Below, piece by piece: positions 1 through 64,000 of a stretch of 64,000 nt of DNA (positions are counted from its first letter, which is position 1; every line of letters begins with the position of its first letter). The stretch is taken from positions 480,001-544,000 of the forward strand of contig CP010425.1 of the NCBI GenBank assembly GCA_000830295.1. Reading direction: 5' to 3'. The stretch comes from an archaeon GW2011_AR15. GTDB taxonomy: Archaea > Nanobdellota > Nanobdellia > Woesearchaeales > GW2011-AR15. A model generated the notes under the pieces. It was not told the origin of the DNA and ran no database searches. It saw only the letters and a program-made list of their open reading frames with translations. The position numbers and the translations under genes were made by a program.

Positions 1-945
1 CCCGGGCTCTATGGTGAATACAATGTTCTCCTTAATATGCTTTTTGTCTTCTGAATAGAGAGACGGCGGCTCATGTATTTCCAGGCCTACGCCGTGCCCG
101 AGAGCATGCGTGAAAAATTCTGCATGGCTGTTGAACATTTTTATGGCCGAATTGTAAAGCTCGCTGAAAGCCACCCCTTCTTTGACTTCGCTCTCGCAGG
201 CAGCAAGCACACCAAGCACAAGGGAGTAATTTCCCAGCTCTTCTTTTGTGGGATTTCCCATATAAAGCATCCTGCTCATGTCAGAGCAATAGCCCCTGTA
301 TTTTGCGCCGAAATCAAGCAGGAGAAACCCATTTTCAATTTTCTTATCTCCGGCATAATGCGGCTGGGAGCTTCCTTTTCCGGAAGCAACAATAGGCGGA
401 AATGACAGCTCGCACCCTGCCTTTCTTATGTTTCCCTCTATGAATTTTTTCAGTTCCCCTTCACTTCTGAACCTGAAATTCCTGCATATGTCAGAGAAAA
501 CCCTGTCTGCAACATCGCTTGCTTTTTGCATATATGCAATTTCCTTATCCTCTTTTACCATGCGTATCTCAGCGCACAGCCCGGAGATATCGGTATATCT
601 TGCTTTTACGGATTTCTTAAGCCTCTTATAGAGTGCTACAGAACATTTGTTTTCCTCAATCCCTGCCTTATCAATCTTGGACCTTGACAATATTCTTGAA
701 AGGATCTCCAATAAGAATTTCTTTTTTTCAGCTTTATATACTTTTAATTTTGTCTTCAGCGCCCTCTCATATTCCATTTCGGGTGCAAGCAAGAATGAAG
801 ATTTCTGGGTGATAACAAGAATCCCAAGCCCCAAATACCCAGCAAGATATTCCATGTTGACATTGGGCGGATTGTCAAGGCAGAAAAAGAAAGCAGCACC
901 TATGTTCTTTTCTTCTAGTGCAGATTGCAATTTCCTGATTCGCAT
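1..945 (-). CDS. Xaa-Pro aminopeptidase/prolidase (M24B), 3' end runs off the window
   Basis: Not in the ORF track. Manual translation from ATG at 945 (MRIRKLQSALEEKNIGAAFF...) contains the M24 motifs HALGHGVGLEIHEPP and FTIEPG near base 1. Confidence 0.9.
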   Translation of the reverse strand, partial: MRIRKLQSALEEKNIGAAFFFCLDNPPNVNMEYLAGYLGLGILVITQKSSFLLAPEMEYERALKTKLKVYKAEKKKFLLEILSRILSRSKIDKAGIEENKCSVALYKRLKKSVKARYTDISGLCAEIRMVKEDKEIAYMQKASDVADRVFSDICRNFRFRSEGELKKFIEGNIRKAGCELSFPPIVASGKGSSQPHYAGDKKIENGFLLLDFGAKYRGYCSDMSRMLYMGNPTKEELGNYSLVLGVLAACESEVKEGVAFSELYNSAIKMFNSHAEFFTHALGHGVGLEIHEPPSLYSEDKKHIKENIVFTIEPG

Positions 946-986
946 TTCCAGCAAATAAAAGTCAGGGCTTAATAAAAGTTGCTATC

Positions 987-1337
987 TTATGGCATTATGT
1001 TTCTGCTAAAGAAAAACATAAATGCATATATTATACAGAAAATGATAAAGAAAACATACCAAGAAGACAACAATAAATCCAAGGTTTTATTAGTAAAACC
1101 TTTGGAAATTTCAGTCTCATTAATTCTCCTTCTGTCTTTTGCTTTCCTCTTCTGAATCTTCTTTTTAAATACTTTAAGTTCTTCCTTCCTCATCTCAGGA
1201 AATACAATTGAGGAATAATTACAGTTTCTACACATTTTTCTTGTGGAACCGCCCCAAGCAAGCATATCTCTAGATAGGTCGTTTTCGACATTAGTACTTC
1301 CGCATCTTGGGCAAACCAGAAAAAAGCTTTTTCTCAT
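987..1337 (-). CDS. Small Zn-ribbon protein with a C-terminal transmembrane helix
   Basis: CPRCGS...CRNC cysteine pairs, basic linker, hydrophobic C-terminus. Confidence 0.7.
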   Translation of the reverse strand: MRKSFFLVCPRCGSTNVENDLSRDMLAWGGSTRKMCRNCNYSSIVFPEMRKEELKVFKKKIQKRKAKDRRRINETEISKGFTNKTLDLLLSSWYVFFIIFCIIYAFMFFFSRNIMP

Positions 1338-1362
1338 CTTTTCAAAGAGACAAATTTTAGTA

Positions 1363-2442
1363 TTATCTAGTTACCTGATAGCTTTCAACAAGCTCTTTCA
1401 ACGCCTTTGCTTTTTTGTCTTTCTCAAAATGCTCCCTGACAGGGTGTACAAGCTCGTTGATGTAATATGCAGTTGCTTTCTTCAGGTCAAGAGGATGAAT
1501 CTTTCCTTCTCCATATAGCTTTTCAAGTTTTGCATAGCCTTTTACAGTGAGATTTCCGCCGAACTTCTCAGGCCTCTTTATCTCAAAAGCCTCAAATTTC
1601 TCAAAAACAATATACCTGCAGTATTCCAGAACAGGATTTTCGGCAGTCTGTCTCTCAGGACACCAGGCCTTGTTCATCTTTCTTTCAATGTCCTCTTTTG
1701 TGTCTGTCATGAAGATGGCTGTATCGGGTTTTGACTTAGACATCTTGAGGTCGATGGTGCGCTCTGCTGCATCCTTTCCTTCTGTTTTCGGAGGCTCATT
1801 AAGCCCCATAAGCATATGATGCGAGACAATGACGGGCTTCCAGAACCCTATAGACGGCCCGATTTCCCTTGCCAGGACATTGACTTTCCTCTGGTCCATT
1901 CCAAGCTGGCAGATGTCTGCTTTCAGGTGAAAAATATCAGCAGCCTGCATGCAGGGGTAAATGATATGGGATGCCTGCAGTGATTCACTTTCTGAGCGGC
2001 CCATGATCTGCACTGTCCTGAGAATTCTTTTCACTGTGCTGTGCCTTGCAATCTGCATTACAGTCTTCCAGTATTCGCGGTTGTTAAGGAGCTCAGAAGC
2101 CCAGACAAACTCAACATTCTCGAAATCCATGTCGCAGGCTTTCCACACCTCTATGAAATATTTGCCGACATTCTGTATCCTGTCAAGGTCGCCGCCCATC
2201 TTGTTGTTTGCCCAGCCGTGCCAGTCTGCAACAAGCATCTTGAAATGCGCCCCGGCCTTTACCATCTTGTTGACATTGATGGCTCTAAGGATTCCCTGTG
2301 CAATATGTATCCTGCCGGACGGCTCAAATCCGTCGTAGGCAATGAACTTCTTTTTTTTGCTGAGAAGCTCTTTCAGCTCCTCTTCCAGAACAATCTCTTC
2401 CCCGACTTCCCTAACCAGCTTCAGCCTGTCTTCTGTATTCAT
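1363..2442 (-). CDS. tyrS: Tyrosyl-tRNA synthetase (archaeal/eukaryal type)
   Basis: AYDGFEPSGRIHIAQG (HIGH-like), YPCMQAAD, GMDQRK and KMSKS motifs. Confidence 0.97.
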   Translation of the reverse strand: MNTEDRLKLVREVGEEIVLEEELKELLSKKKKFIAYDGFEPSGRIHIAQGILRAINVNKMVKAGAHFKMLVADWHGWANNKMGGDLDRIQNVGKYFIEVWKACDMDFENVEFVWASELLNNREYWKTVMQIARHSTVKRILRTVQIMGRSESESLQASHIIYPCMQAADIFHLKADICQLGMDQRKVNVLAREIGPSIGFWKPVIVSHHMLMGLNEPPKTEGKDAAERTIDLKMSKSKPDTAIFMTDTKEDIERKMNKAWCPERQTAENPVLEYCRYIVFEKFEAFEIKRPEKFGGNLTVKGYAKLEKLYGEGKIHPLDLKKATAYYINELVHPVREHFEKDKKAKALKELVESYQVTR

Positions 2443-2495
2443 ACGGGAAGCTTAAAGGAGAATGATTAATAAATTTTATGCTGAAAATAAAGAAA

Positions 2496-2611
2496 GGCGG
2501 ACAGCGAACCAGTTTTCCCACACATAGTGCAGTACCGGCTGGAACGTCGGCAGTTTTTACTTCTGTGTTCGAAATGGGAACAGGTAGCTCCCTGCCACTA
2601 TGGCCGTCCAT
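2496..2611 (-). rRNA. rrf: 5S rRNA, stand-alone
   Basis: Reverse complement reads GGACGGCCATAGTGGCAGGGAGCTACCTGTTCCCATTTCGAACACAGAAGTAAAAACTGCC...GTACTG...GGGAAA...CGCTGTCC. It has the conserved CCCAT..CGAAAC-like loop C and terminal helix I (GGACGGC/GCTGTCC), followed by a T-rich tract. Ends approximate. Confidence 0.93.
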
Positions 2612-2630
2612 AGTGGTGGAAACAAGGACC

Positions 2631-2640
2631 CTTTATAAAG
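2631..2640 (-). promoter_or_regulatory. TATA box for the 5S rRNA gene
   Basis: CTTTATAAAG lies ~20-30 nt upstream of the 5S 5' end. Confidence 0.6.
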
Positions 2641-2669
2641 TTAACTTTTTATAGTCACTCACGAAAAAA

Positions 2670-3740
2670 CTAGTGATTATTTCTTACTTCGACCATTTCT
2701 TTTATAATTTCCCTTATATTCATAGTTATTTTCCAATCAGGATAATCTCTCTTAAATTTCGACATATCAGTATAATAGCATATATGGTCTCCAACCCTGT
2801 TTTTGTCGCTGTATCTGTAATCCAGTTTCAGTCCGAATTCTTTTTCTAGGATTTCTATTATCTCAAGTATTGAAGCAGAATTTTCCTTGCCCCCTCCAAG
2901 GTTATAGACAGCGCCCTTTTTCGGTTTTTTATAGAATTCATAGAAAGCAGAAACAACGTCCCTGCTGTGGATCTGGTCCCTAACCTGCTTTCCCTTGTAG
3001 CCGAAAATAGTATACGGCAGTTTTTTCTTTGCGCAGTTCACAATATAAGCCAGGAAGCCATGCAGCTTTACTGCGCTGTGCTGCGGGCCCGTCAGACAGC
3101 CCCCCCTGAACACACCAACATTCAACCCGAAATATTTCCCGTATTCCTGGCACAAAACATCAGCGGCTGTTTTTGAAGCCCCCATAAGACTATGCGTGCT
3201 GTTGTCTATAGACATCTCTTCACTGATACCTTTTTGCGATACCCCAGCCAGCTTTTGTTTTTTCCTGTAATCAAATCTTGCAGCGGTCTCTGTAAGCTCT
3301 GCCATGTTAGGCATATCACCGTATACTTTGTTTGTTGATGTAAATATGAACACGCCATTCTGGGAATAGAGCCTGAATGCCTCGAGAAGGTTAAGAGTGC
3401 CTACAGCATTAATATCAAAATCAGTGAAAGGCTCTTTTGCCGCCCAGTCATGGGAAGGCTGCGCTGCCGTGTGTATTATCAAATCGAATGGTCCTTTTTC
3501 TTTAAACAATTTCAGAATCTTTTCCCTTTCTCTTATATCAACATCCATATGTTCAAAGTTTTTGCTGAGTTTTGTTAGGTATGCGGTATTTCCTCTGGTA
3601 TCTCCGCCTTCTCCGAAGAAATATTTTCTCATATTGTTGTCAATGCCGATGACAGTTGCCCCCTTTTCCAGGAAAGACCTTGAGGATTCAAAACCAATAA
3701 GTCCGCCGCAGCCGGTAATGAGAATTTTTTCTTTTTTCAT
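2670..3740 (-). CDS. NAD-dependent epimerase/dehydratase (CDP-tyvelose/paratose epimerase-like extended SDR)
   Basis: TGCGGLIG, HTAAQPSHD, TSTNKVYG and GKQVRD motifs; the YxxxK position reads MGASK. Confidence 0.85.
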   Translation of the reverse strand: MKKEKILITGCGGLIGFESSRSFLEKGATVIGIDNNMRKYFFGEGGDTRGNTAYLTKLSKNFEHMDVDIREREKILKLFKEKGPFDLIIHTAAQPSHDWAAKEPFTDFDINAVGTLNLLEAFRLYSQNGVFIFTSTNKVYGDMPNMAELTETAARFDYRKKQKLAGVSQKGISEEMSIDNSTHSLMGASKTAADVLCQEYGKYFGLNVGVFRGGCLTGPQHSAVKLHGFLAYIVNCAKKKLPYTIFGYKGKQVRDQIHSRDVVSAFYEFYKKPKKGAVYNLGGGKENSASILEIIEILEKEFGLKLDYRYSDKNRVGDHICYYTDMSKFKRDYPDWKITMNIREIIKEMVEVRNNH

Positions 3741-4549
3741 CTTTTATTTTCGTTTCTGTATTTATTTAAATCATTTTTTGATTTTATCTTTATCACGCCG
3801 GAAGTGCTCAGATAGCCGTTAAGCAGACCTTTTTTGGCAAGCTCAGGGAACAGCTCGTTTTCCAGGCTGTTGTTTGTGTATTCAAGTATTTCCGGCCTGG
3901 CAACAAAAACAGAGGAAAACCCAAGGTAGATGTCATTTTTATCAGGCTTTTGTATGAAATCCAGTATTTTTGAGCCCTCAACCTTAACAATCCCCTTTTT
4001 GCCTGGATCAGGAGAAGCAGTCAGCAGCAATGTTGCAAACCCCTTTTTCTTGATATGCTCATTCCAGAGCTCTTCCACGTTAAGATGCGGAAACAGTATG
4101 TCGCTATAAACAACAAGGAAATCCGAGGTTATTTTGCCTTTTACAAGCCTCAGCGAGTCAGCTGAGCCTAATGATTCTTTTTCCTCAACATATTCCAGCA
4201 CAACTCCGTATTTTGAGCCGTTCTGCACTATTGAGAATACAGCGTTTATTATGTTTCTTCTGGCAATAAGAAAGACTTTCCTAAAGCCATTTTCCTTCAG
4301 GGTCTTGAGCGTGCTTTCAACCACAGTCATGCTGCCTGCTTTTGCGGTTATCCTGTAGTCTTTATCTGACAGCTTAAGATCCTCTTCAGGCCCGCCTGAG
4401 AGGATTACGGCAACTTTGCTGTCTCCAAGCGCATTATTTACAAGAAGCTCTATTGCCTGGCTCCTGTTCCTTATGTAGATATTGTCTATTATTTCGTCTA
4501 TTTCTCTAAGCGTGCTTTCACTCAGAGTAATAGATATTTTTTCCTTCAT
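3737..4549 (-). CDS. Ribbon-helix-helix (CopG/NikR-like) domain fused to a degenerate sugar-phosphate nucleotidyltransferase domain
   Basis: N-terminal KEKISITLSESTLREID...NRSQAIELLV (RHH), then VILSGG, EEKESLGSADSL, FLVVYSDIL and SLENELFPELA (NTP_transferase fold). Likely start is the ATG at 4549. Confidence 0.8.
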   Translation of the reverse strand: MKEKISITLSESTLREIDEIIDNIYIRNRSQAIELLVNNALGDSKVAVILSGGPEEDLKLSDKDYRITAKAGSMTVVESTLKTLKENGFRKVFLIARRNIINAVFSIVQNGSKYGVVLEYVEEKESLGSADSLRLVKGKITSDFLVVYSDILFPHLNVEELWNEHIKKKGFATLLLTASPDPGKKGIVKVEGSKILDFIQKPDKNDIYLGFSSVFVARPEILEYTNNSLENELFPELAKKGLLNGYLSTSGVIKIKSKNDLNKYRNENKR

Positions 4550-4639
4550 ATACGGGGGTGGGAAAATCAAATATATAAACGTATCGTATAAAGTAGGATA
4601 AGGGTAAGATATTTATATAATCTGCATTACCAGAGAGCC
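4550..4639. promoter_or_regulatory. Back-to-back TATA promoters with intervening ~10-11-bp-period direct repeats
   Basis: TTTATATA on - at ~4572-4579 and TTTATATA on + at 4612-4619, each ~22-30 nt before its ATG. GTAGGATA (4593-4600) and GTAAGATA (4604-4611) lie between them. Confidence 0.6.
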
Positions 4640-5911
4640 ATGAACATATCAGTTGTAGGTTTGGGTTACGTAGGCCTTATACAGGCCGCAGGAATGGCAA
4701 AACTGGGCCATAATGTGCTTGGCTCTGATATGGATAAGAATAAAGTTGATAAAATCAACAGCAAAGAGCCGCCGATATATGAGAACGGCCTGAAAGAAAT
4801 ACTCCAGGAGACAGTTCCTTCCAGATTTTCAGCTTATCAGGAGCTGAAAAAGCCGTTTATGGAGTCAGATGCCACATTCATCTGTGTCGGCACGCCTTCA
4901 AAGAGGCAGGGAGAGATGTCCCTGCACCAGCTTGAAAATGTGATGAGGCAGTTGGGAGAACTTCTTAAAGAGAAAAAATACCATATTTTTGTAATAAAAA
5001 GTACAGTTGTGCCAGGAACATGCGAGAACATTGTAATCCCGGTTGTTGAAAAAGCAAGCGGAAAAAAGTTCAAAAAAGACTTCTCAGTTGTAATGAACCC
5101 GGAATTCTTAAGAGAAGGGGAGGCGCTTGAGGACTTTTTTGACCCTGACAGGATTGTCCTGGGCAGTTCAGATAAAACAGCACTGAAAAAAATAAAAGAG
5201 ATCTACAGTCCATTCAAATGCCCTGTGCTTGAAACAGGTTTTAAAGAGGCAGAAATGATAAAATATGCCTCAAACGCCTTTCTTGCAACAAAAATATCCT
5301 TCATCAATGAGATTGGGAACATATCAAAGACATTTGGGATAGACACAAACATAGTTGCAAAAGGAATAGGCATGGATAAGAGAATCTCCCCACATTTCCT
5401 GAAGTCAGGGATTGGCTTTGGAGGCAGCTGCTTCCCTAAAGATGTCAATGCTATAGTCTACAAGGCTACAGAAAAGGGATATAATCCAAAATTATTAAGG
5501 TCTGTACTTGATGTCAACAGGGACCAGCCCCTTAAGATGATAGAGCTGCTTGACAGGAAAGAGGGCCCGATTAAGGGAAAGAAAATAGGCCTGCTCGGGC
5601 TTACATTCAAGGCAGGGACAGATGACATAAGGGAAAGCCCGGCGCTTGTTACAATCAAAGAACTGCTTATGGAGGAGGCAGAGCTTTACATATATGATCC
5701 GAAGGCAATGGAAAAGACAAAGAAGCTCTTTCCTCACCTGAATTATCTTAGCTCAGCACAGGAAGTTGTTGATGAGTGCGAGGCAGTACTAATACTTACA
5801 GAATGGCCGGAGTTCAGGACCCTTGATTATGGCAAAAAGCTGGTCATAGACGGCAAGAACCTCTTCTTTGACAACCACAGGCCAGAGAATTACGAGGGGA
5901 TTTGCTGGTAA
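4640..5911 (+). CDS. ugd: UDP-glucose 6-dehydrogenase family
   Basis: GLGYVG, ICVGTP, KSTVVPGT, NPEFLREG, KYASNAFLA, GFGGSCFPKD and FKAGTDDIRESP motifs. Confidence 0.93.
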   Translation: MNISVVGLGYVGLIQAAGMAKLGHNVLGSDMDKNKVDKINSKEPPIYENGLKEILQETVPSRFSAYQELKKPFMESDATFICVGTPSKRQGEMSLHQLENVMRQLGELLKEKKYHIFVIKSTVVPGTCENIVIPVVEKASGKKFKKDFSVVMNPEFLREGEALEDFFDPDRIVLGSSDKTALKKIKEIYSPFKCPVLETGFKEAEMIKYASNAFLATKISFINEIGNISKTFGIDTNIVAKGIGMDKRISPHFLKSGIGFGGSCFPKDVNAIVYKATEKGYNPKLLRSVLDVNRDQPLKMIELLDRKEGPIKGKKIGLLGLTFKAGTDDIRESPALVTIKELLMEEAELYIYDPKAMEKTKKLFPHLNYLSSAQEVVDECEAVLILTEWPEFRTLDYGKKLVIDGKNLFFDNHRPENYEGICW

Positions 5912-5990
5912 TTTTTCACCTATAAAATCCTCCTTTCTACATATATTTTAAAGACAAGATATTTAAACAAGAGTATTTTAATTTTGAAAA

Positions 5991-7598
5991 ATGTTTTTTA
6001 AAACCATATTAAAGAAAATATCTAAACACAAGATTGTCCTGTTTTTGATATTATTGAATTTAACCTTAAATCTCATAGGTATTAATTTTGGTCTTCCTGA
6101 TACGTGGCATCCCGATGAACTTACACATTCTGTTACAAGAATGCTGTCAGAAAAAACACTTAATCCTGGAAGATTCACGTATCCTTCTTTTTACCATTAT
6201 GTGCTCATAGCTGCGAATATACCCTATTCGGCATTTTTACTGTTATCAGGAAAAGCGGCGATGTTAGCGACAGATTCAGTACTAAGGCAACAGACAATAG
6301 CAATAATCTTTCTGACGTCTAGGATTGTTACTGCCTTTTTTGGAAGCATACTGGTTTTTCTTATATACATTATAGCAAAAAAAGTCTCGAATGAGAGAGC
6401 GGCCATTATCTCTGCTGCCTTTGCATCTCTAAACATGGCCATAATTACATACTCACATTTTGCAACATCAGACATGCCAGTAACTGTAATGTCTATGCTC
6501 TCTATCTATATGATACTCAGACTTTATGAAAAGCCAATACGTATGAATTATATCCTAACCGGGCTGGCCATAGGGCTTGCTACAGGAACAAAATATTATG
6601 CGGTAGTGTTGGTTCTTTTATTAATAGGAGCGCATTTACTTGCAACAAAAAAAGTTTCAATAAATAAAAATTTAATAATCTCAGGTATGTTGTGCGCTGT
6701 TGGATTTCTAATTACTACCCCTTTTGCAATTCTTGACTTTAACACCTTTTTTAGAGATACCACACTTCTTTTTACGACCGTGCAAACAGTCCAAAATCTT
6801 TACGACCCCGTAACAGCGTTATCCTATTTTTTCCATCTAGATAATGGTCTCGGAACACCCCTTTTTATCCTTAGTTTAATAGGAACAGCATATTGTGTTT
6901 ATTTGGCAAGAAAAAATAATAAATTACTGCTTCTTTTGTCATGGGCAATAGGATATTTTTTGCTTGTATCTTATATCATACACTTCTCATTTTTAAGATA
7001 CATACTTCCTGTTGTGCCAATAATTATTATCTTTGCAGGTGTTTTTTTCAATTATTTGCTTTCATTTAAGAGACACAGAATAATCACTTACTCTTTTCTT
7101 TTTGCAGTTTTGTTATTCAATTTTTCATATGCAATAAAAACAGATATGCTCTTTGTAAAAGATTCTCGTTATTCTTCCACGGAATGGATAAAAGAGAATA
7201 TACCTGATAATTCTAATATATTGATATTTGCGCAAAACCTTAGGTATTTTCCTGACATATCCTCTGAAAAGAACGTAAGTTATCTTAATGTTACAGATTT
7301 TTCAAGTGTTGAAAGTCTAAGAGAAGCAATCAAAAAAATATCACCAGATTATATAATCGAGTCAAGTCTTTACTATAATAGGTACCTCTACTATACCAAC
7401 ATGTATCCAAAAAGATCCCCTCTGCAAGATCTTTTCGGTTATGTGAGCCACGAGCCAGTCGCAACTGATTTTTATAGAGAACTTATAAATGAAAAATTAG
7501 GATATTCATTAATTAAAAAATTCCCGGAAGAAAAAGAGGACGTGCCTGATCCTGAGTTTATAAATCCAACAATTTTAATATTCAAATTAAATAACTAA
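5991..7598 (+). CDS. GT-C fold membrane glycosyltransferase (GT39/ArnT/PMT-like)
   Basis: Multi-TM protein with the WHPDE acidic motif after TM1, FTYPSF, SHFATSD, GLATGTKY and RYILP. Confidence 0.85.
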   Translation: MFFKTILKKISKHKIVLFLILLNLTLNLIGINFGLPDTWHPDELTHSVTRMLSEKTLNPGRFTYPSFYHYVLIAANIPYSAFLLLSGKAAMLATDSVLRQQTIAIIFLTSRIVTAFFGSILVFLIYIIAKKVSNERAAIISAAFASLNMAIITYSHFATSDMPVTVMSMLSIYMILRLYEKPIRMNYILTGLAIGLATGTKYYAVVLVLLLIGAHLLATKKVSINKNLIISGMLCAVGFLITTPFAILDFNTFFRDTTLLFTTVQTVQNLYDPVTALSYFFHLDNGLGTPLFILSLIGTAYCVYLARKNNKLLLLLSWAIGYFLLVSYIIHFSFLRYILPVVPIIIIFAGVFFNYLLSFKRHRIITYSFLFAVLLFNFSYAIKTDMLFVKDSRYSSTEWIKENIPDNSNILIFAQNLRYFPDISSEKNVSYLNVTDFSSVESLREAIKKISPDYIIESSLYYNRYLYYTNMYPKRSPLQDLFGYVSHEPVATDFYRELINEKLGYSLIKKFPEEKEDVPDPEFINPTILIFKLNN

Positions 7599-7604
7599 GG
7601 CAAC

Positions 7605-8534
7605 CTAAAGATTATTTTGATACCAATCCACCGTTTTTCTAATGCCTTCTTTAAGTTTTGTTTTTGGGGCCCAATTTAATTTTTTCTTCATTTTTTTAGC
7701 ACTTAAAATTTTTTTCATGGCACCATCCGGCTTTTCAGCCTGCAAAACAAATTCTCCTTCCCAACCAACAATTTCTTTTATTAATTTAGCCATATCTATT
7801 ATAGAAATCCCCTTTGTCACGCCAACATTCATAATTTCGTTGGGCTCAAATTTTTCAATATTCTCTATAGTTTTCAATATTGCCATTGCACCATCCTCAA
7901 CATAGAGCCACTCTCTGACAGGTTTTCCTGTTCCCCATATTTCAACATGCTTTTTGCCTTTATTTTTTGCGTCTACAATTTTTGAAATCAATGCCCCCAA
8001 AGCATGCGACTTGATAATCTCAAAATGGTCTCCGGGCCCATACATATTCGGAAATATCAGATGTACGGGTCTGAAGTTTGGATTGATCTGGCAGTAAGCA
8101 AAACAATGCCCCCAAAGCATCTTTCTTGGCAGACCATAGGTAAGCACGGAAGGATGCATTTCGCCATCCCACCATTTTGATTCCTCATAGATTTCCATAT
8201 TTCCCGGATATGTACAGTTCGGCATTATATTGATTAATATTGGGATGCCTGCTTCATTACATACTTTAACAACATTCATACTAATTATAGAATTATCTTC
8301 AAATACTTCTACAGGATGCAGTTTATTATATGCTATGCCGCCGACATGTGCGGCACAATGAATCATAATATCTGGCCTTATTTTCAGAACATGTTTCCTG
8401 AATAGATCGTAATTAGTTATATCAATACCTTCTTTCCTGCTGACAGAGAAAACTTTGAATTTATTGGACTCAAGAAGTTTAATCACATTCTTTCCCAGAA
8501 ATCCGGTTCCCCCAGTTACAATAATCTTTTTCAT
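7605..8534 (-). CDS. fcl: GDP-L-fucose synthase-like epimerase/reductase
   Basis: TGGTGFLG, AAHVGGI, CTYP, NMYGPGDHF, WGTGKPVREWLYVED and KPDG motifs. Confidence 0.8.
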   Translation of the reverse strand: MKKIIVTGGTGFLGKNVIKLLESNKFKVFSVSRKEGIDITNYDLFRKHVLKIRPDIMIHCAAHVGGIAYNKLHPVEVFEDNSIISMNVVKVCNEAGIPILINIMPNCTYPGNMEIYEESKWWDGEMHPSVLTYGLPRKMLWGHCFAYCQINPNFRPVHLIFPNMYGPGDHFEIIKSHALGALISKIVDAKNKGKKHVEIWGTGKPVREWLYVEDGAMAILKTIENIEKFEPNEIMNVGVTKGISIIDMAKLIKEIVGWEGEFVLQAEKPDGAMKKILSAKKMKKKLNWAPKTKLKEGIRKTVDWYQNNL

Positions 8535-8569
8535 CTTTATTTAATAAATACACAAACAACTTTTTAAGT

Positions 8570-9331
8570 TTATGCTCTACTTTTCTTTAAAATAACAACA
8601 TATGATGAGCCAAGAGGTCCAGGCTTTCTTTTTTGCACACTTCTTTTTACTATGCCAATTTCAGCATCCATTATCCAACTAAGTACTTTATTTAACGGTT
8701 TAGGGAGGGGTTTCAGCACATTTGAAGACTTCTTGTTTGGGAAGAGCTTTTTCAGAAAAGTAAGAAAAACAAACAAAGGCAACAGAAGAATGTTAAAATG
8801 GCTTATAGTGAGGATTTTCAGCTCGCATTCTTTGGCGATATACCTGATTCTTCCTATATTGTATCTTCTATGATGATGGTATGCATCGTCATTACTGCTC
8901 CAGAGCCATTTATGGGCAGGAACAATAAGAAACAAAATTCCATCTTTTTTGCACACTCTTTTCATTTCGCCTAATGCCCGTATATCGTCTTCAACGTGTT
9001 CGATGACATCAAGGGCAGTTACAATATCAAATGTGTTTTCTTTAAAAGGAATATCGAGAATACTCCCATATCTTATATTTTTTTCAAAACCCCTCTCCTT
9101 GCAGAAATTAATGGCGTTTTCATCCACATCTATGGCCATGAAATCCAGTTTATTTTTTTTCAGATAATCGAGAAATGCCCCTTCACTGCACCCAACATCC
9201 AATAACTTCTTTTTATCTAAATCAGCATACATGTCTTTCAGTAAAGAAATCACTAACTTGTTTCTTGCATTCCCAAACCACCAACCACCTTTTTGCAATG
9301 CATATATTTTTCTGAACACTTCCACTTCCAT
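8570..9331 (-). CDS. Class I SAM-dependent methyltransferase (glycan-locus type)
   Basis: LLDVGCSEG, DVIEHVEDD and VPAHKWLWSSND..HHRRY motifs. Confidence 0.9.
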   Translation of the reverse strand: MEVEVFRKIYALQKGGWWFGNARNKLVISLLKDMYADLDKKKLLDVGCSEGAFLDYLKKNKLDFMAIDVDENAINFCKERGFEKNIRYGSILDIPFKENTFDIVTALDVIEHVEDDIRALGEMKRVCKKDGILFLIVPAHKWLWSSNDDAYHHHRRYNIGRIRYIAKECELKILTISHFNILLLPLFVFLTFLKKLFPNKKSSNVLKPLPKPLNKVLSWIMDAEIGIVKRSVQKRKPGPLGSSYVVILKKSRA

Positions 9332-9375
9332 ATTAATAACACCGTTTCTCCTTATTTTTATAGATATCTTATTTA

Positions 9376-9846
9376 TTAATCAGCCAAGATGATTTCATCG
9401 ACTGGAATGTCCCATTCATTCGTTTCTAGTTTATTCATTAATTGATGTCTGTAACAAAGACCTACAATTCTTTTTTTCCCTTTTATTTTCTCCAAAAATC
9501 TATCAAAATAACCCTTTCCCCTCCCTTTTCTGTTTCCTTTCTCGTCAAACATCCTTCCCGGCACAAAGAAAATTTCAATATCTTCTTTTGTCACAGCAAT
9601 TCTCTTTTTTGGTTCATCAATCCCGTATGCCCCCTTCTGCAGCAACTCAAATTCTCCGATTTCCGATAATTCAATCTCATTTTTCTCTATATTGGACAGC
9701 GGTACCACAACACGCTTTCCACTAAACATCAGATATTTTATTATATTTCTAGTCTCGACTTCGTCATCCTTTGAAATATAAATAAATATAGTCTTAAAAT
9801 CTCTGCACATCTCCAGAACTTTCCTTTCGTAGTCTTTAATATCCAT
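9376..9846 (-). CDS. 5-formyltetrahydrofolate cyclo-ligase (N-terminally short)
   Basis: EVET, GAYGIDEP, VPGRMFD..G.RKGRGKGYFDRFL and WDIPVD motifs. Confidence 0.9.
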   Translation of the reverse strand: MDIKDYERKVLEMCRDFKTIFIYISKDDEVETRNIIKYLMFSGKRVVVPLSNIEKNEIELSEIGEFELLQKGAYGIDEPKKRIAVTKEDIEIFFVPGRMFDEKGNRKGRGKGYFDRFLEKIKGKKRIVGLCYRHQLMNKLETNEWDIPVDEIILAD

Positions 9847-9904
9847 ATTAACAGGTTAACCATATGTATAAATAAAGTTTATAAAGATTTCTTAATTATC
9901 TTGG

Positions 9905-10738
9905 ATGATGAAACTACTAGATGGCATGAAAGTCAGTGAAGGTATCTCTACCAATCTTGCAAAAATTACAGGCAAATTAAATTTAAAGCTTTCAATAATC
10001 TTGGTTGGCAAAAACCCATCATCAGTTGTTTATGTAAATGCTAAGAAAAGAAAATGCAATACATTAGATATTGAATGTGATGTAGTTCATTTTGATAATG
10101 ATGTTAAAGAAAAGAAAATTCTCGAAAAAATTGAATTACTTAACAATGATAGGATGGTTTCCGGAATTTTGGTCCAGCTTCCTCTCCCCTCTCATCTTGA
10201 CACAAGAAAAATACTAGATTCTGTTGATATAGGTAAAGATGTCGACGGCCTAAATTCATATTATCTAACAAAAATATTCCTGAATGAGGAGAAAATAGTT
10301 CCATGTACTCCAAAAGGAGTTATAACATTGCTTGATTATTATAAAATTAATTTATACGGCAAAAGGATATGTATTCTTGGTTTTAGCAATATAGTTGGGA
10401 AACCCCTAGCTGCAATGTGTATTAACAGAGGGGGGACGGTAACTATATGCAACAGTAAAACAAAGAATATAAAAGAGCACACACTAAGGTCAGATATAAT
10501 CATGAGCTCTGTTGGGAAACCAAAGCTGGTAACAAAGAACATGGTTTCGGATGGAGCAATTGTTGTAGATATAGGTTTTTCAAAAATTAAAGGAAAGACA
10601 TATGGTGATGTTGATTTTAACAACGTCAAAGAAAAATGCGCATATATATCTCCGGTTCCCGGGGGAGTCGGGCCAATGACAATAGTAAGTCTAATACAAA
10701 ATTTAATTCTCTTAAAGAAACTTAAGGACAATTTCTGA
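9905..10738 (+). CDS. folD: Methylene-THF dehydrogenase / methenyl-THF cyclohydrolase
   Basis: YVNAK (YxxxK), GILVQLPLP, KDVDG, PCTPKG, GDVDF and SPVPGGVGPMT motifs. Confidence 0.96.
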   Translation: MMKLLDGMKVSEGISTNLAKITGKLNLKLSIILVGKNPSSVVYVNAKKRKCNTLDIECDVVHFDNDVKEKKILEKIELLNNDRMVSGILVQLPLPSHLDTRKILDSVDIGKDVDGLNSYYLTKIFLNEEKIVPCTPKGVITLLDYYKINLYGKRICILGFSNIVGKPLAAMCINRGGTVTICNSKTKNIKEHTLRSDIIMSSVGKPKLVTKNMVSDGAIVVDIGFSKIKGKTYGDVDFNNVKEKCAYISPVPGGVGPMTIVSLIQNLILLKKLKDNF

Positions 10739-10746
10739 ATCTTTTA

Positions 10747-11541
10747 TCACATTGAATTCCAAAGTTCTTCAAATCTAAAAAACCTCTTTTTATTTTTTCT
10801 GAATAATGCATATCCTTCTCTATTTGGCCATGAGAAGTAAGAATGACCTCCTTCTTTTTGCTTAATCGATTTTATTTTGCCTTTCTTTAACTTATTATTG
10901 ATTTCAGAAATCATCTTCTCTATCAATTTTGAACTCTTATAATATACTCTCTGCATAGTGTCATTGGTATCTATAGTATATTTTTTCTGCAAAATTATTT
11001 CTCCGGTGTCCAGCATCGTATTTATGTAATGTGCAGTTACGCCACCTTTTTTCTCATTGTTCGCCGTGACCCAAAAATACGCACATAGCCCCCTGTATTT
11101 TGGTAATAAAGAATCATGAAAATTTATACAGCCATTCTTTGGGATTTTCAAAACCTCTTCCTTTATTTTCTGTGGATAAGAGACACTATAAATAATATCT
11201 GGCCTTAATTTTTTCATTAAATTTATAGTCTCTTCGCTATTGATATCTGCCGTCTTAAATATTGGAAATTTATATTCTTTTGAATATTTGATAAATGGTT
11301 TTAATTGTCCAATATTTAGTGAAGTTTTGATTCTATAGATTTTCTCTTCAAACCATTTGTAAAGACAAAACTGAAAAAAACTCTTCTTAAGCAAGAACCG
11401 CACCGAGCCAAAGAAAGATTTTTTAGGGATAATGAAATCAGGAAATATTACACCAATAATCTCTTTTTTATTTTCCCTCAAAAAATTTTTCAGGGCAATA
11501 TTTGCATACATGTGGTCATTAGATAAGATAAGTATTTTCAT
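10747..11541 (-). CDS. 10-formyl-THF-dependent (sugar) N-formyltransferase
   Basis: CINFHDSLLPKYRG and GVTAHY...LDTGEII carry the Asn/His/Asp catalytic set. It lacks the Fmt C-terminal tRNA-binding domain and lies in a glycan locus. Confidence 0.88.
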   Translation of the reverse strand: MKILILSNDHMYANIALKNFLRENKKEIIGVIFPDFIIPKKSFFGSVRFLLKKSFFQFCLYKWFEEKIYRIKTSLNIGQLKPFIKYSKEYKFPIFKTADINSEETINLMKKLRPDIIYSVSYPQKIKEEVLKIPKNGCINFHDSLLPKYRGLCAYFWVTANNEKKGGVTAHYINTMLDTGEIILQKKYTIDTNDTMQRVYYKSSKLIEKMISEINNKLKKGKIKSIKQKEGGHSYFSWPNREGYALFRKNKKRFFRFEELWNSM

Positions 11542-11563
11542 TCTATGCTTTCAGTTCCAACAA

Positions 11564-12661
11564 TTATTTTTCATAAAATTTGATAATAGTTCTGCAAACA
11601 TATTCTATCTGTTCTTTTGCGAGGCTGCAAAACACAGGCAGAGAAAGGCCACAAGTATAGGCCATCTCGGAAATATGATAGTTCTCATTCTTGCTCTTTA
11701 AATCAGAGAAGCATGGCTGCTTATGCAAAGGATAAAAGAATCTTCTTGTCTCTATCTTGTTTTTTTCAAGATAATCAACAAGTTCTTCTACCTTTTCTGC
11801 AAGAATGTTTGCACGGAAAGGTACGATATTTGTGTAGCTATTTTCTCCAAGAAACTTTATCTGTTTTACATTTTTCAGAAGATTTTTGTACATAGCATAA
11901 TTATTCAGTTTTATTTTCTCAATTTCTCCAAATTTTTTTATTTGAGCAACACCAACGGCGCACTGCAAATCTGTCATTCTAAAGTTCATTCCAATCCCCG
12001 GATGGATAAATGTGCTGCTATGTGGTCTTCCCTGATTCCTAAGAAGCTTTATTCTTTCATATATAATCTCATTATTTGTTAGTATCACCGCACCTTCTCC
12101 TGTTGTTATTGTCTTATCTGCAAAAAAAGAAATCATGCCCACATCCCCAATAGTGCCGGTATGTGTTCCTTTGTAAAATACGCCGAAGCCTTGCGCAGCA
12201 TCCTCGATAACCAGCAGATTGTGTTTTTTTGCAATACGCATTATGGGATCCATATCACATGACTGGCCATAGATATGGACAGGCATTATCGCTTTGGTTT
12301 TTTTGGTTATTTTTTCTTCAATTTTTTCTGGATCCATGTTTAAATCTGTCTTTGCAACATCCACAAAAACAGGAGTTGCACCAGTAAATGCAATTGAGGA
12401 GCCAGAGGCATTAAATGTAAAATCAGACACAATAACTTCATCGCCTTTCTTGATCCCACAGCCAAGCAAACACAGGAACAATGCAAGAGTGCCATTAGAC
12501 GCCAGGAGGGCATATCTGGCTTTTGTAAATTCCTGCAGCCTGTCAAGAAATTCCTTGGCAAAAAGCCCTTCAGACAGCCATTTATTCCTGATAACAATCT
12601 CTAGATTTTGCAATTCCTCCTTGCCAACATAAGGCTCTAATTGTGGTACTTTGTATTCCAT
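11564..12661 (-). CDS. DegT/DnrJ/EryC1/StrS sugar aminotransferase (perosamine synthase-like)
   Basis: NGTLAL, PVHIYGQ, EDAAQ, SFFADKTITTGEG (PLP lysine) and GMNFRMTDLQCAVG motifs. Confidence 0.92.
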   Translation of the reverse strand: MEYKVPQLEPYVGKEELQNLEIVIRNKWLSEGLFAKEFLDRLQEFTKARYALLASNGTLALFLCLLGCGIKKGDEVIVSDFTFNASGSSIAFTGATPVFVDVAKTDLNMDPEKIEEKITKKTKAIMPVHIYGQSCDMDPIMRIAKKHNLLVIEDAAQGFGVFYKGTHTGTIGDVGMISFFADKTITTGEGAVILTNNEIIYERIKLLRNQGRPHSSTFIHPGIGMNFRMTDLQCAVGVAQIKKFGEIEKIKLNNYAMYKNLLKNVKQIKFLGENSYTNIVPFRANILAEKVEELVDYLEKNKIETRRFFYPLHKQPCFSDLKSKNENYHISEMAYTCGLSLPVFCSLAKEQIEYVCRTIIKFYEK

Positions 12662-12690
12662 GTTTCAACACCTAAAACCATCACTATCGT

Positions 12691-14127
12691 CTAAAATAAT
12701 TTAAATTTTACAAATGCTTTCCAGGCCATCTTGAGCAACAAAAATAAATGCTTGAATTTACTGATTATATTTTTTCCATAGGCCTTTGGTTCACCATATA
12801 TTCTAGGAACATAATGTACAGGTATTTCAACAACTTTTAAATTATGCCCTATTGCTCCGAATATCAGCTCAAAATCACCAAAAGGGTCAAAATCACCAAA
12901 ATAACTTATATTTTTTCTTATCTTAAGATAATTTTTTTTGGAAATGGCTTTGAAACCACACAATGTGTCTGTGAACCTTTGGCCTAAAATAACCGTAAAT
13001 AGGTTTCCAAAGAACCGATTTATTATAAAATTGCCAAAAGGCATAGCATCTTTTTCCATTGCATAGACTAGGCGCGTGCCATTTACATATTCTCCAAGAC
13101 CAAGTGCATATGCATCATAAAAGAGCTTTATCTCTTCCGGCGGGGAAGTAAGGTCTGCTTCAAGCCAGCACACAAAATCACCTTTTGCATTATCGAATCC
13201 CATCCTGAAAGCATCACCCTGTCCAATCCCTCTTTGTTTCAGGAATTTTATATCTTTATCAGGGTATTTCTTAATCATTTCCTTGATTTTTTTGACAGTA
13301 TTGTCTTTTGAATGCCCTTCAACAAACAATATTTCTGTGTTTTTTCCCATAGAAGGTATTTTTTTTACAAGCTCCTCAATATTGCCCTCCTCATCTCTAC
13401 AAGTTATTACAACCGAGGTGGTTATGTCCTTGACATTGTCCGGGGGGCACATTAGCCGGGCTATCACGACTTGTTCAAGGCAAAACCGCCTTATTACCGG
13501 CAATTTTGATATTAATGTGTTTGATGCTTCAGAGACAATGGGAAAATATTTCGGAAACAGGAGGAAAAAATCCCTCTTAATCACTTGGTATCCGGCAATA
13601 TAAAGGAAATTATCAATATCATCTATAGAAGGCCAGTTAAATATCATTTCAGGCTTCTTCATTCCTAAAGATTCAGATATTTTTAGTATAGGGTTCCACA
13701 GTTGATTGTAATAGTTTATTATGAGCCTTGTGTCTGAACTACACATCTTTGAGATATTCTGAAGCAGTCTCTGTATATTCTTTACAGACCCGATAGTACC
13801 GGAGATTATAATATAATCAAATTTAAAATCAACAGAAAAAGATTCAATATCTTCACAATAGAACTTTATTTTAGGATATTTTTTCTTTGCTATTTTTATC
13901 ATTCCATCACTTATATCAACTCCAACACCATAAGAAGAGTAAAGATTTCCAATTAAATTACCAGCACCACATCCAAGCTCCAGTATACTGCTGTTTCTCG
14001 GGATGTTATTTCTATAATATCTTAGTATTTGACTATGATAATACATATTTTTTTTATACCAGGTGTCCCATCTTTTAGAAACAGAATTATTGATCTCCCT
14101 TATTTTATTCAGCTTATCACCCACCAT
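12691..14127 (-). CDS. Fusion of a SAM methyltransferase domain and a GT2 (polyprenol-phosphate glycosyltransferase-like) domain
   Basis: N-terminal ILELGCGAG. C-terminal SVVITCRDEEGNI, EGHSKDNT, LEADL, GTRLVY, TDTLCGFK and DPFGDF. Confidence 0.88.
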   Translation of the reverse strand: MVGDKLNKIREINNSVSKRWDTWYKKNMYYHSQILRYYRNNIPRNSSILELGCGAGNLIGNLYSSYGVGVDISDGMIKIAKKKYPKIKFYCEDIESFSVDFKFDYIIISGTIGSVKNIQRLLQNISKMCSSDTRLIINYYNQLWNPILKISESLGMKKPEMIFNWPSIDDIDNFLYIAGYQVIKRDFFLLFPKYFPIVSEASNTLISKLPVIRRFCLEQVVIARLMCPPDNVKDITTSVVITCRDEEGNIEELVKKIPSMGKNTEILFVEGHSKDNTVKKIKEMIKKYPDKDIKFLKQRGIGQGDAFRMGFDNAKGDFVCWLEADLTSPPEEIKLFYDAYALGLGEYVNGTRLVYAMEKDAMPFGNFIINRFFGNLFTVILGQRFTDTLCGFKAISKKNYLKIRKNISYFGDFDPFGDFELIFGAIGHNLKVVEIPVHYVPRIYGEPKAYGKNIISKFKHLFLLLKMAWKAFVKFKLF

Positions 14128-14147
14128 AATAGCATTCCAACCCCGCC

Positions 14148-15203
14148 CTAATCATAATATTCGCTCGCGGAGCTTTCCTTCCAGTCAGATTCCACCATAA
14201 TTCTCACAAGCTCTTTAAACTTTGTTTTTGGTTGCCATTTTAGTTTTTTCTTGGCTTTTGTTGAATCCCCAAGCAGCGTATCAACCTCTGCAGGTCTGAA
14301 GTATCCTTTGTCTATTCTAATTATAGCTTTGCCGGTTTTTTTATCGATTCCAACTTCATCCAGGCCTTTACCTTCCCATTTAATCTGAATTCCAAGAACA
14401 TTACATGTTTCTTCAATAAACTCTCTTACAGAATGGTTTTCTCCTGTTGCAATGACATAATCTTCAGGTCTCTCCTGTTGCAGCATAAGCCACATTGCCT
14501 CAACATAATCCTTAGCATACCCCCAATCTCTCTCTGCATTAATATTTCCAAGATAAACACAATCCTGCAATCCTTTTTTCACTCTGCACAGCCCCAATGT
14601 TATTTTTCTTGTTACAAAAGTTTCACCCCTTCTTGGGGATTCATGATTAAACAGGATTCCATTGCAGGCAAATAAATTATAGGCCTCCCTGTAATTTACA
14701 GTTATCCAGTAAGAAAAAACTTTTGCGCAGGCATACGGGCTTCTCGGATGAAACGGGGTTGTTTCTTTCTGTGGTGTCTCCCATACTTTACCAAATATCT
14801 CTGAGCTTGATGCCTGATAGAACCTTGATTTGAACTGATTTTCCCTTAATGCTTCTAGTATTCTCAGCGTGCCCAACGCAATAGTGTCAGCTGTATATTC
14901 AGGAATCTCAAAACTGACTTTTACGTGACTTTGGGCTCCAAGATTGTAAATTTCATTTGGTCTGATAGTCCTTAATATGTGGTTTATGTTACTAGCATCT
15001 GTAAGGTCACCGTATATAGTATCAAATCTTGGATGATTGTAGATATGGTTTATCCTTTTTGTATTAAATGAGCTTGATTTTCTTTGTATCCCATATACAT
15101 TATAGCCTTTTTCCAATAGAAACTCAGCAAGATAGGAGCCGTCCTGCCCAGTAATTCCGGTTATCAATGCCCTTTTGGCGCTTTTTGTTGTCTCGTTAGT
15201 CAT
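14148..15203 (-). CDS. gmd: GDP-mannose 4,6-dehydratase
   Basis: [52 protein letters not shown] and RDWGYA motifs. Confidence 0.97.
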
Positions 15204-15295
15204 CCTATTAAGGTGTTAAATTAGTTAATAATCTATATACTTTTTGTTTTTTAAAAGATAAAGCTTAAAATTAGAACAGGTTTCTCTATTATAGT

Positions 15296-16549
15296 ATGTA
15301 TAAAGTTGCAATAATCGGCTTAGGTTATGTCGGCCTTCCTCTGGCATGCCTCTGCGCAAAAAAAGGGCATAAAGTCATAGGGCTGGACATAGACAAAAAC
15401 AAAATCGATAAAATCAATATCGGAGTAAGTCCTCTTGATGATGAATACATCAAAAAAAATCTGAAAAAAGGCGCAATTGTAGCAACTGATGATTTTTCAA
15501 AAATAAAAGCTGCAGAAATCATTGTTATATGCGTTCCAACCCCAGTAAATAAGGAACATCTCCCTGATTTGTCTTTTGTGGAAAAGTCAGTCGAGAGCGT
15601 GTCAAAAAATCTGGAAAAAGGACAATTAGTAGTCTTGGAAAGCACAGTCTACCCCGGCACAACAGAGGAAATAATCAAACCCATTCTTGAAAAATCAGGA
15701 AAAGCATTTTACCTGGCGCACTGCCCTGAAAGGATTGATCCCGGAAACAAAAAATGGACAATTGAGAATATTCCAAGGGTTGTTGGCGGCACAAATCACG
15801 AATCAACAGAAAAGGCCGCAGAATTCTATAGGACAATAATAAGCGCCGATATCATTGAAGTTAAATCATCCAAAGAAGCTGAAGCAACCAAAATAATGGA
15901 GAATACCTTCAGGGATGTCAACATAGCCTTCATCAATGAGATGGCAAAGAGCTTTGACAGGGCAGGAATTGATATTATTGATGTGATAAAAGGGGCGTCC
16001 TCAAAGCCGTTTGCATTCATGCCGCACTATCCGGGGGTAGGAGTCGGTGGCCACTGCATTTCAGTTGATCCCCATTACCTAATTGCAAAGGCAAGAGGAT
16101 ACGGGTTTGAGCATGAATTTCTGAAGCTGGCAAGGAAAATAAACGACAGCATGCCCGAATACACTGTCGAACTTCTGGAAAAAGAGCTGAAAAAATCTGG
16201 AAAAGACCTTGCAGGAGCAAAAGTAGGTGTTCTTGGCCTGGCATACAAAGGCAACATTGACGACATAAGGGAGAGCCCGGCGGTTGAGGTAATAAAGATA
16301 TTAAAAGAGAAAAAAGCAAATGTTGTTGTTTACGATCCCCACATTCCGATAAAATCAGATGCAAAAACTCTTTCAGAACTAGTGGATAAATCAGACTATC
16401 TTATTCTTGTGACTGCGCATGACGAATTCAGAAATATGGATCTTGAGAAACTCAAGGGAAAAATAAAAATAATAATTGATGGAAGGAACTGCCTTGATAA
16501 AAACAAAGTAATAGCTTTGGGCATAAAGTATAAAGGCATAGGAAGGTAG
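15296..16549 (+). CDS. UDP-N-acetylhexosamine 6-dehydrogenase (WbpA/WecC/TviB-like)
   Basis: GLGYVGLP, CVPTP, ESTVYPGTTE, PERIDPGN, ENTFRDVNIA and GVGGHCI motifs. Confidence 0.92.
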   Translation: MYKVAIIGLGYVGLPLACLCAKKGHKVIGLDIDKNKIDKINIGVSPLDDEYIKKNLKKGAIVATDDFSKIKAAEIIVICVPTPVNKEHLPDLSFVEKSVESVSKNLEKGQLVVLESTVYPGTTEEIIKPILEKSGKAFYLAHCPERIDPGNKKWTIENIPRVVGGTNHESTEKAAEFYRTIISADIIEVKSSKEAEATKIMENTFRDVNIAFINEMAKSFDRAGIDIIDVIKGASSKPFAFMPHYPGVGVGGHCISVDPHYLIAKARGYGFEHEFLKLARKINDSMPEYTVELLEKELKKSGKDLAGAKVGVLGLAYKGNIDDIRESPAVEVIKILKEKKANVVVYDPHIPIKSDAKTLSELVDKSDYLILVTAHDEFRNMDLEKLKGKIKIIIDGRNCLDKNKVIALGIKYKGIGR

Positions 16550-16555
16550 CTTCCT

Positions 16556-18106
16556 ATGGCAGAATACTCAAAAAAAATAGTAAAAGGCACAATAACAGTG
16601 CTTATTTTCACGTTTCTTTCTGCTCTTTTGGGATATGTTCTGAAATTCGTGTTTGCAAGATATCTGCAGGTTGAAGAGATTGGTCTTTTTTATTCCGTTC
16701 TGGGATTTATTCTTTTCTTTGCATTCATCAGAGATTTGGGTCTGTCTGATTCCCTTACGTATTTTATTCCAAGATTTAAAGTAGATAACAAAAAGAAAAA
16801 TATCAAATCAGCTATTTTATTTACACTCTATATCCAGATGGCAATCGGAATTCTGTTTGCTGTTGTTTTTGTTGCATTGTCAAATACTCTTGTAAAATAT
16901 TATTTTAAGGATGAACGGGCACTTTTTCTCATACTCGGGCTTGCATTTTACTTTGTTATCGAAGGGATTTATGAAGTATTATTCCAATCTTTCCAGGGAT
17001 TTCAGGATATGTTTCTTTTTCAGGGGCTGGAGTTTTCTTTCCAGGTCATATCACTTGCCTTTTTTTTGGTATTTATATTTGCCAAAATACCAATAACATA
17101 TTTTGCCATAGTTTATCTTATTAGCATGATAATTTCCACAACAATTTTCTTCGTTTTGTTTGTTAAAAAGTTGTTTCCGGATTTCTTTTATATAAAGACA
17201 AAAATATCAAAAAAACTGAAAAAAGAAATGCTTGAGTATTCATTTCCAACAATGATGGGTAGCCTTGCGGGTACAATCTTTAGCCAGCAATCAGTATTCT
17301 TCCTCACTTTTTTTGTAGGACTTGAAGCAGTGGGCTATTATGTCATGGCGCACGCTCTTGCAAAAATCTCAATCTTCTTTTTCAAGGCTGTAAATTTTGT
17401 TTTTTCCCCCATAATGTCAGAGATGTGGAAAAAGAAAGACATCAAAAGCCTGAATTATTATTTTAATGAAATGATAACATACACATATGTTGTTGGGGTT
17501 CCGATGGTCCTCGCTCTTGTTGTTTTTCCCCAAGAGATTCTTAGGATATTATATTCAGACTCCTTTTTGCCAGCATCACAAGCCCTAATGCTATTAGCAT
17601 TTTATTACCCTTTTTTTAGTTTTAACAGCCTCTTCAAAAGAGCATTTTTAAGCGCCGGCATGCCAAAACTTGCAAGAAATGCAACGTATGCCACACTAAT
17701 AGTAAACCTGGTTTTTAATATTGTTCTTATCCCCACATATGGCCTTCTTGGTGCAGTAATAGCCGATATAGTATCTATCGCTATTACAACAATTTATGTA
17801 TTATATCTAAACCACAAACACCTATCAATCCTCATAGATAAAAATAAACTTGTAAGGGTTATCGTAGCTTCAACACTTTTCATCATATCTGCGGCCGTCC
17901 TTAAGCACATAATTAACATGCCAATAATCCTTGAATTGATTTTAGTATTGATTATTGCAGGCGGCACTTATATAGGGGCCATATTCGCTCTTGGCATAAT
18001 ATCGTTTAAGAAAATAATTTTTGTTTTGGATTTAATTACCAATAAGAAGTTTAGGCATTATTTTTTGAAAGAAGAGAAAGTGCCAATTAAAGATACCCCC
18101 AAATAG
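16556..18106 (+). CDS. MOP-superfamily oligosaccharide flippase (Wzx/AglR-like)
   Basis: About 14 hydrophobic segments, DLGL motif and LIPTYGLLGAVIA C-terminal signature. Confidence 0.88.
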   Translation: MAEYSKKIVKGTITVLIFTFLSALLGYVLKFVFARYLQVEEIGLFYSVLGFILFFAFIRDLGLSDSLTYFIPRFKVDNKKKNIKSAILFTLYIQMAIGILFAVVFVALSNTLVKYYFKDERALFLILGLAFYFVIEGIYEVLFQSFQGFQDMFLFQGLEFSFQVISLAFFLVFIFAKIPITYFAIVYLISMIISTTIFFVLFVKKLFPDFFYIKTKISKKLKKEMLEYSFPTMMGSLAGTIFSQQSVFFLTFFVGLEAVGYYVMAHALAKISIFFFKAVNFVFSPIMSEMWKKKDIKSLNYYFNEMITYTYVVGVPMVLALVVFPQEILRILYSDSFLPASQALMLLAFYYPFFSFNSLFKRAFLSAGMPKLARNATYATLIVNLVFNIVLIPTYGLLGAVIADIVSIAITTIYVLYLNHKHLSILIDKNKLVRVIVASTLFIISAAVLKHIINMPIILELILVLIIAGGTYIGAIFALGIISFKKIIFVLDLITNKKFRHYFLKEEKVPIKDTPK

Positions 18107-18107
18107 G

Positions 18108-18980
18108 TCAGAACTTTTCACTTAGTTTTGCAATAAAAATATTACTGTCAGCATCATCAGGGGAAACACCTTCTTTTATACAGCTAAGGAAGGCCGCCAC
18201 TTCCTCTTGCAATGGCTCTTTTTCATTTCTAAAAATAGGCTTCAATCTGCTTTTTTCAGACACCAAAATCGTGTTATCTTTCCAGACAAATTCTTTCCCG
18301 GATCTTGTTTTTACTGTAACGCGCTTTTCTTTTTTCTTTGAGACCCTATCTATGTTTATAGTTGCATTATACTTTTTAGATTCTAAACTTAAACTGATGA
18401 TATCGGCATCTGTTTTTACTCCCTTTTTAGTTTTCATGACAAAGCTGTCGGGAGGGTTGCCAGTTAAATCATATACCAAAGTCCAGTCATGCACCGCCAG
18501 ATTCTGGAATATGCTTTCCCCGAAGCTCCCATATTTTTTCCAGTCTGTTTCTATCATAACAGGCGCATCATTCCCCACCAGCTTTTTTAGTTCGATATAG
18601 CACGGATGGTATAAGAAAATATATCCAACAAACAAAACGAGTTTTTTCTTTCTCGCCAGATCATACAATTCTTTAACTTCGTTTTTATTCAATGCCAATG
18701 GTTTTTCCACAAACACGTGTTTTCCTGCAGCAAGAGCATCTTTTGCAATCTTATAGTGCGTGCTTATGGGAGTTGATATGATTACAGCATCAACTGTTTT
18801 GTCATTGAGAATCTCTGAATATTCTCTTGTTATTCTGACAGCAGGATAATGTTCCTTTATCCATCTCTCAGTTTCTTTGCTTTCCTTGTATGCTGTCCAT
18901 TTGACAGTGCTTAGCTTATCAAAAACTCTGAGAAGATTTTTACCCCAGTTGCCTACCCCGATTATTCCGACACTTACCAT
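18108..18980 (-). CDS. Gfo/Idh/MocA family oxidoreductase
   Basis: GIIGVGNWG, STPISTH, GKHVFVEKP and LAVHD motifs. Confidence 0.9.
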   Translation of the reverse strand: MVSVGIIGVGNWGKNLLRVFDKLSTVKWTAYKESKETERWIKEHYPAVRITREYSEILNDKTVDAVIISTPISTHYKIAKDALAAGKHVFVEKPLALNKNEVKELYDLARKKKLVLFVGYIFLYHPCYIELKKLVGNDAPVMIETDWKKYGSFGESIFQNLAVHDWTLVYDLTGNPPDSFVMKTKKGVKTDADIISLSLESKKYNATINIDRVSKKKEKRVTVKTRSGKEFVWKDNTILVSEKSRLKPIFRNEKEPLQEEVAAFLSCIKEGVSPDDADSNIFIAKLSEKF

Positions 18981-19015
18981 GGCCAGAAATATATCAAATT
19001 TCTATAAAAAACCTT

Positions 19016-20080
19016 CTAATTTCTTTTAAGATTGTTTGCAACCTCAAGAACTTCCTCAGCAGCCTCCATGCACGTCCCTATTTTCCCTGAGAAAACAGTA
19101 ATTATCTTTTCATTTACCTGTTCCACCATGGTTGGCCTGGCATCATCATGCTCCCTGTATGGGAGCACAGTCCTGTAAGTATACATTGAACCAATATGTT
19201 CTGCTTTGTTTATTCCAGGAAAGAACTCTTCGGCCGCCCCCATAAAATTTTTTATTTTGGTTGCCGGTGGATTTTTTATTATTCCATTATTCAGCAGCTT
19301 CTCAAATCCTCTGGGAACTTCCGGAAGCTTTCCAATGGTTCTCTGGTGTATGGCATGCACGACGTTTCCCATTGCATGATATTCAGTATCGCTGTAAGGG
19401 TCTATGCACATGAAAGGCCCATCAAGTATAACTACGCTCTTTTTACTGAATTTTTTTGGCAGTTTGAGAATAGGTTTTTCACACAGTTCATACTGGTACT
19501 CCTTTTTTGCTTTAGGAAATTTGTCAAGGAGAGCATTATTCCTGGAGTATGTTGTAATGATTATCAAATTATATTTTTCAATATCAGCCATGCTGACTCT
19601 CTTGTTCAATTTTACATTTACCTTATGCTTTTTCAGGTAATTCCAGCAAATCTCTCTCAGTTTCTTTGGATCAAAAAGGTCCTCCCTTACCCCGACAGAA
19701 AGCCCAATTTTATCGTTGTTAACTATATCTAAATCAGTTTTTTCATATTCCAGCCCGCATTCATCCCATATTTTAAGGCATTCTTCAGGAGAGGATAGAG
19801 AATTTTCATTGGCCACGCAGTAATAATGCCCTATATCATGATTCATAATAGAGCCGCCATATGCTCTTTTGAACCCTGACTCTCCCTTTATAGACATCAG
19901 GACAGTTTCCCTGCTTCTGGGATAATGATATCCCCTGTGGAGCCTGTACTGGTTTATTCCTGAAGCCGCCTGCAGGATATCTCCTTTCTCCTCAAATAAA
20001 TCCACAGGATATCCGTTTTTGGCAAGCAGCCATGCTGCTGAAACGCCAAAAATACCAGCCCCGACAATGGCGATTCTCAT
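19016..20080 (-). CDS. FAD-dependent oxidoreductase (DAO-like)
   Basis: IAIVGAGIFG dinucleotide fold, ASGINQYRLHRGYHYPRS, DGPF and SGKI motifs. Confidence 0.85.
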   Translation of the reverse strand: MRIAIVGAGIFGVSAAWLLAKNGYPVDLFEEKGDILQAASGINQYRLHRGYHYPRSRETVLMSIKGESGFKRAYGGSIMNHDIGHYYCVANENSLSSPEECLKIWDECGLEYEKTDLDIVNNDKIGLSVGVREDLFDPKKLREICWNYLKKHKVNVKLNKRVSMADIEKYNLIIITTYSRNNALLDKFPKAKKEYQYELCEKPILKLPKKFSKKSVVILDGPFMCIDPYSDTEYHAMGNVVHAIHQRTIGKLPEVPRGFEKLLNNGIIKNPPATKIKNFMGAAEEFFPGINKAEHIGSMYTYRTVLPYREHDDARPTMVEQVNEKIITVFSGKIGTCMEAAEEVLEVANNLKRN

Positions 20081-20159
20081 ACTTTGCAAGATATGGTGTT
20101 TTTTATTAAACCTTTCTATAGCAGGTAAATATTTAAGTGGCTAATTTATTACTGGTTAC

Positions 20160-21347
20160 ATGTCCAGGATATTTATTATTGTCAGAGATTTTAGGGAGAA
20201 TAGCGGATCATACTCCGGCATGGTTGAAAAATTTTCTAAACATGCCTCAAAGAAAGGCTACAAAATAGTTATTTTGTGTGCTAGAACATCAGAAGGACTT
20301 GCATCATCCGAAAATCTAGAGTATGCAGAAGTCATCCGCTTCCCTCTAAACTCGTTCAGGATTGCAGGGATAGGAATGAATAATGATTACCTCGTGCTGG
20401 CAAAACATGTCAAAGAATACTTTTCAAAAACACATACTGAGAAAGAAGATATCATACTGGCAAATGGAAGAGCAGCGCTAGGTCTAAAAGGACGTAAATA
20501 CATTCTTAGAGTTGGTCAACCGGCGTTATATTTTCTTGAGAGTTTGGAGATTGCAAAAGAAAACACATCTCTTTTAACGAGGGCAGCAAGACAGATACAT
20601 TTTAGGTTTCAGTTATACCTGGAAAGGACGGCTTTTAGAAATGCAGAAGCCTACATCTTTTCTTCCATGGAAAGTATGAATCTAAACATTAAATACTACG
20701 ACGGGAAGAGAAAACCATATTTTATACCTATATCAGGAACCAATTATGAAAATTTGAAATCAACCAATAAGGGAAGGAAAAAAGAGAAGACAATCCTCTT
20801 TATTTCAGCTGGAAGCGGAGAGAAAATCCGAAAAGGTACAATTCATCTAGAACAGGCATTGCCAGGCATTTTTTCAGAATATAATGGTGTTTCCTTAACA
20901 CATGTTGGAACACCCTTTGAATGGAATCTTCCTGGCTGGTGCAAAAAAAGAATTAATTCAGTAGGAAGAGTTCCTTGGTCGGAAATCAATAATTATTATA
21001 GAACTTCAGACATAGTGGTAATCCCCTCCCTCTATGAGATTATACCCAATGTTCTTCTGGAAGCAATGTCTGCAGGGGGAAAAATTCTTGTTGGGAACAT
21101 GTGCGGAGTAAGCGAATATGTCAGTCATAAAGAGTCCGGATATATTTTTCAACGCGGGAATGTAGAATCACTAAAAACAGGACTTAGATATTTCCTGGAT
21201 AATCCAGATAAAACAAAAAAATTCGGTTCAATAGCACGGAAAAAAGCCGCAAGGATATCGTATGAGAATTATTCTAAAAACCTCCTAAACTTTCTTGTGT
21301 CTGTAAACAACGGCCAAAAACCGAATATAAACCTTCTCGAGGGATAA
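20160..21347 (+). CDS. Glycosyltransferase family 4 (GT-B)
   Basis: EKIRKG and PSLYEIIPNVLLEAMSAG (Ex7E). Confidence 0.9.
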   Translation: MSRIFIIVRDFRENSGSYSGMVEKFSKHASKKGYKIVILCARTSEGLASSENLEYAEVIRFPLNSFRIAGIGMNNDYLVLAKHVKEYFSKTHTEKEDIILANGRAALGLKGRKYILRVGQPALYFLESLEIAKENTSLLTRAARQIHFRFQLYLERTAFRNAEAYIFSSMESMNLNIKYYDGKRKPYFIPISGTNYENLKSTNKGRKKEKTILFISAGSGEKIRKGTIHLEQALPGIFSEYNGVSLTHVGTPFEWNLPGWCKKRINSVGRVPWSEINNYYRTSDIVVIPSLYEIIPNVLLEAMSAGGKILVGNMCGVSEYVSHKESGYIFQRGNVESLKTGLRYFLDNPDKTKKFGSIARKKAARISYENYSKNLLNFLVSVNNGQKPNINLLEG

Positions 21348-21381
21348 GATTTAAATAATGTTTTAGGTTTAGGTTTTTCAG

Positions 21382-22350
21382 ATGCAAAAAGTGCTTGTAA
21401 TCGGGGGTGCAGGATTCATTGGGTCTTTTATAGCAAGAGCCTTAGTTGAAAGAAAAATAGATGTTACAATATTTGACTCCTTTTACCAATATCTTCCAAA
21501 ACTTGTTCCTGACGAAAATAAGATACTGGCACAGGAAAATAGGTTTAAGGATATAGAAGGCAAAATTAAGGTTATTAGGGGCAATGCTGCAAATTATGGA
21601 GAAGTAAGGAGGGCAATTGAAGAGCAGGACCCGGACTGCATAATACACCTTGCAGGACTCCCATTAGCGAACAAATCGAATATCTATATCGAAGAATCGC
21701 TTGAGGGTGTGAAAGCTACAGGATGCATACTGCAGGTCATAAAAGACACAGGAAAGAAAATAAAATTTATCTACACCTCGTCAAGCACAGTGTACGGCGA
21801 TTTTGTATATCAGCCGGCAGATGAGGATCACCCCAAAAATCCGAGGGGAGTATATGCAGGGGTTAAGCTTGCAGGAGAACATATTACCTCATCATTCTGC
21901 CGCCAGTTTAACATTTCATATGTAATAATCAGGCCGAGCGGAGTTTATGGGCCGACAGACATAAATGAAAGGGTTGTGCAGAAATTCATAGAAAATGCAA
22001 TTGAGGGAAAGGAGATTGTCGTAAAAGACCCGACAAATATGATAGACTTCACATATGTGAAAGACCTTGCCGAAGGATATGCCCTTGCAGTTATAAAAGA
22101 AGAAGCCAATAACGAAACTTTTAACATTACTTGCGGCCAGGGAAGAACACTTGGTGAGCTTGCAGAGATAATAAAGAAGCATTTCCCGAAAACTAAATTG
22201 AAGATTGATGAGGCAGACAAAGACCTTCCAAGAAGAGGCGGGCTTAGCATAGAGAGAGCGAAAAAGAAGCTTGGGTATGTACCAAAATATCCACTCGAAA
22301 AAGGAATTGAGGAATATATTGTGTATTATAAGAGAAATGTCAGAAAATAA
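21382..22350 (+). CDS. NAD-dependent epimerase/dehydratase
   Basis: GGAGFIG, SSSTVYG, YAGVK, RPSGVYGP and DFTYVKD motifs. Confidence 0.9.
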   Translation: MQKVLVIGGAGFIGSFIARALVERKIDVTIFDSFYQYLPKLVPDENKILAQENRFKDIEGKIKVIRGNAANYGEVRRAIEEQDPDCIIHLAGLPLANKSNIYIEESLEGVKATGCILQVIKDTGKKIKFIYTSSSTVYGDFVYQPADEDHPKNPRGVYAGVKLAGEHITSSFCRQFNISYVIIRPSGVYGPTDINERVVQKFIENAIEGKEIVVKDPTNMIDFTYVKDLAEGYALAVIKEEANNETFNITCGQGRTLGELAEIIKKHFPKTKLKIDEADKDLPRRGGLSIERAKKKLGYVPKYPLEKGIEEYIVYYKRNVRK

Positions 22351-23479
22351 AGTACCATTATGCAGGCCAGAAATTGGAGAAAAAGAGATAGAGGAGATAA
22401 AAAGAGTTCTGGATTCCGGCTGGCTGGCGCATGGTCCCAAGGTAAAAGAATTTGAAAAAAAATTTGCCGAATATATCGGTGTGAAGTATGCGGTTTCCCT
22501 CAATTCCTGTGCATCAGCCCTTCAGGCTGCAATAATGGCAAAAAACCTGAAGGGAGAGATAATTCTTCCTTCTTTTACCTTTCCTGCCTCAGCCAATGCA
22601 ATAATCAATGCAGGATGTATTCCAGTATTTGCAGAGATAAGAAAAGACACAATGAACATAGATATTTCCGATGTAGAGAAGAAAATCACTTTAAGAACAG
22701 TTGGCATAATGCCAGTCCATTTTGCAGGTCAAAGCTGTGAAATGGATAAGATAATGGAGCTTGCAAAAAAACACAATATGACGATCATAGAAGATTCTGC
22801 AGAAGCAATAGGAACAACATATACTGGCAAAAAAACAGGAGCTTTTGGAGAGGGATGTTTTAGCTTTTACCCGACAAAAAATATAACCACGGCAGAGGGA
22901 GGCATGGTTACCACAAACAGCAAAGAAACTGCCGAGATGGTACAGACTATAAGGGGGCACGGAGTAAGCAAGGGCGCATATGAAAGGGAACATGCTGAAA
23001 AGCCATGGATAAGAATGGCAACAATGCCGGGATATAATTTCAGGATGAATGAGATACAGGCCGTGCTTGGTATTGAACAATTGAAAATCCTGGATGAACT
23101 CAATGAAAAGAGAAGAAAGAATGCTCAATATCTGAACCGAGGATTATCTCGGTATAGGGAAATAACAACACCATATGAAGATAAGAAAGGAAAGCACACA
23201 TACCAGATGTATGTAATTCAGCTTGATGAAAAAATAGATAGGGATGCTTTTGTAATATATTTGAGAAATAACGGCGTGGAAGCAAATGTCCATTTCTTTC
23301 CCGGAGTCCATCAGCATCCGTATTATGAAAAAACATTTGGGAAAAAGAGTCTGCCAGTAACAGAATCAATTTCTAGAATAGTTGCTACACTACCGATGTT
23401 TCCATCGATGACAAAGAAGCAAATGGATATAATAATTGAGAAAGTTGGAGAAGCCCTGAAAACAGCAAGATGGCATTAA
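22337..23479 (+). CDS. DegT/DnrJ sugar aminotransferase
   Basis: PVHFAGQ, EDSAEA, SFYPTKNITTAEGG and GYNFRM motifs. Start placed at MSENK. Confidence 0.92.
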   Translation: MSENKVPLCRPEIGEKEIEEIKRVLDSGWLAHGPKVKEFEKKFAEYIGVKYAVSLNSCASALQAAIMAKNLKGEIILPSFTFPASANAIINAGCIPVFAEIRKDTMNIDISDVEKKITLRTVGIMPVHFAGQSCEMDKIMELAKKHNMTIIEDSAEAIGTTYTGKKTGAFGEGCFSFYPTKNITTAEGGMVTTNSKETAEMVQTIRGHGVSKGAYEREHAEKPWIRMATMPGYNFRMNEIQAVLGIEQLKILDELNEKRRKNAQYLNRGLSRYREITTPYEDKKGKHTYQMYVIQLDEKIDRDAFVIYLRNNGVEANVHFFPGVHQHPYYEKTFGKKSLPVTESISRIVATLPMFPSMTKKQMDIIIEKVGEALKTARWH

Positions 23480-23910
23480 TCATAAAAGAAATTGACGTTG
23501 ATATTACAAAAACACAGTTTGAGCATATTAAAAATCTTCTGATACAGCTTTATCCGAAAAATATGCCGCTCAGCTATCAGAGTTACAGAAATACACTCTT
23601 GGAAAATAAAATACGTGTTTTTTCAGCAGAAGAAAATAACAGAATAATAGCTATTGCAACATTAGTCATCTATAAGAAGCTTGGTGGCATTGTTGCGACT
23701 ATAGAAGATGTAGTAGTTGATAATTCAGAAAGAGGAAAAGGCGTAGGCACAAAACTGACCAGAAAACTGCTTGAAGAGGCAAAAAAAGCAGGGGTTAATT
23801 TTGTGGATGTAAACACAAGAAGACCGGATGCAAAGGCATTCTATGAGAAGTTGGGATTTACAGATAAAACGAAAGATAGGCCATTTTATTCGCTGAGATA
23901 TTATTTTTGA
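23470..23910 (+). CDS. GNAT N-acetyltransferase (GNA1-like)
   Basis: IEDVVVDNSERGKGVG (motif A) and FYEKLGF. Confidence 0.88.
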   Translation: MALIIKEIDVDITKTQFEHIKNLLIQLYPKNMPLSYQSYRNTLLENKIRVFSAEENNRIIAIATLVIYKKLGGIVATIEDVVVDNSERGKGVGTKLTRKLLEEAKKAGVNFVDVNTRRPDAKAFYEKLGFTDKTKDRPFYSLRYYF

Positions 23911-23947
23911 GAAACAATTTATAAATTTTGACATACTTCGGCTTCTT

Positions 23948-24418
23948 ATGAACTTGTTAAATTCAGAAATAATAGAAAAAACGCTGCAGGAAGCAAGAAA
24001 GTCAGAGAGGGGAAGAGCCATATTTTGTTTTCACAAAAAAACAGACGGACTTCAGAGAATGGTAAATGCGGTTCTGAAAGAGACATATTTAAGGCCGCAT
24101 AAGCATGAAAATCCAGATAAACTCGAGATTTTCTCTATAGTGAAAGGAAAAGTGGCAATTTTAACCTTTGACGATTCCGGAAGAATAAACGAAAAAAGGA
24201 TACTTGATGAAAACGACGAGATAAAAATAGCAGAAATCCCACCAAAAACATGGCATAATTTCGTTGTACTAAGCAAAGAAGCAGTGCTATATGAGATTAT
24301 TGATGGTAAATACAACCCAAAGACGCATAAAAAAGAAGCTAAATGGGCTCCTGAAGAAAACACACCAGCAGCAAAGATTTATCTAACTAGATTAAGGAAA
24401 GAGACCAACAATGGTTAA
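23948..24418 (+). CDS. WbuC-family cupin-fold metalloprotein
   Basis: QRMVNA, YLRPHKH..PDKLE, IPPKTWH, YEI..G.Y and AKWAPEE motifs. Confidence 0.85.
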   Translation: MNLLNSEIIEKTLQEARKSERGRAIFCFHKKTDGLQRMVNAVLKETYLRPHKHENPDKLEIFSIVKGKVAILTFDDSGRINEKRILDENDEIKIAEIPPKTWHNFVVLSKEAVLYEIIDGKYNPKTHKKEAKWAPEENTPAAKIYLTRLRKETNNG

Positions 24419-25589
24419 AAAGATGTATATATTGGCTCAGGGATTTGCTGAAAACGGCGGAAGCTTTTTTGGTTTTGTTGAGGAAATTGCCAAGGCATTT
24501 TCAGGAAAGAGGTATGCAGTCAAAATCCTGTGCAGAAAGATGCAAAAAGCCGAAAAAAATTATGAGAGATTTTCATACGCAGAGGTCTACAGATTTCAGT
24601 TTTCCAAATTTCCATTCTTCAATGCAATTGCAGAAGAGCTGCTCTTCGCTTTCAAAGTAAACAGCTTCCTTAAGAAAGACAATTTTCAAGAAGGAGAGAT
24701 TATAATAGCAAATGGGCTTACGCCACTTGGACTGAAGAAAAGATATATTCTCAGAGCACCTGACCAACCTGTACTTACATTTCTCAAAAATATGGCCTTG
24801 GCGTCAAAATATACTCCATTTATTTCCAGAATAGCAAGAGCACTTCATTTTCACATTTTTTACTTCATGGATAAAAGAGTAATAAGAAATGCCACTGCAG
24901 TGATATATTCATCAGAAGCAAACAGACAAGAAAACATAAAACAATATGGCGTTGTTGGGAAACCGTACTTCATCCCAAACAAAGGCATTGACATATCTTA
25001 TTTTAAACATATTCCAAAAAAGAAAAAATCAAGAAAATTACTGTTTGTTGCTCACCGAGATGAGAAAATAAGGAAAGGAGCAATATATCTTGAGAGAATA
25101 TTGCCAAAACTATTTACAAAGTATCCCGATGCGGAGCTCACACATGTTGGAGAAAAATCTCTTTGGGATGTGCCTGATTGGTGCAGAAAAAGAATAAACT
25201 CAACCGGTAAAGTACCAAAAGATAAAATGAGAGAATACTACATGGCATCAGACATACTTGTGTTTTGTGCTCTCAACGAGGGAATTCCGGCAACGATAAT
25301 GGAAGCAATGGCGTCAAAACTGCCTATTGTAACCAGTGATATAGAAGGCGTTGGAGAATATATCGAGCATATGAAAGGAGGGTATATTTACAAAAGAGGA
25401 GATGCAAAAGGATTGTTGTCCGGAATTTCATATATGTTGGATAATCCTGAAAAAAGCATGAAAATGGCAGAGAATTCTTTTGAAAAAATAAAATCTCTTG
25501 ATAGTAAGAAATATTATCCTCTTCTTTTGAAATTTGCTGAAGATATATATGCAGGCAAACCAGAGAGTAAAGATATACTTAACTCATAA
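24411..25589 (+). CDS. Glycosyltransferase family 4, paralogue of 20160..21347
   Basis: EKIRKG, WCRKRINSTG and EGIPATIMEAMAS. Confidence 0.9.
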   Translation: MVKKMYILAQGFAENGGSFFGFVEEIAKAFSGKRYAVKILCRKMQKAEKNYERFSYAEVYRFQFSKFPFFNAIAEELLFAFKVNSFLKKDNFQEGEIIIANGLTPLGLKKRYILRAPDQPVLTFLKNMALASKYTPFISRIARALHFHIFYFMDKRVIRNATAVIYSSEANRQENIKQYGVVGKPYFIPNKGIDISYFKHIPKKKKSRKLLFVAHRDEKIRKGAIYLERILPKLFTKYPDAELTHVGEKSLWDVPDWCRKRINSTGKVPKDKMREYYMASDILVFCALNEGIPATIMEAMASKLPIVTSDIEGVGEYIEHMKGGYIYKRGDAKGLLSGISYMLDNPEKSMKMAENSFEKIKSLDSKKYYPLLLKFAEDIYAGKPESKDILNS

Positions 25590-25626
25590 AATGATCATAC
25601 GTTTAGAAAACAGGGGAAACAACAAT

Positions 25627-26628
25627 TTATTGATTCAGCTCACCTTTTATTATTCTTGTAGATGACAGTCCAGGCAGAAGCTTTACAATGTGGATGCTCC
25701 CGCCATGTTTCTTTATGGTAGACGCTTCCACGCAATCCTTGCCGTATTCTGACCCATTTACATGGACATCGGGTCTTATTTTTTCCAAGAGCCTGACAGG
25801 CGTGGTTTCGTTGAACACAGTTACATAATCTACTTCCATGTAGTTAGCCATCATTTTTTGCCGGGACAATTCATTGTTTAATGGCCTGTCATTGCCCTTG
25901 TTCTGCCTGACAGAGGAATCAGAATTGACAGCTATTATAAGCACATCTCCCTGTTTTTTTGCCTCTGAGACTATATAATCATGACCCTCATGGAGAATAT
26001 CAAAGGTGCCATTCAGTGTAACAATTCTTTTTCCTGTGCTTTTTAATTTGATTGAAATCTCTACTAATTTTTTGCTGTCTACGATTTTGTCATAATCAGA
26101 GAATTTAAGGAAGTCAGCGGCTCTTGACAGATTCCCGGCGATGTAGCTTGGATTTTTTTCTCTGGCTACTGCTAATTGCGATGGACCGAGGCCAGTCAGC
26201 AAAAAAACAGATTTCATTCCAGAATTAATGCCCAGCACAATATCTGAGGCTTTGTCGCCTATGACCCATGAAGAAACCAAATCCAGTTGATATTTGTCTC
26301 TGGCATCACGGATCATTTTTGGCTTTGGCTTCCTGCATGCGCAATTGTCTTCTGGAGCATGGGGGCAGAAATATACCCTTTCTATATTGATATTGTGTGC
26401 AGACAGCACATGCAATAATTTATTGTTATAGGATTCCATATCTTCTTTTGAAAAAATCCCCCTGGCTATGCCGCTTTGGTTTGTGACAATGAAAAGTTTA
26501 TATGTTTTTAACTTTTCTAATCCTTCTATGACACCTGGAAGAAGGGCAAAATCCTCAACTCGGTGAGAAAAACCAATGTCTCTGGTTAATGTTCCATCCC
26601 TGTCAAGAAACACAGCGCTATTGCTCAT
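25627..26628 (-). CDS. Fusion: heptose-1,7-bisphosphate phosphatase (GmhB) + heptose-1-phosphate adenylyltransferase (HldC/RfaE-II)
   Basis: N-terminal FLDRDGTL, TNQSGIARG, CPH...CACRKP and GDKASD. C-terminal NGTFDILHEGH, NSDSSVRQNKG..RP, FNETTP and GLSST. Confidence 0.9.
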   Translation of the reverse strand: MSNSAVFLDRDGTLTRDIGFSHRVEDFALLPGVIEGLEKLKTYKLFIVTNQSGIARGIFSKEDMESYNNKLLHVLSAHNINIERVYFCPHAPEDNCACRKPKPKMIRDARDKYQLDLVSSWVIGDKASDIVLGINSGMKSVFLLTGLGPSQLAVAREKNPSYIAGNLSRAADFLKFSDYDKIVDSKKLVEISIKLKSTGKRIVTLNGTFDILHEGHDYIVSEAKKQGDVLIIAVNSDSSVRQNKGNDRPLNNELSRQKMMANYMEVDYVTVFNETTPVRLLEKIRPDVHVNGSEYGKDCVEASTIKKHGGSIHIVKLLPGLSSTRIIKGELNQ

Positions 26629-27583
26629 TTTTCAGGCTTTGACGAAGCTCATCAAGCATCACAGGAGCAGTGCCTATTTTAGTGACTTTCACGCCAGCAC
26701 AATGGTTGGAAATTATTGCAGCATCATAAAGCGCTGCTCCAGAAGCGATAGATAATGCAAGTGCAGCAACAGCGGTGTCGCCAGCACCAGACACATCAAA
26801 AACTTCTTTTGCCAGGGTTGGTATCTGAATTATGCTTTTTCCCTTTTCAAAAATTGCCATTCCTTTTGCTCCTAGTGTGATTATTACATTGCTTTGGAAT
26901 AGCTCTATCAACTTATTTCCTGCCCTTTGCAGATCCTCAGGATTATCAAGATGGATGCCTGTCATCTCCTCTGCTTCCTTCCTGTTGGTCTTGATAAGGT
27001 AGGCGCCTTTGAAATAATTCTTGTGTCTGGGCTTCGGATCCGCAATTAAAGGAATATTTTTCTTGTTACAATAACTGACTAATTCTGATGCAAGTTGCTG
27101 GGTCAATACCCCTTTAGCATAATCCGAGACTATCACTGCATCTGGATTATTAATCCCGACGGCATTTAATACCAACTTCTTGCTTATCCCATGCTCAATC
27201 GGCTCTCTTGATTCATAATCTATCCTTACTATCTGCTGTTTCTGGCCAATTACCCTGATTTTCTGGGTCGTGGGCCTGTTAGATGAAAAAACTACGCCCC
27301 CGACATCAATGTGATTTTCGTCAGCACATTTCATAAATATATCTTTAGCAGCATCCTGCCCTAAAACACCCAATAAAAATGCCTTGCCGGAGAGCGTCAC
27401 GATATTGTTTGCAGTATTGGCAGCGCCCCCTAGCACATATTTCTCGTCACTGACATCGATAATGGGAACTGGAGCCTCCTGGGAAATCCTGTCTGCTCCT
27501 CCAAAAATATATTTATCAAGCATCAGGTCGCCTACTACCAGAATCCTTTTTTTAGAGAATTCCTTTAGATATTTTTCATACAT
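26618..27583 (-). CDS. hldA: D-glycero-beta-D-manno-heptose-7-phosphate kinase (RfaE domain I)
   Basis: GDLMLDKY, RISQEAPVP, GGAANTA, SDYAKG, DPK and EVFDVSGAGDT (PfkB) motifs. Confidence 0.93.
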   Translation of the reverse strand: MYEKYLKEFSKKRILVVGDLMLDKYIFGGADRISQEAPVPIIDVSDEKYVLGGAANTANNIVTLSGKAFLLGVLGQDAAKDIFMKCADENHIDVGGVVFSSNRPTTQKIRVIGQKQQIVRIDYESREPIEHGISKKLVLNAVGINNPDAVIVSDYAKGVLTQQLASELVSYCNKKNIPLIADPKPRHKNYFKGAYLIKTNRKEAEEMTGIHLDNPEDLQRAGNKLIELFQSNVIITLGAKGMAIFEKGKSIIQIPTLAKEVFDVSGAGDTAVAALALSIASGAALYDAAIISNHCAGVKVTKIGTAPVMLDELRQSLKNEQ

Positions 27584-28469
27584 GTATCATCACTGAATAT
27601 TCTTTTATAGCATCGGCAAGCTTATGCACAGCCTTGAATCCCAGGTATTTCTCAGCTCTATGTGTATCAGCCTGTGTGTGCATCTGATATGTTTTAAGGT
27701 CATATGGAACATCTATGTATTCCGGCTCAATATCTGTTCCCAGTGCCTCTTGTATCATGCTGTATAGTTCCTTGAATGATGTTGCTATGCCTGTGCCCAC
27801 ATTATAGATCCCGGCCCGGGAATCCAGTGCCAAAAGATTTGCCCTTACAACATCTTTGACATAAATATGGTCCCTCTTCTGTTCGCCCCACTTGAAAAGC
27901 TTTGGCTTTTTGCCTTCTTTAATCTGCCTAATCAGGTGGTAAATCATGGAGGCCGGCCTTCCTTTGTGGAGCTCATTTGGGCCGAAAACATTAAAATACC
28001 TCAAACCAACAATGTGCATATCATCAAAATGGTATGTAGCCATCTCGTCCATAATCAGTTTTGACTGGGCGTAAGCGCTTTGTATATCCTTTTCCTGATC
28101 TTCTTTTTGCGGAGTCGGGCTGTTCCCGTATATGCTGGCACTTGAGGCGTAGATAAGTTTTGCATTGCTACCTTTTGCCAATTTAAGCATATTCTTGAAT
28201 CCGTTGATATTTTTCCTAATGGTTTCTTCATCATTTCCATATCTTGGGTCAGTAATTGCTGCCTGGTGGAATATTGCATCAAATTTTTCTTTTATTGACA
28301 ACTGGCCTGACAGGTCTTCATTAATGAATTTTCCTTTCAACCCTTTCAGATTATCTTCATGGCCGGAAAGCAAATTATCAATTACAACTACCGAATGCCC
28401 CAGCTTCTCAATCTCGAGTGCAATATTTGATCCTATGAAACCTGCCCCGCCTGTGACAAGACATTTCAT
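27576..28469 (-). CDS. hldD: ADP-L-glycero-D-manno-heptose 6-epimerase
   Basis: TGGAGFIGSN, FHQAAITD, YASSAS.YG, YAQSK, GLRYFNVFGPNELHKG..ASM and YQ.HTQAD motifs. Confidence 0.88.
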   Translation of the reverse strand: MKCLVTGGAGFIGSNIALEIEKLGHSVVVIDNLLSGHEDNLKGLKGKFINEDLSGQLSIKEKFDAIFHQAAITDPRYGNDEETIRKNINGFKNMLKLAKGSNAKLIYASSASIYGNSPTPQKEDQEKDIQSAYAQSKLIMDEMATYHFDDMHIVGLRYFNVFGPNELHKGRPASMIYHLIRQIKEGKKPKLFKWGEQKRDHIYVKDVVRANLLALDSRAGIYNVGTGIATSFKELYSMIQEALGTDIEPEYIDVPYDLKTYQMHTQADTHRAEKYLGFKAVHKLADAIKEYSVMIHV

Positions 28470-29029
28470 TTTAAAGCTTCCCTCTCAACAAGTTCACAGA
28501 TAATGTGGTAGGCTGTCATATGGCATTCCTGAATTCTTGCAGTCTCTTTTGCCGGGCAATTTATATTATAATCACTCATTGCCTTAAGTTTCCCGCCGTC
28601 CCTTCCAGTCAGAGAGATATTTACAGTCCCTATTTCCTTTCCCCTGGCAAAGGCATTGAGTACATTTTGAGAATTTCCAGAGGTGGATATGCCAAGCAAT
28701 ATATCTGAAGGAGATGCAAGCGCCTCAACCTGGCGCGAGAAAACCCGATTATAATCATAGTCGTTTGATACAGCAGTCAATATTGAACTGTCTGTGGTCA
28801 AAGCAATTGCAGGCAGGCCCTTTCTTTCAAGCTTGTATCTTCCGACAAGCTCCGCAGCAATATGCTGTGAATCAGCAGCCGAGCCCCCGTTTCCGAATAT
28901 CAGAATTTTATTGCCTCTCATTAATGCCTCACTGATTACATTGCTTATCTTCTCAAGCATGTCTGCCTGGCTGAAAAGCTCATTCTTGGCAGCGATAGAT
29001 TCCTGAATAATATCTTTAATTGATTGCAT
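28466..29029 (-). CDS. gmhA: Sedoheptulose-7-phosphate isomerase
   Basis: GNGGSAADSQHIAAELVGRY, NDY, STSGNS.N and TARIQECH motifs. Start placed at MQSIKD. Confidence 0.96.
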   Translation of the reverse strand: MQSIKDIIQESIAAKNELFSQADMLEKISNVISEALMRGNKILIFGNGGSAADSQHIAAELVGRYKLERKGLPAIALTTDSSILTAVSNDYDYNRVFSRQVEALASPSDILLGISTSGNSQNVLNAFARGKEIGTVNISLTGRDGGKLKAMSDYNINCPAKETARIQECHMTAYHIICELVEREALK

Positions 29030-29141
29030 GGGCAGAAAGAGGCGGGTTTTATTTATATAACTTTTTGTATTTTTCGAACCGACCCCGTCGTTTAAATAAC
29101 CCACCCCAAAATATTTAAAACCATTAAATATTATAAGCGGA

Positions 29142-30923
29142 ATGAAACAAAAGATTTTATTCGGTGCAGCATATTCAATTATTGAGCCGCTCGGTCTTTT
29201 GCATCTGGGTGGATTGGCTAGGGATTTAGGGTTTGAAACGGATTATTGCTTGGTCAAAAACCAGGAGTATTCAGAGTTCCATGATAAAGTAAAAGCTGAA
29301 AAGCCAGATTTCGTAGGATTTAATGTATATACGGGCAATCACCTCAGCCTTTACAAATATCTTGGACTCCTAAAAAAAGAATTCCCTAAAATCAAGACCA
29401 TACTTGGCGGGCCCCATTCCAGCTATTTCCCTTATGAAGCTGTCAAGCATGCAGATTATGTGGTGATGAGCGAAGGCTTCACAGGACTTAAGCAGATACT
29501 CCTGGGAGAGGCTGCCAAGGGAGTGATTCCGCCGGCAAGGGAGAGTTTTACATTTCCAATTCCCGACAGAAAAAAATTCTATTCCTTGTATCCAAAGCAT
29601 GGCAGTAGCCCAATAAAAAGCATAATTACGATGACGGGCTGCCCTTTCAGGTGCACCTATTGCTACAATAGCTCAAATATCGAAGATGTAACTTCCGGCC
29701 TTTCTAAAGAAGTACTGCTCAAATTTGACAAGTCCAGGCTGCCAGGAAGGCTGTTCGCCTGGAATATAAGGACTGTGGATGCTGTGATTCAGGAGGCTAT
29801 AGAACTTGTTAAGAATTATCCGACAAAAATGATATATTTCCAGGATGATGTTTTTGGTATGAAACTCAAATGGCTTGAGGAATTTGCAAAGAGATGGCCA
29901 AAAGAAGTAGGCATCAAATGGCATGCGCAGATGAGGTGGGAAATGACTGTAGGAGAGAGCGGGTGCCAGAGGCTGGATTTGTGCAAATCTGCAGGATGCA
30001 GCGGACTCACCCTGGCAATAGAAGCTGCTGATCCTGTGATGAGGGCAGAAGTGCTGGACAGAACAATGCCGCAGGAAATGATCTTTGAAGGAATGAAAAA
30101 CTGCACAGACAGGGGACTTATGATAAGGACTGAGCAGATAACCGGCCTGCCGTATGGTGCAACAAGCGCACCCACAAAAATAAACCTTGGCGCAGACCTG
30201 CAGATTCTTGAATTGAATGTCAGGTTGAGGGAAAATACAGGCGGACCCCATATTGCATGGGCATCCACTTTTGTGCCTTATGCAAGGACAAGGCTCGGCA
30301 TATATTCAACAAACTACGGATTTTACGGCAATCCCGGAGACGAAAACTGGGACATCAAGGATACTTTTTTCGAGAAAAGTGTGTTAAAATTTCTGAAAAA
30401 CTATGTTGGCCCGGAGCTCAAAGAAAAGAAAAATTTGCAGGATTTGTGGCTTTCGGGGCAAGAGCTCGAACAATACAGAAACCAAAATGCGCAACTTAGG
30501 CATCATTTCAATGTATTTGCATACCTTGACAAAGGCCACGAGTTTGCTGAAAAATACATTAAGCGTGGTGAATACACCTTTGAAGCTCTTGGAGAGATGG
30601 TGAGGGACTGGCAAAAGCACAAAATCAGCAAGGAAGATGAGAAGAAGTTTATATCTAAAATCTCTCAATATATAAAAACCGAATCACAGAAAAAATCAGT
30701 TGTTTCGCTGGCCCCATATTTGATGTCTGTGCCTTATCCAGAAGAACTGGCAAGACGCTTCCTAAATTATGCTGAAAAAAAGGGACATGAGATGAGTGTA
30801 TTGAGCGATGCTGTGAGGCATCATCTATATGATTATGTTGTGTATCAGGTTGAAGCACCATCAGATACGTCATCATCCTATTCAATCAAATTGCCTGGCT
30901 CTGCAATTTCTTATGAATGCTGA
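29142..30923 (+). CDS. Cobalamin-binding-domain radical SAM protein
   Basis: EPLGLLHL...GGPH...EG (B12-binding domain), GCPFRCTYC (CxxxCxxC), FQDD and GLPY. Confidence 0.88.
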   Translation: MKQKILFGAAYSIIEPLGLLHLGGLARDLGFETDYCLVKNQEYSEFHDKVKAEKPDFVGFNVYTGNHLSLYKYLGLLKKEFPKIKTILGGPHSSYFPYEAVKHADYVVMSEGFTGLKQILLGEAAKGVIPPARESFTFPIPDRKKFYSLYPKHGSSPIKSIITMTGCPFRCTYCYNSSNIEDVTSGLSKEVLLKFDKSRLPGRLFAWNIRTVDAVIQEAIELVKNYPTKMIYFQDDVFGMKLKWLEEFAKRWPKEVGIKWHAQMRWEMTVGESGCQRLDLCKSAGCSGLTLAIEAADPVMRAEVLDRTMPQEMIFEGMKNCTDRGLMIRTEQITGLPYGATSAPTKINLGADLQILELNVRLRENTGGPHIAWASTFVPYARTRLGIYSTNYGFYGNPGDENWDIKDTFFEKSVLKFLKNYVGPELKEKKNLQDLWLSGQELEQYRNQNAQLRHHFNVFAYLDKGHEFAEKYIKRGEYTFEALGEMVRDWQKHKISKEDEKKFISKISQYIKTESQKKSVVSLAPYLMSVPYPEELARRFLNYAEKKGHEMSVLSDAVRHHLYDYVVYQVEAPSDTSSSYSIKLPGSAISYEC

Positions 30924-31002
30924 CTTTGCTTTGTCTGTTTCAGATTACTAATGCAGACCATAAAATACGCAAATTTATAATAATCTGCAGAAATCATTCC
31001 TT

Positions 31003-32079
31003 ATGATGAAGAAAATCCTGATATTAAATCTGGTGCCGAACACAATAGGTGATTCTATCTTGATGACCCCTATGTTCACTACAATAAAGAAAAACTATCC
31101 AGATTCTTTCCTTGCCGCTACAGCAGACAGGCTCACCAGGGATTTGTGGCTTAATAATAAGGAGATTGATAAGACAATACTTGTAAAAGAACTGGAGACT
31201 ATTGGCAATCACAATGCAGGCAAATTAAAAAAAGCCTATGCATACTTTAGAATGTTTTTCCGATTGATACGACAAATAAGGGCAGAGAGATTTGATGCCT
31301 GCTTCATAGCTTACCCCAATTTTTTTCTAATGCCCCTAATCCCCTATCTGGCGGGAATCAAAACAAAGGTAGGATATACCTACAAGGGATCTTATCTGGC
31401 TTTCCTTCTGACAAAAAAAACACCAAGCATGTTGCTTTTCGATGATTGCTACGATAGGCATATTGTTTACTCCTTTATGGACCTACTTAAGGCTGCAGGG
31501 CTATCTTATTCAGAATCTGATATAGTGCCCCGGATTTTGGTCTCGGAAAAGGAATTGTCTGCAGCCAGAAAAAAACTGAAGAAATTTAAAAGACTCATAT
31601 CCGTGCACGCCTTATCAAAGATTGTCTCAAAAAACTGGCCAAAAGAAAAATTCAGGGAACTACTGCCGATTCTCGCAAAAAAATATAATGCGACAATCCT
31701 GCTGTTCGGCTCAAAAGGAGAATTTGGATACAACGAGGAGATAAAAGGCAGTTCAGAGCAGATTGTCAATTTATGCGGACAATGCAGCATCAGGGAAACT
31801 GCTGCCCTGATAAAGCTTAGTGATTTATTTATCGGAAATGATTCCGGGCTTGGTCATATTGCCTCAAGTGTCGGGACAAATACAATCTCGTTGTTCGGCT
31901 CCACGGATCCAGTGCAGGCAAAGCCCATTGGTCCCGGAAAAGTGATTGTAATATTCAAAAATAACAGGAAAAACTTATTCCATTATTACAAGACTGGAAG
32001 AATTGAGCTGGATATTGAGTCTATGAACAGCATAACAGTTAGGGATGTTCTTGCCGCAGTAAAGACGTTTCTGGGTTAA
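31003..32079 (+). CDS. Glycosyltransferase family 9 (heptosyltransferase-like)
   Basis: IGDSILMTP, KNWP.EKF, NLCGQCSIRETAALI and FIGNDSGLGHIA motifs. Confidence 0.92.
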   Translation: MMKKILILNLVPNTIGDSILMTPMFTTIKKNYPDSFLAATADRLTRDLWLNNKEIDKTILVKELETIGNHNAGKLKKAYAYFRMFFRLIRQIRAERFDACFIAYPNFFLMPLIPYLAGIKTKVGYTYKGSYLAFLLTKKTPSMLLFDDCYDRHIVYSFMDLLKAAGLSYSESDIVPRILVSEKELSAARKKLKKFKRLISVHALSKIVSKNWPKEKFRELLPILAKKYNATILLFGSKGEFGYNEEIKGSSEQIVNLCGQCSIRETAALIKLSDLFIGNDSGLGHIASSVGTNTISLFGSTDPVQAKPIGPGKVIVIFKNNRKNLFHYYKTGRIELDIESMNSITVRDVLAAVKTFLG

Positions 32080-32110
32080 TTTTATATAGATATATCCAAT
32101 TTTTGCATTT

Positions 32111-33079
32111 ATGAAGATATTTATAGTAGACATGCTTGGATGCAGGAAGCCCTATCTCGGTTATCAGATTGAATCTGCCTTCAAGCAACTGAAACATGAG
32201 ACAAAGACATTTGATTATAGGGCATTCAAGTTTCAGCATCTTCCGCTGACAAATTTTCTGCTGAATAAATTGATGGTTCTGCAGGCAAAATCATGGAAAC
32301 CCGACTTGGTAGTCGTAAATAAAGGTGAATCCATTCTCAGAGGCACTATCTCCGACATAAAGAAAGAAGGCATAAAGACAGTCAACTGGAATCCAGACGA
32401 GCCGTTTGGGCTGTTGCAAGCCTTCAATAAAATCCAGAACCTAGAGGAGTATGATGCCTGCTTCAATTATGATACGCAATATATTGAGCCAATGAAGGAG
32501 ATTAATCCGAATTCCTATCATCTTCCTCCCGGTGCCGATCCATCATATGTCCACAAAGAACAGATTCCTCTAAAGCAAAGGAGATATCCTGCTGATATCT
32601 GTATGGTTGGGACTGCTTATCCTAATAGGATCAGCCTGCTGTCAAAATTAGAAAGATATACGATGAAGGTTGCAGGTCCGGGCTGGGATAAAGCGCCGAG
32701 AAATATTTCAGAGAACTCCTTGCCATATGTTGATAATATTGAGATGGTCAGGCTATTCAATGAATCAAAGATAGTACTTAACCCGTATGGCTCATCAAAA
32801 AACTTCATTTGCCCTAATCCAAGAACTTTTGAAATACCTGCATCACGTTCTTTTGAACTCACGGATATGCCCAGAGAAACCAAAAAATATTTTACTCCCA
32901 AAAAAGAATTTGTTGTCTACAGAGATGAAAAAGAATTTGTGGAGCTTGTAGAATATTATACAGAGAACAAAGAGGAAAGAGAGAAAATTGCCGAAGCCGG
33001 GTATAAGAGAGTATTAAAAGAGCACACAATGAAGCACAGAGTCAAGAGTCTTCTGGGTACTCTAAAGAGATCAGATTAA
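32111..33079 (+). CDS. CgeB/YkvP-like glycosyltransferase
   Basis: WNPDEP, VGTAYPNR, SKIVLN, NPRTFEI and HTM.HR motifs. Confidence 0.82.
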   Translation: MKIFIVDMLGCRKPYLGYQIESAFKQLKHETKTFDYRAFKFQHLPLTNFLLNKLMVLQAKSWKPDLVVVNKGESILRGTISDIKKEGIKTVNWNPDEPFGLLQAFNKIQNLEEYDACFNYDTQYIEPMKEINPNSYHLPPGADPSYVHKEQIPLKQRRYPADICMVGTAYPNRISLLSKLERYTMKVAGPGWDKAPRNISENSLPYVDNIEMVRLFNESKIVLNPYGSSKNFICPNPRTFEIPASRSFELTDMPRETKKYFTPKKEFVVYRDEKEFVELVEYYTENKEEREKIAEAGYKRVLKEHTMKHRVKSLLGTLKRSD

Positions 33080-34192
33080 CCTCTTATTCTTAAGCTCCCT
33101 ATAAGCCTTATCAACCATATCTTTTGCTTCCTGATCCCTTGACCAGTTTACAAGCTCTTCCATACCTTCTTTAAGGGTTATTTTAGGAGAATAATCAAGC
33201 TTAGACTTTATCTTTGATATGTCTGAGAAACAATGCCTTATATCGCCTTTCCTGAATTCACCCGGAAATTCCGGCTTTACATCAGAGCCGAATATGTCAA
33301 TAAGTGTTGCTGACAGCTCATTCAGGGTAATCTTATGCCCGGCCCCCACATTAAAAACCTGGCCGTTTGCAGCCTTTTTCTCCATTGACAGCACACAGCC
33401 CTGCACAATATCATGCACAGACACAAAATCCCTGCTCTGCTCCCCATCTTCAAATATTAGTGGGGGCTTGTTGTTCTTTATCCTGCTCATGAAAATAGCA
33501 GCAACACCAGTATAAGGGTTGCTAAGGCTCTGCCTTGGTCCGTATACATTGAAAAACCTCAGGGCAACAGAAGGAATGCCGTATGCTTCCCCTATGTTCA
33601 GGGTCATTTCCTCCTGGTTCTTCTTTGTTATTGCATATATGCTGCTGTTGGAGAGCGGCTTTGTTTCCTTTGTGCCTACTGGAGTAAGCTCTTTCCTGCA
33701 GTCAGGGCATGCAATATTCCACTGTTTTTTCTCAAGCTGTTCATTTGTTCTTCTGACATTATGGAATTCCCTGCCGCAGCTTTCGCATTTATAGCTTCCC
33801 TCCCCGTAAATGCTCATGCTGGAGGCAATAATCATTTTTTTGACGCTGTGCTCTTCATTGGCCATGGCATGAAGAAGGTTTGCAGTTCCCAGCTCATTAG
33901 CTTCAACATATTCCTTTACCTGATACATGGACTGCCCGACTCCGACACGCGCAGCGAGGTTGAAAACAACATCAGAATCAGAGACAAGCCCTTTGAGCTT
34001 CTCGTAATCAGCCATATCGCCCTTCACAAATTTGGCATCCTTGTTCAGGTAATCCGGAGTTTTCCCAAGATGAACCTGCGGCTCAAGACTGTCAAATATA
34101 GTGACTTCATGGCCTTTCTCTACAAGGTTGTCAACAAGAAATGAGCCTATGAAACCTGCTCCGCCGGTAACAAGTATCTTGTGCGTCATCAT
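33071..34192 (-). CDS. NAD-dependent epimerase/dehydratase with a CxxC...CxxC insert
   Basis: TGGAGFIG, ASSMSIYGEG, CESC...CPDC, YAITK and NPYTGVAAIF motifs. Confidence 0.9.
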   Translation of the reverse strand: MMTHKILVTGGAGFIGSFLVDNLVEKGHEVTIFDSLEPQVHLGKTPDYLNKDAKFVKGDMADYEKLKGLVSDSDVVFNLAARVGVGQSMYQVKEYVEANELGTANLLHAMANEEHSVKKMIIASSMSIYGEGSYKCESCGREFHNVRRTNEQLEKKQWNIACPDCRKELTPVGTKETKPLSNSSIYAITKKNQEEMTLNIGEAYGIPSVALRFFNVYGPRQSLSNPYTGVAAIFMSRIKNNKPPLIFEDGEQSRDFVSVHDIVQGCVLSMEKKAANGQVFNVGAGHKITLNELSATLIDIFGSDVKPEFPGEFRKGDIRHCFSDISKIKSKLDYSPKITLKEGMEELVNWSRDQEAKDMVDKAYRELKNKRLI

Positions 34193-34222
34193 ACCTGCTA
34201 AAAGTTAGGTAACTTATAAAGT

Positions 34223-35263
34223 TTATTGCAAACCAGCCAAATACTGCTTAAGTGTTTTCCCCATTTCAACTGCACTGCATTTCTCCTCAAATAGTGCATT
34301 TCCGCCGGATGCAATTTTTTTCCTCAATCCTGCGTCTTTTTTAAGAGCCATTATGGCATCAGCAAGGCTTCTCTCATCTGCAGCATTGCAGAGATAGCAG
34401 TTTTTTTTGTGGCTAAAGAGTTCTTTTATTGCCGGAGTATCTCCTGTAATCAAGGGTTTTTCCATTGCAATTATCTCATATGCCTTATTTGGGATAACTC
34501 TCTGTGTTTTTTCAGACGCCCCGAAAATGCCAAGGCAGACATCCCCTCTGGAAATATATCCAGGCAAAGTTTCCAGTTTCTTAAACCCAAGAAAATCGAT
34601 ATTTTTTATTTTCAGCTTCTTGCATAATTCCTTTATCTCATTATATGTCTGGCCCGCCCCCACAATTTCAAACTTTATTTTCTCCTTTTCAAGAATCTTG
34701 GCAGCCTTTACAATATATTCTATGCCCTGCAAAGGTATGAAAGTGCCGTGAAAAGACACAACAAATTCTTTGCTTTTATGTGCTTTCCTCGGATAAAATA
34801 TCTCTTCATCTGCGCCAATAAACACTCTTCTAAATTTGTTTCTTTTAAGCCCGAATTCTTCCACAAAATAATTTATGTGGTTGTTTGTATCGAGCAAGAC
34901 AAGGTCAGACAGCAGGCAGGCATATTTATCCCCTTTCCAGAGCATCCACGCCTTTCCCGAGTTTTTTTCCACGGTTTTCCTGTCATTTACCAGATTATCA
35001 TAATCAGATATAAATGCGTCAAAAACAATTGGTTTCCTGTGGAATGCCTTGAGCAGTTTTGAAACAAGAAGGACAAATTTTCCTGTTGCTATTATAATAT
35101 CATAATCATTTCTTAGAACTCTTCTGGCAATATCAAAATACTTTGTCCATTTTCTGCAAAGATAAATATCCACATCCGCATTGTTTTTTTGCAGACCTTT
35201 GTAAAGTATTCTGCCTCTGGAGTATCCTTTTATGTTATAAGTCCCCAGCATAAGGACTTTCAT
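34223..35263 (-). CDS. Glycosyltransferase family 4
   Basis: FHGTFIPLQG and CLGIFG..EKTQRVIPNKAYE motifs. Confidence 0.88.
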   Translation of the reverse strand: MKVLMLGTYNIKGYSRGRILYKGLQKNNADVDIYLCRKWTKYFDIARRVLRNDYDIIIATGKFVLLVSKLLKAFHRKPIVFDAFISDYDNLVNDRKTVEKNSGKAWMLWKGDKYACLLSDLVLLDTNNHINYFVEEFGLKRNKFRRVFIGADEEIFYPRKAHKSKEFVVSFHGTFIPLQGIEYIVKAAKILEKEKIKFEIVGAGQTYNEIKELCKKLKIKNIDFLGFKKLETLPGYISRGDVCLGIFGASEKTQRVIPNKAYEIIAMEKPLITGDTPAIKELFSHKKNCYLCNAADERSLADAIMALKKDAGLRKKIASGGNALFEEKCSAVEMGKTLKQYLAGLQ

Positions 35264-36399
35264 TTTGCATACACTCTCTCAATCCCATCAGAAATCTTTT
35301 TCCAGTCATATTTCTCAACAAATTTTGCTTCTGTTATTTTCTTATCATAAAGCTTTTTGTCATTAATAAGCATCATTACTTTTTCGGCAAGGCTCTTATA
35401 ATTGCTTGCTCTGAAATGCAGGCCGCCTTTTCCATTCCCTGTAACTTCCCTGAACACGTCAATATCCGAGGCAACATAAGGAACCCTGGAGGCCATGCTT
35501 TCCAGCAGCACTATGCCGAACCCCTCAACAGTCCCGGGATGGCATAAGACCCATGAGGATTTTAGTGTTTTTATTGCATCCCTGCATTTCTTTACATAGC
35601 CCAGAAACACAACATTTTTTTCAACCCCAAGTTTCCTGCTCAGGGACACAAGCTTTTTCCTTTCCGGGCCGTCTCCGATGATTCTGCACTTTACATCCGG
35701 AATATTCTTCTTTATTTCAGAAACAGCCCTCAACAAATCATCAACTCTTTTGTGCTCCACAAGCCTGCCTATGTAGCATATTGACGGGGTTTTCGTCTTT
35801 TTCGCCTTTATAGTCCCATAATAACCAGTGTTTATGCCGTTGGGCACAACAACAGAATCAAGCCCGTATTTCATAAGCTCTCTCTTAGTGGTATTTGAAA
35901 CAGAAATGACTTTTATTTTCAGCAGCCTTGACAGGAACAAAATTTTTCTTTCCATTATCTCTCCAAGTATTCCTGCTTTTTTCCCTGTATTTTTTACCCA
36001 GTTATTCATCCATGTCTCATGATAGGTTATGTGCGCCCCGGCTCCCAGCAATTTTGAGAATATTGCTGCAGGATAGCAGAAAAAACTCTGGCCGTCAACA
36101 ATTGCTATCTTGTTTTTAATCATGAGCCACGGAATCCTGAGTATTGCACCAAGACACCATAAACCCCTTTTAAGAATGCTGCCAGTTGATGTATACTCAT
36201 AAGAAAAGCCATGCCTTAATACTCTGATTCCTGAAAAAGTAGCTTCTTTGCCCTGCCCGGGCCGCCTGGAAGTCATTACATAAACATTGTGCTTTTTTGC
36301 CAGATGCCTGGCAAGATTGAAAGCCCTGTTTTCAACTCCCCCTGTTATCTCAGCCCTATCGCTTTCAGGGAAATACTCGCTAAGTATCAGTATGTTCAT
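35260..36399 (-). CDS. Glycosyltransferase family 4
   Basis: GGVE, PNGI, GRLVEHKRVD and EGFGIVLLESMA motifs. Confidence 0.92.
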   Translation of the reverse strand: MNILILSEYFPESDRAEITGGVENRAFNLARHLAKKHNVYVMTSRRPGQGKEATFSGIRVLRHGFSYEYTSTGSILKRGLWCLGAILRIPWLMIKNKIAIVDGQSFFCYPAAIFSKLLGAGAHITYHETWMNNWVKNTGKKAGILGEIMERKILFLSRLLKIKVISVSNTTKRELMKYGLDSVVVPNGINTGYYGTIKAKKTKTPSICYIGRLVEHKRVDDLLRAVSEIKKNIPDVKCRIIGDGPERKKLVSLSRKLGVEKNVVFLGYVKKCRDAIKTLKSSWVLCHPGTVEGFGIVLLESMASRVPYVASDIDVFREVTGNGKGGLHFRASNYKSLAEKVMMLINDKKLYDKKITEAKFVEKYDWKKISDGIERVYAK

Positions 36400-37643
36400 T
36401 TTAACCTTTTATAGACAGCTGCAACGTCTTTTTTTATATGTTTTGCAGCAAACTTCTTTTTTATCTCCTGCCTTATTTTTTTAATGTCAACAGATATCTC
36501 TTTTTTCAAAGCTTTCTGCAGCAAACTCCTTAGTTCGTTTGCATCTCCGGCCCTGAACAGAAATCCTGTCTTGCTATTGATTATATCAGGGATGCCTCCA
36601 ATATCAGAAGCAAGCACAAGCTTTCCTGCTGCGCATGCCTCAAGCACAGCCCTGCCGAATGCCTCGCCGACAGCAGAAGGATAGACAAGTATGTCATGCT
36701 TCTCCATTATTTTTGGAATCTCAGAATATGAGACCTTATCATTTATCTTAACACTAAGATTGTTTTCATTAACCTGTTTCTCAAGAGTATCTCTCAGCAC
36801 GCCGCTCCCGTAAAAATTGCACACATATTTTTCCTTTATCCCTTTCAGCGCCTCAACAAGCAAATGGGCGCCCTTAGGCTTGCTGTATTCTCCCAGGTAT
36901 AGAATCTTAGGTATCTTGTTCCTGGGCTGCTTTAGCTTGAGGAACCTGTCAAATTCAGCTATGTTGTATATTGTTTTTATTTTTCCTGGCTCAATGCCTG
37001 CCATCAGCAGCCTTTTGCGCATGTAATTGCTTATAGGCATGTAAAAATCAAATTTGTCCATGTGTTTCTGATAAGTCTCAAATCTGCGCCTTATAGTGTA
37101 AATCAGGCCGGGATTAAGCCTGCTGAAAAAATTCAGGCGCATCTTCCCTATATTCTCAGAATTCATGTAGCAATCCAGGAAAACAAGCCTCGTGCACTTC
37201 CTGTCGCATATCTCTTTATCCTTATACATGAGAGTGCCTTTAGGGCAGAAAAGAACTGGGCCGTTCACATGAAGCACAAAAGGGACATTCAACTTTTTTT
37301 TCAGCTTTACAGCAGCAGCACTGCTGGCGTTCATGCAGTGGATAATGCCAAACTTTTCCTGTTTATGCAATATCTTTAGTTGTTTTAACAGGGAGCGCTC
37401 AAAAAACAGCATTCTTCTGAGATTTCCTGCAAATGTATTCGGGTCCCTGCCTGTTTTAAGGAGCCTGTGTATCTTTACCTTCTCCAAAGTCTCCTCTTTT
37501 TTCAGCCCCGGAAAATGAGAAGTAAGGACATGCACTTCGATGCCTTTTTCTTTGGAAAGCTCTCTAGCCAAAAGAAAGGCGCTTATCTCGCCCCCGCCCC
37601 TGCTCTCAGGAGGAAAATACTCTGAAACCATAAGTACCTTCAT
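36396..37643 (-). CDS. Glycosyltransferase family 4 with a Cys-rich insert
   Basis: GGGEIS, CPKG...C...C......C, KPKG and EAFGRAVLEA motifs. Confidence 0.9.
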   Translation of the reverse strand: MKVLMVSEYFPPESRGGGEISAFLLARELSKEKGIEVHVLTSHFPGLKKEETLEKVKIHRLLKTGRDPNTFAGNLRRMLFFERSLLKQLKILHKQEKFGIIHCMNASSAAAVKLKKKLNVPFVLHVNGPVLFCPKGTLMYKDKEICDRKCTRLVFLDCYMNSENIGKMRLNFFSRLNPGLIYTIRRRFETYQKHMDKFDFYMPISNYMRKRLLMAGIEPGKIKTIYNIAEFDRFLKLKQPRNKIPKILYLGEYSKPKGAHLLVEALKGIKEKYVCNFYGSGVLRDTLEKQVNENNLSVKINDKVSYSEIPKIMEKHDILVYPSAVGEAFGRAVLEACAAGKLVLASDIGGIPDIINSKTGFLFRAGDANELRSLLQKALKKEISVDIKKIRQEIKKKFAAKHIKKDVAAVYKRLK

Positions 37644-37670
37644 AGGGCCAAAAGAATACAGTGTTATTTA

Positions 37671-37832
37671 TTAAAATAGTGTATAGACAAACGGGCTTAC
37701 AGCAGAGCTCTGTCCGAATATTATCAGGATTGCAACTAGCAGGAGCATAATTATAATCGGTGTGAGCCACCAGACTTTTCTGACTTTAAGGAAGTCCCAA
37801 AGCTCTACCAGCATAGATTTATTTTTGGACAT
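37671..37832 (-). CDS. DUF5989/SxtK-like small membrane protein
   Basis: ELWDFLKVRKVWWLTPII...SSAVSPFVYTLF pattern, located right after a carbamoyltransferase. Confidence 0.85.
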   Translation of the reverse strand: MSKNKSMLVELWDFLKVRKVWWLTPIIIMLLLVAILIIFGQSSAVSPFVYTLF

Positions 37833-37860
37833 AATACCTGTTTGTGAGATATTTGATATT

Positions 37861-39621
37861 TTAATCTTTCGCATATTTCTCACTGTCCCAGAAATCCTGT
37901 GGGTTATCTTCCCTCTTAACCAGGAATCTGTCAATGACAAGGCAGTCTATGCCTGTCCCCGTCATGCATCTGTAGGCATCATATGGGGTGCAGACAATGG
38001 GTTCGCCCCTGATATTGAAAGAGGTGTTTATCAGTATCGGGATGCCGGAAAGCTTTCCGAATTCTTTTATGACATCATAATACAGCGGATTCTGTTTTCT
38101 TCTTATGGTCTGCAGCCTTCCTGAGCCATCAACATGCGTGACAGAAGGGAGTTTCTTGTGCCATTTTCTGAATACTGGATAGACCATGAGCATGAAATCA
38201 GTTGGCCCAGGCACCGGCCTGTCGCAGTCAAAATATTCGAGAGCATCGTCCTCACATACAACAGGGGCAAATGGCCTAAAGATTTCCCTATGTTTTACTT
38301 TTGTGTTAAGCAGTTCCTTGGCATCGGGATTGCACGGGTTTGCCAGTATGCTCCTTGCCCCCAATGCTCTCGGTCCCCATTCCATTCTCCCCTGGAACCA
38401 GCCGACAACTTTATTTTCGAAAATCATCTTTGCTGTTTTTTCAATAATTTCCCTTTCGTCTTTGAATTCTGAATATTTTATATTGTTCTCATCAAGGAAT
38501 TTCTTTATTTCCTGCCTGCTGAATTCCGGGCCAAGATAAGCATTTTCCTGTACATAACCTCTTTTTTTCCCGAGAAGTGTATTGTATATGTAGCATGCAA
38601 CGCCAAGGCTTGTCCCACCGTCGCCTGCCGCAGGCTGTATCCATATTTTTTTGAAAGGCGTGTTCCTCAGAATCCTCCCATTATATACACTGTTTAAGGC
38701 AACTCCTCCTGCCATGACAAGAACATCGCATTTTGTTTCCTTATGCAAATGGTTGAGGATTTTTGTCAGAGCCTCTTCTGTTATGATCTGGAGAGCCGCA
38801 GCAATATCTTTATGTTTTTGGGTAAGTGTGTCTTTTGGCTTTCTCACTGGGCCTCCAAGAAGCCTGCATAATTTGTCAGAGGGCATCCTGTCTGTATATA
38901 CATACCTAAAGTAGGAGAGGTCAAGCCTGAAGCTGCCGTCGTATTTTATGTCTATAACTTTCTTCATTTTCTTGTAGAAAGGATTTGTTTCAGGGTTCAT
39001 GTCACCGTAGGAAGCCAGGCCCATCACCTTATATTCTGAGTTATTCACAGAAAATCCGAGATATGCCGTTATAGTGCTGTACAGCAATCCGATAGAGTGC
39101 GGGAACTTTATTTCTTTCATCAGAGTTATCTCATTTCCTTCTCCAAGGCCGTAAGCTGTTGTAGTCCACTCACCAACACCGTCAGCAGTAAGTATGGCAG
39201 CCTTCTCAAACGGACTTGGAAGAAAAGAAGACGCAGCATGCGCCATGTGGTGATCCACAAACAGCACGTCCCCTTTGTATTTCAGCTCTTTTCTTATTTT
39301 GCTTACAACCCTGAGCTTTTCATTTATCCATGAAGGCATGGAGCTCAGAAAAACTTTATAACTCCAGGGGAAGGTGTCAATATACTGCGAAAGCAATCTT
39401 TCAAATTTCAAAAAAGGTTTTTCATAGAACCCGATATATTCTACATCATCAATCGCTATCTTTTGACTCTTAAGACAATACTTTACGGCATTTATCGGAA
39501 AAGAAGTGTCATGCTTCTTCCTTGTAAACCTTTCTTCTTCCGCTGCAGCAACTATCTTTCCGTCCTTCAGCAAAGCAGCTGAAGCATCATGGTAATAGCA
39601 CGAAATTCCGAGTATATACAT
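37861..39621 (-). CDS. O-carbamoyltransferase (NodU/CmcH/TobZ/SxtI family)
   Basis: YHDASAAL, EEERFTRKKH, HHMAHAAS, DGVGE, EYKVMGLA, GPRALGARS, RPFAP, THVDGS.R.QT and NTSFN motifs. Confidence 0.95.
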   Translation of the reverse strand: MYILGISCYYHDASAALLKDGKIVAAAEEERFTRKKHDTSFPINAVKYCLKSQKIAIDDVEYIGFYEKPFLKFERLLSQYIDTFPWSYKVFLSSMPSWINEKLRVVSKIRKELKYKGDVLFVDHHMAHAASSFLPSPFEKAAILTADGVGEWTTTAYGLGEGNEITLMKEIKFPHSIGLLYSTITAYLGFSVNNSEYKVMGLASYGDMNPETNPFYKKMKKVIDIKYDGSFRLDLSYFRYVYTDRMPSDKLCRLLGGPVRKPKDTLTQKHKDIAAALQIITEEALTKILNHLHKETKCDVLVMAGGVALNSVYNGRILRNTPFKKIWIQPAAGDGGTSLGVACYIYNTLLGKKRGYVQENAYLGPEFSRQEIKKFLDENNIKYSEFKDEREIIEKTAKMIFENKVVGWFQGRMEWGPRALGARSILANPCNPDAKELLNTKVKHREIFRPFAPVVCEDDALEYFDCDRPVPGPTDFMLMVYPVFRKWHKKLPSVTHVDGSGRLQTIRRKQNPLYYDVIKEFGKLSGIPILINTSFNIRGEPIVCTPYDAYRCMTGTGIDCLVIDRFLVKREDNPQDFWDSEKYAKD

Positions 39622-39623
39622 TT

Positions 39624-39863
39624 TCAGAACTGCCTGTAATGGTCCTCCATTTTCTTCTTTTTGAGATTCAGGTCTGACCAGTAACTTCCTTTCTTTTTGA
39701 TATCTTTTTCCAGGAACTTTTTCCCGAACAATCTGGCAATCACAGAAGTCAGGCCTACACCAAGAAAGTATACAGGAGTCAGCAGGGTTGAATTTATGAT
39801 TAAAGTGATATTATGCCCGAATTCCTGAAACCCTTTCCTGAATCCCTCTAAAAAACCTTTCAA
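39624..39863 (-). CDS. SxtJ-like membrane protein, C-terminal half
   Basis: ...LLTPVYFLGVG...SYW...YRQF ending. The TTG start at 39863 overlaps the upstream TGA and follows GAGGTG. Confidence 0.7.
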   Translation of the reverse strand: MKGFLEGFRKGFQEFGHNITLIINSTLLTPVYFLGVGLTSVIARLFGKKFLEKDIKKKGSYWSDLNLKKKKMEDHYRQF

Positions 39864-40075
39864 CCGAACCACCTCTTCACTAAAATACCTACAACAGCAA
39901 GAGCAGCAGTGTAAGGCAGAATATTCAGATAGCTCCATGAAAGAGGGAGCTTTTCAAGAAAACTTAATACAAAATATAAGAGAAAAGAGGAAACAAAATA
40001 AGCAGAGATAACGCCGACATATTTTCCCAGCGAGTATAATTTCTGACTTCTTTTAAAATCCATTCTATCTTTCAA
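39860..40075 (-). CDS. Small two-TM protein, possibly the N-terminal half of SxtJ
   Basis: 71 aa, two hydrophobic segments, overlaps both neighbours. Confidence 0.6.
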   Translation of the reverse strand: MKDRMDFKRSQKLYSLGKYVGVISAYFVSSFLLYFVLSFLEKLPLSWSYLNILPYTAALAVVGILVKRWFG

Positions 40076-41003
40076 TTTGTTCCTTAAACCAGGCTATGGT
40101 TTTTCCGAGACCTTCCTCAAATTCAACCCTCGGCTCCCAGCTCAAAAACTCCCTGGCCCGCGATATGTCCGGCTGCCTTCTTGTAGGGTCATCCACCGGG
40201 AGTTCTTTGAATATGAACTCAGATTTTGAATTTGTTAATTTTTTAATCAGTTTTGCTGCCTCAAGCACAGTAAGCTCTTTTGGGTTTCCAAGGTTTTTCG
40301 GGCCGATCTCTTTTGATTTCATCATCTTTACAATGCCGTCAACAAGATCGTCAACATAACAGAAAGACCTTGTCTGGGAGCCATTCCCGTAGATTGTTAT
40401 AGGCTTGTTCTTCAGACACTGGGTAATAAAATTAGGAATCACACGGCCGTCGTCAATCCTCATCCTCGGCCCGTAAGTATTGAATATCCTTACAATCTTC
40501 ACATCAAGCCTGTGCTTTCTGTGATATGCCATAAGCAATGCCTCACCAAATCTCTTGGACTCGTCATAACAGCTTCTTATGCCGACGGGATTCACATTGC
40601 CGAAGTATGACTCCTTCTGCGGATGCTCTTTCGGCTCTCCGTAGGCCTCGCTGGTGCTTGAAAAAAGTATTTTTGCATTCTTTGCGAGTGCAAGCTTTGC
40701 CATCCTGTCTGTCCCGACAGAGTTGGCTAAGGCAGTTTCAACAGGATACTCCTGATAATCTATGGGGCTGGCCCTTGAGGCAAGATGAAAAATCCAGTCT
40801 ATTTTGGCATTCTTTAAATCAAGCCGTTTTATCACATCATGCTTTTTGAATCTGAATCTCTTGTTTTTCCTGAGATGCTCTATATTCTTCAGGCTTCCGC
40901 TGCCGAGATTATCTATGCAGAGGACATCATGCCCGTCCTTCAGCAGCCTCTCACACAGATGGCTCCCTATAAATCCTGCTCCGCCGGTAACAAGGCATTT
41001 CAT
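40065..41003 (-). CDS. UDP-glucuronate decarboxylase (UDP-xylose synthase)
   Basis: GGAGFIGSHL, HLASRASP, STSEAYG, RSCYDESKR, RIFNTYGPRM..DDGRV, QTRSFCYVDD and DDP.RRQPDI motifs. Start at MKCLV. Confidence 0.92.
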   Translation of the reverse strand: MKCLVTGGAGFIGSHLCERLLKDGHDVLCIDNLGSGSLKNIEHLRKNKRFRFKKHDVIKRLDLKNAKIDWIFHLASRASPIDYQEYPVETALANSVGTDRMAKLALAKNAKILFSSTSEAYGEPKEHPQKESYFGNVNPVGIRSCYDESKRFGEALLMAYHRKHRLDVKIVRIFNTYGPRMRIDDGRVIPNFITQCLKNKPITIYGNGSQTRSFCYVDDLVDGIVKMMKSKEIGPKNLGNPKELTVLEAAKLIKKLTNSKSEFIFKELPVDDPTRRQPDISRAREFLSWEPRVEFEEGLGKTIAWFKEQIER

Positions 41004-41150
41004 ATCCGCTAAAGAAACCGGGATTTGTTTTAAGCTTTTTGCTTTTGGAAATTTTTTTTGTGCTTTTTGAGGAGTAACTATCATAGTCCCAAATAGTGGA
41101 AAAATATAAATACTATAGTGTCCTACAAAGGAAAAATGGGTGGTAGGTAT

Positions 41151-44108
41151 ATGAAGAAATTCAGATTTACAACATTATTTCTTATTTTGATAACAATCTT
41201 ACTGGCATTTCTTGTCAATGCAGTTATAAGCAGCATTGTGCTGGTTTCTCCTGCCAACGATACCTGGACAACAGACACCACTCCGGATTTCAGCTATAAT
41301 GCAACCAGCACATCCAATGCAACGGTTCTATGCGAGCTTATTGTAAGCAATGTAGGATATGGCGTGAATGATACAGCAGCCAACAATACAGTGATTACAA
41401 GAACTGCCAATGACACAATAGCAGAAGGTTCACACCTATGGTATGTCAACTGCACAGATACAGATGTGGCAGTTGAAGTGCAGAGCGAAATATGGACATT
41501 GAATATAGATGCAACCGCACCCACTACAACAATAACTTCACCAGCGAACAACTCCTGGGTATCAGACAGTAGCCCAGAACTGCTTGTAAACATGACTGAT
41601 GCTGTTGACACAACCCTTAACTACACGGCATTTGTAGATGGAGGGGCAAATGCAACAGGCACAGCAACCAGCGGCGCAATAACAAGCATAAATTTAACCA
41701 CGCTTTCCGCAGGAACACATACAGTTTTTGTTGAAGCTCTGGATGAGAATGGAAATAATGGGACATCATCAGTATGGACATTAAATATTGACACAACTAA
41801 CCCCACTTCCCAGATAACCTCTCCAACGAACAACGCTTGGACAACAGATACCAGCCCGGAATTTCTCATAAACCTGACAGACACACAGGACAGTGTCCTT
41901 AACTATACAGTATTTGTAGATGGCGGCTCAAACGTAACAGGAACAGCAGATAACAATACAATAACAAGCGTCAACCTGACTGTGCTTGCTAACGGAGCCC
42001 ATACAGTTGTTGTTGAAGCGCGGGACGAGGCCAGCAACAGAGTAAACTCATCAGCATGGACAATAAATATTGATACTGCCAATCCGACAGCGGTCATAAC
42101 AAATCCGCCAAATAATTCGTGGTTAAGCGACGAAACACCAGAACTTCTAATAAATTTGACAGACGCTTTAGACACTGCTCTTAACTACACAGTATTCGTG
42201 GATGGAAGCTCAAATACTGTTGGTAGTGTGCTTAACAATACAATAACAAGCGTCAACCTGACAACATCAATATCAAACGGCACGCACACAATTGAAGTCC
42301 AGGCCACAGACGAGGCTAACAACAGCGCCAATTCCACAGCTTGGACGCTGAACATTGACACTGTCCTTCCTACAGTCTCACAGCTGAATGCTCCGGCCAA
42401 CAACACAAACGTTAGTGACGGAGACACAGTCACATTCAACTTTACCTCATATGATAATCTTGACACAAACTTAAGCTATATACTCTTCCTGAACAAGGTA
42501 GCAAATGAAACAGGATATACAGCAGGCAACAACACCTCAACACAGTTCACAGTATTGCATTTGCAGAACAGTACACTATACAACTGGACAGTGCAGGTAA
42601 CAGATGACGCCTCCAACATAGCCAACTATTCAGGGCTTTACTATTTCAGGGTTGCTGACACCACACCACTGACAACCTTCCCGACACTGGTATCAGCAGG
42701 AGTCAATGATTCAGACTCAGACGGCAACATAGAGATAGGATGGACTGCAGACTCAAACGCATTCTCATACAGGCTTTACAGGAGTGCAACCAATATCACC
42801 AATGCAACTTCCCTGACAGAGATAGCCAATCTTACAGCAACATCGTTTGAAGACAATACAACAATAAACGGCACAACATATTGGTATGCAGTGACTTCCC
42901 TGGATGACACAGACAACGAGAACAAATCCCAGGTATCAGCAAGTTTCAGCGCAACAGCAAATGATACAATAAAACCAAAACTGCCAACCAATGTCAATGC
43001 GACCACACTTTTAAACGGCTCAGTCAATGTAAGCTGGACAGCTCCTGTACAGGATGTCAACGGCGGCGCAGAAACAAACGTGAGCTATAGGGTATTCAGG
43101 ACAACCAATGTTTCATTATTGAATACCAGCTTATCCACAGAGAACATTCGTAACACTACAGAGCTTAACTATATAGATACCACCCTAACAACAGGCACAA
43201 ACTACACTTATGTTGTTACATCCCTTGACGATATGAGCAACTACAACGGTTCAATAGCGTCAGGAAACCAGAAGAACATAGTTCCAAGCGGATGTACAGC
43301 AGAATATAACTACTCAGCATGGGCTGCATGCACAGACGGGGCCCAGACAAGAACAGGTTCAAGAATATGCAGCGGCGGCGACACAACCCTAGTTACAGAA
43401 CAAAGGTCCTGCGGCAGCGGCGGCTCATCAGGAGGCAGCTCAGGCGGCACAGCATCAACAAACCCAACATCAACATACACTAAGCTTTGGGCATCAACAG
43501 CCGCAGGAGAAAAACTGACCCTTGACAGCACAGTAGTTGATGTGGATATAACTGAAGTATCCCTTGTCGTAGGCAAGCAGCTTTACGGGATTAAGATTAT
43601 AATAGAGAAATACTCAGAAAAGCCAACAGGGGTTTCAGAGGGGCCAGCAGGAGAGGTCTACAGCTACCTGAGCATTGATAAGGTAAACTTTGACAACGCA
43701 GATATAACAGGAAAAGTAACCATCAGCTTCAAGGTAAGCAAGGCATGGCTTGAGGAGAACGGCGTAGCCGAAGGAGGCATAACTCTGCTGAGATATGTGG
43801 ATGGCGAATGGCAGGAATTATCAACTTCAGTATCAGACTCAGATGAAGAGTATGTATACTATGAGGCACGGGCAGAAGGGTTCAGTTTCTTTGCAATTGC
43901 AGGAGAGAGAACAGAAGCACCAGTAGAGCAGCCTCAGGAAGAAGAAACTCCTGAAACAGAAAAGCAGCCAGCAGAGCCGGAAGCACCGGCAGAAGGATGG
44001 AAGTGGAACAAGTTCCTTGCTCTAGCCATAATACTGGTCCTGGCAATCGGATTGTTCTACTATCTCTTTGCACATAAGGGACACAGCAGGAAACATCCAA
44101 AGCATTAA
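41151..44108 (+). CDS. Large cell-surface glycoprotein: signal peptide, Ig-like repeats, FN3-like domains, PGF-pre-PGF domain, C-terminal TM anchor
   Basis: MKKF + hydrophobic signal, Thr/Asn-rich repeats, Gly/Ser linker, YYEARAEGFSFFAI, acidic Pro linker, TM helix and basic tail. Confidence 0.88.
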   Translation: MKKFRFTTLFLILITILLAFLVNAVISSIVLVSPANDTWTTDTTPDFSYNATSTSNATVLCELIVSNVGYGVNDTAANNTVITRTANDTIAEGSHLWYVNCTDTDVAVEVQSEIWTLNIDATAPTTTITSPANNSWVSDSSPELLVNMTDAVDTTLNYTAFVDGGANATGTATSGAITSINLTTLSAGTHTVFVEALDENGNNGTSSVWTLNIDTTNPTSQITSPTNNAWTTDTSPEFLINLTDTQDSVLNYTVFVDGGSNVTGTADNNTITSVNLTVLANGAHTVVVEARDEASNRVNSSAWTINIDTANPTAVITNPPNNSWLSDETPELLINLTDALDTALNYTVFVDGSSNTVGSVLNNTITSVNLTTSISNGTHTIEVQATDEANNSANSTAWTLNIDTVLPTVSQLNAPANNTNVSDGDTVTFNFTSYDNLDTNLSYILFLNKVANETGYTAGNNTSTQFTVLHLQNSTLYNWTVQVTDDASNIANYSGLYYFRVADTTPLTTFPTLVSAGVNDSDSDGNIEIGWTADSNAFSYRLYRSATNITNATSLTEIANLTATSFEDNTTINGTTYWYAVTSLDDTDNENKSQVSASFSATANDTIKPKLPTNVNATTLLNGSVNVSWTAPVQDVNGGAETNVSYRVFRTTNVSLLNTSLSTENIRNTTELNYIDTTLTTGTNYTYVVTSLDDMSNYNGSIASGNQKNIVPSGCTAEYNYSAWAACTDGAQTRTGSRICSGGDTTLVTEQRSCGSGGSSGGSSGGTASTNPTSTYTKLWASTAAGEKLTLDSTVVDVDITEVSLVVGKQLYGIKIIIEKYSEKPTGVSEGPAGEVYSYLSIDKVNFDNADITGKVTISFKVSKAWLEENGVAEGGITLLRYVDGEWQELSTSVSDSDEEYVYYEARAEGFSFFAIAGERTEAPVEQPQEEETPETEKQPAEPEAPAEGWKWNKFLALAIILVLAIGLFYYLFAHKGHSRKHPKH
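41517..42365 (+). repeat. Three tandem ~282-nt (94-aa) Ig-like coding repeats, with more diverged copies on each side
   Basis: PT..ITsP.NN.W..D..PE.LiNlTD..D..LNYT.FVDG...WTlNID recurs at 41517, 41799 and 42081; a fourth starts at 42366. Confidence 0.9.
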
Positions 44109-44141
44109 ACTTTTAAACCTTATTCTGTTTTTATTTTATTT

Positions 44142-46136
44142 ATGATACTCGGGAAGATATTCGGCAGAATAACCACAACAGAGTTCCAGTTCATCGTAGA
44201 AAAAGAGACCAGAAAATTCGAGTTTGTCCAGGTACTTCACAAGGTCTATGACTATGTGCTCTGCCAGGTTGTTGAAATAGAAAGGACAGACAGGGATATA
44301 GCCAAGTGCGTTGTCATAGGATATAAAGATGAACAGGGAAGAATCAAGCCGATAAGAATCCCGTTTGACCAGAATTCTGAAGTGCTGAGGGCAGAGGACG
44401 ATTTCATAAAGGAGATAATAAAGCTCGAAGATACAGAAAAGGGAGCATTCATAGGCAGGCTGGAAGGGAAGAATATTGACGTCCATCTGGACCTGACAAA
44501 ACTTCTTACAAAGCATGTTGCAATACTCGCAAAATCAGGGGCAGGAAAATCATATACAGTCGGGGTTCTTGTTGAGGAGATAGTAGACAAGAAAGTCCCT
44601 GTGCTCATAATAGATCCCCATGGAGAGTATTCCAGCCTGAAGCAGCCAAATGAAGAAGAAAAAGAGGAGCTTGCCAAATACGGGCTTGAGCCAAAGAAAT
44701 TTACAAACGTACAGATATACGGGGATACAAAGCTAAATCCGGAGCTAAGGCCGCTCAGGCTCAACAACAACCTCACTCCAGCCGAAATACTCCACCTCAT
44801 TCCGGGAAAGCTTTCAAATACCCAGACAGGCCTTCTTTACAGTGCATTAAAGCACCTTGATACCATCAACTTTACCAATGTCCTGCTTGAGCTTGACAAA
44901 GAAGAAAACAGCACAAAATGGACAATCATCAACAACCTTGAATACCTGAACAACCTTGATATATTTACAGAAAGCTTTACAGCATACAACGAGCTTATCC
45001 AGCCCGGAAGGTGCACCATAATCAGTCTGAAAGGCATTTCTCCCGATGTGCAGGAGATAATTGTCTACAAGCTCATTAAGGACCTTTTTGAGCTGAGGAA
45101 AAAAGAGAAAATTCCGCCATTCTTTACCATAATTGAGGAGGCCCACAACTACTGCCCTGAAAGAAGCTTCGGGGAGACAAGAAGCTCCAAGATACTGAGG
45201 ACAGTTGCGTCAGAGGGCAGGAAATTCGGGCTTGGGCTGTGCATCATAAGCCAGCGCCCTGCCCGCGTGGACAAGTCTGTCCTGAGCCAGTGCACCACCC
45301 AGATAATCCTGAAAATAACAAACCCCAATGACCTCAAGGCTGTCTACAACAGCGTTGAAGGCCTTACAGCAGAATCACAGGAGGAAATAAAGAACCTTTC
45401 AATAGGCACTGCCCTTGTGACCGGAGTCGTTGACATGCCTTTATTTGTCAATATAAGGCCCAGGATGACACAGCATGGCGGACATGCCGCAGACATGCTT
45501 GAGCAGGCAGAGGACAAGGATTTTTTTGAGGAAGTTAAGGAATTCCAGGAATCAGACCTTCTTCCGGTAATAAAGCCGAAAATAACAGTCAAGGACCTCA
45601 AGCTTATGTCTGATAAGGAGATAAAAACTGTCAGTGAAGTGCTTATCCCGGGTTTCCTTTTCTTATGCCAGGAGAAAGACAAGGAATTTAACCTGCTGGT
45701 TGAATCTGCCACCGGAAAAATAATAACAAATGTAGATGATTTTATTACAAAAGAGCTGCCGGATCTTGAGGAGATGACGCCGAACCAGATAAAACTGCTC
45801 CATACATCCTTCAAGCTTAAAAAATTCACTGCAGAGGAACTCTCAAAGCAGGGATTCCCTCTCAGCATTACGAACCAGCTTGATTTCCTGGAAGAGCAGG
45901 GCTACATAGAAAGATCATCCGGAGGCAGCTACATACTTTCAGAAAGATATGTGCTTTCCCAGCTTTCAAAATATGCAAGCTATGCAAAGATTGAATTTCT
46001 CAGTGTAAAGTATGATTCAAAAGAAGAAGCAAAAATGAACGTTGATGAGATAAGGGAAAGGCTCTCAAAATTCACTACATTGAAAGACCAGAGAGAATGC
46101 TGGATACTGAAGCATGATGTCAAGTATGCTGAATAA
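44142..46136 (+). CDS. herA: HerA/FtsK-family ATPase (HAS barrel, DUF87) with a C-terminal winged-helix-like extension
   Basis: HVAILAKSGAGKS, IIDPHGEY, IEEAHNYCP, EGRKFGLG..SQRPA and LSQC motifs. Confidence 0.9.
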   Translation: MILGKIFGRITTTEFQFIVEKETRKFEFVQVLHKVYDYVLCQVVEIERTDRDIAKCVVIGYKDEQGRIKPIRIPFDQNSEVLRAEDDFIKEIIKLEDTEKGAFIGRLEGKNIDVHLDLTKLLTKHVAILAKSGAGKSYTVGVLVEEIVDKKVPVLIIDPHGEYSSLKQPNEEEKEELAKYGLEPKKFTNVQIYGDTKLNPELRPLRLNNNLTPAEILHLIPGKLSNTQTGLLYSALKHLDTINFTNVLLELDKEENSTKWTIINNLEYLNNLDIFTESFTAYNELIQPGRCTIISLKGISPDVQEIIVYKLIKDLFELRKKEKIPPFFTIIEEAHNYCPERSFGETRSSKILRTVASEGRKFGLGLCIISQRPARVDKSVLSQCTTQIILKITNPNDLKAVYNSVEGLTAESQEEIKNLSIGTALVTGVVDMPLFVNIRPRMTQHGGHAADMLEQAEDKDFFEEVKEFQESDLLPVIKPKITVKDLKLMSDKEIKTVSEVLIPGFLFLCQEKDKEFNLLVESATGKIITNVDDFITKELPDLEEMTPNQIKLLHTSFKLKKFTAEELSKQGFPLSITNQLDFLEEQGYIERSSGGSYILSERYVLSQLSKYASYAKIEFLSVKYDSKEEAKMNVDEIRERLSKFTTLKDQRECWILKHDVKYAE

Positions 46137-46138
46137 AG

Positions 46139-47059
46139 ATGGCAGAGAAATCAAATGTAGTGAAAGAAGGGAAACTTGTGCCTTATGACGAATGGTCTTC
46201 TTATATTGACAGCCTAAGAAAAGAAGTTTCAATATTCGCAGCCGTAAAAGACGAGAAAAAAGCAGTAGAGCTGCTGAGGCCATGTTTCACAGAGGCGGTA
46301 AAATCAAGGGTTCCGAAGAAAAAGTTCGGCATATTTTTCTCAGGCGGGGTCGACTCAACCTTAATAGCATATACATGCAAAAAATTCACCAGCGATTTTG
46401 TGTGCTACACAGTAGGTATAGAAGGCTCGAAAGATATTGAATGGTCGACGAGAATAGCCAAAGAGCTTAGGCTGAAGCATGTCAAGAAGGTGCTTACGCT
46501 TAAGGAAGTGGAGGTTCTCTTCGGGAAAATAGCAAAACTTCTTGACGGGGAAGTATATAATGTGGTCAACCTCGGAGTCGGCAGCGTGGTGCTGGCAGCC
46601 ATAGAGCTGGCTGAAAATGATACTGAAAATGATAAGATAAGCACATTCTTCGGAGGGCTCGGGAGTGAGGAAATATTTGCCGGCTACAAAAGGCATGAAG
46701 ATTCCAAGGACATAAATGAAGAATGCTGGCAGGGGCTTAAGACAACATGGGCAAGGGATTTCCAGAGGGACTGTGCAATTGCAGCCAGCAGGAAAGCAGA
46801 ATTCCTTACGCCATTCCTTGACAAAGGGCTTGTTATAGCAGCGATGAGAGTATCAGGAGATTTGAAGATAAATAAAGGCCACAAGAAATACATCCTGAGA
46901 TGTCTTGCAAAGGATATGGGGCTAAAAGATGAATATGCATTCAGGCCCAAGATAGCAGCCCAGTACGGCAGCAGCTTTGACAAAGCAATAATGAAACTGG
47001 CAAAATCCAAAGGACTCAGCCACAAAAAAGAATACCTTGATTTTCTCAAGTCACAATAA
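46139..47059 (+). CDS. Asparagine-synthase C-terminal (PP-loop) domain protein, lacking a glutaminase domain
   Basis: FSGGVDS, GLGSEEIFAGY, RD..RD, TPFLD, KYILR and RPKIAAQYGS motifs. Confidence 0.85.
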   Translation: MAEKSNVVKEGKLVPYDEWSSYIDSLRKEVSIFAAVKDEKKAVELLRPCFTEAVKSRVPKKKFGIFFSGGVDSTLIAYTCKKFTSDFVCYTVGIEGSKDIEWSTRIAKELRLKHVKKVLTLKEVEVLFGKIAKLLDGEVYNVVNLGVGSVVLAAIELAENDTENDKISTFFGGLGSEEIFAGYKRHEDSKDINEECWQGLKTTWARDFQRDCAIAASRKAEFLTPFLDKGLVIAAMRVSGDLKINKGHKKYILRCLAKDMGLKDEYAFRPKIAAQYGSSFDKAIMKLAKSKGLSHKKEYLDFLKSQ

Positions 47060-47195
47060 AGAGAATAACAACCACAAACAAAAGAACGAATAAGAATATA
47101 TTCACCCAGTCGACAGATTTCTTCCCAGAGGTCAGCCTGTGTTTTGAGTTTTTCTTCCTTTCTATGTAGAGACCCTGTCTACTGTATTGCATCAT
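47046..47195 (-). CDS. Small basic protein with a C-terminal TM helix
   Basis: MMQYSRQGLYIERKK...IFLFVLLFVVVILFIVT; TATA-like ATTTAAA ~30 nt upstream. Confidence 0.5.
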   Translation of the reverse strand: MMQYSRQGLYIERKKNSKHRLTSGKKSVDWVNIFLFVLLFVVVILFIVT

Positions 47196-47269
47196 CGTGG
47201 GTAAGCTTTTCAATGTAAATGTCTGTTTAAATATTTTTCTATACAGCAAAACATGTGATGTTTTTGATA

Positions 47270-48523
47270 CTATTCAGCCAGAAGGGGATAGATTTCAGAA
47301 AGCAGATACAAAGAGCCGGTAACTACCAGAATTCCGTCTTTCTTCATGCATTGCCTGAAAGCCCTTTTCGGCTCTCCAGCCACTTCATATTCCCTGTGTC
47401 CAGACCTGCCAAGCCACCTGCCGATATTCTCCGGCTTTTCTGAAAGATTGGCCATATCCTGACTGATAAAAAAAGAGGTTATTGCAATGCTCTCTGCAAC
47501 AGGAAGCATGTGCCTGAGCATGCCTCTGAAATTCTTGCCTTTTTTGAAAGCTATAAGGAAATGGAATTTTTTGCGGGGAAACATTTTCTTAAGTGATTTT
47601 ACAAATGCAGCCATTTTCTGGGGATTATGCGCGCCGTCCAGAACAACTGTTTTTCCGTTAATCTTCCTGGTGTCAAACCTTCCCTCAAACCTGGCAGACA
47701 ACAGGATACTTCCAATCTTTTTCCTGCTGCAGTCAAATCCCTCCCTTCTGCCCAGCATTTCAACAGCCTTTACAGCGAGTGCAGCATTGCTTTGCTGATA
47801 TTCGCCGGCGAGGCCGGTCTTTACCTTGCCTGTTACATAATGCACCACTGCATTTCTTCTCCGGCACGCCATATCAATAACTTTCTTTGCTTCTTCAGGC
47901 TGTACGGTTGATACCACAGTATTATTCTCTTTTATTATGCCGGCTTTCTGTGCCGCAATCTCCTTTATTGTTTTTCCGAGAATATTTGTGTGGTCCAGGC
48001 CTATTTTTGTCAACACAACAATCTTGTCTTTTCCCTCAGCAACATTTGTGCCGTCATAGAATCCGCCCATGCCAGTCTCAATTACAGCATAGTCAACTTT
48101 TTTTTCCCAGAAGATATAATAAGTAAGCCCGGCAAGAACCTCAAAATATGTCAGCCTGCCAAAGCTGCTTTTTCCTGTTTTTCTGATGGCAGGAAGAACA
48201 TCATTGAGATATGAGACAAATTTTTCTTTTGATATTAATCTGTTGTTTATCTGGCATCTTTCCCTTATGTCGCGCAGGTGCGGGCTCAGGTGAAGCCCTG
48301 TCCTGAATCCGAGCTTTGCCAGGATAAGGCTTGCCATATAGGCTGTGCTGCCTTTCCCGGAAGTTCCGGCAATATGGATTATCTTCAGCTTTTCCTGCGG
48401 CTCTCCAAGAAGCTCCAGAAAAAACTTTGTCCTGTCCAGGCCCAACTGCCCCGGAAACTTCTGCGAATCCCGCTTCGGCACAAAATCTAAAAGAAATTTT
48501 TCAGCATCATCAAATGTTTTCAT
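47270..48523 (-). CDS. folC: Folylpolyglutamate/dihydrofolate synthase
   Basis: HIAGTSGKGST, SPHL...ER, TYFE, ETGMGG..D.TN, LDHT..LG, LDGAHNP and VTGSLY motifs. ATGA overlap with the upstream gene. Confidence 0.94.
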   Translation of the reverse strand: MKTFDDAEKFLLDFVPKRDSQKFPGQLGLDRTKFFLELLGEPQEKLKIIHIAGTSGKGSTAYMASLILAKLGFRTGLHLSPHLRDIRERCQINNRLISKEKFVSYLNDVLPAIRKTGKSSFGRLTYFEVLAGLTYYIFWEKKVDYAVIETGMGGFYDGTNVAEGKDKIVVLTKIGLDHTNILGKTIKEIAAQKAGIIKENNTVVSTVQPEEAKKVIDMACRRRNAVVHYVTGKVKTGLAGEYQQSNAALAVKAVEMLGRREGFDCSRKKIGSILLSARFEGRFDTRKINGKTVVLDGAHNPQKMAAFVKSLKKMFPRKKFHFLIAFKKGKNFRGMLRHMLPVAESIAITSFFISQDMANLSEKPENIGRWLGRSGHREYEVAGEPKRAFRQCMKKDGILVVTGSLYLLSEIYPLLAE

Positions 48524-49020
48524 ATTCTGTTGGGCCACGGGAAAGGCTCTTCGCCTTCTTCATATGCAAGCTCTCCGTTTGCCTGCATTGTCTTTACCCT
48601 GCCATCAAGATATTCCTTCCAAACAATGAATTTTCCGTCCTTAAGCTCTCCGATGATGCCGTCGCTTACAACCTGCCTTTTCCCTGTGGCAATCTCAGTC
48701 GTGGCAAACTGCCATTCAACAGCAACATCACTGCCGTCAACAATAATCCTGTTTATGTAGACTTCTGTGTCACTGAAATGCTCCCTGAAATAAATAAGGT
48801 CTTCAAGTGTCTGGTTCTTGTTCAGCCTTCTCCCGGGATATGCAAACACGACATCCTCATGCAGGACGCTGTCAAGAAGCTCCAAATCACTGGTTTTCCA
48901 TGCGTTAGCATGGTCCTGCACAAGTTTTACGGCATACTCTTTCGAATATTCCTTAGTTGTGCATGAGGAAACAAGCATAGCAGCAATAATAAAAACCAAA
49001 AATAAAATTTTCTCTCTCAT
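48520..49020 (-). CDS. NTF2/SnoaL-like protein with a signal peptide (possible lipobox LVSSC)
   Basis: AW...D...L..VLHEDVVF, VAVEW and GKFIVWKEYLD pattern. Confidence 0.75.
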   Translation of the reverse strand: MREKILFLVFIIAAMLVSSCTTKEYSKEYAVKLVQDHANAWKTSDLELLDSVLHEDVVFAYPGRRLNKNQTLEDLIYFREHFSDTEVYINRIIVDGSDVAVEWQFATTEIATGKRQVVSDGIIGELKDGKFIVWKEYLDGRVKTMQANGELAYEEGEEPFPWPNRI

Positions 49021-49021
49021 C

Positions 49022-49717
49022 TTAGGCCATGGCTTTGTCCTTATCAAGGTGCAGGATATCCTGCGGGATTTTCCAGCTGAACTTTTCAATGAGGGTATGC
49101 AGCACAGCGTTCATGGTGTAATATGATGCAGCTATTCCTGCAGTGAAAAGAGTCCTCTCGACAATTACAATGGGAAGCAGGCTTATCCACAGATCCGGCG
49201 TTGTTTGGATAGACCATACAAAAGCAGCGCTTCCAACAGCATGCGCAGTAAATGTTGCTCCGAGACTTTTTCCGATTATATTGTCAAATTTTTCCGGAAG
49301 CACTTTTACAGCTATTGGGATAAGCCAGAATAATGAGTAGGCCCATGCCTGCCTTCCTACAGGGTGCATAAGATAGGCAAGGCCTGCCAGAACAGGAATT
49401 AATAATGTATGTTTCTTTTTGGTTCCGAAATAGTATGAGGCAAACAGCATAGGCGTCAACCTTATCAGGTTTATGACGCTCCAGGCTTTCCCCGCAATAA
49501 AGAAATCAGCCAGCTCAGCCCCCAGTACGGTTATAACGCCGTAGACAGGCCCAAGGAAAGCTCCGGCAATAGGCCCGAAAAACTGGAACAAAGTAAAGAA
49601 CTGGTTCTCAACGCCAAGCACAGGCGAGAAATTGATTCTCATGCCAATGAAAACCATTGCTGTAAACAGCACGATGAACAATACCCTTTTCGGAGAGAAT
49701 ATTTTTTTTAAATCCAT
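49022..49717 (-). CDS. Polytopic membrane protein, ECF S-component-like
   Basis: 6-7 TM segments and the PIAGAFLGPVYG motif typical of the TM2-TM3 junction of S-components; co-oriented upstream of folC. Confidence 0.55.
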   Translation of the reverse strand: MDLKKIFSPKRVLFIVLFTAMVFIGMRINFSPVLGVENQFFTLFQFFGPIAGAFLGPVYGVITVLGAELADFFIAGKAWSVINLIRLTPMLFASYYFGTKKKHTLLIPVLAGLAYLMHPVGRQAWAYSLFWLIPIAVKVLPEKFDNIIGKSLGATFTAHAVGSAAFVWSIQTTPDLWISLLPIVIVERTLFTAGIAASYYTMNAVLHTLIEKFSWKIPQDILHLDKDKAMA

Positions 49718-49756
49718 AAGACCACCCTGCATAATAAGATTACCTGAAAGCTTTTT

Positions 49757-49819
49757 AAAGGTTTTGACACACGAGGTCTTTTCAAGACCAGTGTTTCAAA
49801 CCCCAAAGGTTTTGACACA
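49757..49819. repeat. 15-bp direct repeat flanking a 33-bp hairpin-containing segment
   Basis: AAAGGTTTTGACACA at 49757-49771 and 49805-49819; inner GGTCTT-TTC-AAGACC. Confidence 0.8.
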
Positions 49820-49823
49820 ACAG

Positions 49824-50768
49824 CTAACCAACACTATCAAGCACGTCGTGCGCATCCATGCTCTTTATGTATGGAACCAGCTTTTCAAAATCTTTCTTTG
49901 CCGCTGCTTCCAGCTGCATCTTCAGCATCTCCTTTTCCCTGTTGCTGACCCTTGCAAACTTATCTGCCTCAACAAGCCCGTAAGGGTACCCTGGAAAAAC
50001 AGGGTCTTTGCTGTTTTCCTGCAGTATTGGAAGAAGCTCATCAACAGAATTTCCAGCATCAAGCCTGAAAATGTATTTTGACTTTGGATGAAGCTTCACA
50101 AAACAGACATCACCGGCATCATAATACCACGTTTTCTTTCCAGTTAACCCGGAAAGAGCTGCCGCAGCAGAGCCGCCATTGTCTGTGAGAAGCCCGGTTG
50201 TTTTTGAAAGCCCGTAAAATTCTTTTTTCAGGAGCTCTTCTTCATGCGGATATGCTGCCTCCAGAGAGCCGTCAACCACCACAAAATCAGCTTTGATGGT
50301 TCCGGCAACTATAAGCTCTGCAAACCTCCGTATTACATTCCCAACCAACGATATGCTTGCCCTCCTGCCCCCCAATGCCAGTTTTTTGTCAAAGGAATCA
50401 AATTCGTATTTTTTTATATCGATTTTCCCGGTTGTGAAAAAATAGTCGGTACTGAAACATAATTTTCCGCTTTTGTTTTCTGTGCTTATCAATGTATAAA
50501 ATTCAAATTTTCCGCTTTTAGTTCTCTTATTGTTTTGGTATATAGTATAATATATCCTGTTGAAAAACAGGCTCAGCGACGGGCTTTTCAGGAGTTCAAG
50601 ATTTCCCCCGTCGACAAAAGCGACTTTTTTCCCTGTCTTTTTTCCACTTATATCATGGAAATTTTCTTTTTTTATTTCAACAGGATTCTTTGCAGAATCA
50701 TCAAAAACAACAGAGCCGGAGCTGTCTTTCCCTATTTTTTCAAGCAGCTTTTCTATAATTTCCCTCAT
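49824..50768 (-). CDS. nurA: NurA 5'-3' nuclease
   Basis: AFVDGG, RRFAE, VVDGSL, GLSKT and GYPYGLVEADKFARVS motifs. Confidence 0.88.
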   Translation of the reverse strand: MREIIEKLLEKIGKDSSGSVVFDDSAKNPVEIKKENFHDISGKKTGKKVAFVDGGNLELLKSPSLSLFFNRIYYTIYQNNKRTKSGKFEFYTLISTENKSGKLCFSTDYFFTTGKIDIKKYEFDSFDKKLALGGRRASISLVGNVIRRFAELIVAGTIKADFVVVDGSLEAAYPHEEELLKKEFYGLSKTTGLLTDNGGSAAAALSGLTGKKTWYYDAGDVCFVKLHPKSKYIFRLDAGNSVDELLPILQENSKDPVFPGYPYGLVEADKFARVSNREKEMLKMQLEAAAKKDFEKLVPYIKSMDAHDVLDSVG

Positions 50769-50861
50769 AAAAAGAAGATAATTCCCTTCTTTTTAAAACT
50801 ATTTTTGTTTCGTTTTATAATACAAAACTTTTTTATAGACCCCGGAGATTCCTCACTACTT

Positions 50862-53087
50862 ATGCCTCATGAACTTATCATAACAGAGAAACCTTCGGCA
50901 GCCAAAATGATAGCAGAAGCCCTGGCAGACTCAAAAATAGAGACAAAAAAAGAAAAGGGCATTGCCTACAAGACGATAACACACGACGGGAAAACAATCA
51001 CAATAGTTTCCGCAGTAGGCCATCTTTTCACTGTCGCAGAAAAGGAAAAATCATTCAAATACCCGTCATTTGACATAGAATGGAAGCCGGTTTATGAAGT
51101 TGTAAAGAATGCAGACTATGCAAAAAAATACGCAGACCTGATAAAAAAAGAGGCAAAGGAATCAGATTCTTTTGTTGTTGCATGCGACTATGACGTCGAG
51201 GGAGAGGTCATAGGCCTCAATATAATAAAATACCTTTGCAAGAAAAAAGACGCAAAAAGGATGAAATTCTCAACACTTACAAAGCCTGACCTTGTGGAGG
51301 CATATCAAAACATGTCAAAGACACTTGACTGGGGCCAGGCAAATGCAGGGGAAACAAGGCATTTTCTCGACTGGCTTTATGGCATCAACACATCAAGGGC
51401 ACTGATGCATGCAATAAAGAAAACAAATTCCTACAAGACGATGTCTTCGGGGAGAGTCCAGGGACCGGCATTAAGGATACTTGCGGAAAGGGAAAAAGAG
51501 ATACAGGAATTCAAGCCGCAGAAATACTGGGAAATAAAGGCAAAGCTGAAGAAAGACGGCAAGGAGTTTGATGCAAACCATATCGAAGACAAATTCTGGG
51601 AGAAGGAGAAAGCAGAGAAAGTCCTCAAAAAAATAAAGGATAAAAAAGGAACAGTTGATGAAGCAGTAAAATCAGAGAAGAGCATACCTGCGCCCTATCC
51701 GTTTGACCTTACGACACTCCAGACAGAGGCATACAGGAATTTCGGCATCAGCCCGACAAAAACACTGGAGATGGCCCAGAGCCTATATACAAAAGGCTAC
51801 ATATCCTATCCGAGAACAAGCTCGCAGCAGCTTTCAGAGAAAATAGGGTTCAAGAGAATTATAACAGAGCTGATGAGGCAGGAGCAGTATTCAGAATTAG
51901 GGAAAATCGTTCTCGGAGGCAGGCTTTTCCCGAACAACGGCCAGAAGACAGATCCTGCGCATCCGGCAATCTATCCCACAGGAATCATGCCCAAGGCGCT
52001 TCCTCCACCAGTCAAAAAAATATACGACCTTATCGCAAAAAGATTCCTTTCAACATTCGGCCAGCCGGCAGTCAAGGAAAATGTAAGGGCAGTCATAGAC
52101 ATAAGCTCAGAGAAATTTGTTGGTCAGGGCTCTGTCGTCGTGGATAAAGGATGGCATGTGCTTTACGAGCCGTATGCAAAGTCCAAGGACGAGATACTTC
52201 CGGAGCTTTCAAAAGATGACAAGGTTGATGTCAGGAAAATCGAGGAAGAGGAAAAAGAGACGCTGCCGCCAAAAAGATACACAGAGGCATCAATAATAAA
52301 AGAACTTGAAAAAAGGGAGCTTGGGACAAAATCAACAAGAGCCCAGATTATCCAGAACCTGATAGACAGGGAATATGTTTCAGGAAAATCGCTTGAAGTG
52401 TCAAAGCTCGGAATGGACCTCATTGAAACGCTCAGGAAATACTGCCCGACGATTATAGAAGACGAGCTTACTGCCCAGTTTGACCAGGAAATGGAAAAGA
52501 TAAAACAGGGCAAGGCAGACAAGGAAAAAGTTATTGCCAGGGCAGAGCAGGAGCTTACAAAGATACTTGAGCATTTCAAGAAGCATGAGAAAAGCATAGG
52601 CGAGGGCCTTATAGAGGCATACAGGGAGACAGAGTTCAAGCAGAATTTCATAGGCAAATGCCCTGTCTGCAAAAAGGGAAGCCTGAAAATAACATTCTCA
52701 AGAAAGAACAGGTCAAGATTCATAGCATGCGACGCATACCCGGACTGCAGGACAACATTCAGCATACCTCCCGGGAAAGTAGTTCCAACAGAAAAGGAAT
52801 GCGGGGAATGCGGATATCCGATGATAACTGTGATTGCAGGAAAAAGGCCAAGGCAGCTGTGCATAAATCCCAACTGCAAAACAAAGCAGCTTGAGAAGGC
52901 AGACATACCAAAGAAAAATGAGAAATGCCCGAAGTGCGGCAAGGGAATGCTTGTGTTAAAACAGAGCGTATACGGCCAATTCTATGCCTGCGACAGGTAT
53001 CCGGAATGCAGATACATAAAAAGCAATGGAAAGAATAGCGGAAATTCAAAAGAAAAGGAAACTGAAAAAGGCACTAAATCTTCCTGA
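50862..53087 (+). CDS. topA: DNA topoisomerase IA with C-terminal Zn ribbons
   Basis: ITEKPSAA, GHL, CDYDVEGE, SSGRVQ, GYISYPRT (catalytic Tyr), LGTKSTR and Cys4 repeats. Start at MPHEL. Confidence 0.96.
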   Translation: MPHELIITEKPSAAKMIAEALADSKIETKKEKGIAYKTITHDGKTITIVSAVGHLFTVAEKEKSFKYPSFDIEWKPVYEVVKNADYAKKYADLIKKEAKESDSFVVACDYDVEGEVIGLNIIKYLCKKKDAKRMKFSTLTKPDLVEAYQNMSKTLDWGQANAGETRHFLDWLYGINTSRALMHAIKKTNSYKTMSSGRVQGPALRILAEREKEIQEFKPQKYWEIKAKLKKDGKEFDANHIEDKFWEKEKAEKVLKKIKDKKGTVDEAVKSEKSIPAPYPFDLTTLQTEAYRNFGISPTKTLEMAQSLYTKGYISYPRTSSQQLSEKIGFKRIITELMRQEQYSELGKIVLGGRLFPNNGQKTDPAHPAIYPTGIMPKALPPPVKKIYDLIAKRFLSTFGQPAVKENVRAVIDISSEKFVGQGSVVVDKGWHVLYEPYAKSKDEILPELSKDDKVDVRKIEEEEKETLPPKRYTEASIIKELEKRELGTKSTRAQIIQNLIDREYVSGKSLEVSKLGMDLIETLRKYCPTIIEDELTAQFDQEMEKIKQGKADKEKVIARAEQELTKILEHFKKHEKSIGEGLIEAYRETEFKQNFIGKCPVCKKGSLKITFSRKNRSRFIACDAYPDCRTTFSIPPGKVVPTEKECGECGYPMITVIAGKRPRQLCINPNCKTKQLEKADIPKKNEKCPKCGKGMLVLKQSVYGQFYACDRYPECRYIKSNGKNSGNSKEKETEKGTKSS

Positions 53088-53226
53088 TTATTGTTGATTT
53101 TTCTATGTTGCTGTGCACAGTGAATGTCCTGCCGCAATAGACGCATCTTTTCTTCTTGCCGTCGAGACTTCCACTGGGACTGTACTTCATCTGGTTTCCG
53201 CATTTAGGGCATCTCAATAGAAACAT
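53074..53226 (-). CDS. Small Zn-ribbon protein
   Basis: MFLLRCPKCGNQM...KRCVYCGRTF. Confidence 0.75.
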   Translation of the reverse strand: MFLLRCPKCGNQMKYSPSGSLDGKKKRCVYCGRTFTVHSNIEKSTIIRKI

Positions 53227-53227
53227 T

Positions 53228-54001
53228 TTACATATTGAACTCTTTTCTGAGCGCCTCAATCTCTTCCATCCTCGATTTTCTTCTCATTATCTGCCTTTTC
53301 ATGCTCTCAGGCTTAAGGAACCTTATGTAGACGATAAGTATGTTGAAGACAAATGCAAGCAGGAAATTCACGATTGCCAGGCCCTCAACATCCATGCCGC
53401 TGAATAATGCCAGCCCCGTAAATCTGCCAATAGCATAAAACACGCTTGCAACAAGGATAGGTATGAACATGTAGAGGGGGACATTATCAGCCATCTTAAC
53501 AGCAAGGAAAGACACGAACATGCTGAATATGACCGGAAGGAACCCGATTATGACATTTGTTATAGGCGAGTCTGTTGCGCCTGCAGAAAATAAAACTATC
53601 AGGCCAATAGTAAGCAGGTAGACGAAGAAGGCAATTGATTCAAAAATTGTCTTCTCTTCAATTATCTCCACTTCTTCAATAGCCTCCTCAACAAGCTCCT
53701 CAGTATCTGTTTTCTCAAAATCTTTTTTTGCATCCTTTATCTCTTTTTTTGAGGCGCCTGCCATGAACTGCCCGAATGCCCCCTTTAGCTGGCCGACAAG
53801 GTCATTCTCCACAGGATCCTTATGCTTTGTTTCTTTCGCAGGACTTTTTTCCAGCTCAAGGAATACTTCATCAACTATATTTTTGTCATGGCCGGCGTCA
53901 AGAAGGACTTTTTCAATATTCTTCAAGGGTATGCCTTTTTTCCTCTCAGCTTCAACATACTCCACTAGCTGTTTCTTCAAAAAATGCTGGAAATTGTCCA
54001 T
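53228..54001 (-). CDS. Hypothetical membrane protein (soluble acidic N-terminus, 4 TM)
   Basis: Long ORF; N-terminal YVEAERKKG..L..I...L..AGH helical motif and four hydrophobic segments. Confidence 0.75.
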   Translation of the reverse strand: MDNFQHFLKKQLVEYVEAERKKGIPLKNIEKVLLDAGHDKNIVDEVFLELEKSPAKETKHKDPVENDLVGQLKGAFGQFMAGASKKEIKDAKKDFEKTDTEELVEEAIEEVEIIEEKTIFESIAFFVYLLTIGLIVLFSAGATDSPITNVIIGFLPVIFSMFVSFLAVKMADNVPLYMFIPILVASVFYAIGRFTGLALFSGMDVEGLAIVNFLLAFVFNILIVYIRFLKPESMKRQIMRRKSRMEEIEALRKEFNM

Positions 54002-54061
54002 TGCATAGAGTAGGAATCTTGGGGTATATAAGTTTTGTGCTGGTTATCCAAATGTTTTAAT

Positions 54062-54883
54062 ATGCCTTTACAATCAAGAGAACCAATGCTTGATTTTAAG
54101 AGACTGAATACATTCTCCAAAGAAATATCCGGATTAGATTATCAGGCGGCCAAAATGATTGTCCAGCACAAGCAGGTGTCAAAAAGGGAAAAGTGGATTT
54201 TGGACAGGTTTTTGAAAGGATATTACAACAAATTAGGTATGCCTGATTCAACCGAGATTATTCTCATGCCCACATCAGAAACAATTGCCCAGTCTACCCT
54301 TGATGTGTGCAAGGAGGGTATTGAACTTTTTCTTGATCAAAGCAGTATAGATTTAAGTGTTAAGATTACCGGCACAAATGGGATAGTATCAAGCTTTGTC
54401 AATGATCGGGTCTATGAATCTAACAGAGGAACTATCTTCCCTGATGCAGATTTTCATGCTTTTGTTTACAGGAGAATGAAAATGGGAATATTCCCTATGA
54501 AATATACTTGCTATGTTGATAGTTCGGATTTTTTTCAGGCTGAAGACTATGCAGCAGGAAAAACATTTATTTTGGGAAATATAGCAACATTGCTGGAGCG
54601 CGGTTTTATAAAAGGAAGATTATTGGATAAATCATACCTCTTTATGACAATGGCAGAGAAAACCGAATATATGAAACTAGTTGCTGCACACGAAACATAT
54701 CATCTTATTGGCAAATTAACGGATTTGGAAAAACAAAGCCATGAAGAAATGGGATTGACAGAAGACCCCAATTGCCTTGGCTATTCCAAATTCAAAATAC
54801 CCTCTTATCTATGTGGAGGCTGTAAAGATAGCATTGCTTCACTATGGCATGGATATAGATTGCGACAAATGTGCAGCCCGTAA
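54062..54883 (+). CDS. Hypothetical zincin (archaemetzincin-like C-terminus)
   Basis: AHETYHLIG followed by NCL...LCGGC; start uncertain. Confidence 0.6.
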   Translation: MPLQSREPMLDFKRLNTFSKEISGLDYQAAKMIVQHKQVSKREKWILDRFLKGYYNKLGMPDSTEIILMPTSETIAQSTLDVCKEGIELFLDQSSIDLSVKITGTNGIVSSFVNDRVYESNRGTIFPDADFHAFVYRRMKMGIFPMKYTCYVDSSDFFQAEDYAAGKTFILGNIATLLERGFIKGRLLDKSYLFMTMAEKTEYMKLVAAHETYHLIGKLTDLEKQSHEEMGLTEDPNCLGYSKFKIPSYLCGGCKDSIASLWHGYRLRQMCSP

Positions 54884-54894
54884 ATATATGACTC

Positions 54895-55320
54895 CTAACC
54901 GCATCCAATATTGATTATCGGACAGAGGTATATTATCTCTCTTTCATGTCCTTTTATGTTCTCCTTTCTAATTGCATTTGGGAAATCTAAAAAACATTTT
55001 TCATTATAAACTCTGAGTTTTTTTTCAGAGATATAATTTAGTGGAATTATCTCCTCACTATCTTTGTCAAGGGCGTACAATCCAAAACTATAATTTTCTC
55101 CGGTTTTGGAGTAATTATAGTCCTTTTTCAATTGTTCTAGGTAATAGTTCACATGATCCCTGGCCCCGTCTGCTTTTGTTTCCTCCAAAAGAGAATCTAA
55201 CACGTGCTCAAAAACATTAACAACAGGTTTTGATAAATATTCACGCCCCACTTTTGTTGTCAACTGGCTTGGATCCAAGTAAGCATAATCAAAGGCTATG
55301 TATAATGGGCATTCTTCCAT
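54895..55320 (-). CDS. Hypothetical protein
   Basis: 141-aa ORF filling the gap, AT-rich, no recognised motif. Confidence 0.6.
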   Translation of the reverse strand: MEECPLYIAFDYAYLDPSQLTTKVGREYLSKPVVNVFEHVLDSLLEETKADGARDHVNYYLEQLKKDYNYSKTGENYSFGLYALDKDSEEIIPLNYISEKKLRVYNEKCFLDFPNAIRKENIKGHEREIIYLCPIINIGCG

Positions 55321-55386
55321 GCATAAATGATGGCAATATAATTTAAATGTATTTTATGTATAAAACCGGAAAATTTTCGACAGGGG

Positions 55387-56067
55387 TTATAGTTCACTAA
55401 ATTCCTCTGGGTCTTCCTTTTTTTCTTCAGCCCGAGGTTTTTCATGAGCCTTTTTTTCATTAGCCTCTGGCATGCTGTTTTTCTTAGCCAGGGCCTCCTC
55501 AAGGAATGCCGCGCCCTGCTTATACCAGTCAGGCTCCCCTTCAAAATCATCGACCTTCCTCTGGTCTGGCTCGCTGATTTTCTTGAAAACTTCCCTGATG
55601 TCCTTTGAGCCCTCAACATCAAAATACTCATAGAATTTCTCAGTCAGGCCAATCCTGTAGCTTCTTCCCTCATGCTCTTTTTTTATGAAGCCGAGCTCGA
55701 GAAGCTCTGCAATATGGTCATAGGCCTTGTTGTGCCTTATGTCCACGACCTCGCTCTGCAGCACAGGGGCTTTCCAGGCAATTACTGCAAGTGTCTCAAG
55801 CATTGTCTTCGGAAGCTCTGTTTCAGAGACAATTTTCCTTACCAATGGGAGGTATGCCTCCCTTACAGTCAGTTTCCAGCCGTCTTTCTCCTCCACAACC
55901 ATAAGCGGAGAACTCCTTTTTTCATATTCTTCTTTCAGCTTCTTTACATTATTGACCAGGACCAGTTTATTGGATACACCAGTAAGCTGGAGAAGTGTGT
56001 CAGCATCCATGAACCTGCCGGATGCAAAAAGAAGCGCCTCTATCTGGTTTTTGTAGTCCTGGCTCAT
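55387..56067 (-). CDS. scpB: SMC-Scp complex subunit ScpB
   Basis: IEALLFASG, LETLAVIAWKAPV.QS, HIAELLELGFI and LTEKFYEYF motifs. Confidence 0.92.
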   Translation of the reverse strand: MSQDYKNQIEALLFASGRFMDADTLLQLTGVSNKLVLVNNVKKLKEEYEKRSSPLMVVEEKDGWKLTVREAYLPLVRKIVSETELPKTMLETLAVIAWKAPVLQSEVVDIRHNKAYDHIAELLELGFIKKEHEGRSYRIGLTEKFYEYFDVEGSKDIREVFKKISEPDQRKVDDFEGEPDWYKQGAAFLEEALAKKNSMPEANEKKAHEKPRAEEKKEDPEEFSEL

Positions 56068-56663
56068 TTTTTCGGGACAGCCTTATACAGCTCCCCATCC
56101 TTTTTAACTTTTCCTTCCTTAATAAGAACATTCAGGACCTGCTCAATATTCTCTGCCCTTACACCCATAAGCGGCTGTATCTGCCCTATGGTCATAGGCC
56201 TTGAGCTCAGCAGGACAACAATGAAATTCCTCAGCAGGACAGCGGTGTTTTTTATGTAATGCGTGTTTGACTCCTTGGCCTGCAATATACCGGTATTCAT
56301 AGCATGCATCCTTGCCTGGAGGTCATTGAGGAAACCCATCAAGTCGTTGTTTTTCACAACCAGATTTTCAGGAGCAATTATTTCGATGCTTGCAGGCATG
56401 AAATCAAAGCAGAATGAAAGCAGGCTGTTCATATCCTTTACAAGCAGCTCAACCTCTGCGAAAGTGCTGAAGAGCTCATCTTTCTTCTCGGCAGTTTCTG
56501 CATGCTCGCTCACTATCGTAAATTCCTTAACTTCCTTTATCTTCTTTATATGGGTCTTAAGTGCATCTTCCACATATTTTTTCGGCCTGCCTACAACCTC
56601 CAGGATTCCCACAATATGTATCCAGCCTTCTGAGACCTTACCTTCAATTTCCCTCTGATTCAT
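56064..56663 (-). CDS. Conserved archaeal hypothetical protein with a C-terminal winged-helix-like segment
   Basis: EVVGRP..YVE.AL, FAEVE, FMPASIEI..PE; ATGA-coupled to scpB. Confidence 0.75.
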   Translation of the reverse strand: MNQREIEGKVSEGWIHIVGILEVVGRPKKYVEDALKTHIKKIKEVKEFTIVSEHAETAEKKDELFSTFAEVELLVKDMNSLLSFCFDFMPASIEIIAPENLVVKNNDLMGFLNDLQARMHAMNTGILQAKESNTHYIKNTAVLLRNFIVVLLSSRPMTIGQIQPLMGVRAENIEQVLNVLIKEGKVKKDGELYKAVPKK

Positions 56664-56738
56664 AGGAATTAGCTAAATCTTAGCCTGTTTAAAATGTTTT
56701 CGATAAGCTTTTTATATAAAGCAATAGGACAGGCAAAT

Positions 56739-57290
56739 ATGGCAAAGCTGAAAGAGCTGGAATACAAATCAATAGAAGTGAGCAGCCTTTCTATTGAAGA
56801 GATGCTTGGCATAGGCATTCCTGACAGATACTGGGGCACGGTCAGAGCGGGATTTTCCAGCCCTGCGGGGAGAGAGTATCTTGCAGTGCATGTCAGAGAG
56901 CATCCGGAAGGCCCGTATATCCTTCTGGTCAGCGATACGAGAATGGATGCTGCTGATTTTCTGGGAATTGGCGAGGCAGTGAAAAGAATAACAGAAGGAG
57001 AACAGGATTATAGAGGGGGTGAAGAAATGCAGGGTTTCCTTGAAGACTGCTTTAAGAAAAGCAGATATGACCAGAGGATTACAAACAGGTCCGGGGATTT
57101 GTGCGAAGTTATAAGGCTCAAGAGAAAGCCTGACAGGGAATACCTTGCAGAGCTTGTAGAAAAATACGACAAAGTATTTACTGGCGTGCATATAGAGAAA
57201 ATATTTTTCAGTGATGTTCCTGTTTCTGTTTATTGGGCTTCTGAGCTTCCGGCATTCAGCAAGGATAAAGTGCATGTCGATCCTGTCTAA
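56739..57290 (+). CDS. Hypothetical protein
   Basis: Long ORF; TTTTATATA ~25 nt upstream of MAKLK. Confidence 0.65.
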   Translation: MAKLKELEYKSIEVSSLSIEEMLGIGIPDRYWGTVRAGFSSPAGREYLAVHVREHPEGPYILLVSDTRMDAADFLGIGEAVKRITEGEQDYRGGEEMQGFLEDCFKKSRYDQRITNRSGDLCEVIRLKRKPDREYLAELVEKYDKVFTGVHIEKIFFSDVPVSVYWASELPAFSKDKVHVDPV

Positions 57291-57333
57291 TGCTCAAAAA
57301 ACTTTTTATATTAAGCAAGATTAGCAGTATTAA

Positions 57334-57573
57334 ATGAGAATAGTTTACCTTCTTATAAGGGCAGAGCACGGCAAGATAGGCATAGTGAAAGCCCAGCTTG
57401 CAAAGCACGAAGAAATCTCTGAAATCCATGAAGTCTTTGGAAGATATGACATTGTGGCCAAGGTGCTGGCAGAGAACTACGGTGAATTCAAGAGGTTCAT
57501 ACAGAACAAAATAAGGGTGCAGGAAGGAATAAAGAGCATAGAGCCGATTTTTGTTGCTGAAGACCTTGAATGA
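57334..57573 (+). CDS. Lrp/AsnC ligand-binding (RAM) domain-only protein
   Basis: YLLI...G, EIHEVFGRYDIVAKV and KIR...GI; no HTH. Confidence 0.88.
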   Translation: MRIVYLLIRAEHGKIGIVKAQLAKHEEISEIHEVFGRYDIVAKVLAENYGEFKRFIQNKIRVQEGIKSIEPIFVAEDLE

Positions 57574-59763
57574 TTAATCAGTATATTCAGAATCAGTTAT
57601 CTCTTTTATCTTGGAAGCCTTTTTCTCGCCGATAAGCTCAACTTCCTTCAGTTTCTCTTCAGAGGCGTTGATTATTTTTTTCACAGAGCCGAATTTCTTC
57701 AGCAGAGGTTTTGAGAGTATAGGGCCGACGCCTGGAAGCGCAGAAACAATATATTCCTGCTGCTCTTTTAATGTAAGAGGCTTTGAGCTGTGCAGGGTAA
57801 ATCCCTTTTTTTCTTCTGTCTGCTCTCTCTTGGCTATCATAGCCATCAGCAGCGCAGTATCATCGCTGTTTTTTGTCGCAAGTATAGGGACGCCATAATC
57901 AATTGTTATTGCAGCAAGCATCCCTCTTATTGCATTAGGGTGGAGCTGCCTCTGGCTGTAGATATCCTCGTCCCCTTCAAGTATGATTATCTGCTTCCTG
58001 TATTTCTGCATGTCCTTTAGCTGTGTGAAGAGCCTCTTGTCAATAAGTGAATCTATGAAATCAGGGATTGTCTTGTATTCAACGCAGATATCGGGGCTAA
58101 GCACATAATCTCCCACATCAAGCTTCTCAAGGTTTATCTTTATGCCAAGCTCAATCAGCTTCTTTATCACACCCGAGCTTTTTTCCCTGTAATCGGCAAA
58201 AATCGTTATTTCTGTTTTAGGCAGGACGAATTCAGTCAGCTTTTTTTCTGTCCTCTTTTCAGCATTGAATTCCTTTTTCAGCTTTCTCAGTATGTCTTCC
58301 ATCCTTCTTTCCTTATGGTATGAAGACCACCTGTAGCCTTCATCCCTTGTCTTCTTTGCCACAAGCACAATTACGTCTCCTTTCTTCTGCCTGCCTGTCC
58401 TTCCCCTCCTCTGTATTGTCCTTATTGCACTTGGCACAGGCTCATAGAAAATTACAACATCAACCTCGGGGATGTCAAGCCCTTCCTCACCGACGCTTGA
58501 CATTACAAGCACGTTGAAATCATTGCTCTTGAATTGTTCTATAAGCCCTATCTGCTCTTTCTGGCTTAATCCTGTGCCTTTCTTTTTCTGCTGGCCGACA
58601 AACATCTTCGCTTTCATCCCCGGAATCTTGTTTATCTCTTCCACAAGGCTCGAGATGGAATCCCTGTACTGCGAGAAGACAATTATCTTTGCATCCTTTT
58701 CCTTTCCGTATTTCTGGAGTATGCTTTTCAGCTCATAGTATTTCGGATGCTCAATTTTCATCTCCTTCAGATTCCTTATTGTTATAAGTGCAGACTTAAA
58801 ATTCAGGTCAGAGACAAGATTTTTTACAGCTTTTGTCTTTGTTGTCTTTGCCTTTGCCACAAGGGATTCCATATATTCCAGCAGCGGAGTTATGCCCTGG
58901 CTCTCCAGCAGCTCAAGAGCATGCTGCACTTTCAGCGCCTCTGCAAGAAGGGAAATGGCTTTCATGCTCTCATAGTCCCTGGAATCCTTTACATTGACCA
59001 GCAGCTCCCTCTGCGTTGCAAGAAGATCTGTCTTGTTGTCCAATGCCCTGTTCATCGGCACAAGCTCCTTCATCCTTGATATCTTTTCCTTGAAGCAGTC
59101 GCTCAGGAATTTCTGCGCAGACCTGAAATGCTCAGGAAGATCAACATGAACCCATTTTACATTGACATCCTGCACATAAGGGGCAACATCAGGGTCATCA
59201 TCAGTTCTTATTTCTACATCTTCGATGTGCAGGTTCTTTATGACTTCCTTTATTTTCTCCAGCTCGCTCCCGGGGCTTGCAGTTAATGCTAATATCCTCT
59301 TGCTTTTGGCTTTCCTCATGTACTGCCCAGCTATCCACACATAGGAATAGTTTCCCACTGCCCTGTGGGCCTCATCAAAGCCAAGCAGGGAAACTTCCTC
59401 GAGCCTTATCCTGTTTGCAATTATGTCATTCTCCAGGCCCTGCGGAGTTGAGAAAATAATTTTTGATGTCTTCCAGAGCTCTTCTCTTTTTGCAGGCGTT
59501 ACATTGCCTGTAAAAATCGCCATATCCTTTTCATCTATTTCAAGATGCCTCAGAAAGACATTATAATACTGGACGACCAGGGGCTTTGTCGGGCCAAGCA
59601 GAAGGATTTTTGAATCCGGGAATTCCTTAAGCCTCAAAGAGGCCAGCATCAGGAAGATATATGTTTTTCCGAGGCCTGTCGGAAGGACTACAAGAGTGTT
59701 CTTCTCAGAGGCAGTCGCAAGTATTGTCTGCTGGTACAGCCTCGGCGCGAAATCTTTTATCAT
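57574..59763 (-). CDS. hef: Hef helicase-nuclease (FANCM/XPF-like)
   Basis: PRLYQ, LPTGLGKT, DEAH, TASPG, QRRGRTGR, ERCC4 domain (DYRE, GDY, VEYKT) and HhH LPGVG. Confidence 0.94.
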   Translation of the reverse strand: MIKDFAPRLYQQTILATASEKNTLVVLPTGLGKTYIFLMLASLRLKEFPDSKILLLGPTKPLVVQYYNVFLRHLEIDEKDMAIFTGNVTPAKREELWKTSKIIFSTPQGLENDIIANRIRLEEVSLLGFDEAHRAVGNYSYVWIAGQYMRKAKSKRILALTASPGSELEKIKEVIKNLHIEDVEIRTDDDPDVAPYVQDVNVKWVHVDLPEHFRSAQKFLSDCFKEKISRMKELVPMNRALDNKTDLLATQRELLVNVKDSRDYESMKAISLLAEALKVQHALELLESQGITPLLEYMESLVAKAKTTKTKAVKNLVSDLNFKSALITIRNLKEMKIEHPKYYELKSILQKYGKEKDAKIIVFSQYRDSISSLVEEINKIPGMKAKMFVGQQKKKGTGLSQKEQIGLIEQFKSNDFNVLVMSSVGEEGLDIPEVDVVIFYEPVPSAIRTIQRRGRTGRQKKGDVIVLVAKKTRDEGYRWSSYHKERRMEDILRKLKKEFNAEKRTEKKLTEFVLPKTEITIFADYREKSSGVIKKLIELGIKINLEKLDVGDYVLSPDICVEYKTIPDFIDSLIDKRLFTQLKDMQKYRKQIIILEGDEDIYSQRQLHPNAIRGMLAAITIDYGVPILATKNSDDTALLMAMIAKREQTEEKKGFTLHSSKPLTLKEQQEYIVSALPGVGPILSKPLLKKFGSVKKIINASEEKLKEVELIGEKKASKIKEITDSEYTD

Positions 59764-59862
59764 GCAATTAGAGAAAGGAGATTTCTTTAAATAGGTTTAT
59801 TATTGCTGATGCGAAAAAGCTGATTTTCTTCAGCCCAAAATTTTATATACCACATATGTTTC

Positions 59863-60666
59863 TTGAACTGGATGGTATTTGATACATTGCTTGGATGGAC
59901 ATTATCATTCCACCCCGCGCTTTCAATATTGATTCTCTCATTGATTGTCTCAATTATAATCACGCTGGCAATAAAATTCTTCACAGACCAAAGCCTTATG
60001 AAAGATCTTAAGGAAGAGCTGAAAGAACTGCAGAGGCAGATGAAAGAGTTGAGAAACAACCCTAAAAAACTGGCTAAAGTCAATGACCGGGTTATGGAAG
60101 TCAATATGAAATACATGACGCATTCCATGAGGCCAACTTTATTTACATTCATTCCGATAATCCTTGTTTTCGGCTGGATGAACATGCATATAGGGTTTTA
60201 TCCGCTAATGCCAAACGAGCCTTTTCAGCTTACTGCAGTATTTGAAGATGGATCAGACGGGCAGATATCAATGGTTCTTCCTGAAGGCATAACCCTGCTT
60301 GAGGGAGCTGCTGAAAGGGAAGTGCTGGACAATGAAGTCCAGTGGACACTTTCAGGGGAGCCGGGAGAATATGCTTTAGATGTGATGTACAAAGGCAAGA
60401 CATACACCAAGGACATCATAATAGCAGATGAGCCAATATATGCTCCTGTTGAAAAAAGCTTCAGGAAAAGCTATGTCCTGTTCACTTCTCCTGACGAGAA
60501 CGGCCTGAATACAATAAAGCTGAGCAATAAGCAGATAATTCCCTTTGAGGATGTCCCTGTAATGAAAGATATTCCGTGGATAAGCACATTCAACTGGTTC
60601 TGGACATATTTCCTGTTCTCACTTGTTTTTAGCATGGGCCTGAGAAGGGCATTAAATATATATTAA
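59863..60666 (+). CDS. DUF106 / EMC3-TMCO1 (Oxa1 superfamily) membrane insertase
   Basis: TM1, coiled coil, SMRPTLFTFIPII..FGW and W.WTY...S...S..LRR; located near rpl34e. Confidence 0.88.
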   Translation: MNWMVFDTLLGWTLSFHPALSILILSLIVSIIITLAIKFFTDQSLMKDLKEELKELQRQMKELRNNPKKLAKVNDRVMEVNMKYMTHSMRPTLFTFIPIILVFGWMNMHIGFYPLMPNEPFQLTAVFEDGSDGQISMVLPEGITLLEGAAEREVLDNEVQWTLSGEPGEYALDVMYKGKTYTKDIIIADEPIYAPVEKSFRKSYVLFTSPDENGLNTIKLSNKQIIPFEDVPVMKDIPWISTFNWFWTYFLFSLVFSMGLRRALNIY

Positions 60667-60684
60667 CTCATATTTTGGATTAGC

Positions 60685-61755
60685 ATGCCATATAAAAACA
60701 TGAATAGATGGTCTTCTGAAAAAGCAAACAACTGGTATAAGAAGCAGGGCTGGATTGCAGGAATTAATTTCATCCCGAGCAATGCCGTCAACCAGCTGGA
60801 GATGTGGCAACAAGAGACTTTTGACCAGAAAACCATTGACAGGGAGCTGGGATATGCTGAAAAACTTGGCTTCAATGCTGCAAGAGTTTTCCTGCACAAT
60901 CTCCTCTGGGAGCAGGACCCAGAAGGGTTTGTAAAAAGAATAGAAGCATATCTAAAAATAGCTGATAAGCGCGGCATTAAAACAATGTTTGTTCTTCTTG
61001 ATGGCGTATGGAATCCTTTTCCCAGACTTGGAAAACAGCCGGAGCCTCTGCCCTACATTCACAATTCAGGTTGGGTCCAGAGCGCCGGAGCAGAATATCT
61101 CAGAGATGAAAGCAGGCATCCGCTGATAGAGTCATATGTGAAAGGCATAGTAAAGCATTTCGCGGATGACAGAAGAATCCTGATGTGGGATATTTTCAAT
61201 GAACCGAACAATCCCAACAGGGGATATATCGGAAAAGAAATCGTGAACAAGGAAAAAGCAGCCTTCAGGCTGCTTGCAAAGGCATTCTCATGGGCGCGGG
61301 ATGCAAAGCCATCACAACCTATAACAGCAGGTGTATGGGGCAGCATGCTGTTTGGCATAATATGGAAAAAAAGAATAAACCAGTTTATGCTGGCCAATTC
61401 AGATGCCATCACTTTCCACAGTTATAGGTCCGCAGGAAAACTGGAAAAGGAGATATTATATCTAAAAAAATTCAAACGCCCGGTCATCTGCACTGAATAC
61501 ATGGGAAGGCCATACAGCACTTTTGAGACATGCATGCCGGTCTTCAAAAAGCACAATACCGGCTGCTTCAGCTGGGGGCTTGTATCAGGGAAGACGCAGA
61601 CAATTTACCCGTGGTCATCATGGGCTTTAAGGCAGAAAAAAGAGCCAACAGTATGGTTTCATGACATTCTGAGGAAAGACGGGACAGCTTTCAACGAGAA
61701 AGAGGTTGAATTTATAAAAAATTTCACTAAAAAAACCTCCCACCATATTATCTGA
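60685..61755 (+). CDS. Clan GH-A glycoside hydrolase (GH5-like), no signal peptide
   Basis: NQLEMWQ, GFN..RVFLH, WDIFNEP (acid/base), FHSY, CTEY (nucleophile) and WFHD motifs. Confidence 0.85.
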   Translation: MPYKNMNRWSSEKANNWYKKQGWIAGINFIPSNAVNQLEMWQQETFDQKTIDRELGYAEKLGFNAARVFLHNLLWEQDPEGFVKRIEAYLKIADKRGIKTMFVLLDGVWNPFPRLGKQPEPLPYIHNSGWVQSAGAEYLRDESRHPLIESYVKGIVKHFADDRRILMWDIFNEPNNPNRGYIGKEIVNKEKAAFRLLAKAFSWARDAKPSQPITAGVWGSMLFGIIWKKRINQFMLANSDAITFHSYRSAGKLEKEILYLKKFKRPVICTEYMGRPYSTFETCMPVFKKHNTGCFSWGLVSGKTQTIYPWSSWALRQKKEPTVWFHDILRKDGTAFNEKEVEFIKNFTKKTSHHII

Positions 61756-61807
61756 AAAGCTAAACCTATACGATATATTTATAAAGCAACTTTTTTTCCA
61801 AGAAGGT

Positions 61808-62074
61808 ATGCCAGAGCCAAGATTCAGGTCAAGGACATATAGGAGAATAACTAAGAAGCTCCCAGGAGGAGACCATGTTATTCACTATGCCAAAAGGAAG
61901 CCCGGAGTGGCCAAATGCGCCAAATGCGGCGCCTCTCTTAAAGGCATACCAAGAGAAAGACCATACAAGATGCAGATCCTTGGCAAGAGCAAGAAGAGGA
62001 ACGAGAGGCCATACGGCGGAAACCTCTGCTCAAAATGCTCAAGGCAGCTGATAAAAAAGGAAGCTAGACAATAA
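61808..62074 (+). CDS. rpl34e: 50S ribosomal protein L34e
   Basis: RSRTYRR...PGG, CAKCGASLKG and RPYGGNLCSKC. Confidence 0.97.
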   Translation: MPEPRFRSRTYRRITKKLPGGDHVIHYAKRKPGVAKCAKCGASLKGIPRERPYKMQILGKSKKRNERPYGGNLCSKCSRQLIKKEARQ

Positions 62075-62110
62075 GTACATAACGTACTTGGCGGCAGGCG
62101 TGATGTGAAA

Positions 62111-62512
62111 ATGTACGAAACAGGAAGATTATGCGTGAAGATTGCCGGCAGAGATGCCAGGCAGAAATGTGTTATAATAGAAGTTCTTGATGATAATTTT
62201 GTCATGATAGACGGCCAGACAAGAAGAAGAAAGTGCAACATAAAGCACCTTGAGCCTCTTGATAAGGTCCTTAAGCTCAAAAAAGGAGCATCCCATTCAG
62301 ATGTTGTTTCTGCTCTCAAAAGCGAAGGTATTGAAGTGACTGAAAGAAAAACAAAAACCAAGAAAGAAAGAATAGTCAAAAAGAGAAAAGCAGCAGGGGA
62401 AATTGCCGAAAAGACAACTGAAGAACCTGCAAAAAAAGAAGAGCCTAAAGCAGTCAAGCCTGCCAAAGAGACAAAGAAAAAAGCAGAACTAAAAGAGAAG
62501 AAGAAAAAATAA
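62111..62512 (+). CDS. rpl14e: 50S ribosomal protein L14e with a Lys/Glu-rich tail
   Basis: GRLCVKIAGRDA...VII...D.NFV.IDG..RRRKCNI.HLEP. Confidence 0.95.
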   Translation: MYETGRLCVKIAGRDARQKCVIIEVLDDNFVMIDGQTRRRKCNIKHLEPLDKVLKLKKGASHSDVVSALKSEGIEVTERKTKTKKERIVKKRKAAGEIAEKTTEEPAKKEEPKAVKPAKETKKKAELKEKKKK

Positions 62513-62522
62513 TTTTTCTTAA

Positions 62523-63341
62523 TTACTTATTTTTGGCAACAACCTTCATTTCTTTCCATGCAAGCTCGAACAATTCTCCAAGCGCGCTTGCGAAGAAAGG
62601 CGTGTTTACCCAGATTCCCACGTCATAAGTTGGGTGGACATCCATGTCATCATTTACCATGAACATCATTTCTTTGTTATCCACTATGATAAGCCTTGCC
62701 TTTATTTTTGTGTTCCTTATCTCAGCATGCTTTGCAGCTTCCTTAAGGCCTTTATGATTAGGGTCTGTTATAGGGGCGGCAATCCTTATTTTGACCCCTC
62801 TCTTGTGGAGCTCGTCAAATAAGGGACCGAGAGCCTCAACTTTCCTTATCAGGCCCTGCTCTGTTGATATCATATCAACAGTCTTTTCAGCGCTCCTTAT
62901 CGTCATCTCCATATGATTATAGAGATTATGCCTTCCTCTCAGGCTTCCGCTCAGCTCGCTTGGCTCTATAAGCTCAATTCCCTGTGTGTGCAGTGAGCTA
63001 AGCTCCTGAAGAACATCAGTGGTTTTCAGGTTGTTAAGCCTCTCCACAGCGTCATCGGCATCTTTTCTCATATTTTTTTTGACACGCTCGACAACTTCAG
63101 TTGGCGGGACTGCAATATATTTTATCGGCTTGCCGATCTTCAAAACAACAAATCCTTTTTTCTCAAGGCTTTCAAGGACATCATATGACCTTGACCTTGG
63201 GACATTGGCAATATCAGAAAGCTCTCCTGCTGTTGATACTCCCCTTGAAAGCAGCGCTGTCCAGATCTTTACTTCATACAGATTTAGATTGAAATATCTT
63301 CTTAGCTTGCTAAGAAACTCATCTTTGACTATCATACTCAC
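62523..63341 (-). CDS. TrmB-family transcriptional regulator
   Basis: LNLYEVKIW.ALL..G..TAGELSDIANVPRSRSYDVLESLEKKGF wHTH plus an effector domain. Confidence 0.92.
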   Translation of the reverse strand: MSMIVKDEFLSKLRRYFNLNLYEVKIWTALLSRGVSTAGELSDIANVPRSRSYDVLESLEKKGFVVLKIGKPIKYIAVPPTEVVERVKKNMRKDADDAVERLNNLKTTDVLQELSSLHTQGIELIEPSELSGSLRGRHNLYNHMEMTIRSAEKTVDMISTEQGLIRKVEALGPLFDELHKRGVKIRIAAPITDPNHKGLKEAAKHAEIRNTKIKARLIIVDNKEMMFMVNDDMDVHPTYDVGIWVNTPFFASALGELFELAWKEMKVVAKNK

Positions 63342-63494
63342 ACCCCGCGGTTATTTTAACTGGTTAAAAACTTAAAATAATTAATTGATACTAGTATTAA
63401 TAGGTTGCGGTTTTTTTACCCCTATGTAGTATATCTTCTTTGTCCCTGAATATAAAGAAAAATATATATAGACGCCAAATATAGCAATCATAAT

Positions 63495-64000
63495 ATGCAG
63501 TTGTCCCAAAAAGAGGTGGGGAAACTTCTTAAAAAATACAGGATAAGTATGCCTGAGACACATATTCTTAGCAGCAGCCATATAACCGGCACGGGCCTGA
63601 AATTTCCTGCAGTTCTGAAAGTGGATTCGCCTGAAGTAATCCACAAATCAGACATGGGGCTTGTATTTACAGGGCTGAGAAGCATCCATGATATCAACAG
63701 CAGTCTCCATACAGCGCAGACAATACTGGAAATGCACATGATAAAGGATTACAGCTTTGTATTGCAGGAGACTGCCAGGGGCCATGAGGTTATAATGGGG
63801 ATGAAGCGCGACAGGGCATTCGGCCCTGTTATTATATTCGGCCTTGGAGGCATATTTGTTGAGGTTATCAAAGACGTCAGCATGCGGATAGCTCCCCTGA
63901 CAAAAGAAATGGCCGCGGAAATGATTGAAGAGATAAAAGGGGCAAAAATACTAAGCGGCTACAGGAATACAAAGCCGGCAAATAAGGAAAAACTTGCAGG
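63495..64000 (+). CDS. ADP-forming acetate-CoA ligase beta subunit (ATP-grasp), runs off the window
   Basis: Not in the ORF track. Manual translation gives MQLSQKEVGKLLKKY...FPAVLKVDSPEVIHKSDMG...GMKRDRAFGPVIIFGLGGIFVEVIKDVS.RIAP...LSGYR. Confidence 0.9.
   Translation, partial: MQLSQKEVGKLLKKYRISMPETHILSSSHITGTGLKFPAVLKVDSPEVIHKSDMGLVFTGLRSIHDINSSLHTAQTILEMHMIKDYSFVLQETARGHEVIMGMKRDRAFGPVIIFGLGGIFVEVIKDVSMRIAPLTKEMAAEMIEEIKGAKILSGYRNTKPANKEKLA

Follow-up and report, generated by a model that had tools for sequence, protein, structure and literature searches.

The archaeon GW2011_AR15 carries its only FolD and its only 5-formyl-THF cyclo-ligase (5-FCL) homologue inside a cassette of sugar-modification genes, next to the only Formyl_trans_N gene of the genome, a putative sugar-type N-formyltransferase (FT). 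We think it likely, judging from sequence and from related genomes, that this cassette makes an N-formylated 4-amino-6-deoxy sugar with a formyl donor supplied by the adjacent folate enzymes, and that the sugar is then loaded on a lipid and transferred by a GT-C glycosyltransferase. The product would most likely be GDP-4-formamido-4,6-dideoxy-D-mannose (GDP-N-formylperosamine). A search of the literature found no prior description of folate genes in such a sugar cassette.

The window, i.e., the whole stretch of 64,000 nucleotides analyzed here, holds the nine genes of the cassette between positions 5991 and 15203 (Table 1). All were recovered where the original prediction had placed them, using ORF calls, Pfam, and NCBIfam. 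As it had proposed, the genes encoding Gmd, the methyltransferase-GT2 fusion (MT-GT2), the DegT aminotransferase, and the FT are co-oriented; their intergenic gaps are of 20-29 bp. The positive strand of FolD and GT-C had not been described: FolD is convergent with the FT (8 bp gap) and divergent from 5-FCL (58 bp gap), and GT-C is convergent with the fcl-like SDR (6 bp gap). The block is indeed AT-rich, its genes having 29.8-38.5% GC in a genome of 42.5%, and the 20 kb from window position 5001 are the lowest-GC 20 kb of the entire 1.16 Mb genome. The latter consists of one contig, is 96.8% complete, and its SSU and LSU rRNA match archaeal Rfam models best, in line with the expected archaeal host. 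Many GT1/GT4 genes and a Wzx flippase populate the rest of the island.

Table 1. Genes of the cassette, of its island, and of the host folate metabolism located in the window (positions are counted from the first nucleotide of the window)
Feature	Position	Strand	Evidence
SDR adjoining ugd, CDP-tyvelose-2-epimerase-like	2670..3740		
Ugd	4640..5911		NCBIfam
GT-C membrane glycosyltransferase, PMT_2/PMT type	5991..7598	+	PF13231 1.3e-13; PF02366 3.6e-10
GDP-L-fucose synthase-like (fcl-like) SDR	7605..8534	-	NF047922 202.9 bits, under cut-off 500; PDB GDP-L-fucose synthase 1.9e-44
SAM-dependent methyltransferase	8570..9331	-	PF08241 8.2e-22
Short 5-FCL homologue, 156 aa	9376..9846	-	PF01812 1.8e-31; TIGR02727 128.4 bits, cut-off 84.9
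FolD (methylene-THF dehydrogenase / methenyl-THF cyclohydrolase)	9905..10738	+	PF02882 2e-57, 193 bits; PF00763 3.2e-31, 108 bits
Putative sugar-type N-formyltransferase (FT), 264 aa	10747..11541	-	PF00551 E 8.2e-26, single domain
DegT-family NDP-sugar aminotransferase, perosamine-synthase-like	11564..12661	-	PF01041 E 5.8e-104
SAM methyltransferase (N-terminal) + DPMS/ArnC-like GT2 fusion (MT-GT2)	12691..14127	-	Pfam
Gmd (GDP-mannose 4,6-dehydratase), first of the co-oriented four-gene run	14148..15203	-	TIGR01472 563.6 bits, cut-off 415; PF16363 E 2.7e-149
Wzx/MOP-family flippase, adjoins cassette (context)	16556..18106	+	PF01943 3.7e-23
Second DegT, PseC/ArnB-like	22271..23479		ArnB model 296 bits
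UXS-like UDP-GlcA decarboxylase	40065..41084		3e-101
FolC (folylpolyglutamate synthase), outside island	47270..48538	-	TIGR01499 304.3 bits, cut-off 162.65; GC 44.7%

In the pathway that we propose, Gmd would dehydrate GDP-mannose, the perosamine-synthase-like DegT would aminate C4, and the FT would formylate the amine with 10-formyl-THF. The donor would be produced by the adjacent FolD from the 5,10-methylene-THF of an unlinked SHMT, if the flux runs in this direction, while the short 5-FCL homologue could return 5-formyl-THF, obtained by salvage or as a side product of SHMT, to the pool. The GT2 would then probably load the sugar on dolichyl phosphate, and the GT-C would probably hand the sugar on, outside the membrane, to an acceptor. 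The fcl-like SDR is possibly a second branch off the Gmd product.

The last two steps rest on the similarities of the two glycosyltransferases. MT-GT2 consists of a methyltransferase domain (Methyltransf_31/25/23, residues 36-183) and a Glycos_transf_2 domain (residues 238-392) in Pfam. Its best solved relatives are the Dol-P-Man synthase of P. furiosus (7.6e-20), ArnC (6.7e-12), and GtrB, and all the nearest solved relatives of the GT2 domain are polyprenyl-P glycosyltransferases. We thus propose it as a candidate polyprenyl-phosphate sugar transferase, one that scores 46 bits on the ArnC model of NCBIfam (cut-off 529). The GT-C has approximately 9-10 hydrophobic segments and no solved relative that we could find by sequence; it is a candidate for transferring the sugar from the polyprenyl-P carrier outside the membrane. 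A different handling of the formyl sugar is somewhat unlikely, albeit the strongest of the alternatives: cytoplasmic glycosyltransferases would add it to a lipid-linked oligosaccharide flipped by Wzx, and MT-GT2 and GT-C would serve other sugars. This would fit an island rich in GT1/GT4 genes and endowed with a Wzx flippase, and also the lack of a predicted transmembrane segment in MT-GT2, in contrast to DPMS and ArnC, which carry such segments. Furthermore, known bacteria assemble their N-formylperosamine O-antigen in the cytoplasm, with transferases that use the nucleotide sugar, and G286 has the only other sugar-linked FolD locus with a GT-C nearby. However, the relatives of the GT2 domain point to lipid loading, 5 of the 22 FT loci found in the same archaeal order have a DPMS-like GT2 directly adjoining the FT, mirroring ArnA and ArnC, and the GT-C gene is convergent with this very block.

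Which sugar is made depends on the FT and on the aminotransferase. The FT has the formyltransferase domain (PF00551) without the C-terminal domain of Fmt (PF02911), and it falls well below the cut-offs of the NCBIfam models of PurN (57 bits for a cut-off of 150) and fmt (96.5 for 201.5). The catalytic Asn-His-Asp triad is kept (N140, H142, and D178 are invariant in an alignment of 25 sequences), and the NxH..SLLPxYRG..D motif aligns to that of ArnA. The best matches in the PDB (phmmer) are the FT domain of ArnA (5.6e-21), WbkC (3.2e-18), Fmt (4.4e-18), and PseJ (5.5e-18). Residues 43-74 form a helical hairpin insert in the AF2 model (pLDDT 92.7), and Foldseek gives TM-scores of 0.6-0.73 for Fmt, ArnA, FDH, WlaRD, and WbkC alike, which leaves Fmt and FDH unseparated from the others. 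Hence, the possibility that the FT groups with Fmt or PurN, which would have spoken against the original prediction, is only partly set aside: the protein is not PurN-like and lacks the Fmt C-terminal domain, but neither sequence nor fold splits it cleanly from Fmt. The top PDB match of the cassette DegT is 7b0m (2.6e-75), which carries no name beyond "sugar aminotransferase"; the nearest named ones are the perosamine synthetases 3bn1 and 3dr7 (4e-69), with ArnB at just 3e-37. This DegT reaches no NCBIfam equivalog cut-off and has 175 bits for 631 in the ArnB model (NF008658). Given a DegT most similar, among named enzymes, to perosamine synthases and an FT that looks like ArnA and WbkC, GDP-N-formylperosamine is the likely product.

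The same logic could apply to another NDP-amino sugar, such as UDP-4-amino-4-deoxy-L-arabinose (Arn) or the amino sugar of the second DegT, which we regard as unlikely. In its favor, the best solved match of the FT is from ArnA, the island also encodes Ugd, the PseC/ArnB-like DegT, and the UXS-like UDP-GlcA decarboxylase, and the folate genes of relatives accompany other sugars, e.g., in nonulosonic-acid clusters. Yet, the FT gene is closely packed, in one orientation, with gmd and the perosamine-synthase-like DegT, the Gmd/DegT/GT2/FT set recurs in two other genomes (G069 and G051), and the second DegT gene overlaps a GNAT acetyltransferase gene. The UDP-Ara4N variant, which had been put forward with the SDR adjoining ugd as the UDP-GlcA decarboxylase, is weak: ArnB is only a distant relative of the cassette DegT, and this SDR is tyvelose-epimerase-like, not a decarboxylase. 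The UXS-like enzyme is encoded approximately 29 kb away, and enzymes of the UXS type usually go on to a reduction of the 4-keto intermediate, so that their reaction ends at UDP-xylose.

Concerning the supply of the formyl donor for the N-formylperosamine that we favor, FolD keeps the YxxxK, GILVQLPLP, PCTP, and PGGVGP motifs in the alignment, and scores 294 bits on its best NCBIfam equivalog, under the cut-off of 423, which makes it a divergent member of the family. The 5-FCL homologue retains the core GKGYFD motif and covers positions 38-184 of the 186 in the PF01812 profile. The regions covered by its alignments are residues 42-173 in 1sou and 48-198 in human MTHFS, and it thus fails to match the MTHFS family over its full length, including the N-terminal helix. 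The open frame has 159 aa, which excludes a longer start. As the missing stretch of around 35 positions bears ATP-binding residues in canonical enzymes, the protein may be no working cyclo-ligase, and its predicted activity in the cassette is uncertain. The short form is also found in G002, G286, and G158.

The rest of the folate metabolism is encoded elsewhere. SHMT, ThyA, DHFR (adjoining ThyA), and FolC all lie outside the cassette and have 44.7-46.7% GC, to be compared with 33.2% for FolD, 34.8% for 5-FCL, and 29.8% for the FT. Hence, the cassette is not fully self-contained, as it had been called. We did not find FTHFS, PurH, ThyX, or folP in this nearly complete genome, and tblastn searches of it revealed no PurH, PurE, PurL, PurN, or FTHFS. 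Given the lack of folate synthesis, PurN, PurH, and FTHFS, and since an archaeon needs no fMet, no consumer of 10-formyl-THF other than the predicted sugar FT is visible. This would explain why the folate formyl branch is located in the glycan island, with which it would be inherited and exchanged.

The association between FolD and sugar genes recurs in related archaea. Among the 101 FolD loci examined in the same order, classed by blastp against a custom panel with a Pfam check on part of them, 61 are purine-linked, 16 are beside a DegT and/or a non-PurN FT, none is both, and 24 have neither type of neighbor. The 16 sugar-linked loci span 11 families and include 15 genomes besides the host, so that FolD is not unlinked from such genes in relatives, an outcome that would have weakened the original prediction. 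For example, in G002, which belongs to the same genus, the same divergent pair of short 5-FCL and FolD heads a different amino-sugar operon, with a PseB-like dehydratase, a DegT, and an FT. G403 encodes on one strand (Pfam) an SDR, a PseB-like protein, a DegT, FolD, SHMT, 5-FCL, an FT, a 2-epimerase, and NeuB. G305 has a 5-FCL-FolD-SHMT triple fusion protein, with two FT genes, one DegT, and a FolC-like gene adjoining it. Taking the FT-like loci as the starting point, FolD is present within the fetched stretch in 7 of 22 and absent nearby in 12; the stretch is too short in the other 3. The linkage is enriched in genomes lacking purine synthesis, as anticipated: it was found in 10 of the 18 genomes with FolD and without PurH, and in 6 of the 79 examined with both. 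The argument of the only consumer is therefore not valid for all sugar-linked genomes, since 6 of the 16 hold a PurH-like gene.

The FolD of the cassette is set apart by its phylogeny as well as by its composition. On the tree, it forms a group (SH-aLRT 99) with the FolDs from G002, G286, and G158, all of them glycan-linked. More broadly, 16 of the 17 rows labelled as glycan-linked sit in one group of 17 rows, whose SH-aLRT of 89 is under the star threshold, and the label requires 3 changes on the tree for a mean of 16 when shuffled. These FolDs have lower Pfam scores than those of purine operons. Forcing family f1 to keep its six FolDs in one group lowers the likelihood by 93.3 lnL (p-AU 0.0019), in a test on a reduced set of 39 rows under LG+G4 with the group named after the first tree was inspected. 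Hence, of the possibility that FolD and 5-FCL are vertically inherited housekeeping single copies, the single copy stands, but the lineage of FolD differs from that of same-family relatives. That the adjacency is coincidental, with housekeeping folate genes sitting in the island and serving needs besides sugar formylation, is very improbable: even if these are the only copies of the genome, most FolDs of the order are purine-operon genes, and nearly a quarter have neither type of neighbor, no other formyl-THF user was found in this genome, FolD and 5-FCL have the 33-35% GC of the island while the other folate genes are at 45-47%, the linkage occurs with different sugar modules in the 15 other genomes, some as operons or fusions, and the FolD lineage is not that of the family.

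The idea that folate genes in a glycan cassette feed a sugar FT in a host without other formyl demand is thus supported by independent comparative evidence. Because the only donor enzymes lie beside the only FT, and because the same pairing is found in related archaea, the folate formyl branch is probably there, in this host, to formylate cell-surface sugars. Whether this extends to the whole order, a large one composed of archaea with small genomes, is an evenly balanced matter: the branch, made of FolD and 5-FCL, often with SHMT and FolC (three being fused in one genome), would be a horizontally exchanged accessory of N-formylation cassettes, and in purine auxotrophs its sole job would be glycan N-formylation. 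If so, N-formyl sugars of the perosamine and nonulosonic-acid types would be common and selectively important on the surfaces of these episymbiont-like archaea, which would explain the retention of FolD in genomes that shed purine synthesis.

Among the closest known systems is the bacterial GDP-N-formylperosamine pathway (Gmd, Per, and WbkC; structures 5vyr-5vyu). The cassette shares with it the Gmd equivalog, a DegT for which perosamine synthetases are the closest solved relatives that bear a name, and an FT of likewise around 260 aa with no extra domain and the Asn-His-Asp triad. It differs by its archaeal host, by an FT that has only approximately 21-24% identity with WbkC when the structures are aligned and carries the hairpin insert, and by the addition of FolD and the 5-FCL homologue. 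To our knowledge, the bacterial clusters have no such genes, and our literature search found none reported. The Arn system (PmrHFIJKLM) of lipid A aminoarabinose has the same order of reactions as proposed here, i.e., aminotransferase, 10-formyl-THF-dependent FT, DPMS-like GT2 working on polyprenyl phosphate, and GT-C on the outside of the membrane, and provides the best solved match of the FT (ArnA-N) and a match of the GT2 (ArnC). However, the cassette starts from GDP-mannose instead of UDP-GlcA, its DegT is far below the ArnB cut-off, its FT lacks the fused decarboxylase domain of ArnA, and its acceptor cannot be lipid A. We found no ArnD-like deformylase in the window, with no match to the polysaccharide-deacetylase family among the ORFs scanned, and identified no ArnE/F-type flippase. 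The description as Arn-like thus holds for the logic, but the cassette does not belong to the Arn pathway.

Two other systems occur within the order itself. The purine-operon clusters have the same pair of FolD and 5-FCL, often with SHMT, directly beside the formyl consumer, and sometimes as fusions (5-FCL-FolD, PurN-5-FCL, and PurD-FolD); the consumers are PurN and PurH in these clusters and the sugar FT in the cassette. Finally, the synthesis of N-formylated nonulosonic acids involves PseJ (structures 6ci2/6ci4), which is among the PDB matches of the cassette FT listed above. The nonulosonic-acid-like relatives (G403, G251, G214, G147, and G273) encode a PseB-like dehydratase, a DegT, an FT, a 2-epimerase, NeuB, and a CMP-transferase, whereas the cassette has Gmd in place of the PseB-like dehydratase and no NeuB. 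The folate genes in these nonulosonic-acid clusters are a new element.

The cassette comprises nine genes and lies within a glycan region of about 38 kb (window 2.7-41 kb), which has six further GT1/GT4 genes outside the cassette (see the table). Every gene named in the original prediction was present in the ORF list and in the Pfam and NCBIfam scans. The co-orientation described there holds for gmd, the methyltransferase-GT2 fusion, the DegT aminotransferase, and the formyltransferase (FT), which form a minus-strand run with gaps of 20-29 bp. FolD and the GT-C gene are on the plus strand. Elsewhere in the region, the second DegT and its overlapping acetyltransferase look like a separate N-acetyl amino-sugar branch. 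The same heptose-nucleotide set with GT9 is found in G002, a genome of the same genus, whose island also has the radical-SAM and carbamoyltransferase genes.

Genes of the cassette and other features of the window
Feature	Window position	Strand	Remarks
gmd	14148-15203	-	TIGR01472, 563.6 bits (cut-off 415)
Methyltransferase-GT2 fusion	12691-14127	-	
DegT aminotransferase	11564-12661	-	
Formyl_trans_N protein (FT)	10747-11541	-	264 aa
FolD	9905-10738	+	Converges on FT, 8 bp gap
5-FCL homologue (5-formyl-THF cyclo-ligase)	9376-9846	-	156 aa; diverges from FolD, 58 bp gap
Methyltransferase	8570-9331		After the 5-FCL homologue
GDP-fucose-synthase-like SDR	7605-8534		PDB match 1.9e-44
GT-C protein, PMT_2 type	5991-7598	+	Converges on the GDP-fucose-synthase-like SDR
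Second DegT (PseC/ArnB-like) and GNAT acetyltransferase	22271-23910		DegT overlaps the start of the GNAT gene
Heptose-nucleotide pathway and GT9 heptosyltransferase	25627-32079		SIS isomerase, PfkB kinase, HAD-cytidylyltransferase fusion, epimerase; in an archaeal host
B12-binding radical-SAM gene and carbamoyltransferase	29142-30923, 37861-39621		
FolC	47270-48538		37 kb from the cassette, normal GC
5S rRNA gene	2496-2611		Solitary
Hef-type fusion	57574-59763		DEAD-box helicase, ERCC4 nuclease, HhH motifs

The host is an archaeon, as its SSU and LSU rRNA match archaeal Rfam models best, and its genome consists of one contig (C1) of 1,157,790 bp with an estimated completeness of 96.8%. The only Rfam match within the window is the 5S rRNA gene, which lies well away from the SSU-LSU operon (C1:1.04 Mb). 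The Hef-type fusion fits an archaeal host. In family searches across the whole genome, FolD, 5-FCL, and Formyl_trans_N each turned up once, always in the cassette. SHMT (C1:1.02 Mb) and ThyA are also single copies, the latter with DHFR directly adjoining (thyA and folA at C1:36470-37849). The same searches found no FTHFS, PurH, ThyX, or folP, and tblastn with the purine enzymes of relatives found no PurH, PurE, PurL, or PurN, and nothing beyond PurB and one weak match of ATP-grasp type. We therefore conclude that GW2011_AR15 salvages folate and purines while running a dTMP cycle, and that the cassette FT is the single recognisable consumer of its formyl branch. Given the distance and normal GC of FolC, and the location of thyA and folA elsewhere, the dTMP branch is held apart from the formyl branch. 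The two sets of folate genes also differ in composition: ThyA, DHFR, SHMT, and FolC have a GC content of 44.7-46.7%, whereas FolD (33.2%) and 5-FCL (34.8%), like FT (29.8%), are each within the lowest 1-4% of 800-bp windows. In line with the AT-rich block noted originally, no other 20 kb of the genome is as low in GC as the stretch starting at window position 5001.

The linkage between folate and sugar genes was searched in relatives. In a close sample of 41 genomes, GW2011_AR15 included, FolD passed the Pfam cut-off in 13 and 5-FCL in 15, and no FT orthologue was found (best match at 31% identity). In larger relatives, FolD and 5-FCL are inside a purine operon (PurD, 5-FCL, FolD, PurN, PurH) and sometimes fused. 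One such fusion, a 5-FCL-FolD protein of 469 aa in G015 (L043:5121-6530), was confirmed by Pfam. Further fusions in purine operons of the order (L084, L088, L095, L149), known from panel blastp labels only, are PurN-5-FCL (about 420 aa), PurD-PurN-5-FCL (854 aa), and PurD-FolD (747 aa). FolD and 5-FCL adjoin FTHFS in G003, a genome of the same genus as GW2011_AR15. G002 has the same short 5-FCL divergent from FolD. There, 5-FCL leads an operon with a PseB-like dehydratase, a DegT, and a 214-aa formyltransferase other than that of the cassette, with glycosyltransferases around, so that one folate pair accompanies different amino-sugar modules in the two genomes.

We extended the analysis to 401 genomes of the order, from 136 families, where matches were found in 25 genomes for FT-like proteins (E <= 1e-15), 106 for FolD, 161 for Formyl_trans_N, and 132 for PurH. 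Among 22 FT-like loci examined with their flanks, FolD was within the fetched stretch in 7 and absent in 12, the contigs of the other three being too short. We then classified the neighbours of FolD, fetching up to 10 kb on each side in FolD-positive genomes. This set omits six genomes flagged as unpublished, one with fragmented matches, and two loci without a FolD ORF label; with four close relatives added, it has 101 loci. Purine genes only were found within 10 kb of FolD at 61 of them, and DegT and/or a non-PurN formyltransferase, with no purine gene, at 16, spread over 11 families. The remaining 24 have neither type of neighbour, and none has both. The SHMT-FolD-GT2 arrangement of G263, a candidate for glycan linkage, is classed as "neither" by this systematic rule. 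A low PF00551 score was also rejected as a mark of sugar-type formyltransferases, since PurN-5-FCL fusions in the purine operons of one family score low as well.

Several of the sugar-linked loci include further folate genes, as identified by Pfam. In G403, a single-strand operon has an SDR, a PseB-like dehydratase, DegT, FolD, SHMT, 5-FCL, FT, a UDP-GlcNAc 2-epimerase, and a NeuB/CMP-transferase: a nonulosonic-acid pathway with a complete formyl-donor route embedded. The loci of G251, G214, G147, and G273 are similar. In G061 and G090, 5-FCL is fused to FolD, and the locus also has a FolC-like gene, SHMT, and an FT. In G305, a single ORF of 872 aa (L074:5964-8582) joins 5-FCL, both FolD domains, and SHMT, and adjoins a FolC-like Mur-ligase gene, two formyltransferases, and a DegT. 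In six other genomes (G069, G333, G208, G051, G138, G355), FolD is purine-linked, and the sugar-formyltransferase cluster, located separately, lacks FolD.

The linkage was predicted to be enriched in purine-less genomes, and this is what we observe: among the classified genomes of the order sample, sugar-linked FolD is present in 10 of the 18 with FolD and no PurH versus 6 of the 79 with both, counts for which we give no p-value because related genomes are not independent. A PurH-like gene is thus present in six of the genomes with sugar-linked FolD. Of the 17 rows labelled glycan-linked in the FolD tree (101 rows), 16 cluster in a single group of 17 rows, whose SH-aLRT of 89 is not starred. 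The label requires 3 changes on this tree against a mean of 16 when shuffled, and none of 500 shuffles gave a value as low. The window FolD groups with those of G002, G286, and G158, the last two from another family, with 99% support, and these genomes share with it the short 5-FCL and the divergent arrangement. The FolDs of G003, G008, G014, and G015, from the same family as GW2011_AR15, are elsewhere on the tree. Constraining the six FolDs of this family to one group lowers the log-likelihood by 93.3 units (p-AU 0.0019) in an AU test on a 39-row subset under LG+G4, the group being taxonomic but named after the tree was seen. The alternative, that FolD and 5-FCL are vertically inherited housekeeping copies, is right in that they are single copies, but vertical descent is disfavoured by the tree, the AU test, and the low GC. 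Together, these favour a FolD/5-FCL lineage moving along with glycan cassettes over one descending from the family's purine-operon copy.

The cassette 5-FCL lacks the first ~35 profile positions (it starts at position 38), its frame is not extendable, and its alignment to solved enzymes begins at residue 42 or 48. As G002, G286, and G158 all retain this short form, divergent from FolD in every case, the gene is not a pseudogene, but its activity is uncertain. A scan of genome contigs with the FT found one locus, at 32% identity, in a Nitrosopelagicus record, and a scan of metagenome contigs found 11 loci at 32-35%, with none of the closer orthologues (P0002-P0012, 56-70% identity) among the latter. 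One of these orthologues (P0004, 66%) and a FolD homologue (P0123, 63%) have the same longest contig, of 139,452 bp, which hints at a conserved cassette.

Among solved structures, the cassette DegT is closest to a sugar aminotransferase with no further name (2.6e-75) and to perosamine synthetases (4e-69), with ArnB a much weaker match (3e-37). The best solved matches of the FT are the ArnA formyltransferase domain (5.6e-21), WbkC, the GDP-perosamine formyltransferase (3.2e-18), Fmt (4.4e-18), and PseJ. The FT lacks the C-terminal domain of Fmt, and its residues Asn140, His142, and Asp178 are invariant in 25 homologues. The AlphaFold model of FT is confident (pLDDT 92.7). As Foldseek ranks Fmt, ArnA, FDH, WlaRD, and WbkC alike against it (TM 0.6-0.73), the predicted fold leaves the substrate class unsettled. 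In the model, residues 43-74 add a hairpin of two helices between strands two and three, with many Phe, Lys, and Leu residues; this insertion is kept in the 56-70% orthologues and may contact the membrane or a partner. The solved relatives of the GT2 domain (Dol-P-mannose synthase, ArnC, GtrB) are all polyprenyl-phosphate transferases, and the methyltransferase-GT2 protein has no predicted membrane segment. From these likenesses, and mainly from the operon context, our best guess for the product is therefore GDP-N-formylperosamine. UDP-Ara4N, the alternative first considered, is a weak candidate: the SDR adjoining ugd is tyvelose-epimerase-like, the sole UDP-GlcA decarboxylase is UXS-like and 29 kb away, and ArnB is distant.

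The N-formylation of sugars is well studied in bacteria. To our knowledge, the housekeeping pool has always been presumed to supply its formyl donor. What is new is that glycan cassettes contain the enzymes for the formyl donor, which are apparently dedicated to them. Full-text literature searches returned no description of formyl-donor genes in glycan cassettes, and the passages that matched deal broadly with gene fusions and purine genes. In this lineage, the enzymes making the donor belong to the glycan cassette itself, and in many of its members a sugar formyltransferase is the sole recognisable user of the formyl donor. This accounts in concrete terms for the retention of FolD and 5-FCL by reduced archaea that are auxotrophic for purines, and it predicts that cells of an uncultured archaeal radiation bear N-formyl sugars on their surfaces. 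The natural 5-FCL-FolD-SHMT fusions are evidence for a dedicated formyl-THF channel, and the cassettes offer a small set of enzymes, testable in vitro, for producing N-formyl sugars from serine or folinic acid. Compared with the Arn pathway, the cassette falls outside on the type of ArnB, the decarboxylase, and the deformylase, although its downstream logic is alike, from aminotransferase to formyltransferase, polyprenyl-phosphate GT2, and GT-C. Its predicted chemistry matches the bacterial route of Gmd, Per, and WbkC.

What the first reader, a model, noticed from the sequence alone, without database searches (positions are those of the whole stretch)
25627..29029. Complete ADP-L-glycero-D-manno-heptose operon in an archaeon
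Seen: gmhA-hldD-hldA-(gmhB/hldC) overlap one another and cover all five steps. Known: this pathway makes the LPS inner-core precursor of Gram-negative bacteria, and ADP-heptose is the ALPK1 agonist. Archaea have no LPS, although heptose nucleotidyltransferases have been reported outside bacteria. Inference: heptose is incorporated into an S-layer/N-glycan or another surface polymer here. No Kdo or lipid A genes are present in the window.
Basis: partly seen in the sequence, partly recalled or inferred. Interest (0 to 1): 0.72.

Follow-up and report, generated by a model that had tools for sequence, protein, structure and literature searches.

The report
ADP-heptose sugar operon in a Woesearchaeota-like archaeon
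A small groundwater archaeon really does carry all the genes for making the bacterial-type sugar ADP-heptose, next to an enzyme that would attach it to a surface glycan, but this has been seen in archaea before and is common in this lineage.

Summary

- **The locus is native and archaeal.** The genome is one 1.16 Mb contig with an archaeal 16S, and archaeal markers lie on both sides. Composition is typical of the genome. Contigs from other metagenome runs reproduce the junctions.
- **No LPS acceptor.** I found no Kdo or lipid A genes. Transketolase, transaldolase and AglB are present.
The genome's only GT9 heptosyltransferase lies 2 kb away, inside a roughly 38 kb glycan cluster. Beside the cluster is a surface protein with 55 N-glycosylation sequons.
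- **Lineage-wide trait.** In 401 sampled genomes of the phylum, 92 carry HldA, and 86 of those 92 also carry GT9, against 35 of the 309 without HldA.

The most likely function is a heptose-containing surface glycan, probably protein-linked.

Novelty is low. Complete ADP-heptose clusters were reported in Thermoplasmatales in 2013 and in Methanococcus. Archaeal enzymes have been assayed (Tang 2024, seen here only through commentaries). A heptose is known in a Thermoplasma N-glycan. New here are the prevalence in this lineage, the GT9 linkage and the variety of domain fusions.

The parts
28466..29029 (-). gmhA, sedoheptulose-7-phosphate isomerase (187 aa from the ATG at 29029; the ORF list extends it to a GTG at 29104)
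   Evidence: TIGR00441 218.2 bits, above cut-off 209.45. PDB 1tk9 1.1e-51, with the GNGGSAAD, ISTSG and IQECH stretches aligned.
27576..28469 (-). hldD, ADP-glycero-manno-heptose 6-epimerase (297 aa)
   Evidence: TIGR02197 276.7 bits, above cut-off 274.6. PDB 3sxp 8.7e-58, with the Y-x3-K stretch aligned. Overlaps gmhA by 4 nt.
26618..27583 (-). [quoted passage not shown]
   Evidence: TIGR02198 343.8 bits against cut-off 345, E 8.6e-103, model positions 2-314 of 315. PDB 4e84 1.6e-56. Overlaps hldD by 8 nt.
25627..26628 (-). gmhB::hldC fusion (333 aa). Residues 2-175 are the heptose-1,7-bisphosphate 7-phosphatase; residues 194-328 are the heptose-1-phosphate adenylyltransferase.
   Evidence: PRK08942 155 bits and TIGR02199 146.6 bits, both below the curated cut-offs. 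Pfam HAD plus CTP_transf_like. PDB 3l8e 7.6e-29 and 5x9q 1.6e-23. The sequence shows FLDRDGT, a C-x-H...C-x-C loop and FDILHEGH.
29030..29141 (.). 112-bp AT-rich divergent intergenic region between gmhA and the radical SAM gene, with TATA-like runs on both sides
   Evidence: Read directly. The promoter role is inferred.
29142..30923 (+). B12-binding radical SAM protein (593 aa), transcribed divergently from gmhA; an accessory gene that is not conserved with the operon
   Evidence: PF02310 and PF04055; only weak NCBIfam matches. Absent at this position in the syntenic cluster of G013.
31003..32079 (+). GT9 (heptosyltransferase family) glycosyltransferase, the only one in the genome; proposed consumer of ADP-heptose
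   Evidence: PF01075 2e-38. Single genomic hit. Nearest models are WaaF, WaaQ and WaaC, all below cut-off. PDB 1psw 1.6e-13 over residues 7-311. Co-occurs with HldA.
32111..37643 (.). Conserved partner block: a Glyco_trans_1_2 protein (32111-33079 +), a UDP-sugar 4-epimerase-like SDR (33071-34192 -) and three GT4 genes (34223-37643 -)
   Evidence: Pfam. PDB matches of the SDR are UDP-hexose/HexNAc 4-epimerases. 45-69% identical homologues lie in the same order beside the heptose genes in G013 (GT1_2, SDR, GT4_c, GT4_e); G006 has the GT1_2 and SDR homologues at 64% and 70%.
37861..39621 (-). NodU-like carbamoyltransferase
   Evidence: PF02543 and PF16861; NodU model 165 bits, far below cut-off. 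63-69% identical homologues lie near the heptose genes in G002, G003 and G364.
2670..25589 (.). Upstream part of the glycan cluster: nucleotide-sugar enzymes, GT2 and GT4 transferases, PMT_2 (GT-C), a Wzx-like flippase (16556-18106) and an N-formyl amino-sugar module
   Evidence: Pfam. GC is 0.32-0.38 over 6-26 kb against 0.425 for the genome.
41118..44108 (+). Candidate glycoprotein acceptor: a 996-aa surface protein with an N-terminal signal/anchor, Ig-like repeats, a PGF-pre-PGF domain and a C-terminal membrane anchor
   Evidence: TIGR04213 106 bits, above cut-off 28. 55 N-x-S/T sequons against 23.8 +/- 3.9 in 500 shuffles (maximum 35), and against 0.47 per 100 aa in 12 other window proteins.

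Best explanation

Proposed route:
1. Sedoheptulose-7-P from the transketolase/transaldolase pair is isomerised by GmhA.
2. The PfkB kinase HldA phosphorylates it at C1.
3. The GmhB half of the fusion removes the 7-phosphate.
4. The HldC half adenylylates the product.
5. HldD epimerises it at C6.
6. The neighbouring GT9 enzyme transfers the heptose onto a growing, probably dolichol-phosphate-linked, oligosaccharide built by the surrounding GT4/GT2 enzymes.
7. The Wzx-like protein flips the glycan, and AglB puts it on Asn residues of surface proteins such as the sequon-rich protein at 41118-44108.

What is shown: gene identities, operon structure, native context, absence of the LPS acceptor pathway, and genomic linkage and co-occurrence of HldA with GT9. 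What is inferred: enzyme activities, the nucleotide used, the acceptor, and protein linkage.
For: Gene identities:
- Family and structure matches for all five activities, with catalytic or signature stretches present.
- Genes overlap by 4, 8 and 11 nt.

Native archaeal locus:
- One 1,157,790-bp contig, 96.8% complete, archaeal SSU at 1426 bits.
- Hef (896 bits), archaeal TopA (748 bits) and archaeal TyrRS (391 bits) all exceed their cut-offs and flank the cluster.
- Operon GC is 0.417 against 0.425 for the genome. Tetranucleotide correlation is 0.924 against a genome mean of 0.928.
- Contigs from runs of other samples bridge both operon borders with 0 differences.

Substrate supply and glycosylation machinery:
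- Transketolase, transaldolase and AglB are present.

Link to GT9:
- It is the only GT9 in the genome, 2 kb from gmhA.
- All 14 of 14 relatives (G000 included) with a strong HldA have GT9, against 4 of the 27 without. In 10 of the 14 it lies on the same contig within about 10 kb.
- In the phylum sample, 86 of 92 HldA-positive genomes have GT9, against 35 of 309 HldA-negative.
- The syntenic cluster in G013 keeps the fusion, HldA, HldD, GT9, GT1_2, SDR and GT4 genes at 45-69% identity.

Precedent (passages read): heptose in a Thermoplasma N-glycan (PMC11407970), and the same inference for Iplasma (PMC3750248).
Against: - No enzyme activity or glycan chemistry is available for this organism.
- HldA is 1.2 bits below its curated cut-off, and both halves of the fusion are below theirs.
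- The GT9 is below the cut-offs of all LPS heptosyltransferase equivalogs, so its donor and acceptor are unproven.
- No priming glycosyl-1-phosphate transferase was recognised in the window.
- 6 of 92 HldA-positive genomes have no GT9 hit, and 35 genomes have GT9 without HldA.
- G013, the closest cluster, has no detectable gmhA.
- Related genomes are not independent samples, so the co-occurrence overstates the support.
- AglB lies about 58 kb outside the window.
Confidence: 0.55

Rival explanations
1. The pathway and GT9 work as proposed, but the heptose ends up in a glycan that is not protein-linked, such as a membrane-anchored lipoglycan, capsule-like polymer or exopolysaccharide.
For: The cluster has a Wzx-like MOP flippase and many transferases, as O-antigen and capsule loci do. 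A PMT_2/GT-C enzyme is present. AglB is not in the cluster. GT9 enzymes of known function act mostly on lipid-linked acceptors (recalled; the best matches are WaaF, WaaQ and WaaC).
Against: No Wzy-like polymerase or chain-length regulator was recognised. A surface protein with 55 sequons is adjacent. AglB is present in the genome.
Confidence: 0.25
2. The operon makes a different end product from the one named. Options are CDP- or UDP-heptose, or only the D,D-epimer. Alternatively the nucleotide-heptose serves a soluble or secondary-metabolite role rather than the envelope.
For: Some heptose nucleotidyltransferases also accept CTP or UTP (commentaries PMC11461863 and PMC11573728, passages). The HldC half scores below its equivalog cut-off. 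A B12-radical SAM gene of unknown role sits beside gmhA.
Against: The motif tied to NTP promiscuity, (F/L)XXGRSTT, reads LLPGLSST here, with no Arg (against PMC11573728). An HldD above its cut-off implies an ADP-heptose substrate. The context is a glycan cluster with GT9, not a natural-product cluster.
Confidence: 0.1
3. The genes are a decaying or silent relic of a bacterial transfer.
For: The pathway is bacterial in type, and the archaeal HldA clade sits among bacterial sequences. No RNA run was available.
Against: All four frames are intact with signature stretches. Composition is native. Homologues at 44-65% identity are kept in many genera. The genes are translationally coupled.
Confidence: 0.04
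4. A bacterial fragment was mis-assembled or mis-binned into an archaeal contig.
For: None beyond the bacterial flavour of the pathway.
Against: The genome is a single 1.16 Mb contig with 0.67% contamination. Archaeal markers lie on both sides. Composition is typical. Contigs from other samples span 24295-26167, 28441-30156 and 30198-32676 with 0 differences, at even depth. The same genes occur in 92 of 401 genomes of the phylum.
Confidence: 0.01

Closest known systems
[quoted passage not shown]
   Same: The same five activities and the same enzyme families are present. It uses the beta/ADP branch: a PfkB kinase, a cytidylyltransferase-like nucleotidyltransferase, and HldD.
   Different: - The host is an archaeon with no hit for kdsA, kdsB, waaA, lpxB or lpxC.
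- The kinase stands alone, and the nucleotidyltransferase is fused to the phosphatase rather than to the kinase.
- All genes sit in one overlapping operon.
ADP-heptose gene clusters already reported in archaea: Iplasma (Thermoplasmatales; PMC3750248) and Methanococcus maripaludis KA1 and JJ (PMC12667266); archaeal heptose enzymes assayed by Tang et al. 2024 (via PMC11461863 and PMC11573728)
   Same: A complete pathway sits in a glycan-biosynthesis region of an archaeon, and was read as S-layer or N-glycan heptosylation.
   Different: - The lineage is different (Woesearchaeota-like DPANN).
- Linkage to GT9 is documented here.
- The commentaries list three nucleotidyltransferase types (mono-domain, kinase/NT, isomerase/kinase/NT). 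The GmhB::HldC form is not among them. I could not see the original paper or its supplements.
LPS inner-core heptosyltransferases WaaC, WaaF and WaaQ (GT9)
   Same: It carries the Pfam GT9 domain and aligns end to end with WaaF (1psw). Aligned: IGD against WaaF's VGD, K-x-WP, and NDSGLxH; that these are donor-side or catalytic motifs is recalled.
   Different: It scores below every equivalog cut-off (117.6 against 134.6 for HepII). The Kdo-lipid A acceptor cannot exist in this genome.
GDP-D-glycero-alpha-D-manno-heptose pathway for S-layer glycans of Aneurinibacillus thermoaerophilus (cited in PMC3750248; details recalled)
   Same: It supplies heptose for a surface-protein glycan in an organism without LPS.
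   Different: That route uses a GHMP kinase and a GDP-forming transferase and has no HldD (recalled). Here the kinase is PfkB-type, the transferase is HldC-type, and HldD is present.
HldC::GmhB fusions of Patescibacteria (CPR)
   Same: The same two domains sit in one protein of about 335 aa. Paceibacteria are reported to encode the pathway (PMC9166423, passage).
   Different: The domain order is reversed: HldC then GmhB in P0112 and P0102, against GmhB then HldC in the window, in P0019 and in the Deltaproteobacteria-labelled P0057. This points to independent fusion events.

Membership tests
[quoted passage not shown] | GmhA: SIS-domain sedoheptulose-7-P isomerase | tested here: met
   TIGR00441 218.2 bits, above 209.45; 1tk9 1.1e-51.
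[quoted passage not shown] | HldA: PfkB-type heptose-7-P 1-kinase (beta branch) | tested here: met
   TIGR02198 343.8 bits, E 8.6e-103, full length, but 1.2 bits under the curated cut-off of 345. 4e84 1.6e-56.
[quoted passage not shown] | GmhB: HAD-IIIA heptose-1,7-bisphosphate 7-phosphatase | tested here: inconclusive
   PRK08942 155 bits against 178, and TIGR00213 140.5 against 149.6. The domain models TIGR01656 and TIGR01662 are above their cut-offs. 3l8e 7.6e-29. DxDGT and the Cys/His loop are present.
[quoted passage not shown] | HldC: heptose-1-P adenylyltransferase | tested here: inconclusive
   TIGR02199 146.6 bits against 181.5. HxGH is present. 5x9q 1.6e-23. Nucleotide specificity is untested.
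[quoted passage not shown] | HldD: ADP-heptose 6-epimerase | tested here: met
   TIGR02197 276.7 bits, above 274.6; 3sxp 8.7e-58.
[quoted passage not shown] | Conversion of sedoheptulose-7-P to ADP-L,D-heptose | not testable with these tools
   Needs an enzyme assay or complementation.
Bifunctional HldE | Kinase and adenylyltransferase in one polypeptide | tested here: not met
   The kinase is a 321-aa stand-alone protein, and the transferase domain is fused to GmhB.
STTR5-type promiscuous heptose nucleotidyltransferases | Motif (F/L)XXGRSTT with Arg at position 5 (as given in PMC11573728) | tested here: not met
   The sequence reads LLPGLSST.
GT9 heptosyltransferases | Glyco_transf_9 domain | tested here: met
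   PF01075 132.6 bits, above 22.
LPS heptosyltransferases I, II and III (WaaC, WaaF, WaaQ) | Score above the equivalog cut-off | tested here: not met
   117.6 against 134.6, 93.4 against 170.2, and 74.6 against 185.3.
LPS inner core | Kdo and lipid A biosynthesis present to provide the acceptor | tested here: not met
   No hit for WaaA, LpxC, KDO8P synthase, KdsB or LpxB in a genome that is 96.8% complete.
Archaeal N-glycosylation | AglB (STT3) oligosaccharyltransferase in the genome | tested here: met
   PF02516 126 bits at C1:421330-422700. It lies outside the window.

The most novel reading that the evidence does not exclude
Woesearchaeota-like DPANN archaea took up an LPS-inner-core-type module (the L,D-heptose pathway plus a WaaF-like GT9, often with a NodU-like carbamoyltransferase), perhaps once. 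They re-aimed the GT9 at a non-Kdo acceptor to build a heptose-bearing, possibly carbamoylated, coat on their surface proteins. The module is now carried by about a quarter of the lineage and is swapped between members: the window's operon is not the version its congeners carry. Ultra-small CPR bacteria fused the same two enzymes independently. This hints that heptose glycans are a shared adaptation of episymbionts for attaching to, or being recognised by, hosts.
Probability: 0.15. Interest if true: 0.6.

Novelty: new member of a known kind. Interest (0 to 1): 0.3.

Why it matters
The case adds a well-supported, closed-genome example to the growing evidence that nucleotide-heptose synthesis is not confined to LPS-bearing bacteria.

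- **How common it is.** The pathway is widespread in one DPANN phylum: 92 of 401 sampled genomes.
- **What consumes the sugar.** A GT9 glycosyltransferase nearly always accompanies the pathway, which gives a concrete candidate for the open question of why archaea make heptose. That question is raised in the commentaries on Tang et al. 2024.
- **A testable enzyme.** A GT9 that must work without Kdo-lipid A could be assayed directly for a new acceptor specificity.
- **Recurrent fusions.** The repeated, independent fusions (GmhB::HldC, HldC::GmhB, HldA::GmhA, HldA::HldC) suggest selection for passing intermediates between steps.

None of this changes the known chemistry of the pathway.

Tried and rejected
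- **Chimera or contamination:** rejected.
- **Recent transfer from bacteria into this genome:** not supported. Composition is native, and the archaeal HldA rows cluster together.
- **Donor lineage:** not resolved. The 12 archaeal HldA rows and one row from a truly bacterial contig (secretin and PilM on L058) form a group with 99% SH-aLRT support. That group sits in an unresolved comb of Nitrospirota, Thermodesulfobacteriota, Acidobacteriota and others. The 79 bacterial rows were the best of more than 600 pattern matches to an archaeal profile, so they are a biased sample.
- **Pseudomurein lead:** the 'Mur ligase' gene at 47270-48538 is FolC, so I dropped it.
- **The conserved SDR at 33071-34192 as a second heptose-modifying enzyme:** its structure matches are ordinary UDP-hexose/HexNAc 4-epimerases, so there is no support.
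- **Glyco_trans_1_2 protein at 32111-33079:** no PDB match at E 0.01.
- **RNA evidence:** no RNA holder was listed.
- **AU test of archaeal monophyly excluding L058:** not finished within the time limit and not repeated.
- **Literature gaps:** I found no paper on this pathway in Woesearchaeota or DPANN, on an archaeal GT9, or on a GmhB-HldC fusion. They cover open-access PMC and bioRxiv only, and Tang et al. 2024 and its supplements were not visible.
- **Not used:** no structure prediction or complex prediction was run, because no claim here depends on one.


Full report
**What is there.** Between 25627 and 29029 the minus strand carries four ORFs. Successive genes overlap by 4, 8 and 11 nt.

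NCBIfam names them as follows:
- GmhA: TIGR00441, 218.2 bits, cut-off 209.45.
- HldD: TIGR02197, 276.7 bits, cut-off 274.6.
- HldA: TIGR02198, 343.8 bits, cut-off 345, E 8.6e-103, full length.
- A 333-aa fusion. Residues 2-175 match GmhB (PRK08942, 155 bits, cut-off 178). Residues 194-328 match HldC (TIGR02199, 146.6 bits, cut-off 181.5).

Pfam agrees: SIS, Epimerase, PfkB, and HAD plus CTP_transf_like.

The best solved structures are the cognate enzymes:
- HldD: 3sxp, 8.7e-58.
- GmhA: 1tk9, 1.1e-51.
- HldA: 4e84, 1.6e-56.
- GmhB: 3l8e, 7.6e-29, and an HldC-like cytidylyltransferase, 5x9q, 1.6e-23.

Signature stretches can be read in the alignments and in the translation. These are Y-x3-K in HldD, GNGGSAAD and IQECH in GmhA, and FLDRDGT, the Cys/His loop and FDILHEGH in the fusion.

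The mechanical ORF list extends gmhA to a GTG at 29104.

**Is it archaeal and native?** The window is C1:480001-544000 of a genome held as a single 1,157,790-bp contig. The genome is 96.8% complete with 0.67% contamination, and has an archaeal SSU rRNA at 1426 bits.
- Archaeal markers above their curated cut-offs lie on both sides of the operon: archaeal-type TyrRS (391 bits) at 1.4-2.4 kb, archaeal topoisomerase I (748 bits) at about 51-53 kb, and Hef nuclease (896 bits) at 57.6-59.8 kb.
- Further archaeal-type genes are HerA, NurA, TrmB and an EMC3/TMCO1-like protein, and a PGF-pre-PGF surface protein.
- GC of the operon is 0.417-0.418 against 0.425 for the genome. Its tetranucleotide correlation with the genome is 0.924, against a mean of 0.928 and a 5th percentile of 0.848.
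- The 9-kb stretch around the operon is held at 0.89 or more of its sampled words by 9 groundwater or soil metagenome runs of 5 studies.
- I laid Logan contigs of four runs on 18001-38000. One run, which may be the source, has a 24.7-kb contig covering all of it with no difference.
- Runs of other samples have short contigs that bridge the borders with 0 differences at an even depth of about 4-9x. These span 24295-26167 (GT4 to fusion gene), 28441-30156 (hldD to gmhA, the intergenic region and the radical SAM gene) and 30198-32676 (radical SAM to GT9).
- A chimeric assembly is therefore excluded for practical purposes.

**Lineage.**
- The nearest named HldA in the species-representative collection is from a 'Candidatus Woesearchaeota archaeon' MAG (L057, 48% identity).
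- The nearest named homologues of the fusion protein are labelled Candidatus Woesearchaeota or Nanoarchaeota archaeon (52-54% identity).
- Relatives in the held genome set have 0.5-2.3 Mb genomes spread over very many families of one order.
- I read the organism as a Woesearchaeota-like DPANN archaeon. This rests on labels of homologues, not on a phylogenomic placement.

**Surroundings.**
- The operon sits inside a glycan-biosynthesis region that runs from about 2.7 to 41 kb.
- The region holds five SDR epimerase/dehydratases beside HldD, two UDP-sugar dehydrogenases, GDP-mannose 4,6-dehydratase, two DegT aminotransferases, a formyltransferase, a GNAT, a WbuC cupin and two methyltransferase domains. 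It also holds one GT2 and five GT4 transferases, a PMT_2 GT-C enzyme, a Wzx-like flippase and a NodU-like carbamoyltransferase.
- A B12-binding radical SAM gene (29142-30923) is transcribed divergently from gmhA across a 112-bp AT-rich spacer.
- A GT9 gene (31003-32079; PF01075, 2e-38) follows it.
- It is the only GT9 in the genome.
- It aligns end to end with WaaF (1psw, 1.6e-13). It is nearest to the heptosyltransferase II, III and I models but below all their cut-offs.
- Directly after the cluster lies a 996-aa protein with an N-terminal hydrophobic segment, Ig-like repeats, a PGF-pre-PGF domain (106 bits, cut-off 28) and a C-terminal membrane anchor.
- That protein has 55 N-x-S/T sequons. 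This compares with 23.8 +/- 3.9 (maximum 35) in 500 shuffles of its own residues, and with 0.47 per 100 aa in 12 other window proteins.

- Transketolase and transaldolase are present, so sedoheptulose-7-P can be supplied.
- AglB/STT3 is present at C1:421330-422700.
- WaaA, LpxC, KDO8P synthase, KdsB and LpxB gave no hit. Each search rang in E. coli and other diderm controls.
- I did not search LpxA, LpxD, LpxK or KdsC/D.

**Distribution.**
- Among G000 and 40 relatives, 14 genomes have an HldA hit of 200 bits or more. Four of the five congeners are among them.
- In an even sample of 401 high-quality genomes of the phylum, 92 (75 of 281 genera) have HldA at E <= 1e-50.
- The pathway is therefore a common trait of the lineage, not an oddity of this genome.

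**GT9 travels with HldA.**
- All 14 of the 14 HldA-positive genomes of the first set have GT9, against 4 of the other 27.
- In 10 of the 14, the two genes lie on one contig within about 10 kb. In the other four they are on different contigs.
- In the phylum sample, 86 of 92 HldA-positive genomes have GT9 at E <= 1e-10, against 35 of 309 HldA-negative ones.
- The six exceptions are G111, G154, G178, G231, G311 and G366.
- Two genomes in these tallies (G266 and G377, both positive for both genes) are flagged unpublished. Without them the figures are 90 of 399 for HldA and 84 of 90 for GT9 among HldA-positive genomes.
- Related genomes are not independent, so I give no probability for the association.

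**Architectures vary** (annotation by BLASTP against the window's genes).
- G013, in another genus of the same family, has a cluster syntenic with the window's. Identities are 54% for the fusion, 52% for HldA, 65% for HldD, 55% for GT9, 60% for Glyco_trans_1_2, 69% for the SDR, and 50% and 45% for two GT4 genes. It has no radical SAM gene and no detectable gmhA.
- The congeners G002 and G003, and G006 (same family), instead have a 510-aa HldA::GmhA fusion with separate HldC and GmhB.
- G033 has an HldE-like HldA::HldC fusion.
- G034, G028, G364 and G274 have the kinase and the other recognised genes as separate ORFs; gmhA, gmhB or hldC was not recognised in some of the fetched stretches.
- Of the 95 HldA matches in the phylum sample, 32 lie in open frames of 440 aa or more, which means they are fused to something (32 of 93 without the two unpublished genomes).
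- The full-length GmhB::HldC fusion was found in 7 of the 401 genomes: G000, G013, G074, G106, G290, G293 and G365.
- In the large protein collection, all 120 listed clusters of about 313-578 aa (the best of 6230 hits) carry the nucleotidyltransferase domain and a HAD-type domain.
- Two Patescibacteria-labelled examples have the opposite domain order (HldC then GmhB). The Woesearchaeota-labelled and the Deltaproteobacteria-labelled examples have the window's order.
- The two steps have therefore been fused at least twice.

**Phylogeny of HldA**. The tree has 91 rows: the window, 10 relatives and the 80 loci. It is a quick IQ-TREE with the PMSF model.
- The 12 archaeal rows and one bacterial row (L058) form a group with 99% SH-aLRT support.
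- L058 is truly bacterial, because its contig also encodes a secretin and PilM.
- Inside that group the window pairs with G013 (97%), in a set of stand-alone kinases. Its congeners lie in a separate, 100%-supported set of HldA::GmhA fusions.
- Holding the window together with its three congeners costs 77 log-likelihood units (p-AU 0.009). The group was named after the tree was seen, so this p-value is indicative only.
- The operon version in this genome is thus not the one its genus mates carry. That fits exchange of glycan-cluster modules within the lineage.
- It also fits the low-GC island immediately upstream: 6-26 kb has GC 0.32-0.38 and tetranucleotide correlation 0.85-0.90.
- The bacterial neighbours of the archaeal group are unresolved, and the sample is biased, so no donor can be named.

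**Most likely working.** The enzyme families define the beta/ADP branch. A PfkB kinase makes the beta-1,7-bisphosphate, GmhB removes the 7-phosphate, an HldC-type transferase adds AMP, and HldD inverts C6. This follows established knowledge of the pathway and is recalled; it is consistent with the family descriptions. The motif linked to CTP/UTP promiscuity, (F/L)XXGRSTT (PMC11573728, passage), reads LLPGLSST here. ADP-heptose is therefore the default expectation, although the commentary PMC11461863 notes the motif is not strictly required. With no Kdo-lipid A available, the GT9 must use another acceptor. The cluster's content, the flippase, AglB and the adjacent sequon-rich surface protein make a lipid-linked oligosaccharide destined for N-glycosylation the most economical reading. 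A glycan that is not protein-linked remains a serious alternative. All steps after gene identity are inference.

**Comparison with what is known.**
- Yelton et al. [quoted passage not shown]
- A 2025 study (PMC12667266, passages) describes ADP-heptose clusters in glycan regions of M. maripaludis KA1 and JJ.
- A 2024 review (PMC11407970, passage) notes a heptose isomer in the Thermoplasma acidophilum N-glycan.
- Two commentaries (PMC11461863 and PMC11573728, passages) summarise Tang et al. 2024. That work found heptose biosynthetic enzymes across archaea and showed archaeal sets make ADP-heptose in vitro. The commentaries state that the reason archaea make heptose is open, and suggest looking at neighbouring genes.
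- Paceibacteria (CPR) are reported to encode the pathway (PMC9166423, passage).
- hldE was among the genes more highly expressed in the sediment-enriched fraction of ultra-small groundwater MAGs (PMC9938205, passage).
- My searches found no paper on the pathway in Woesearchaeota or DPANN, on an archaeal GT9, or on the GmhB-HldC fusion. They cover open-access texts only, and I could not see Tang et al. or its supplements, which may list these.

**Verdict.** The kind of system is already known in archaea. This is a new, clean member in a DPANN lineage. Three modest additions come from this work: the pathway is frequent there, it is tied to a GT9 transferase that cannot have its textbook acceptor, and its enzymes are fused in several independent ways.

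Noticed in passing
window 29142-30923 (+): A B12-binding radical SAM protein (593 aa) is transcribed divergently from gmhA across a 112-bp spacer. It has only weak matches to class-B radical SAM methylase-like families. It is not conserved at this position in the syntenic cluster of G013, and a 24%-identical homologue lies near the heptose genes of G033. It could be a glycan C-methylase.
   Followed up: partly
window 41118-44108 (+): A 996-aa surface protein with Ig-like repeats, a PGF-pre-PGF domain and a C-terminal membrane anchor carries 55 N-x-S/T sequons (shuffles 23.8 +/- 3.9). It is a candidate S-layer or surface glycoprotein sitting right beside the glycan cluster.
   Followed up: partly
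window 9376-15203: This stretch looks like a module for an N-formylated 4-amino-6-deoxy sugar. It holds GDP-mannose 4,6-dehydratase (14148-15203), a DegT aminotransferase (11564-12661) and a formyltransferase (10747-11541). FolD (9905-10738) and 5-formyl-THF cyclo-ligase (9376-9846) lie alongside and could supply the formyl donor. The sugar assignment is my inference from Pfam names and recalled pathways.
   Followed up: no
window ~6000-26000: GC is 0.32-0.38 here against 0.425 for the genome, and tetranucleotide correlation is 0.85-0.90, near the genome's 5th percentile. This is probably an exchangeable glycan island. The heptose operon itself has typical composition.
   Followed up: partly
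window 37861-39621 (-); L101 4991-6745, L103 12991-14856, L105 4348-6102: A NodU-like carbamoyltransferase recurs at 63-69% identity within a few kb of the heptose genes in G002, G003 and G364. Carbamoylated heptose is known in a bacterial LPS core (recalled), so the glycan may be carbamoylated.
   Followed up: partly
L101 8638-10170, L103 8180-9712, L104 8597-10129: Same-genus and same-family relatives encode a 510-aa HldA::GmhA (kinase-isomerase) fusion. The commentaries I read do not list this didomain among the nucleotidyltransferase-containing fusion types.
   Followed up: partly
L098 (G013:C1:198000-217000): The cluster closest to the window's has the fusion, hldA, hldD and GT9, but no gmhA was detected in the cluster or in the rest of that 97%-complete genome at E <= 1e-10. 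The source of its heptose-7-P is unexplained.
   Followed up: partly
proteins P0112 and P0102: Patescibacteria-labelled fusions of the same two domains have the reverse order (HldC N-terminal, GmhB C-terminal). This implies an independent fusion.
   Followed up: yes
L058 5971-6963: One HldA from a bacterial contig (labelled Fusobacteriaceae; it also carries a secretin and PilM) groups with the archaeal HldA clade at 99% SH-aLRT. The direction of any transfer is unknown.
   Followed up: partly
window 47270-48538 (-): The gene with Mur-ligase domains is FolC (TIGR01499, 304 bits), not a pseudomurein enzyme. Together with FolD and the cyclo-ligase, it shows the organism uses folate-type C1 carriers.
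   Followed up: yes
window 50535-53087 (+) and 49824-50768 (-): The listed topoisomerase I ORF overlaps the NurA-like gene by about 230 nt. The family match begins at residue 112-116, so the true start is probably downstream.
   Followed up: no
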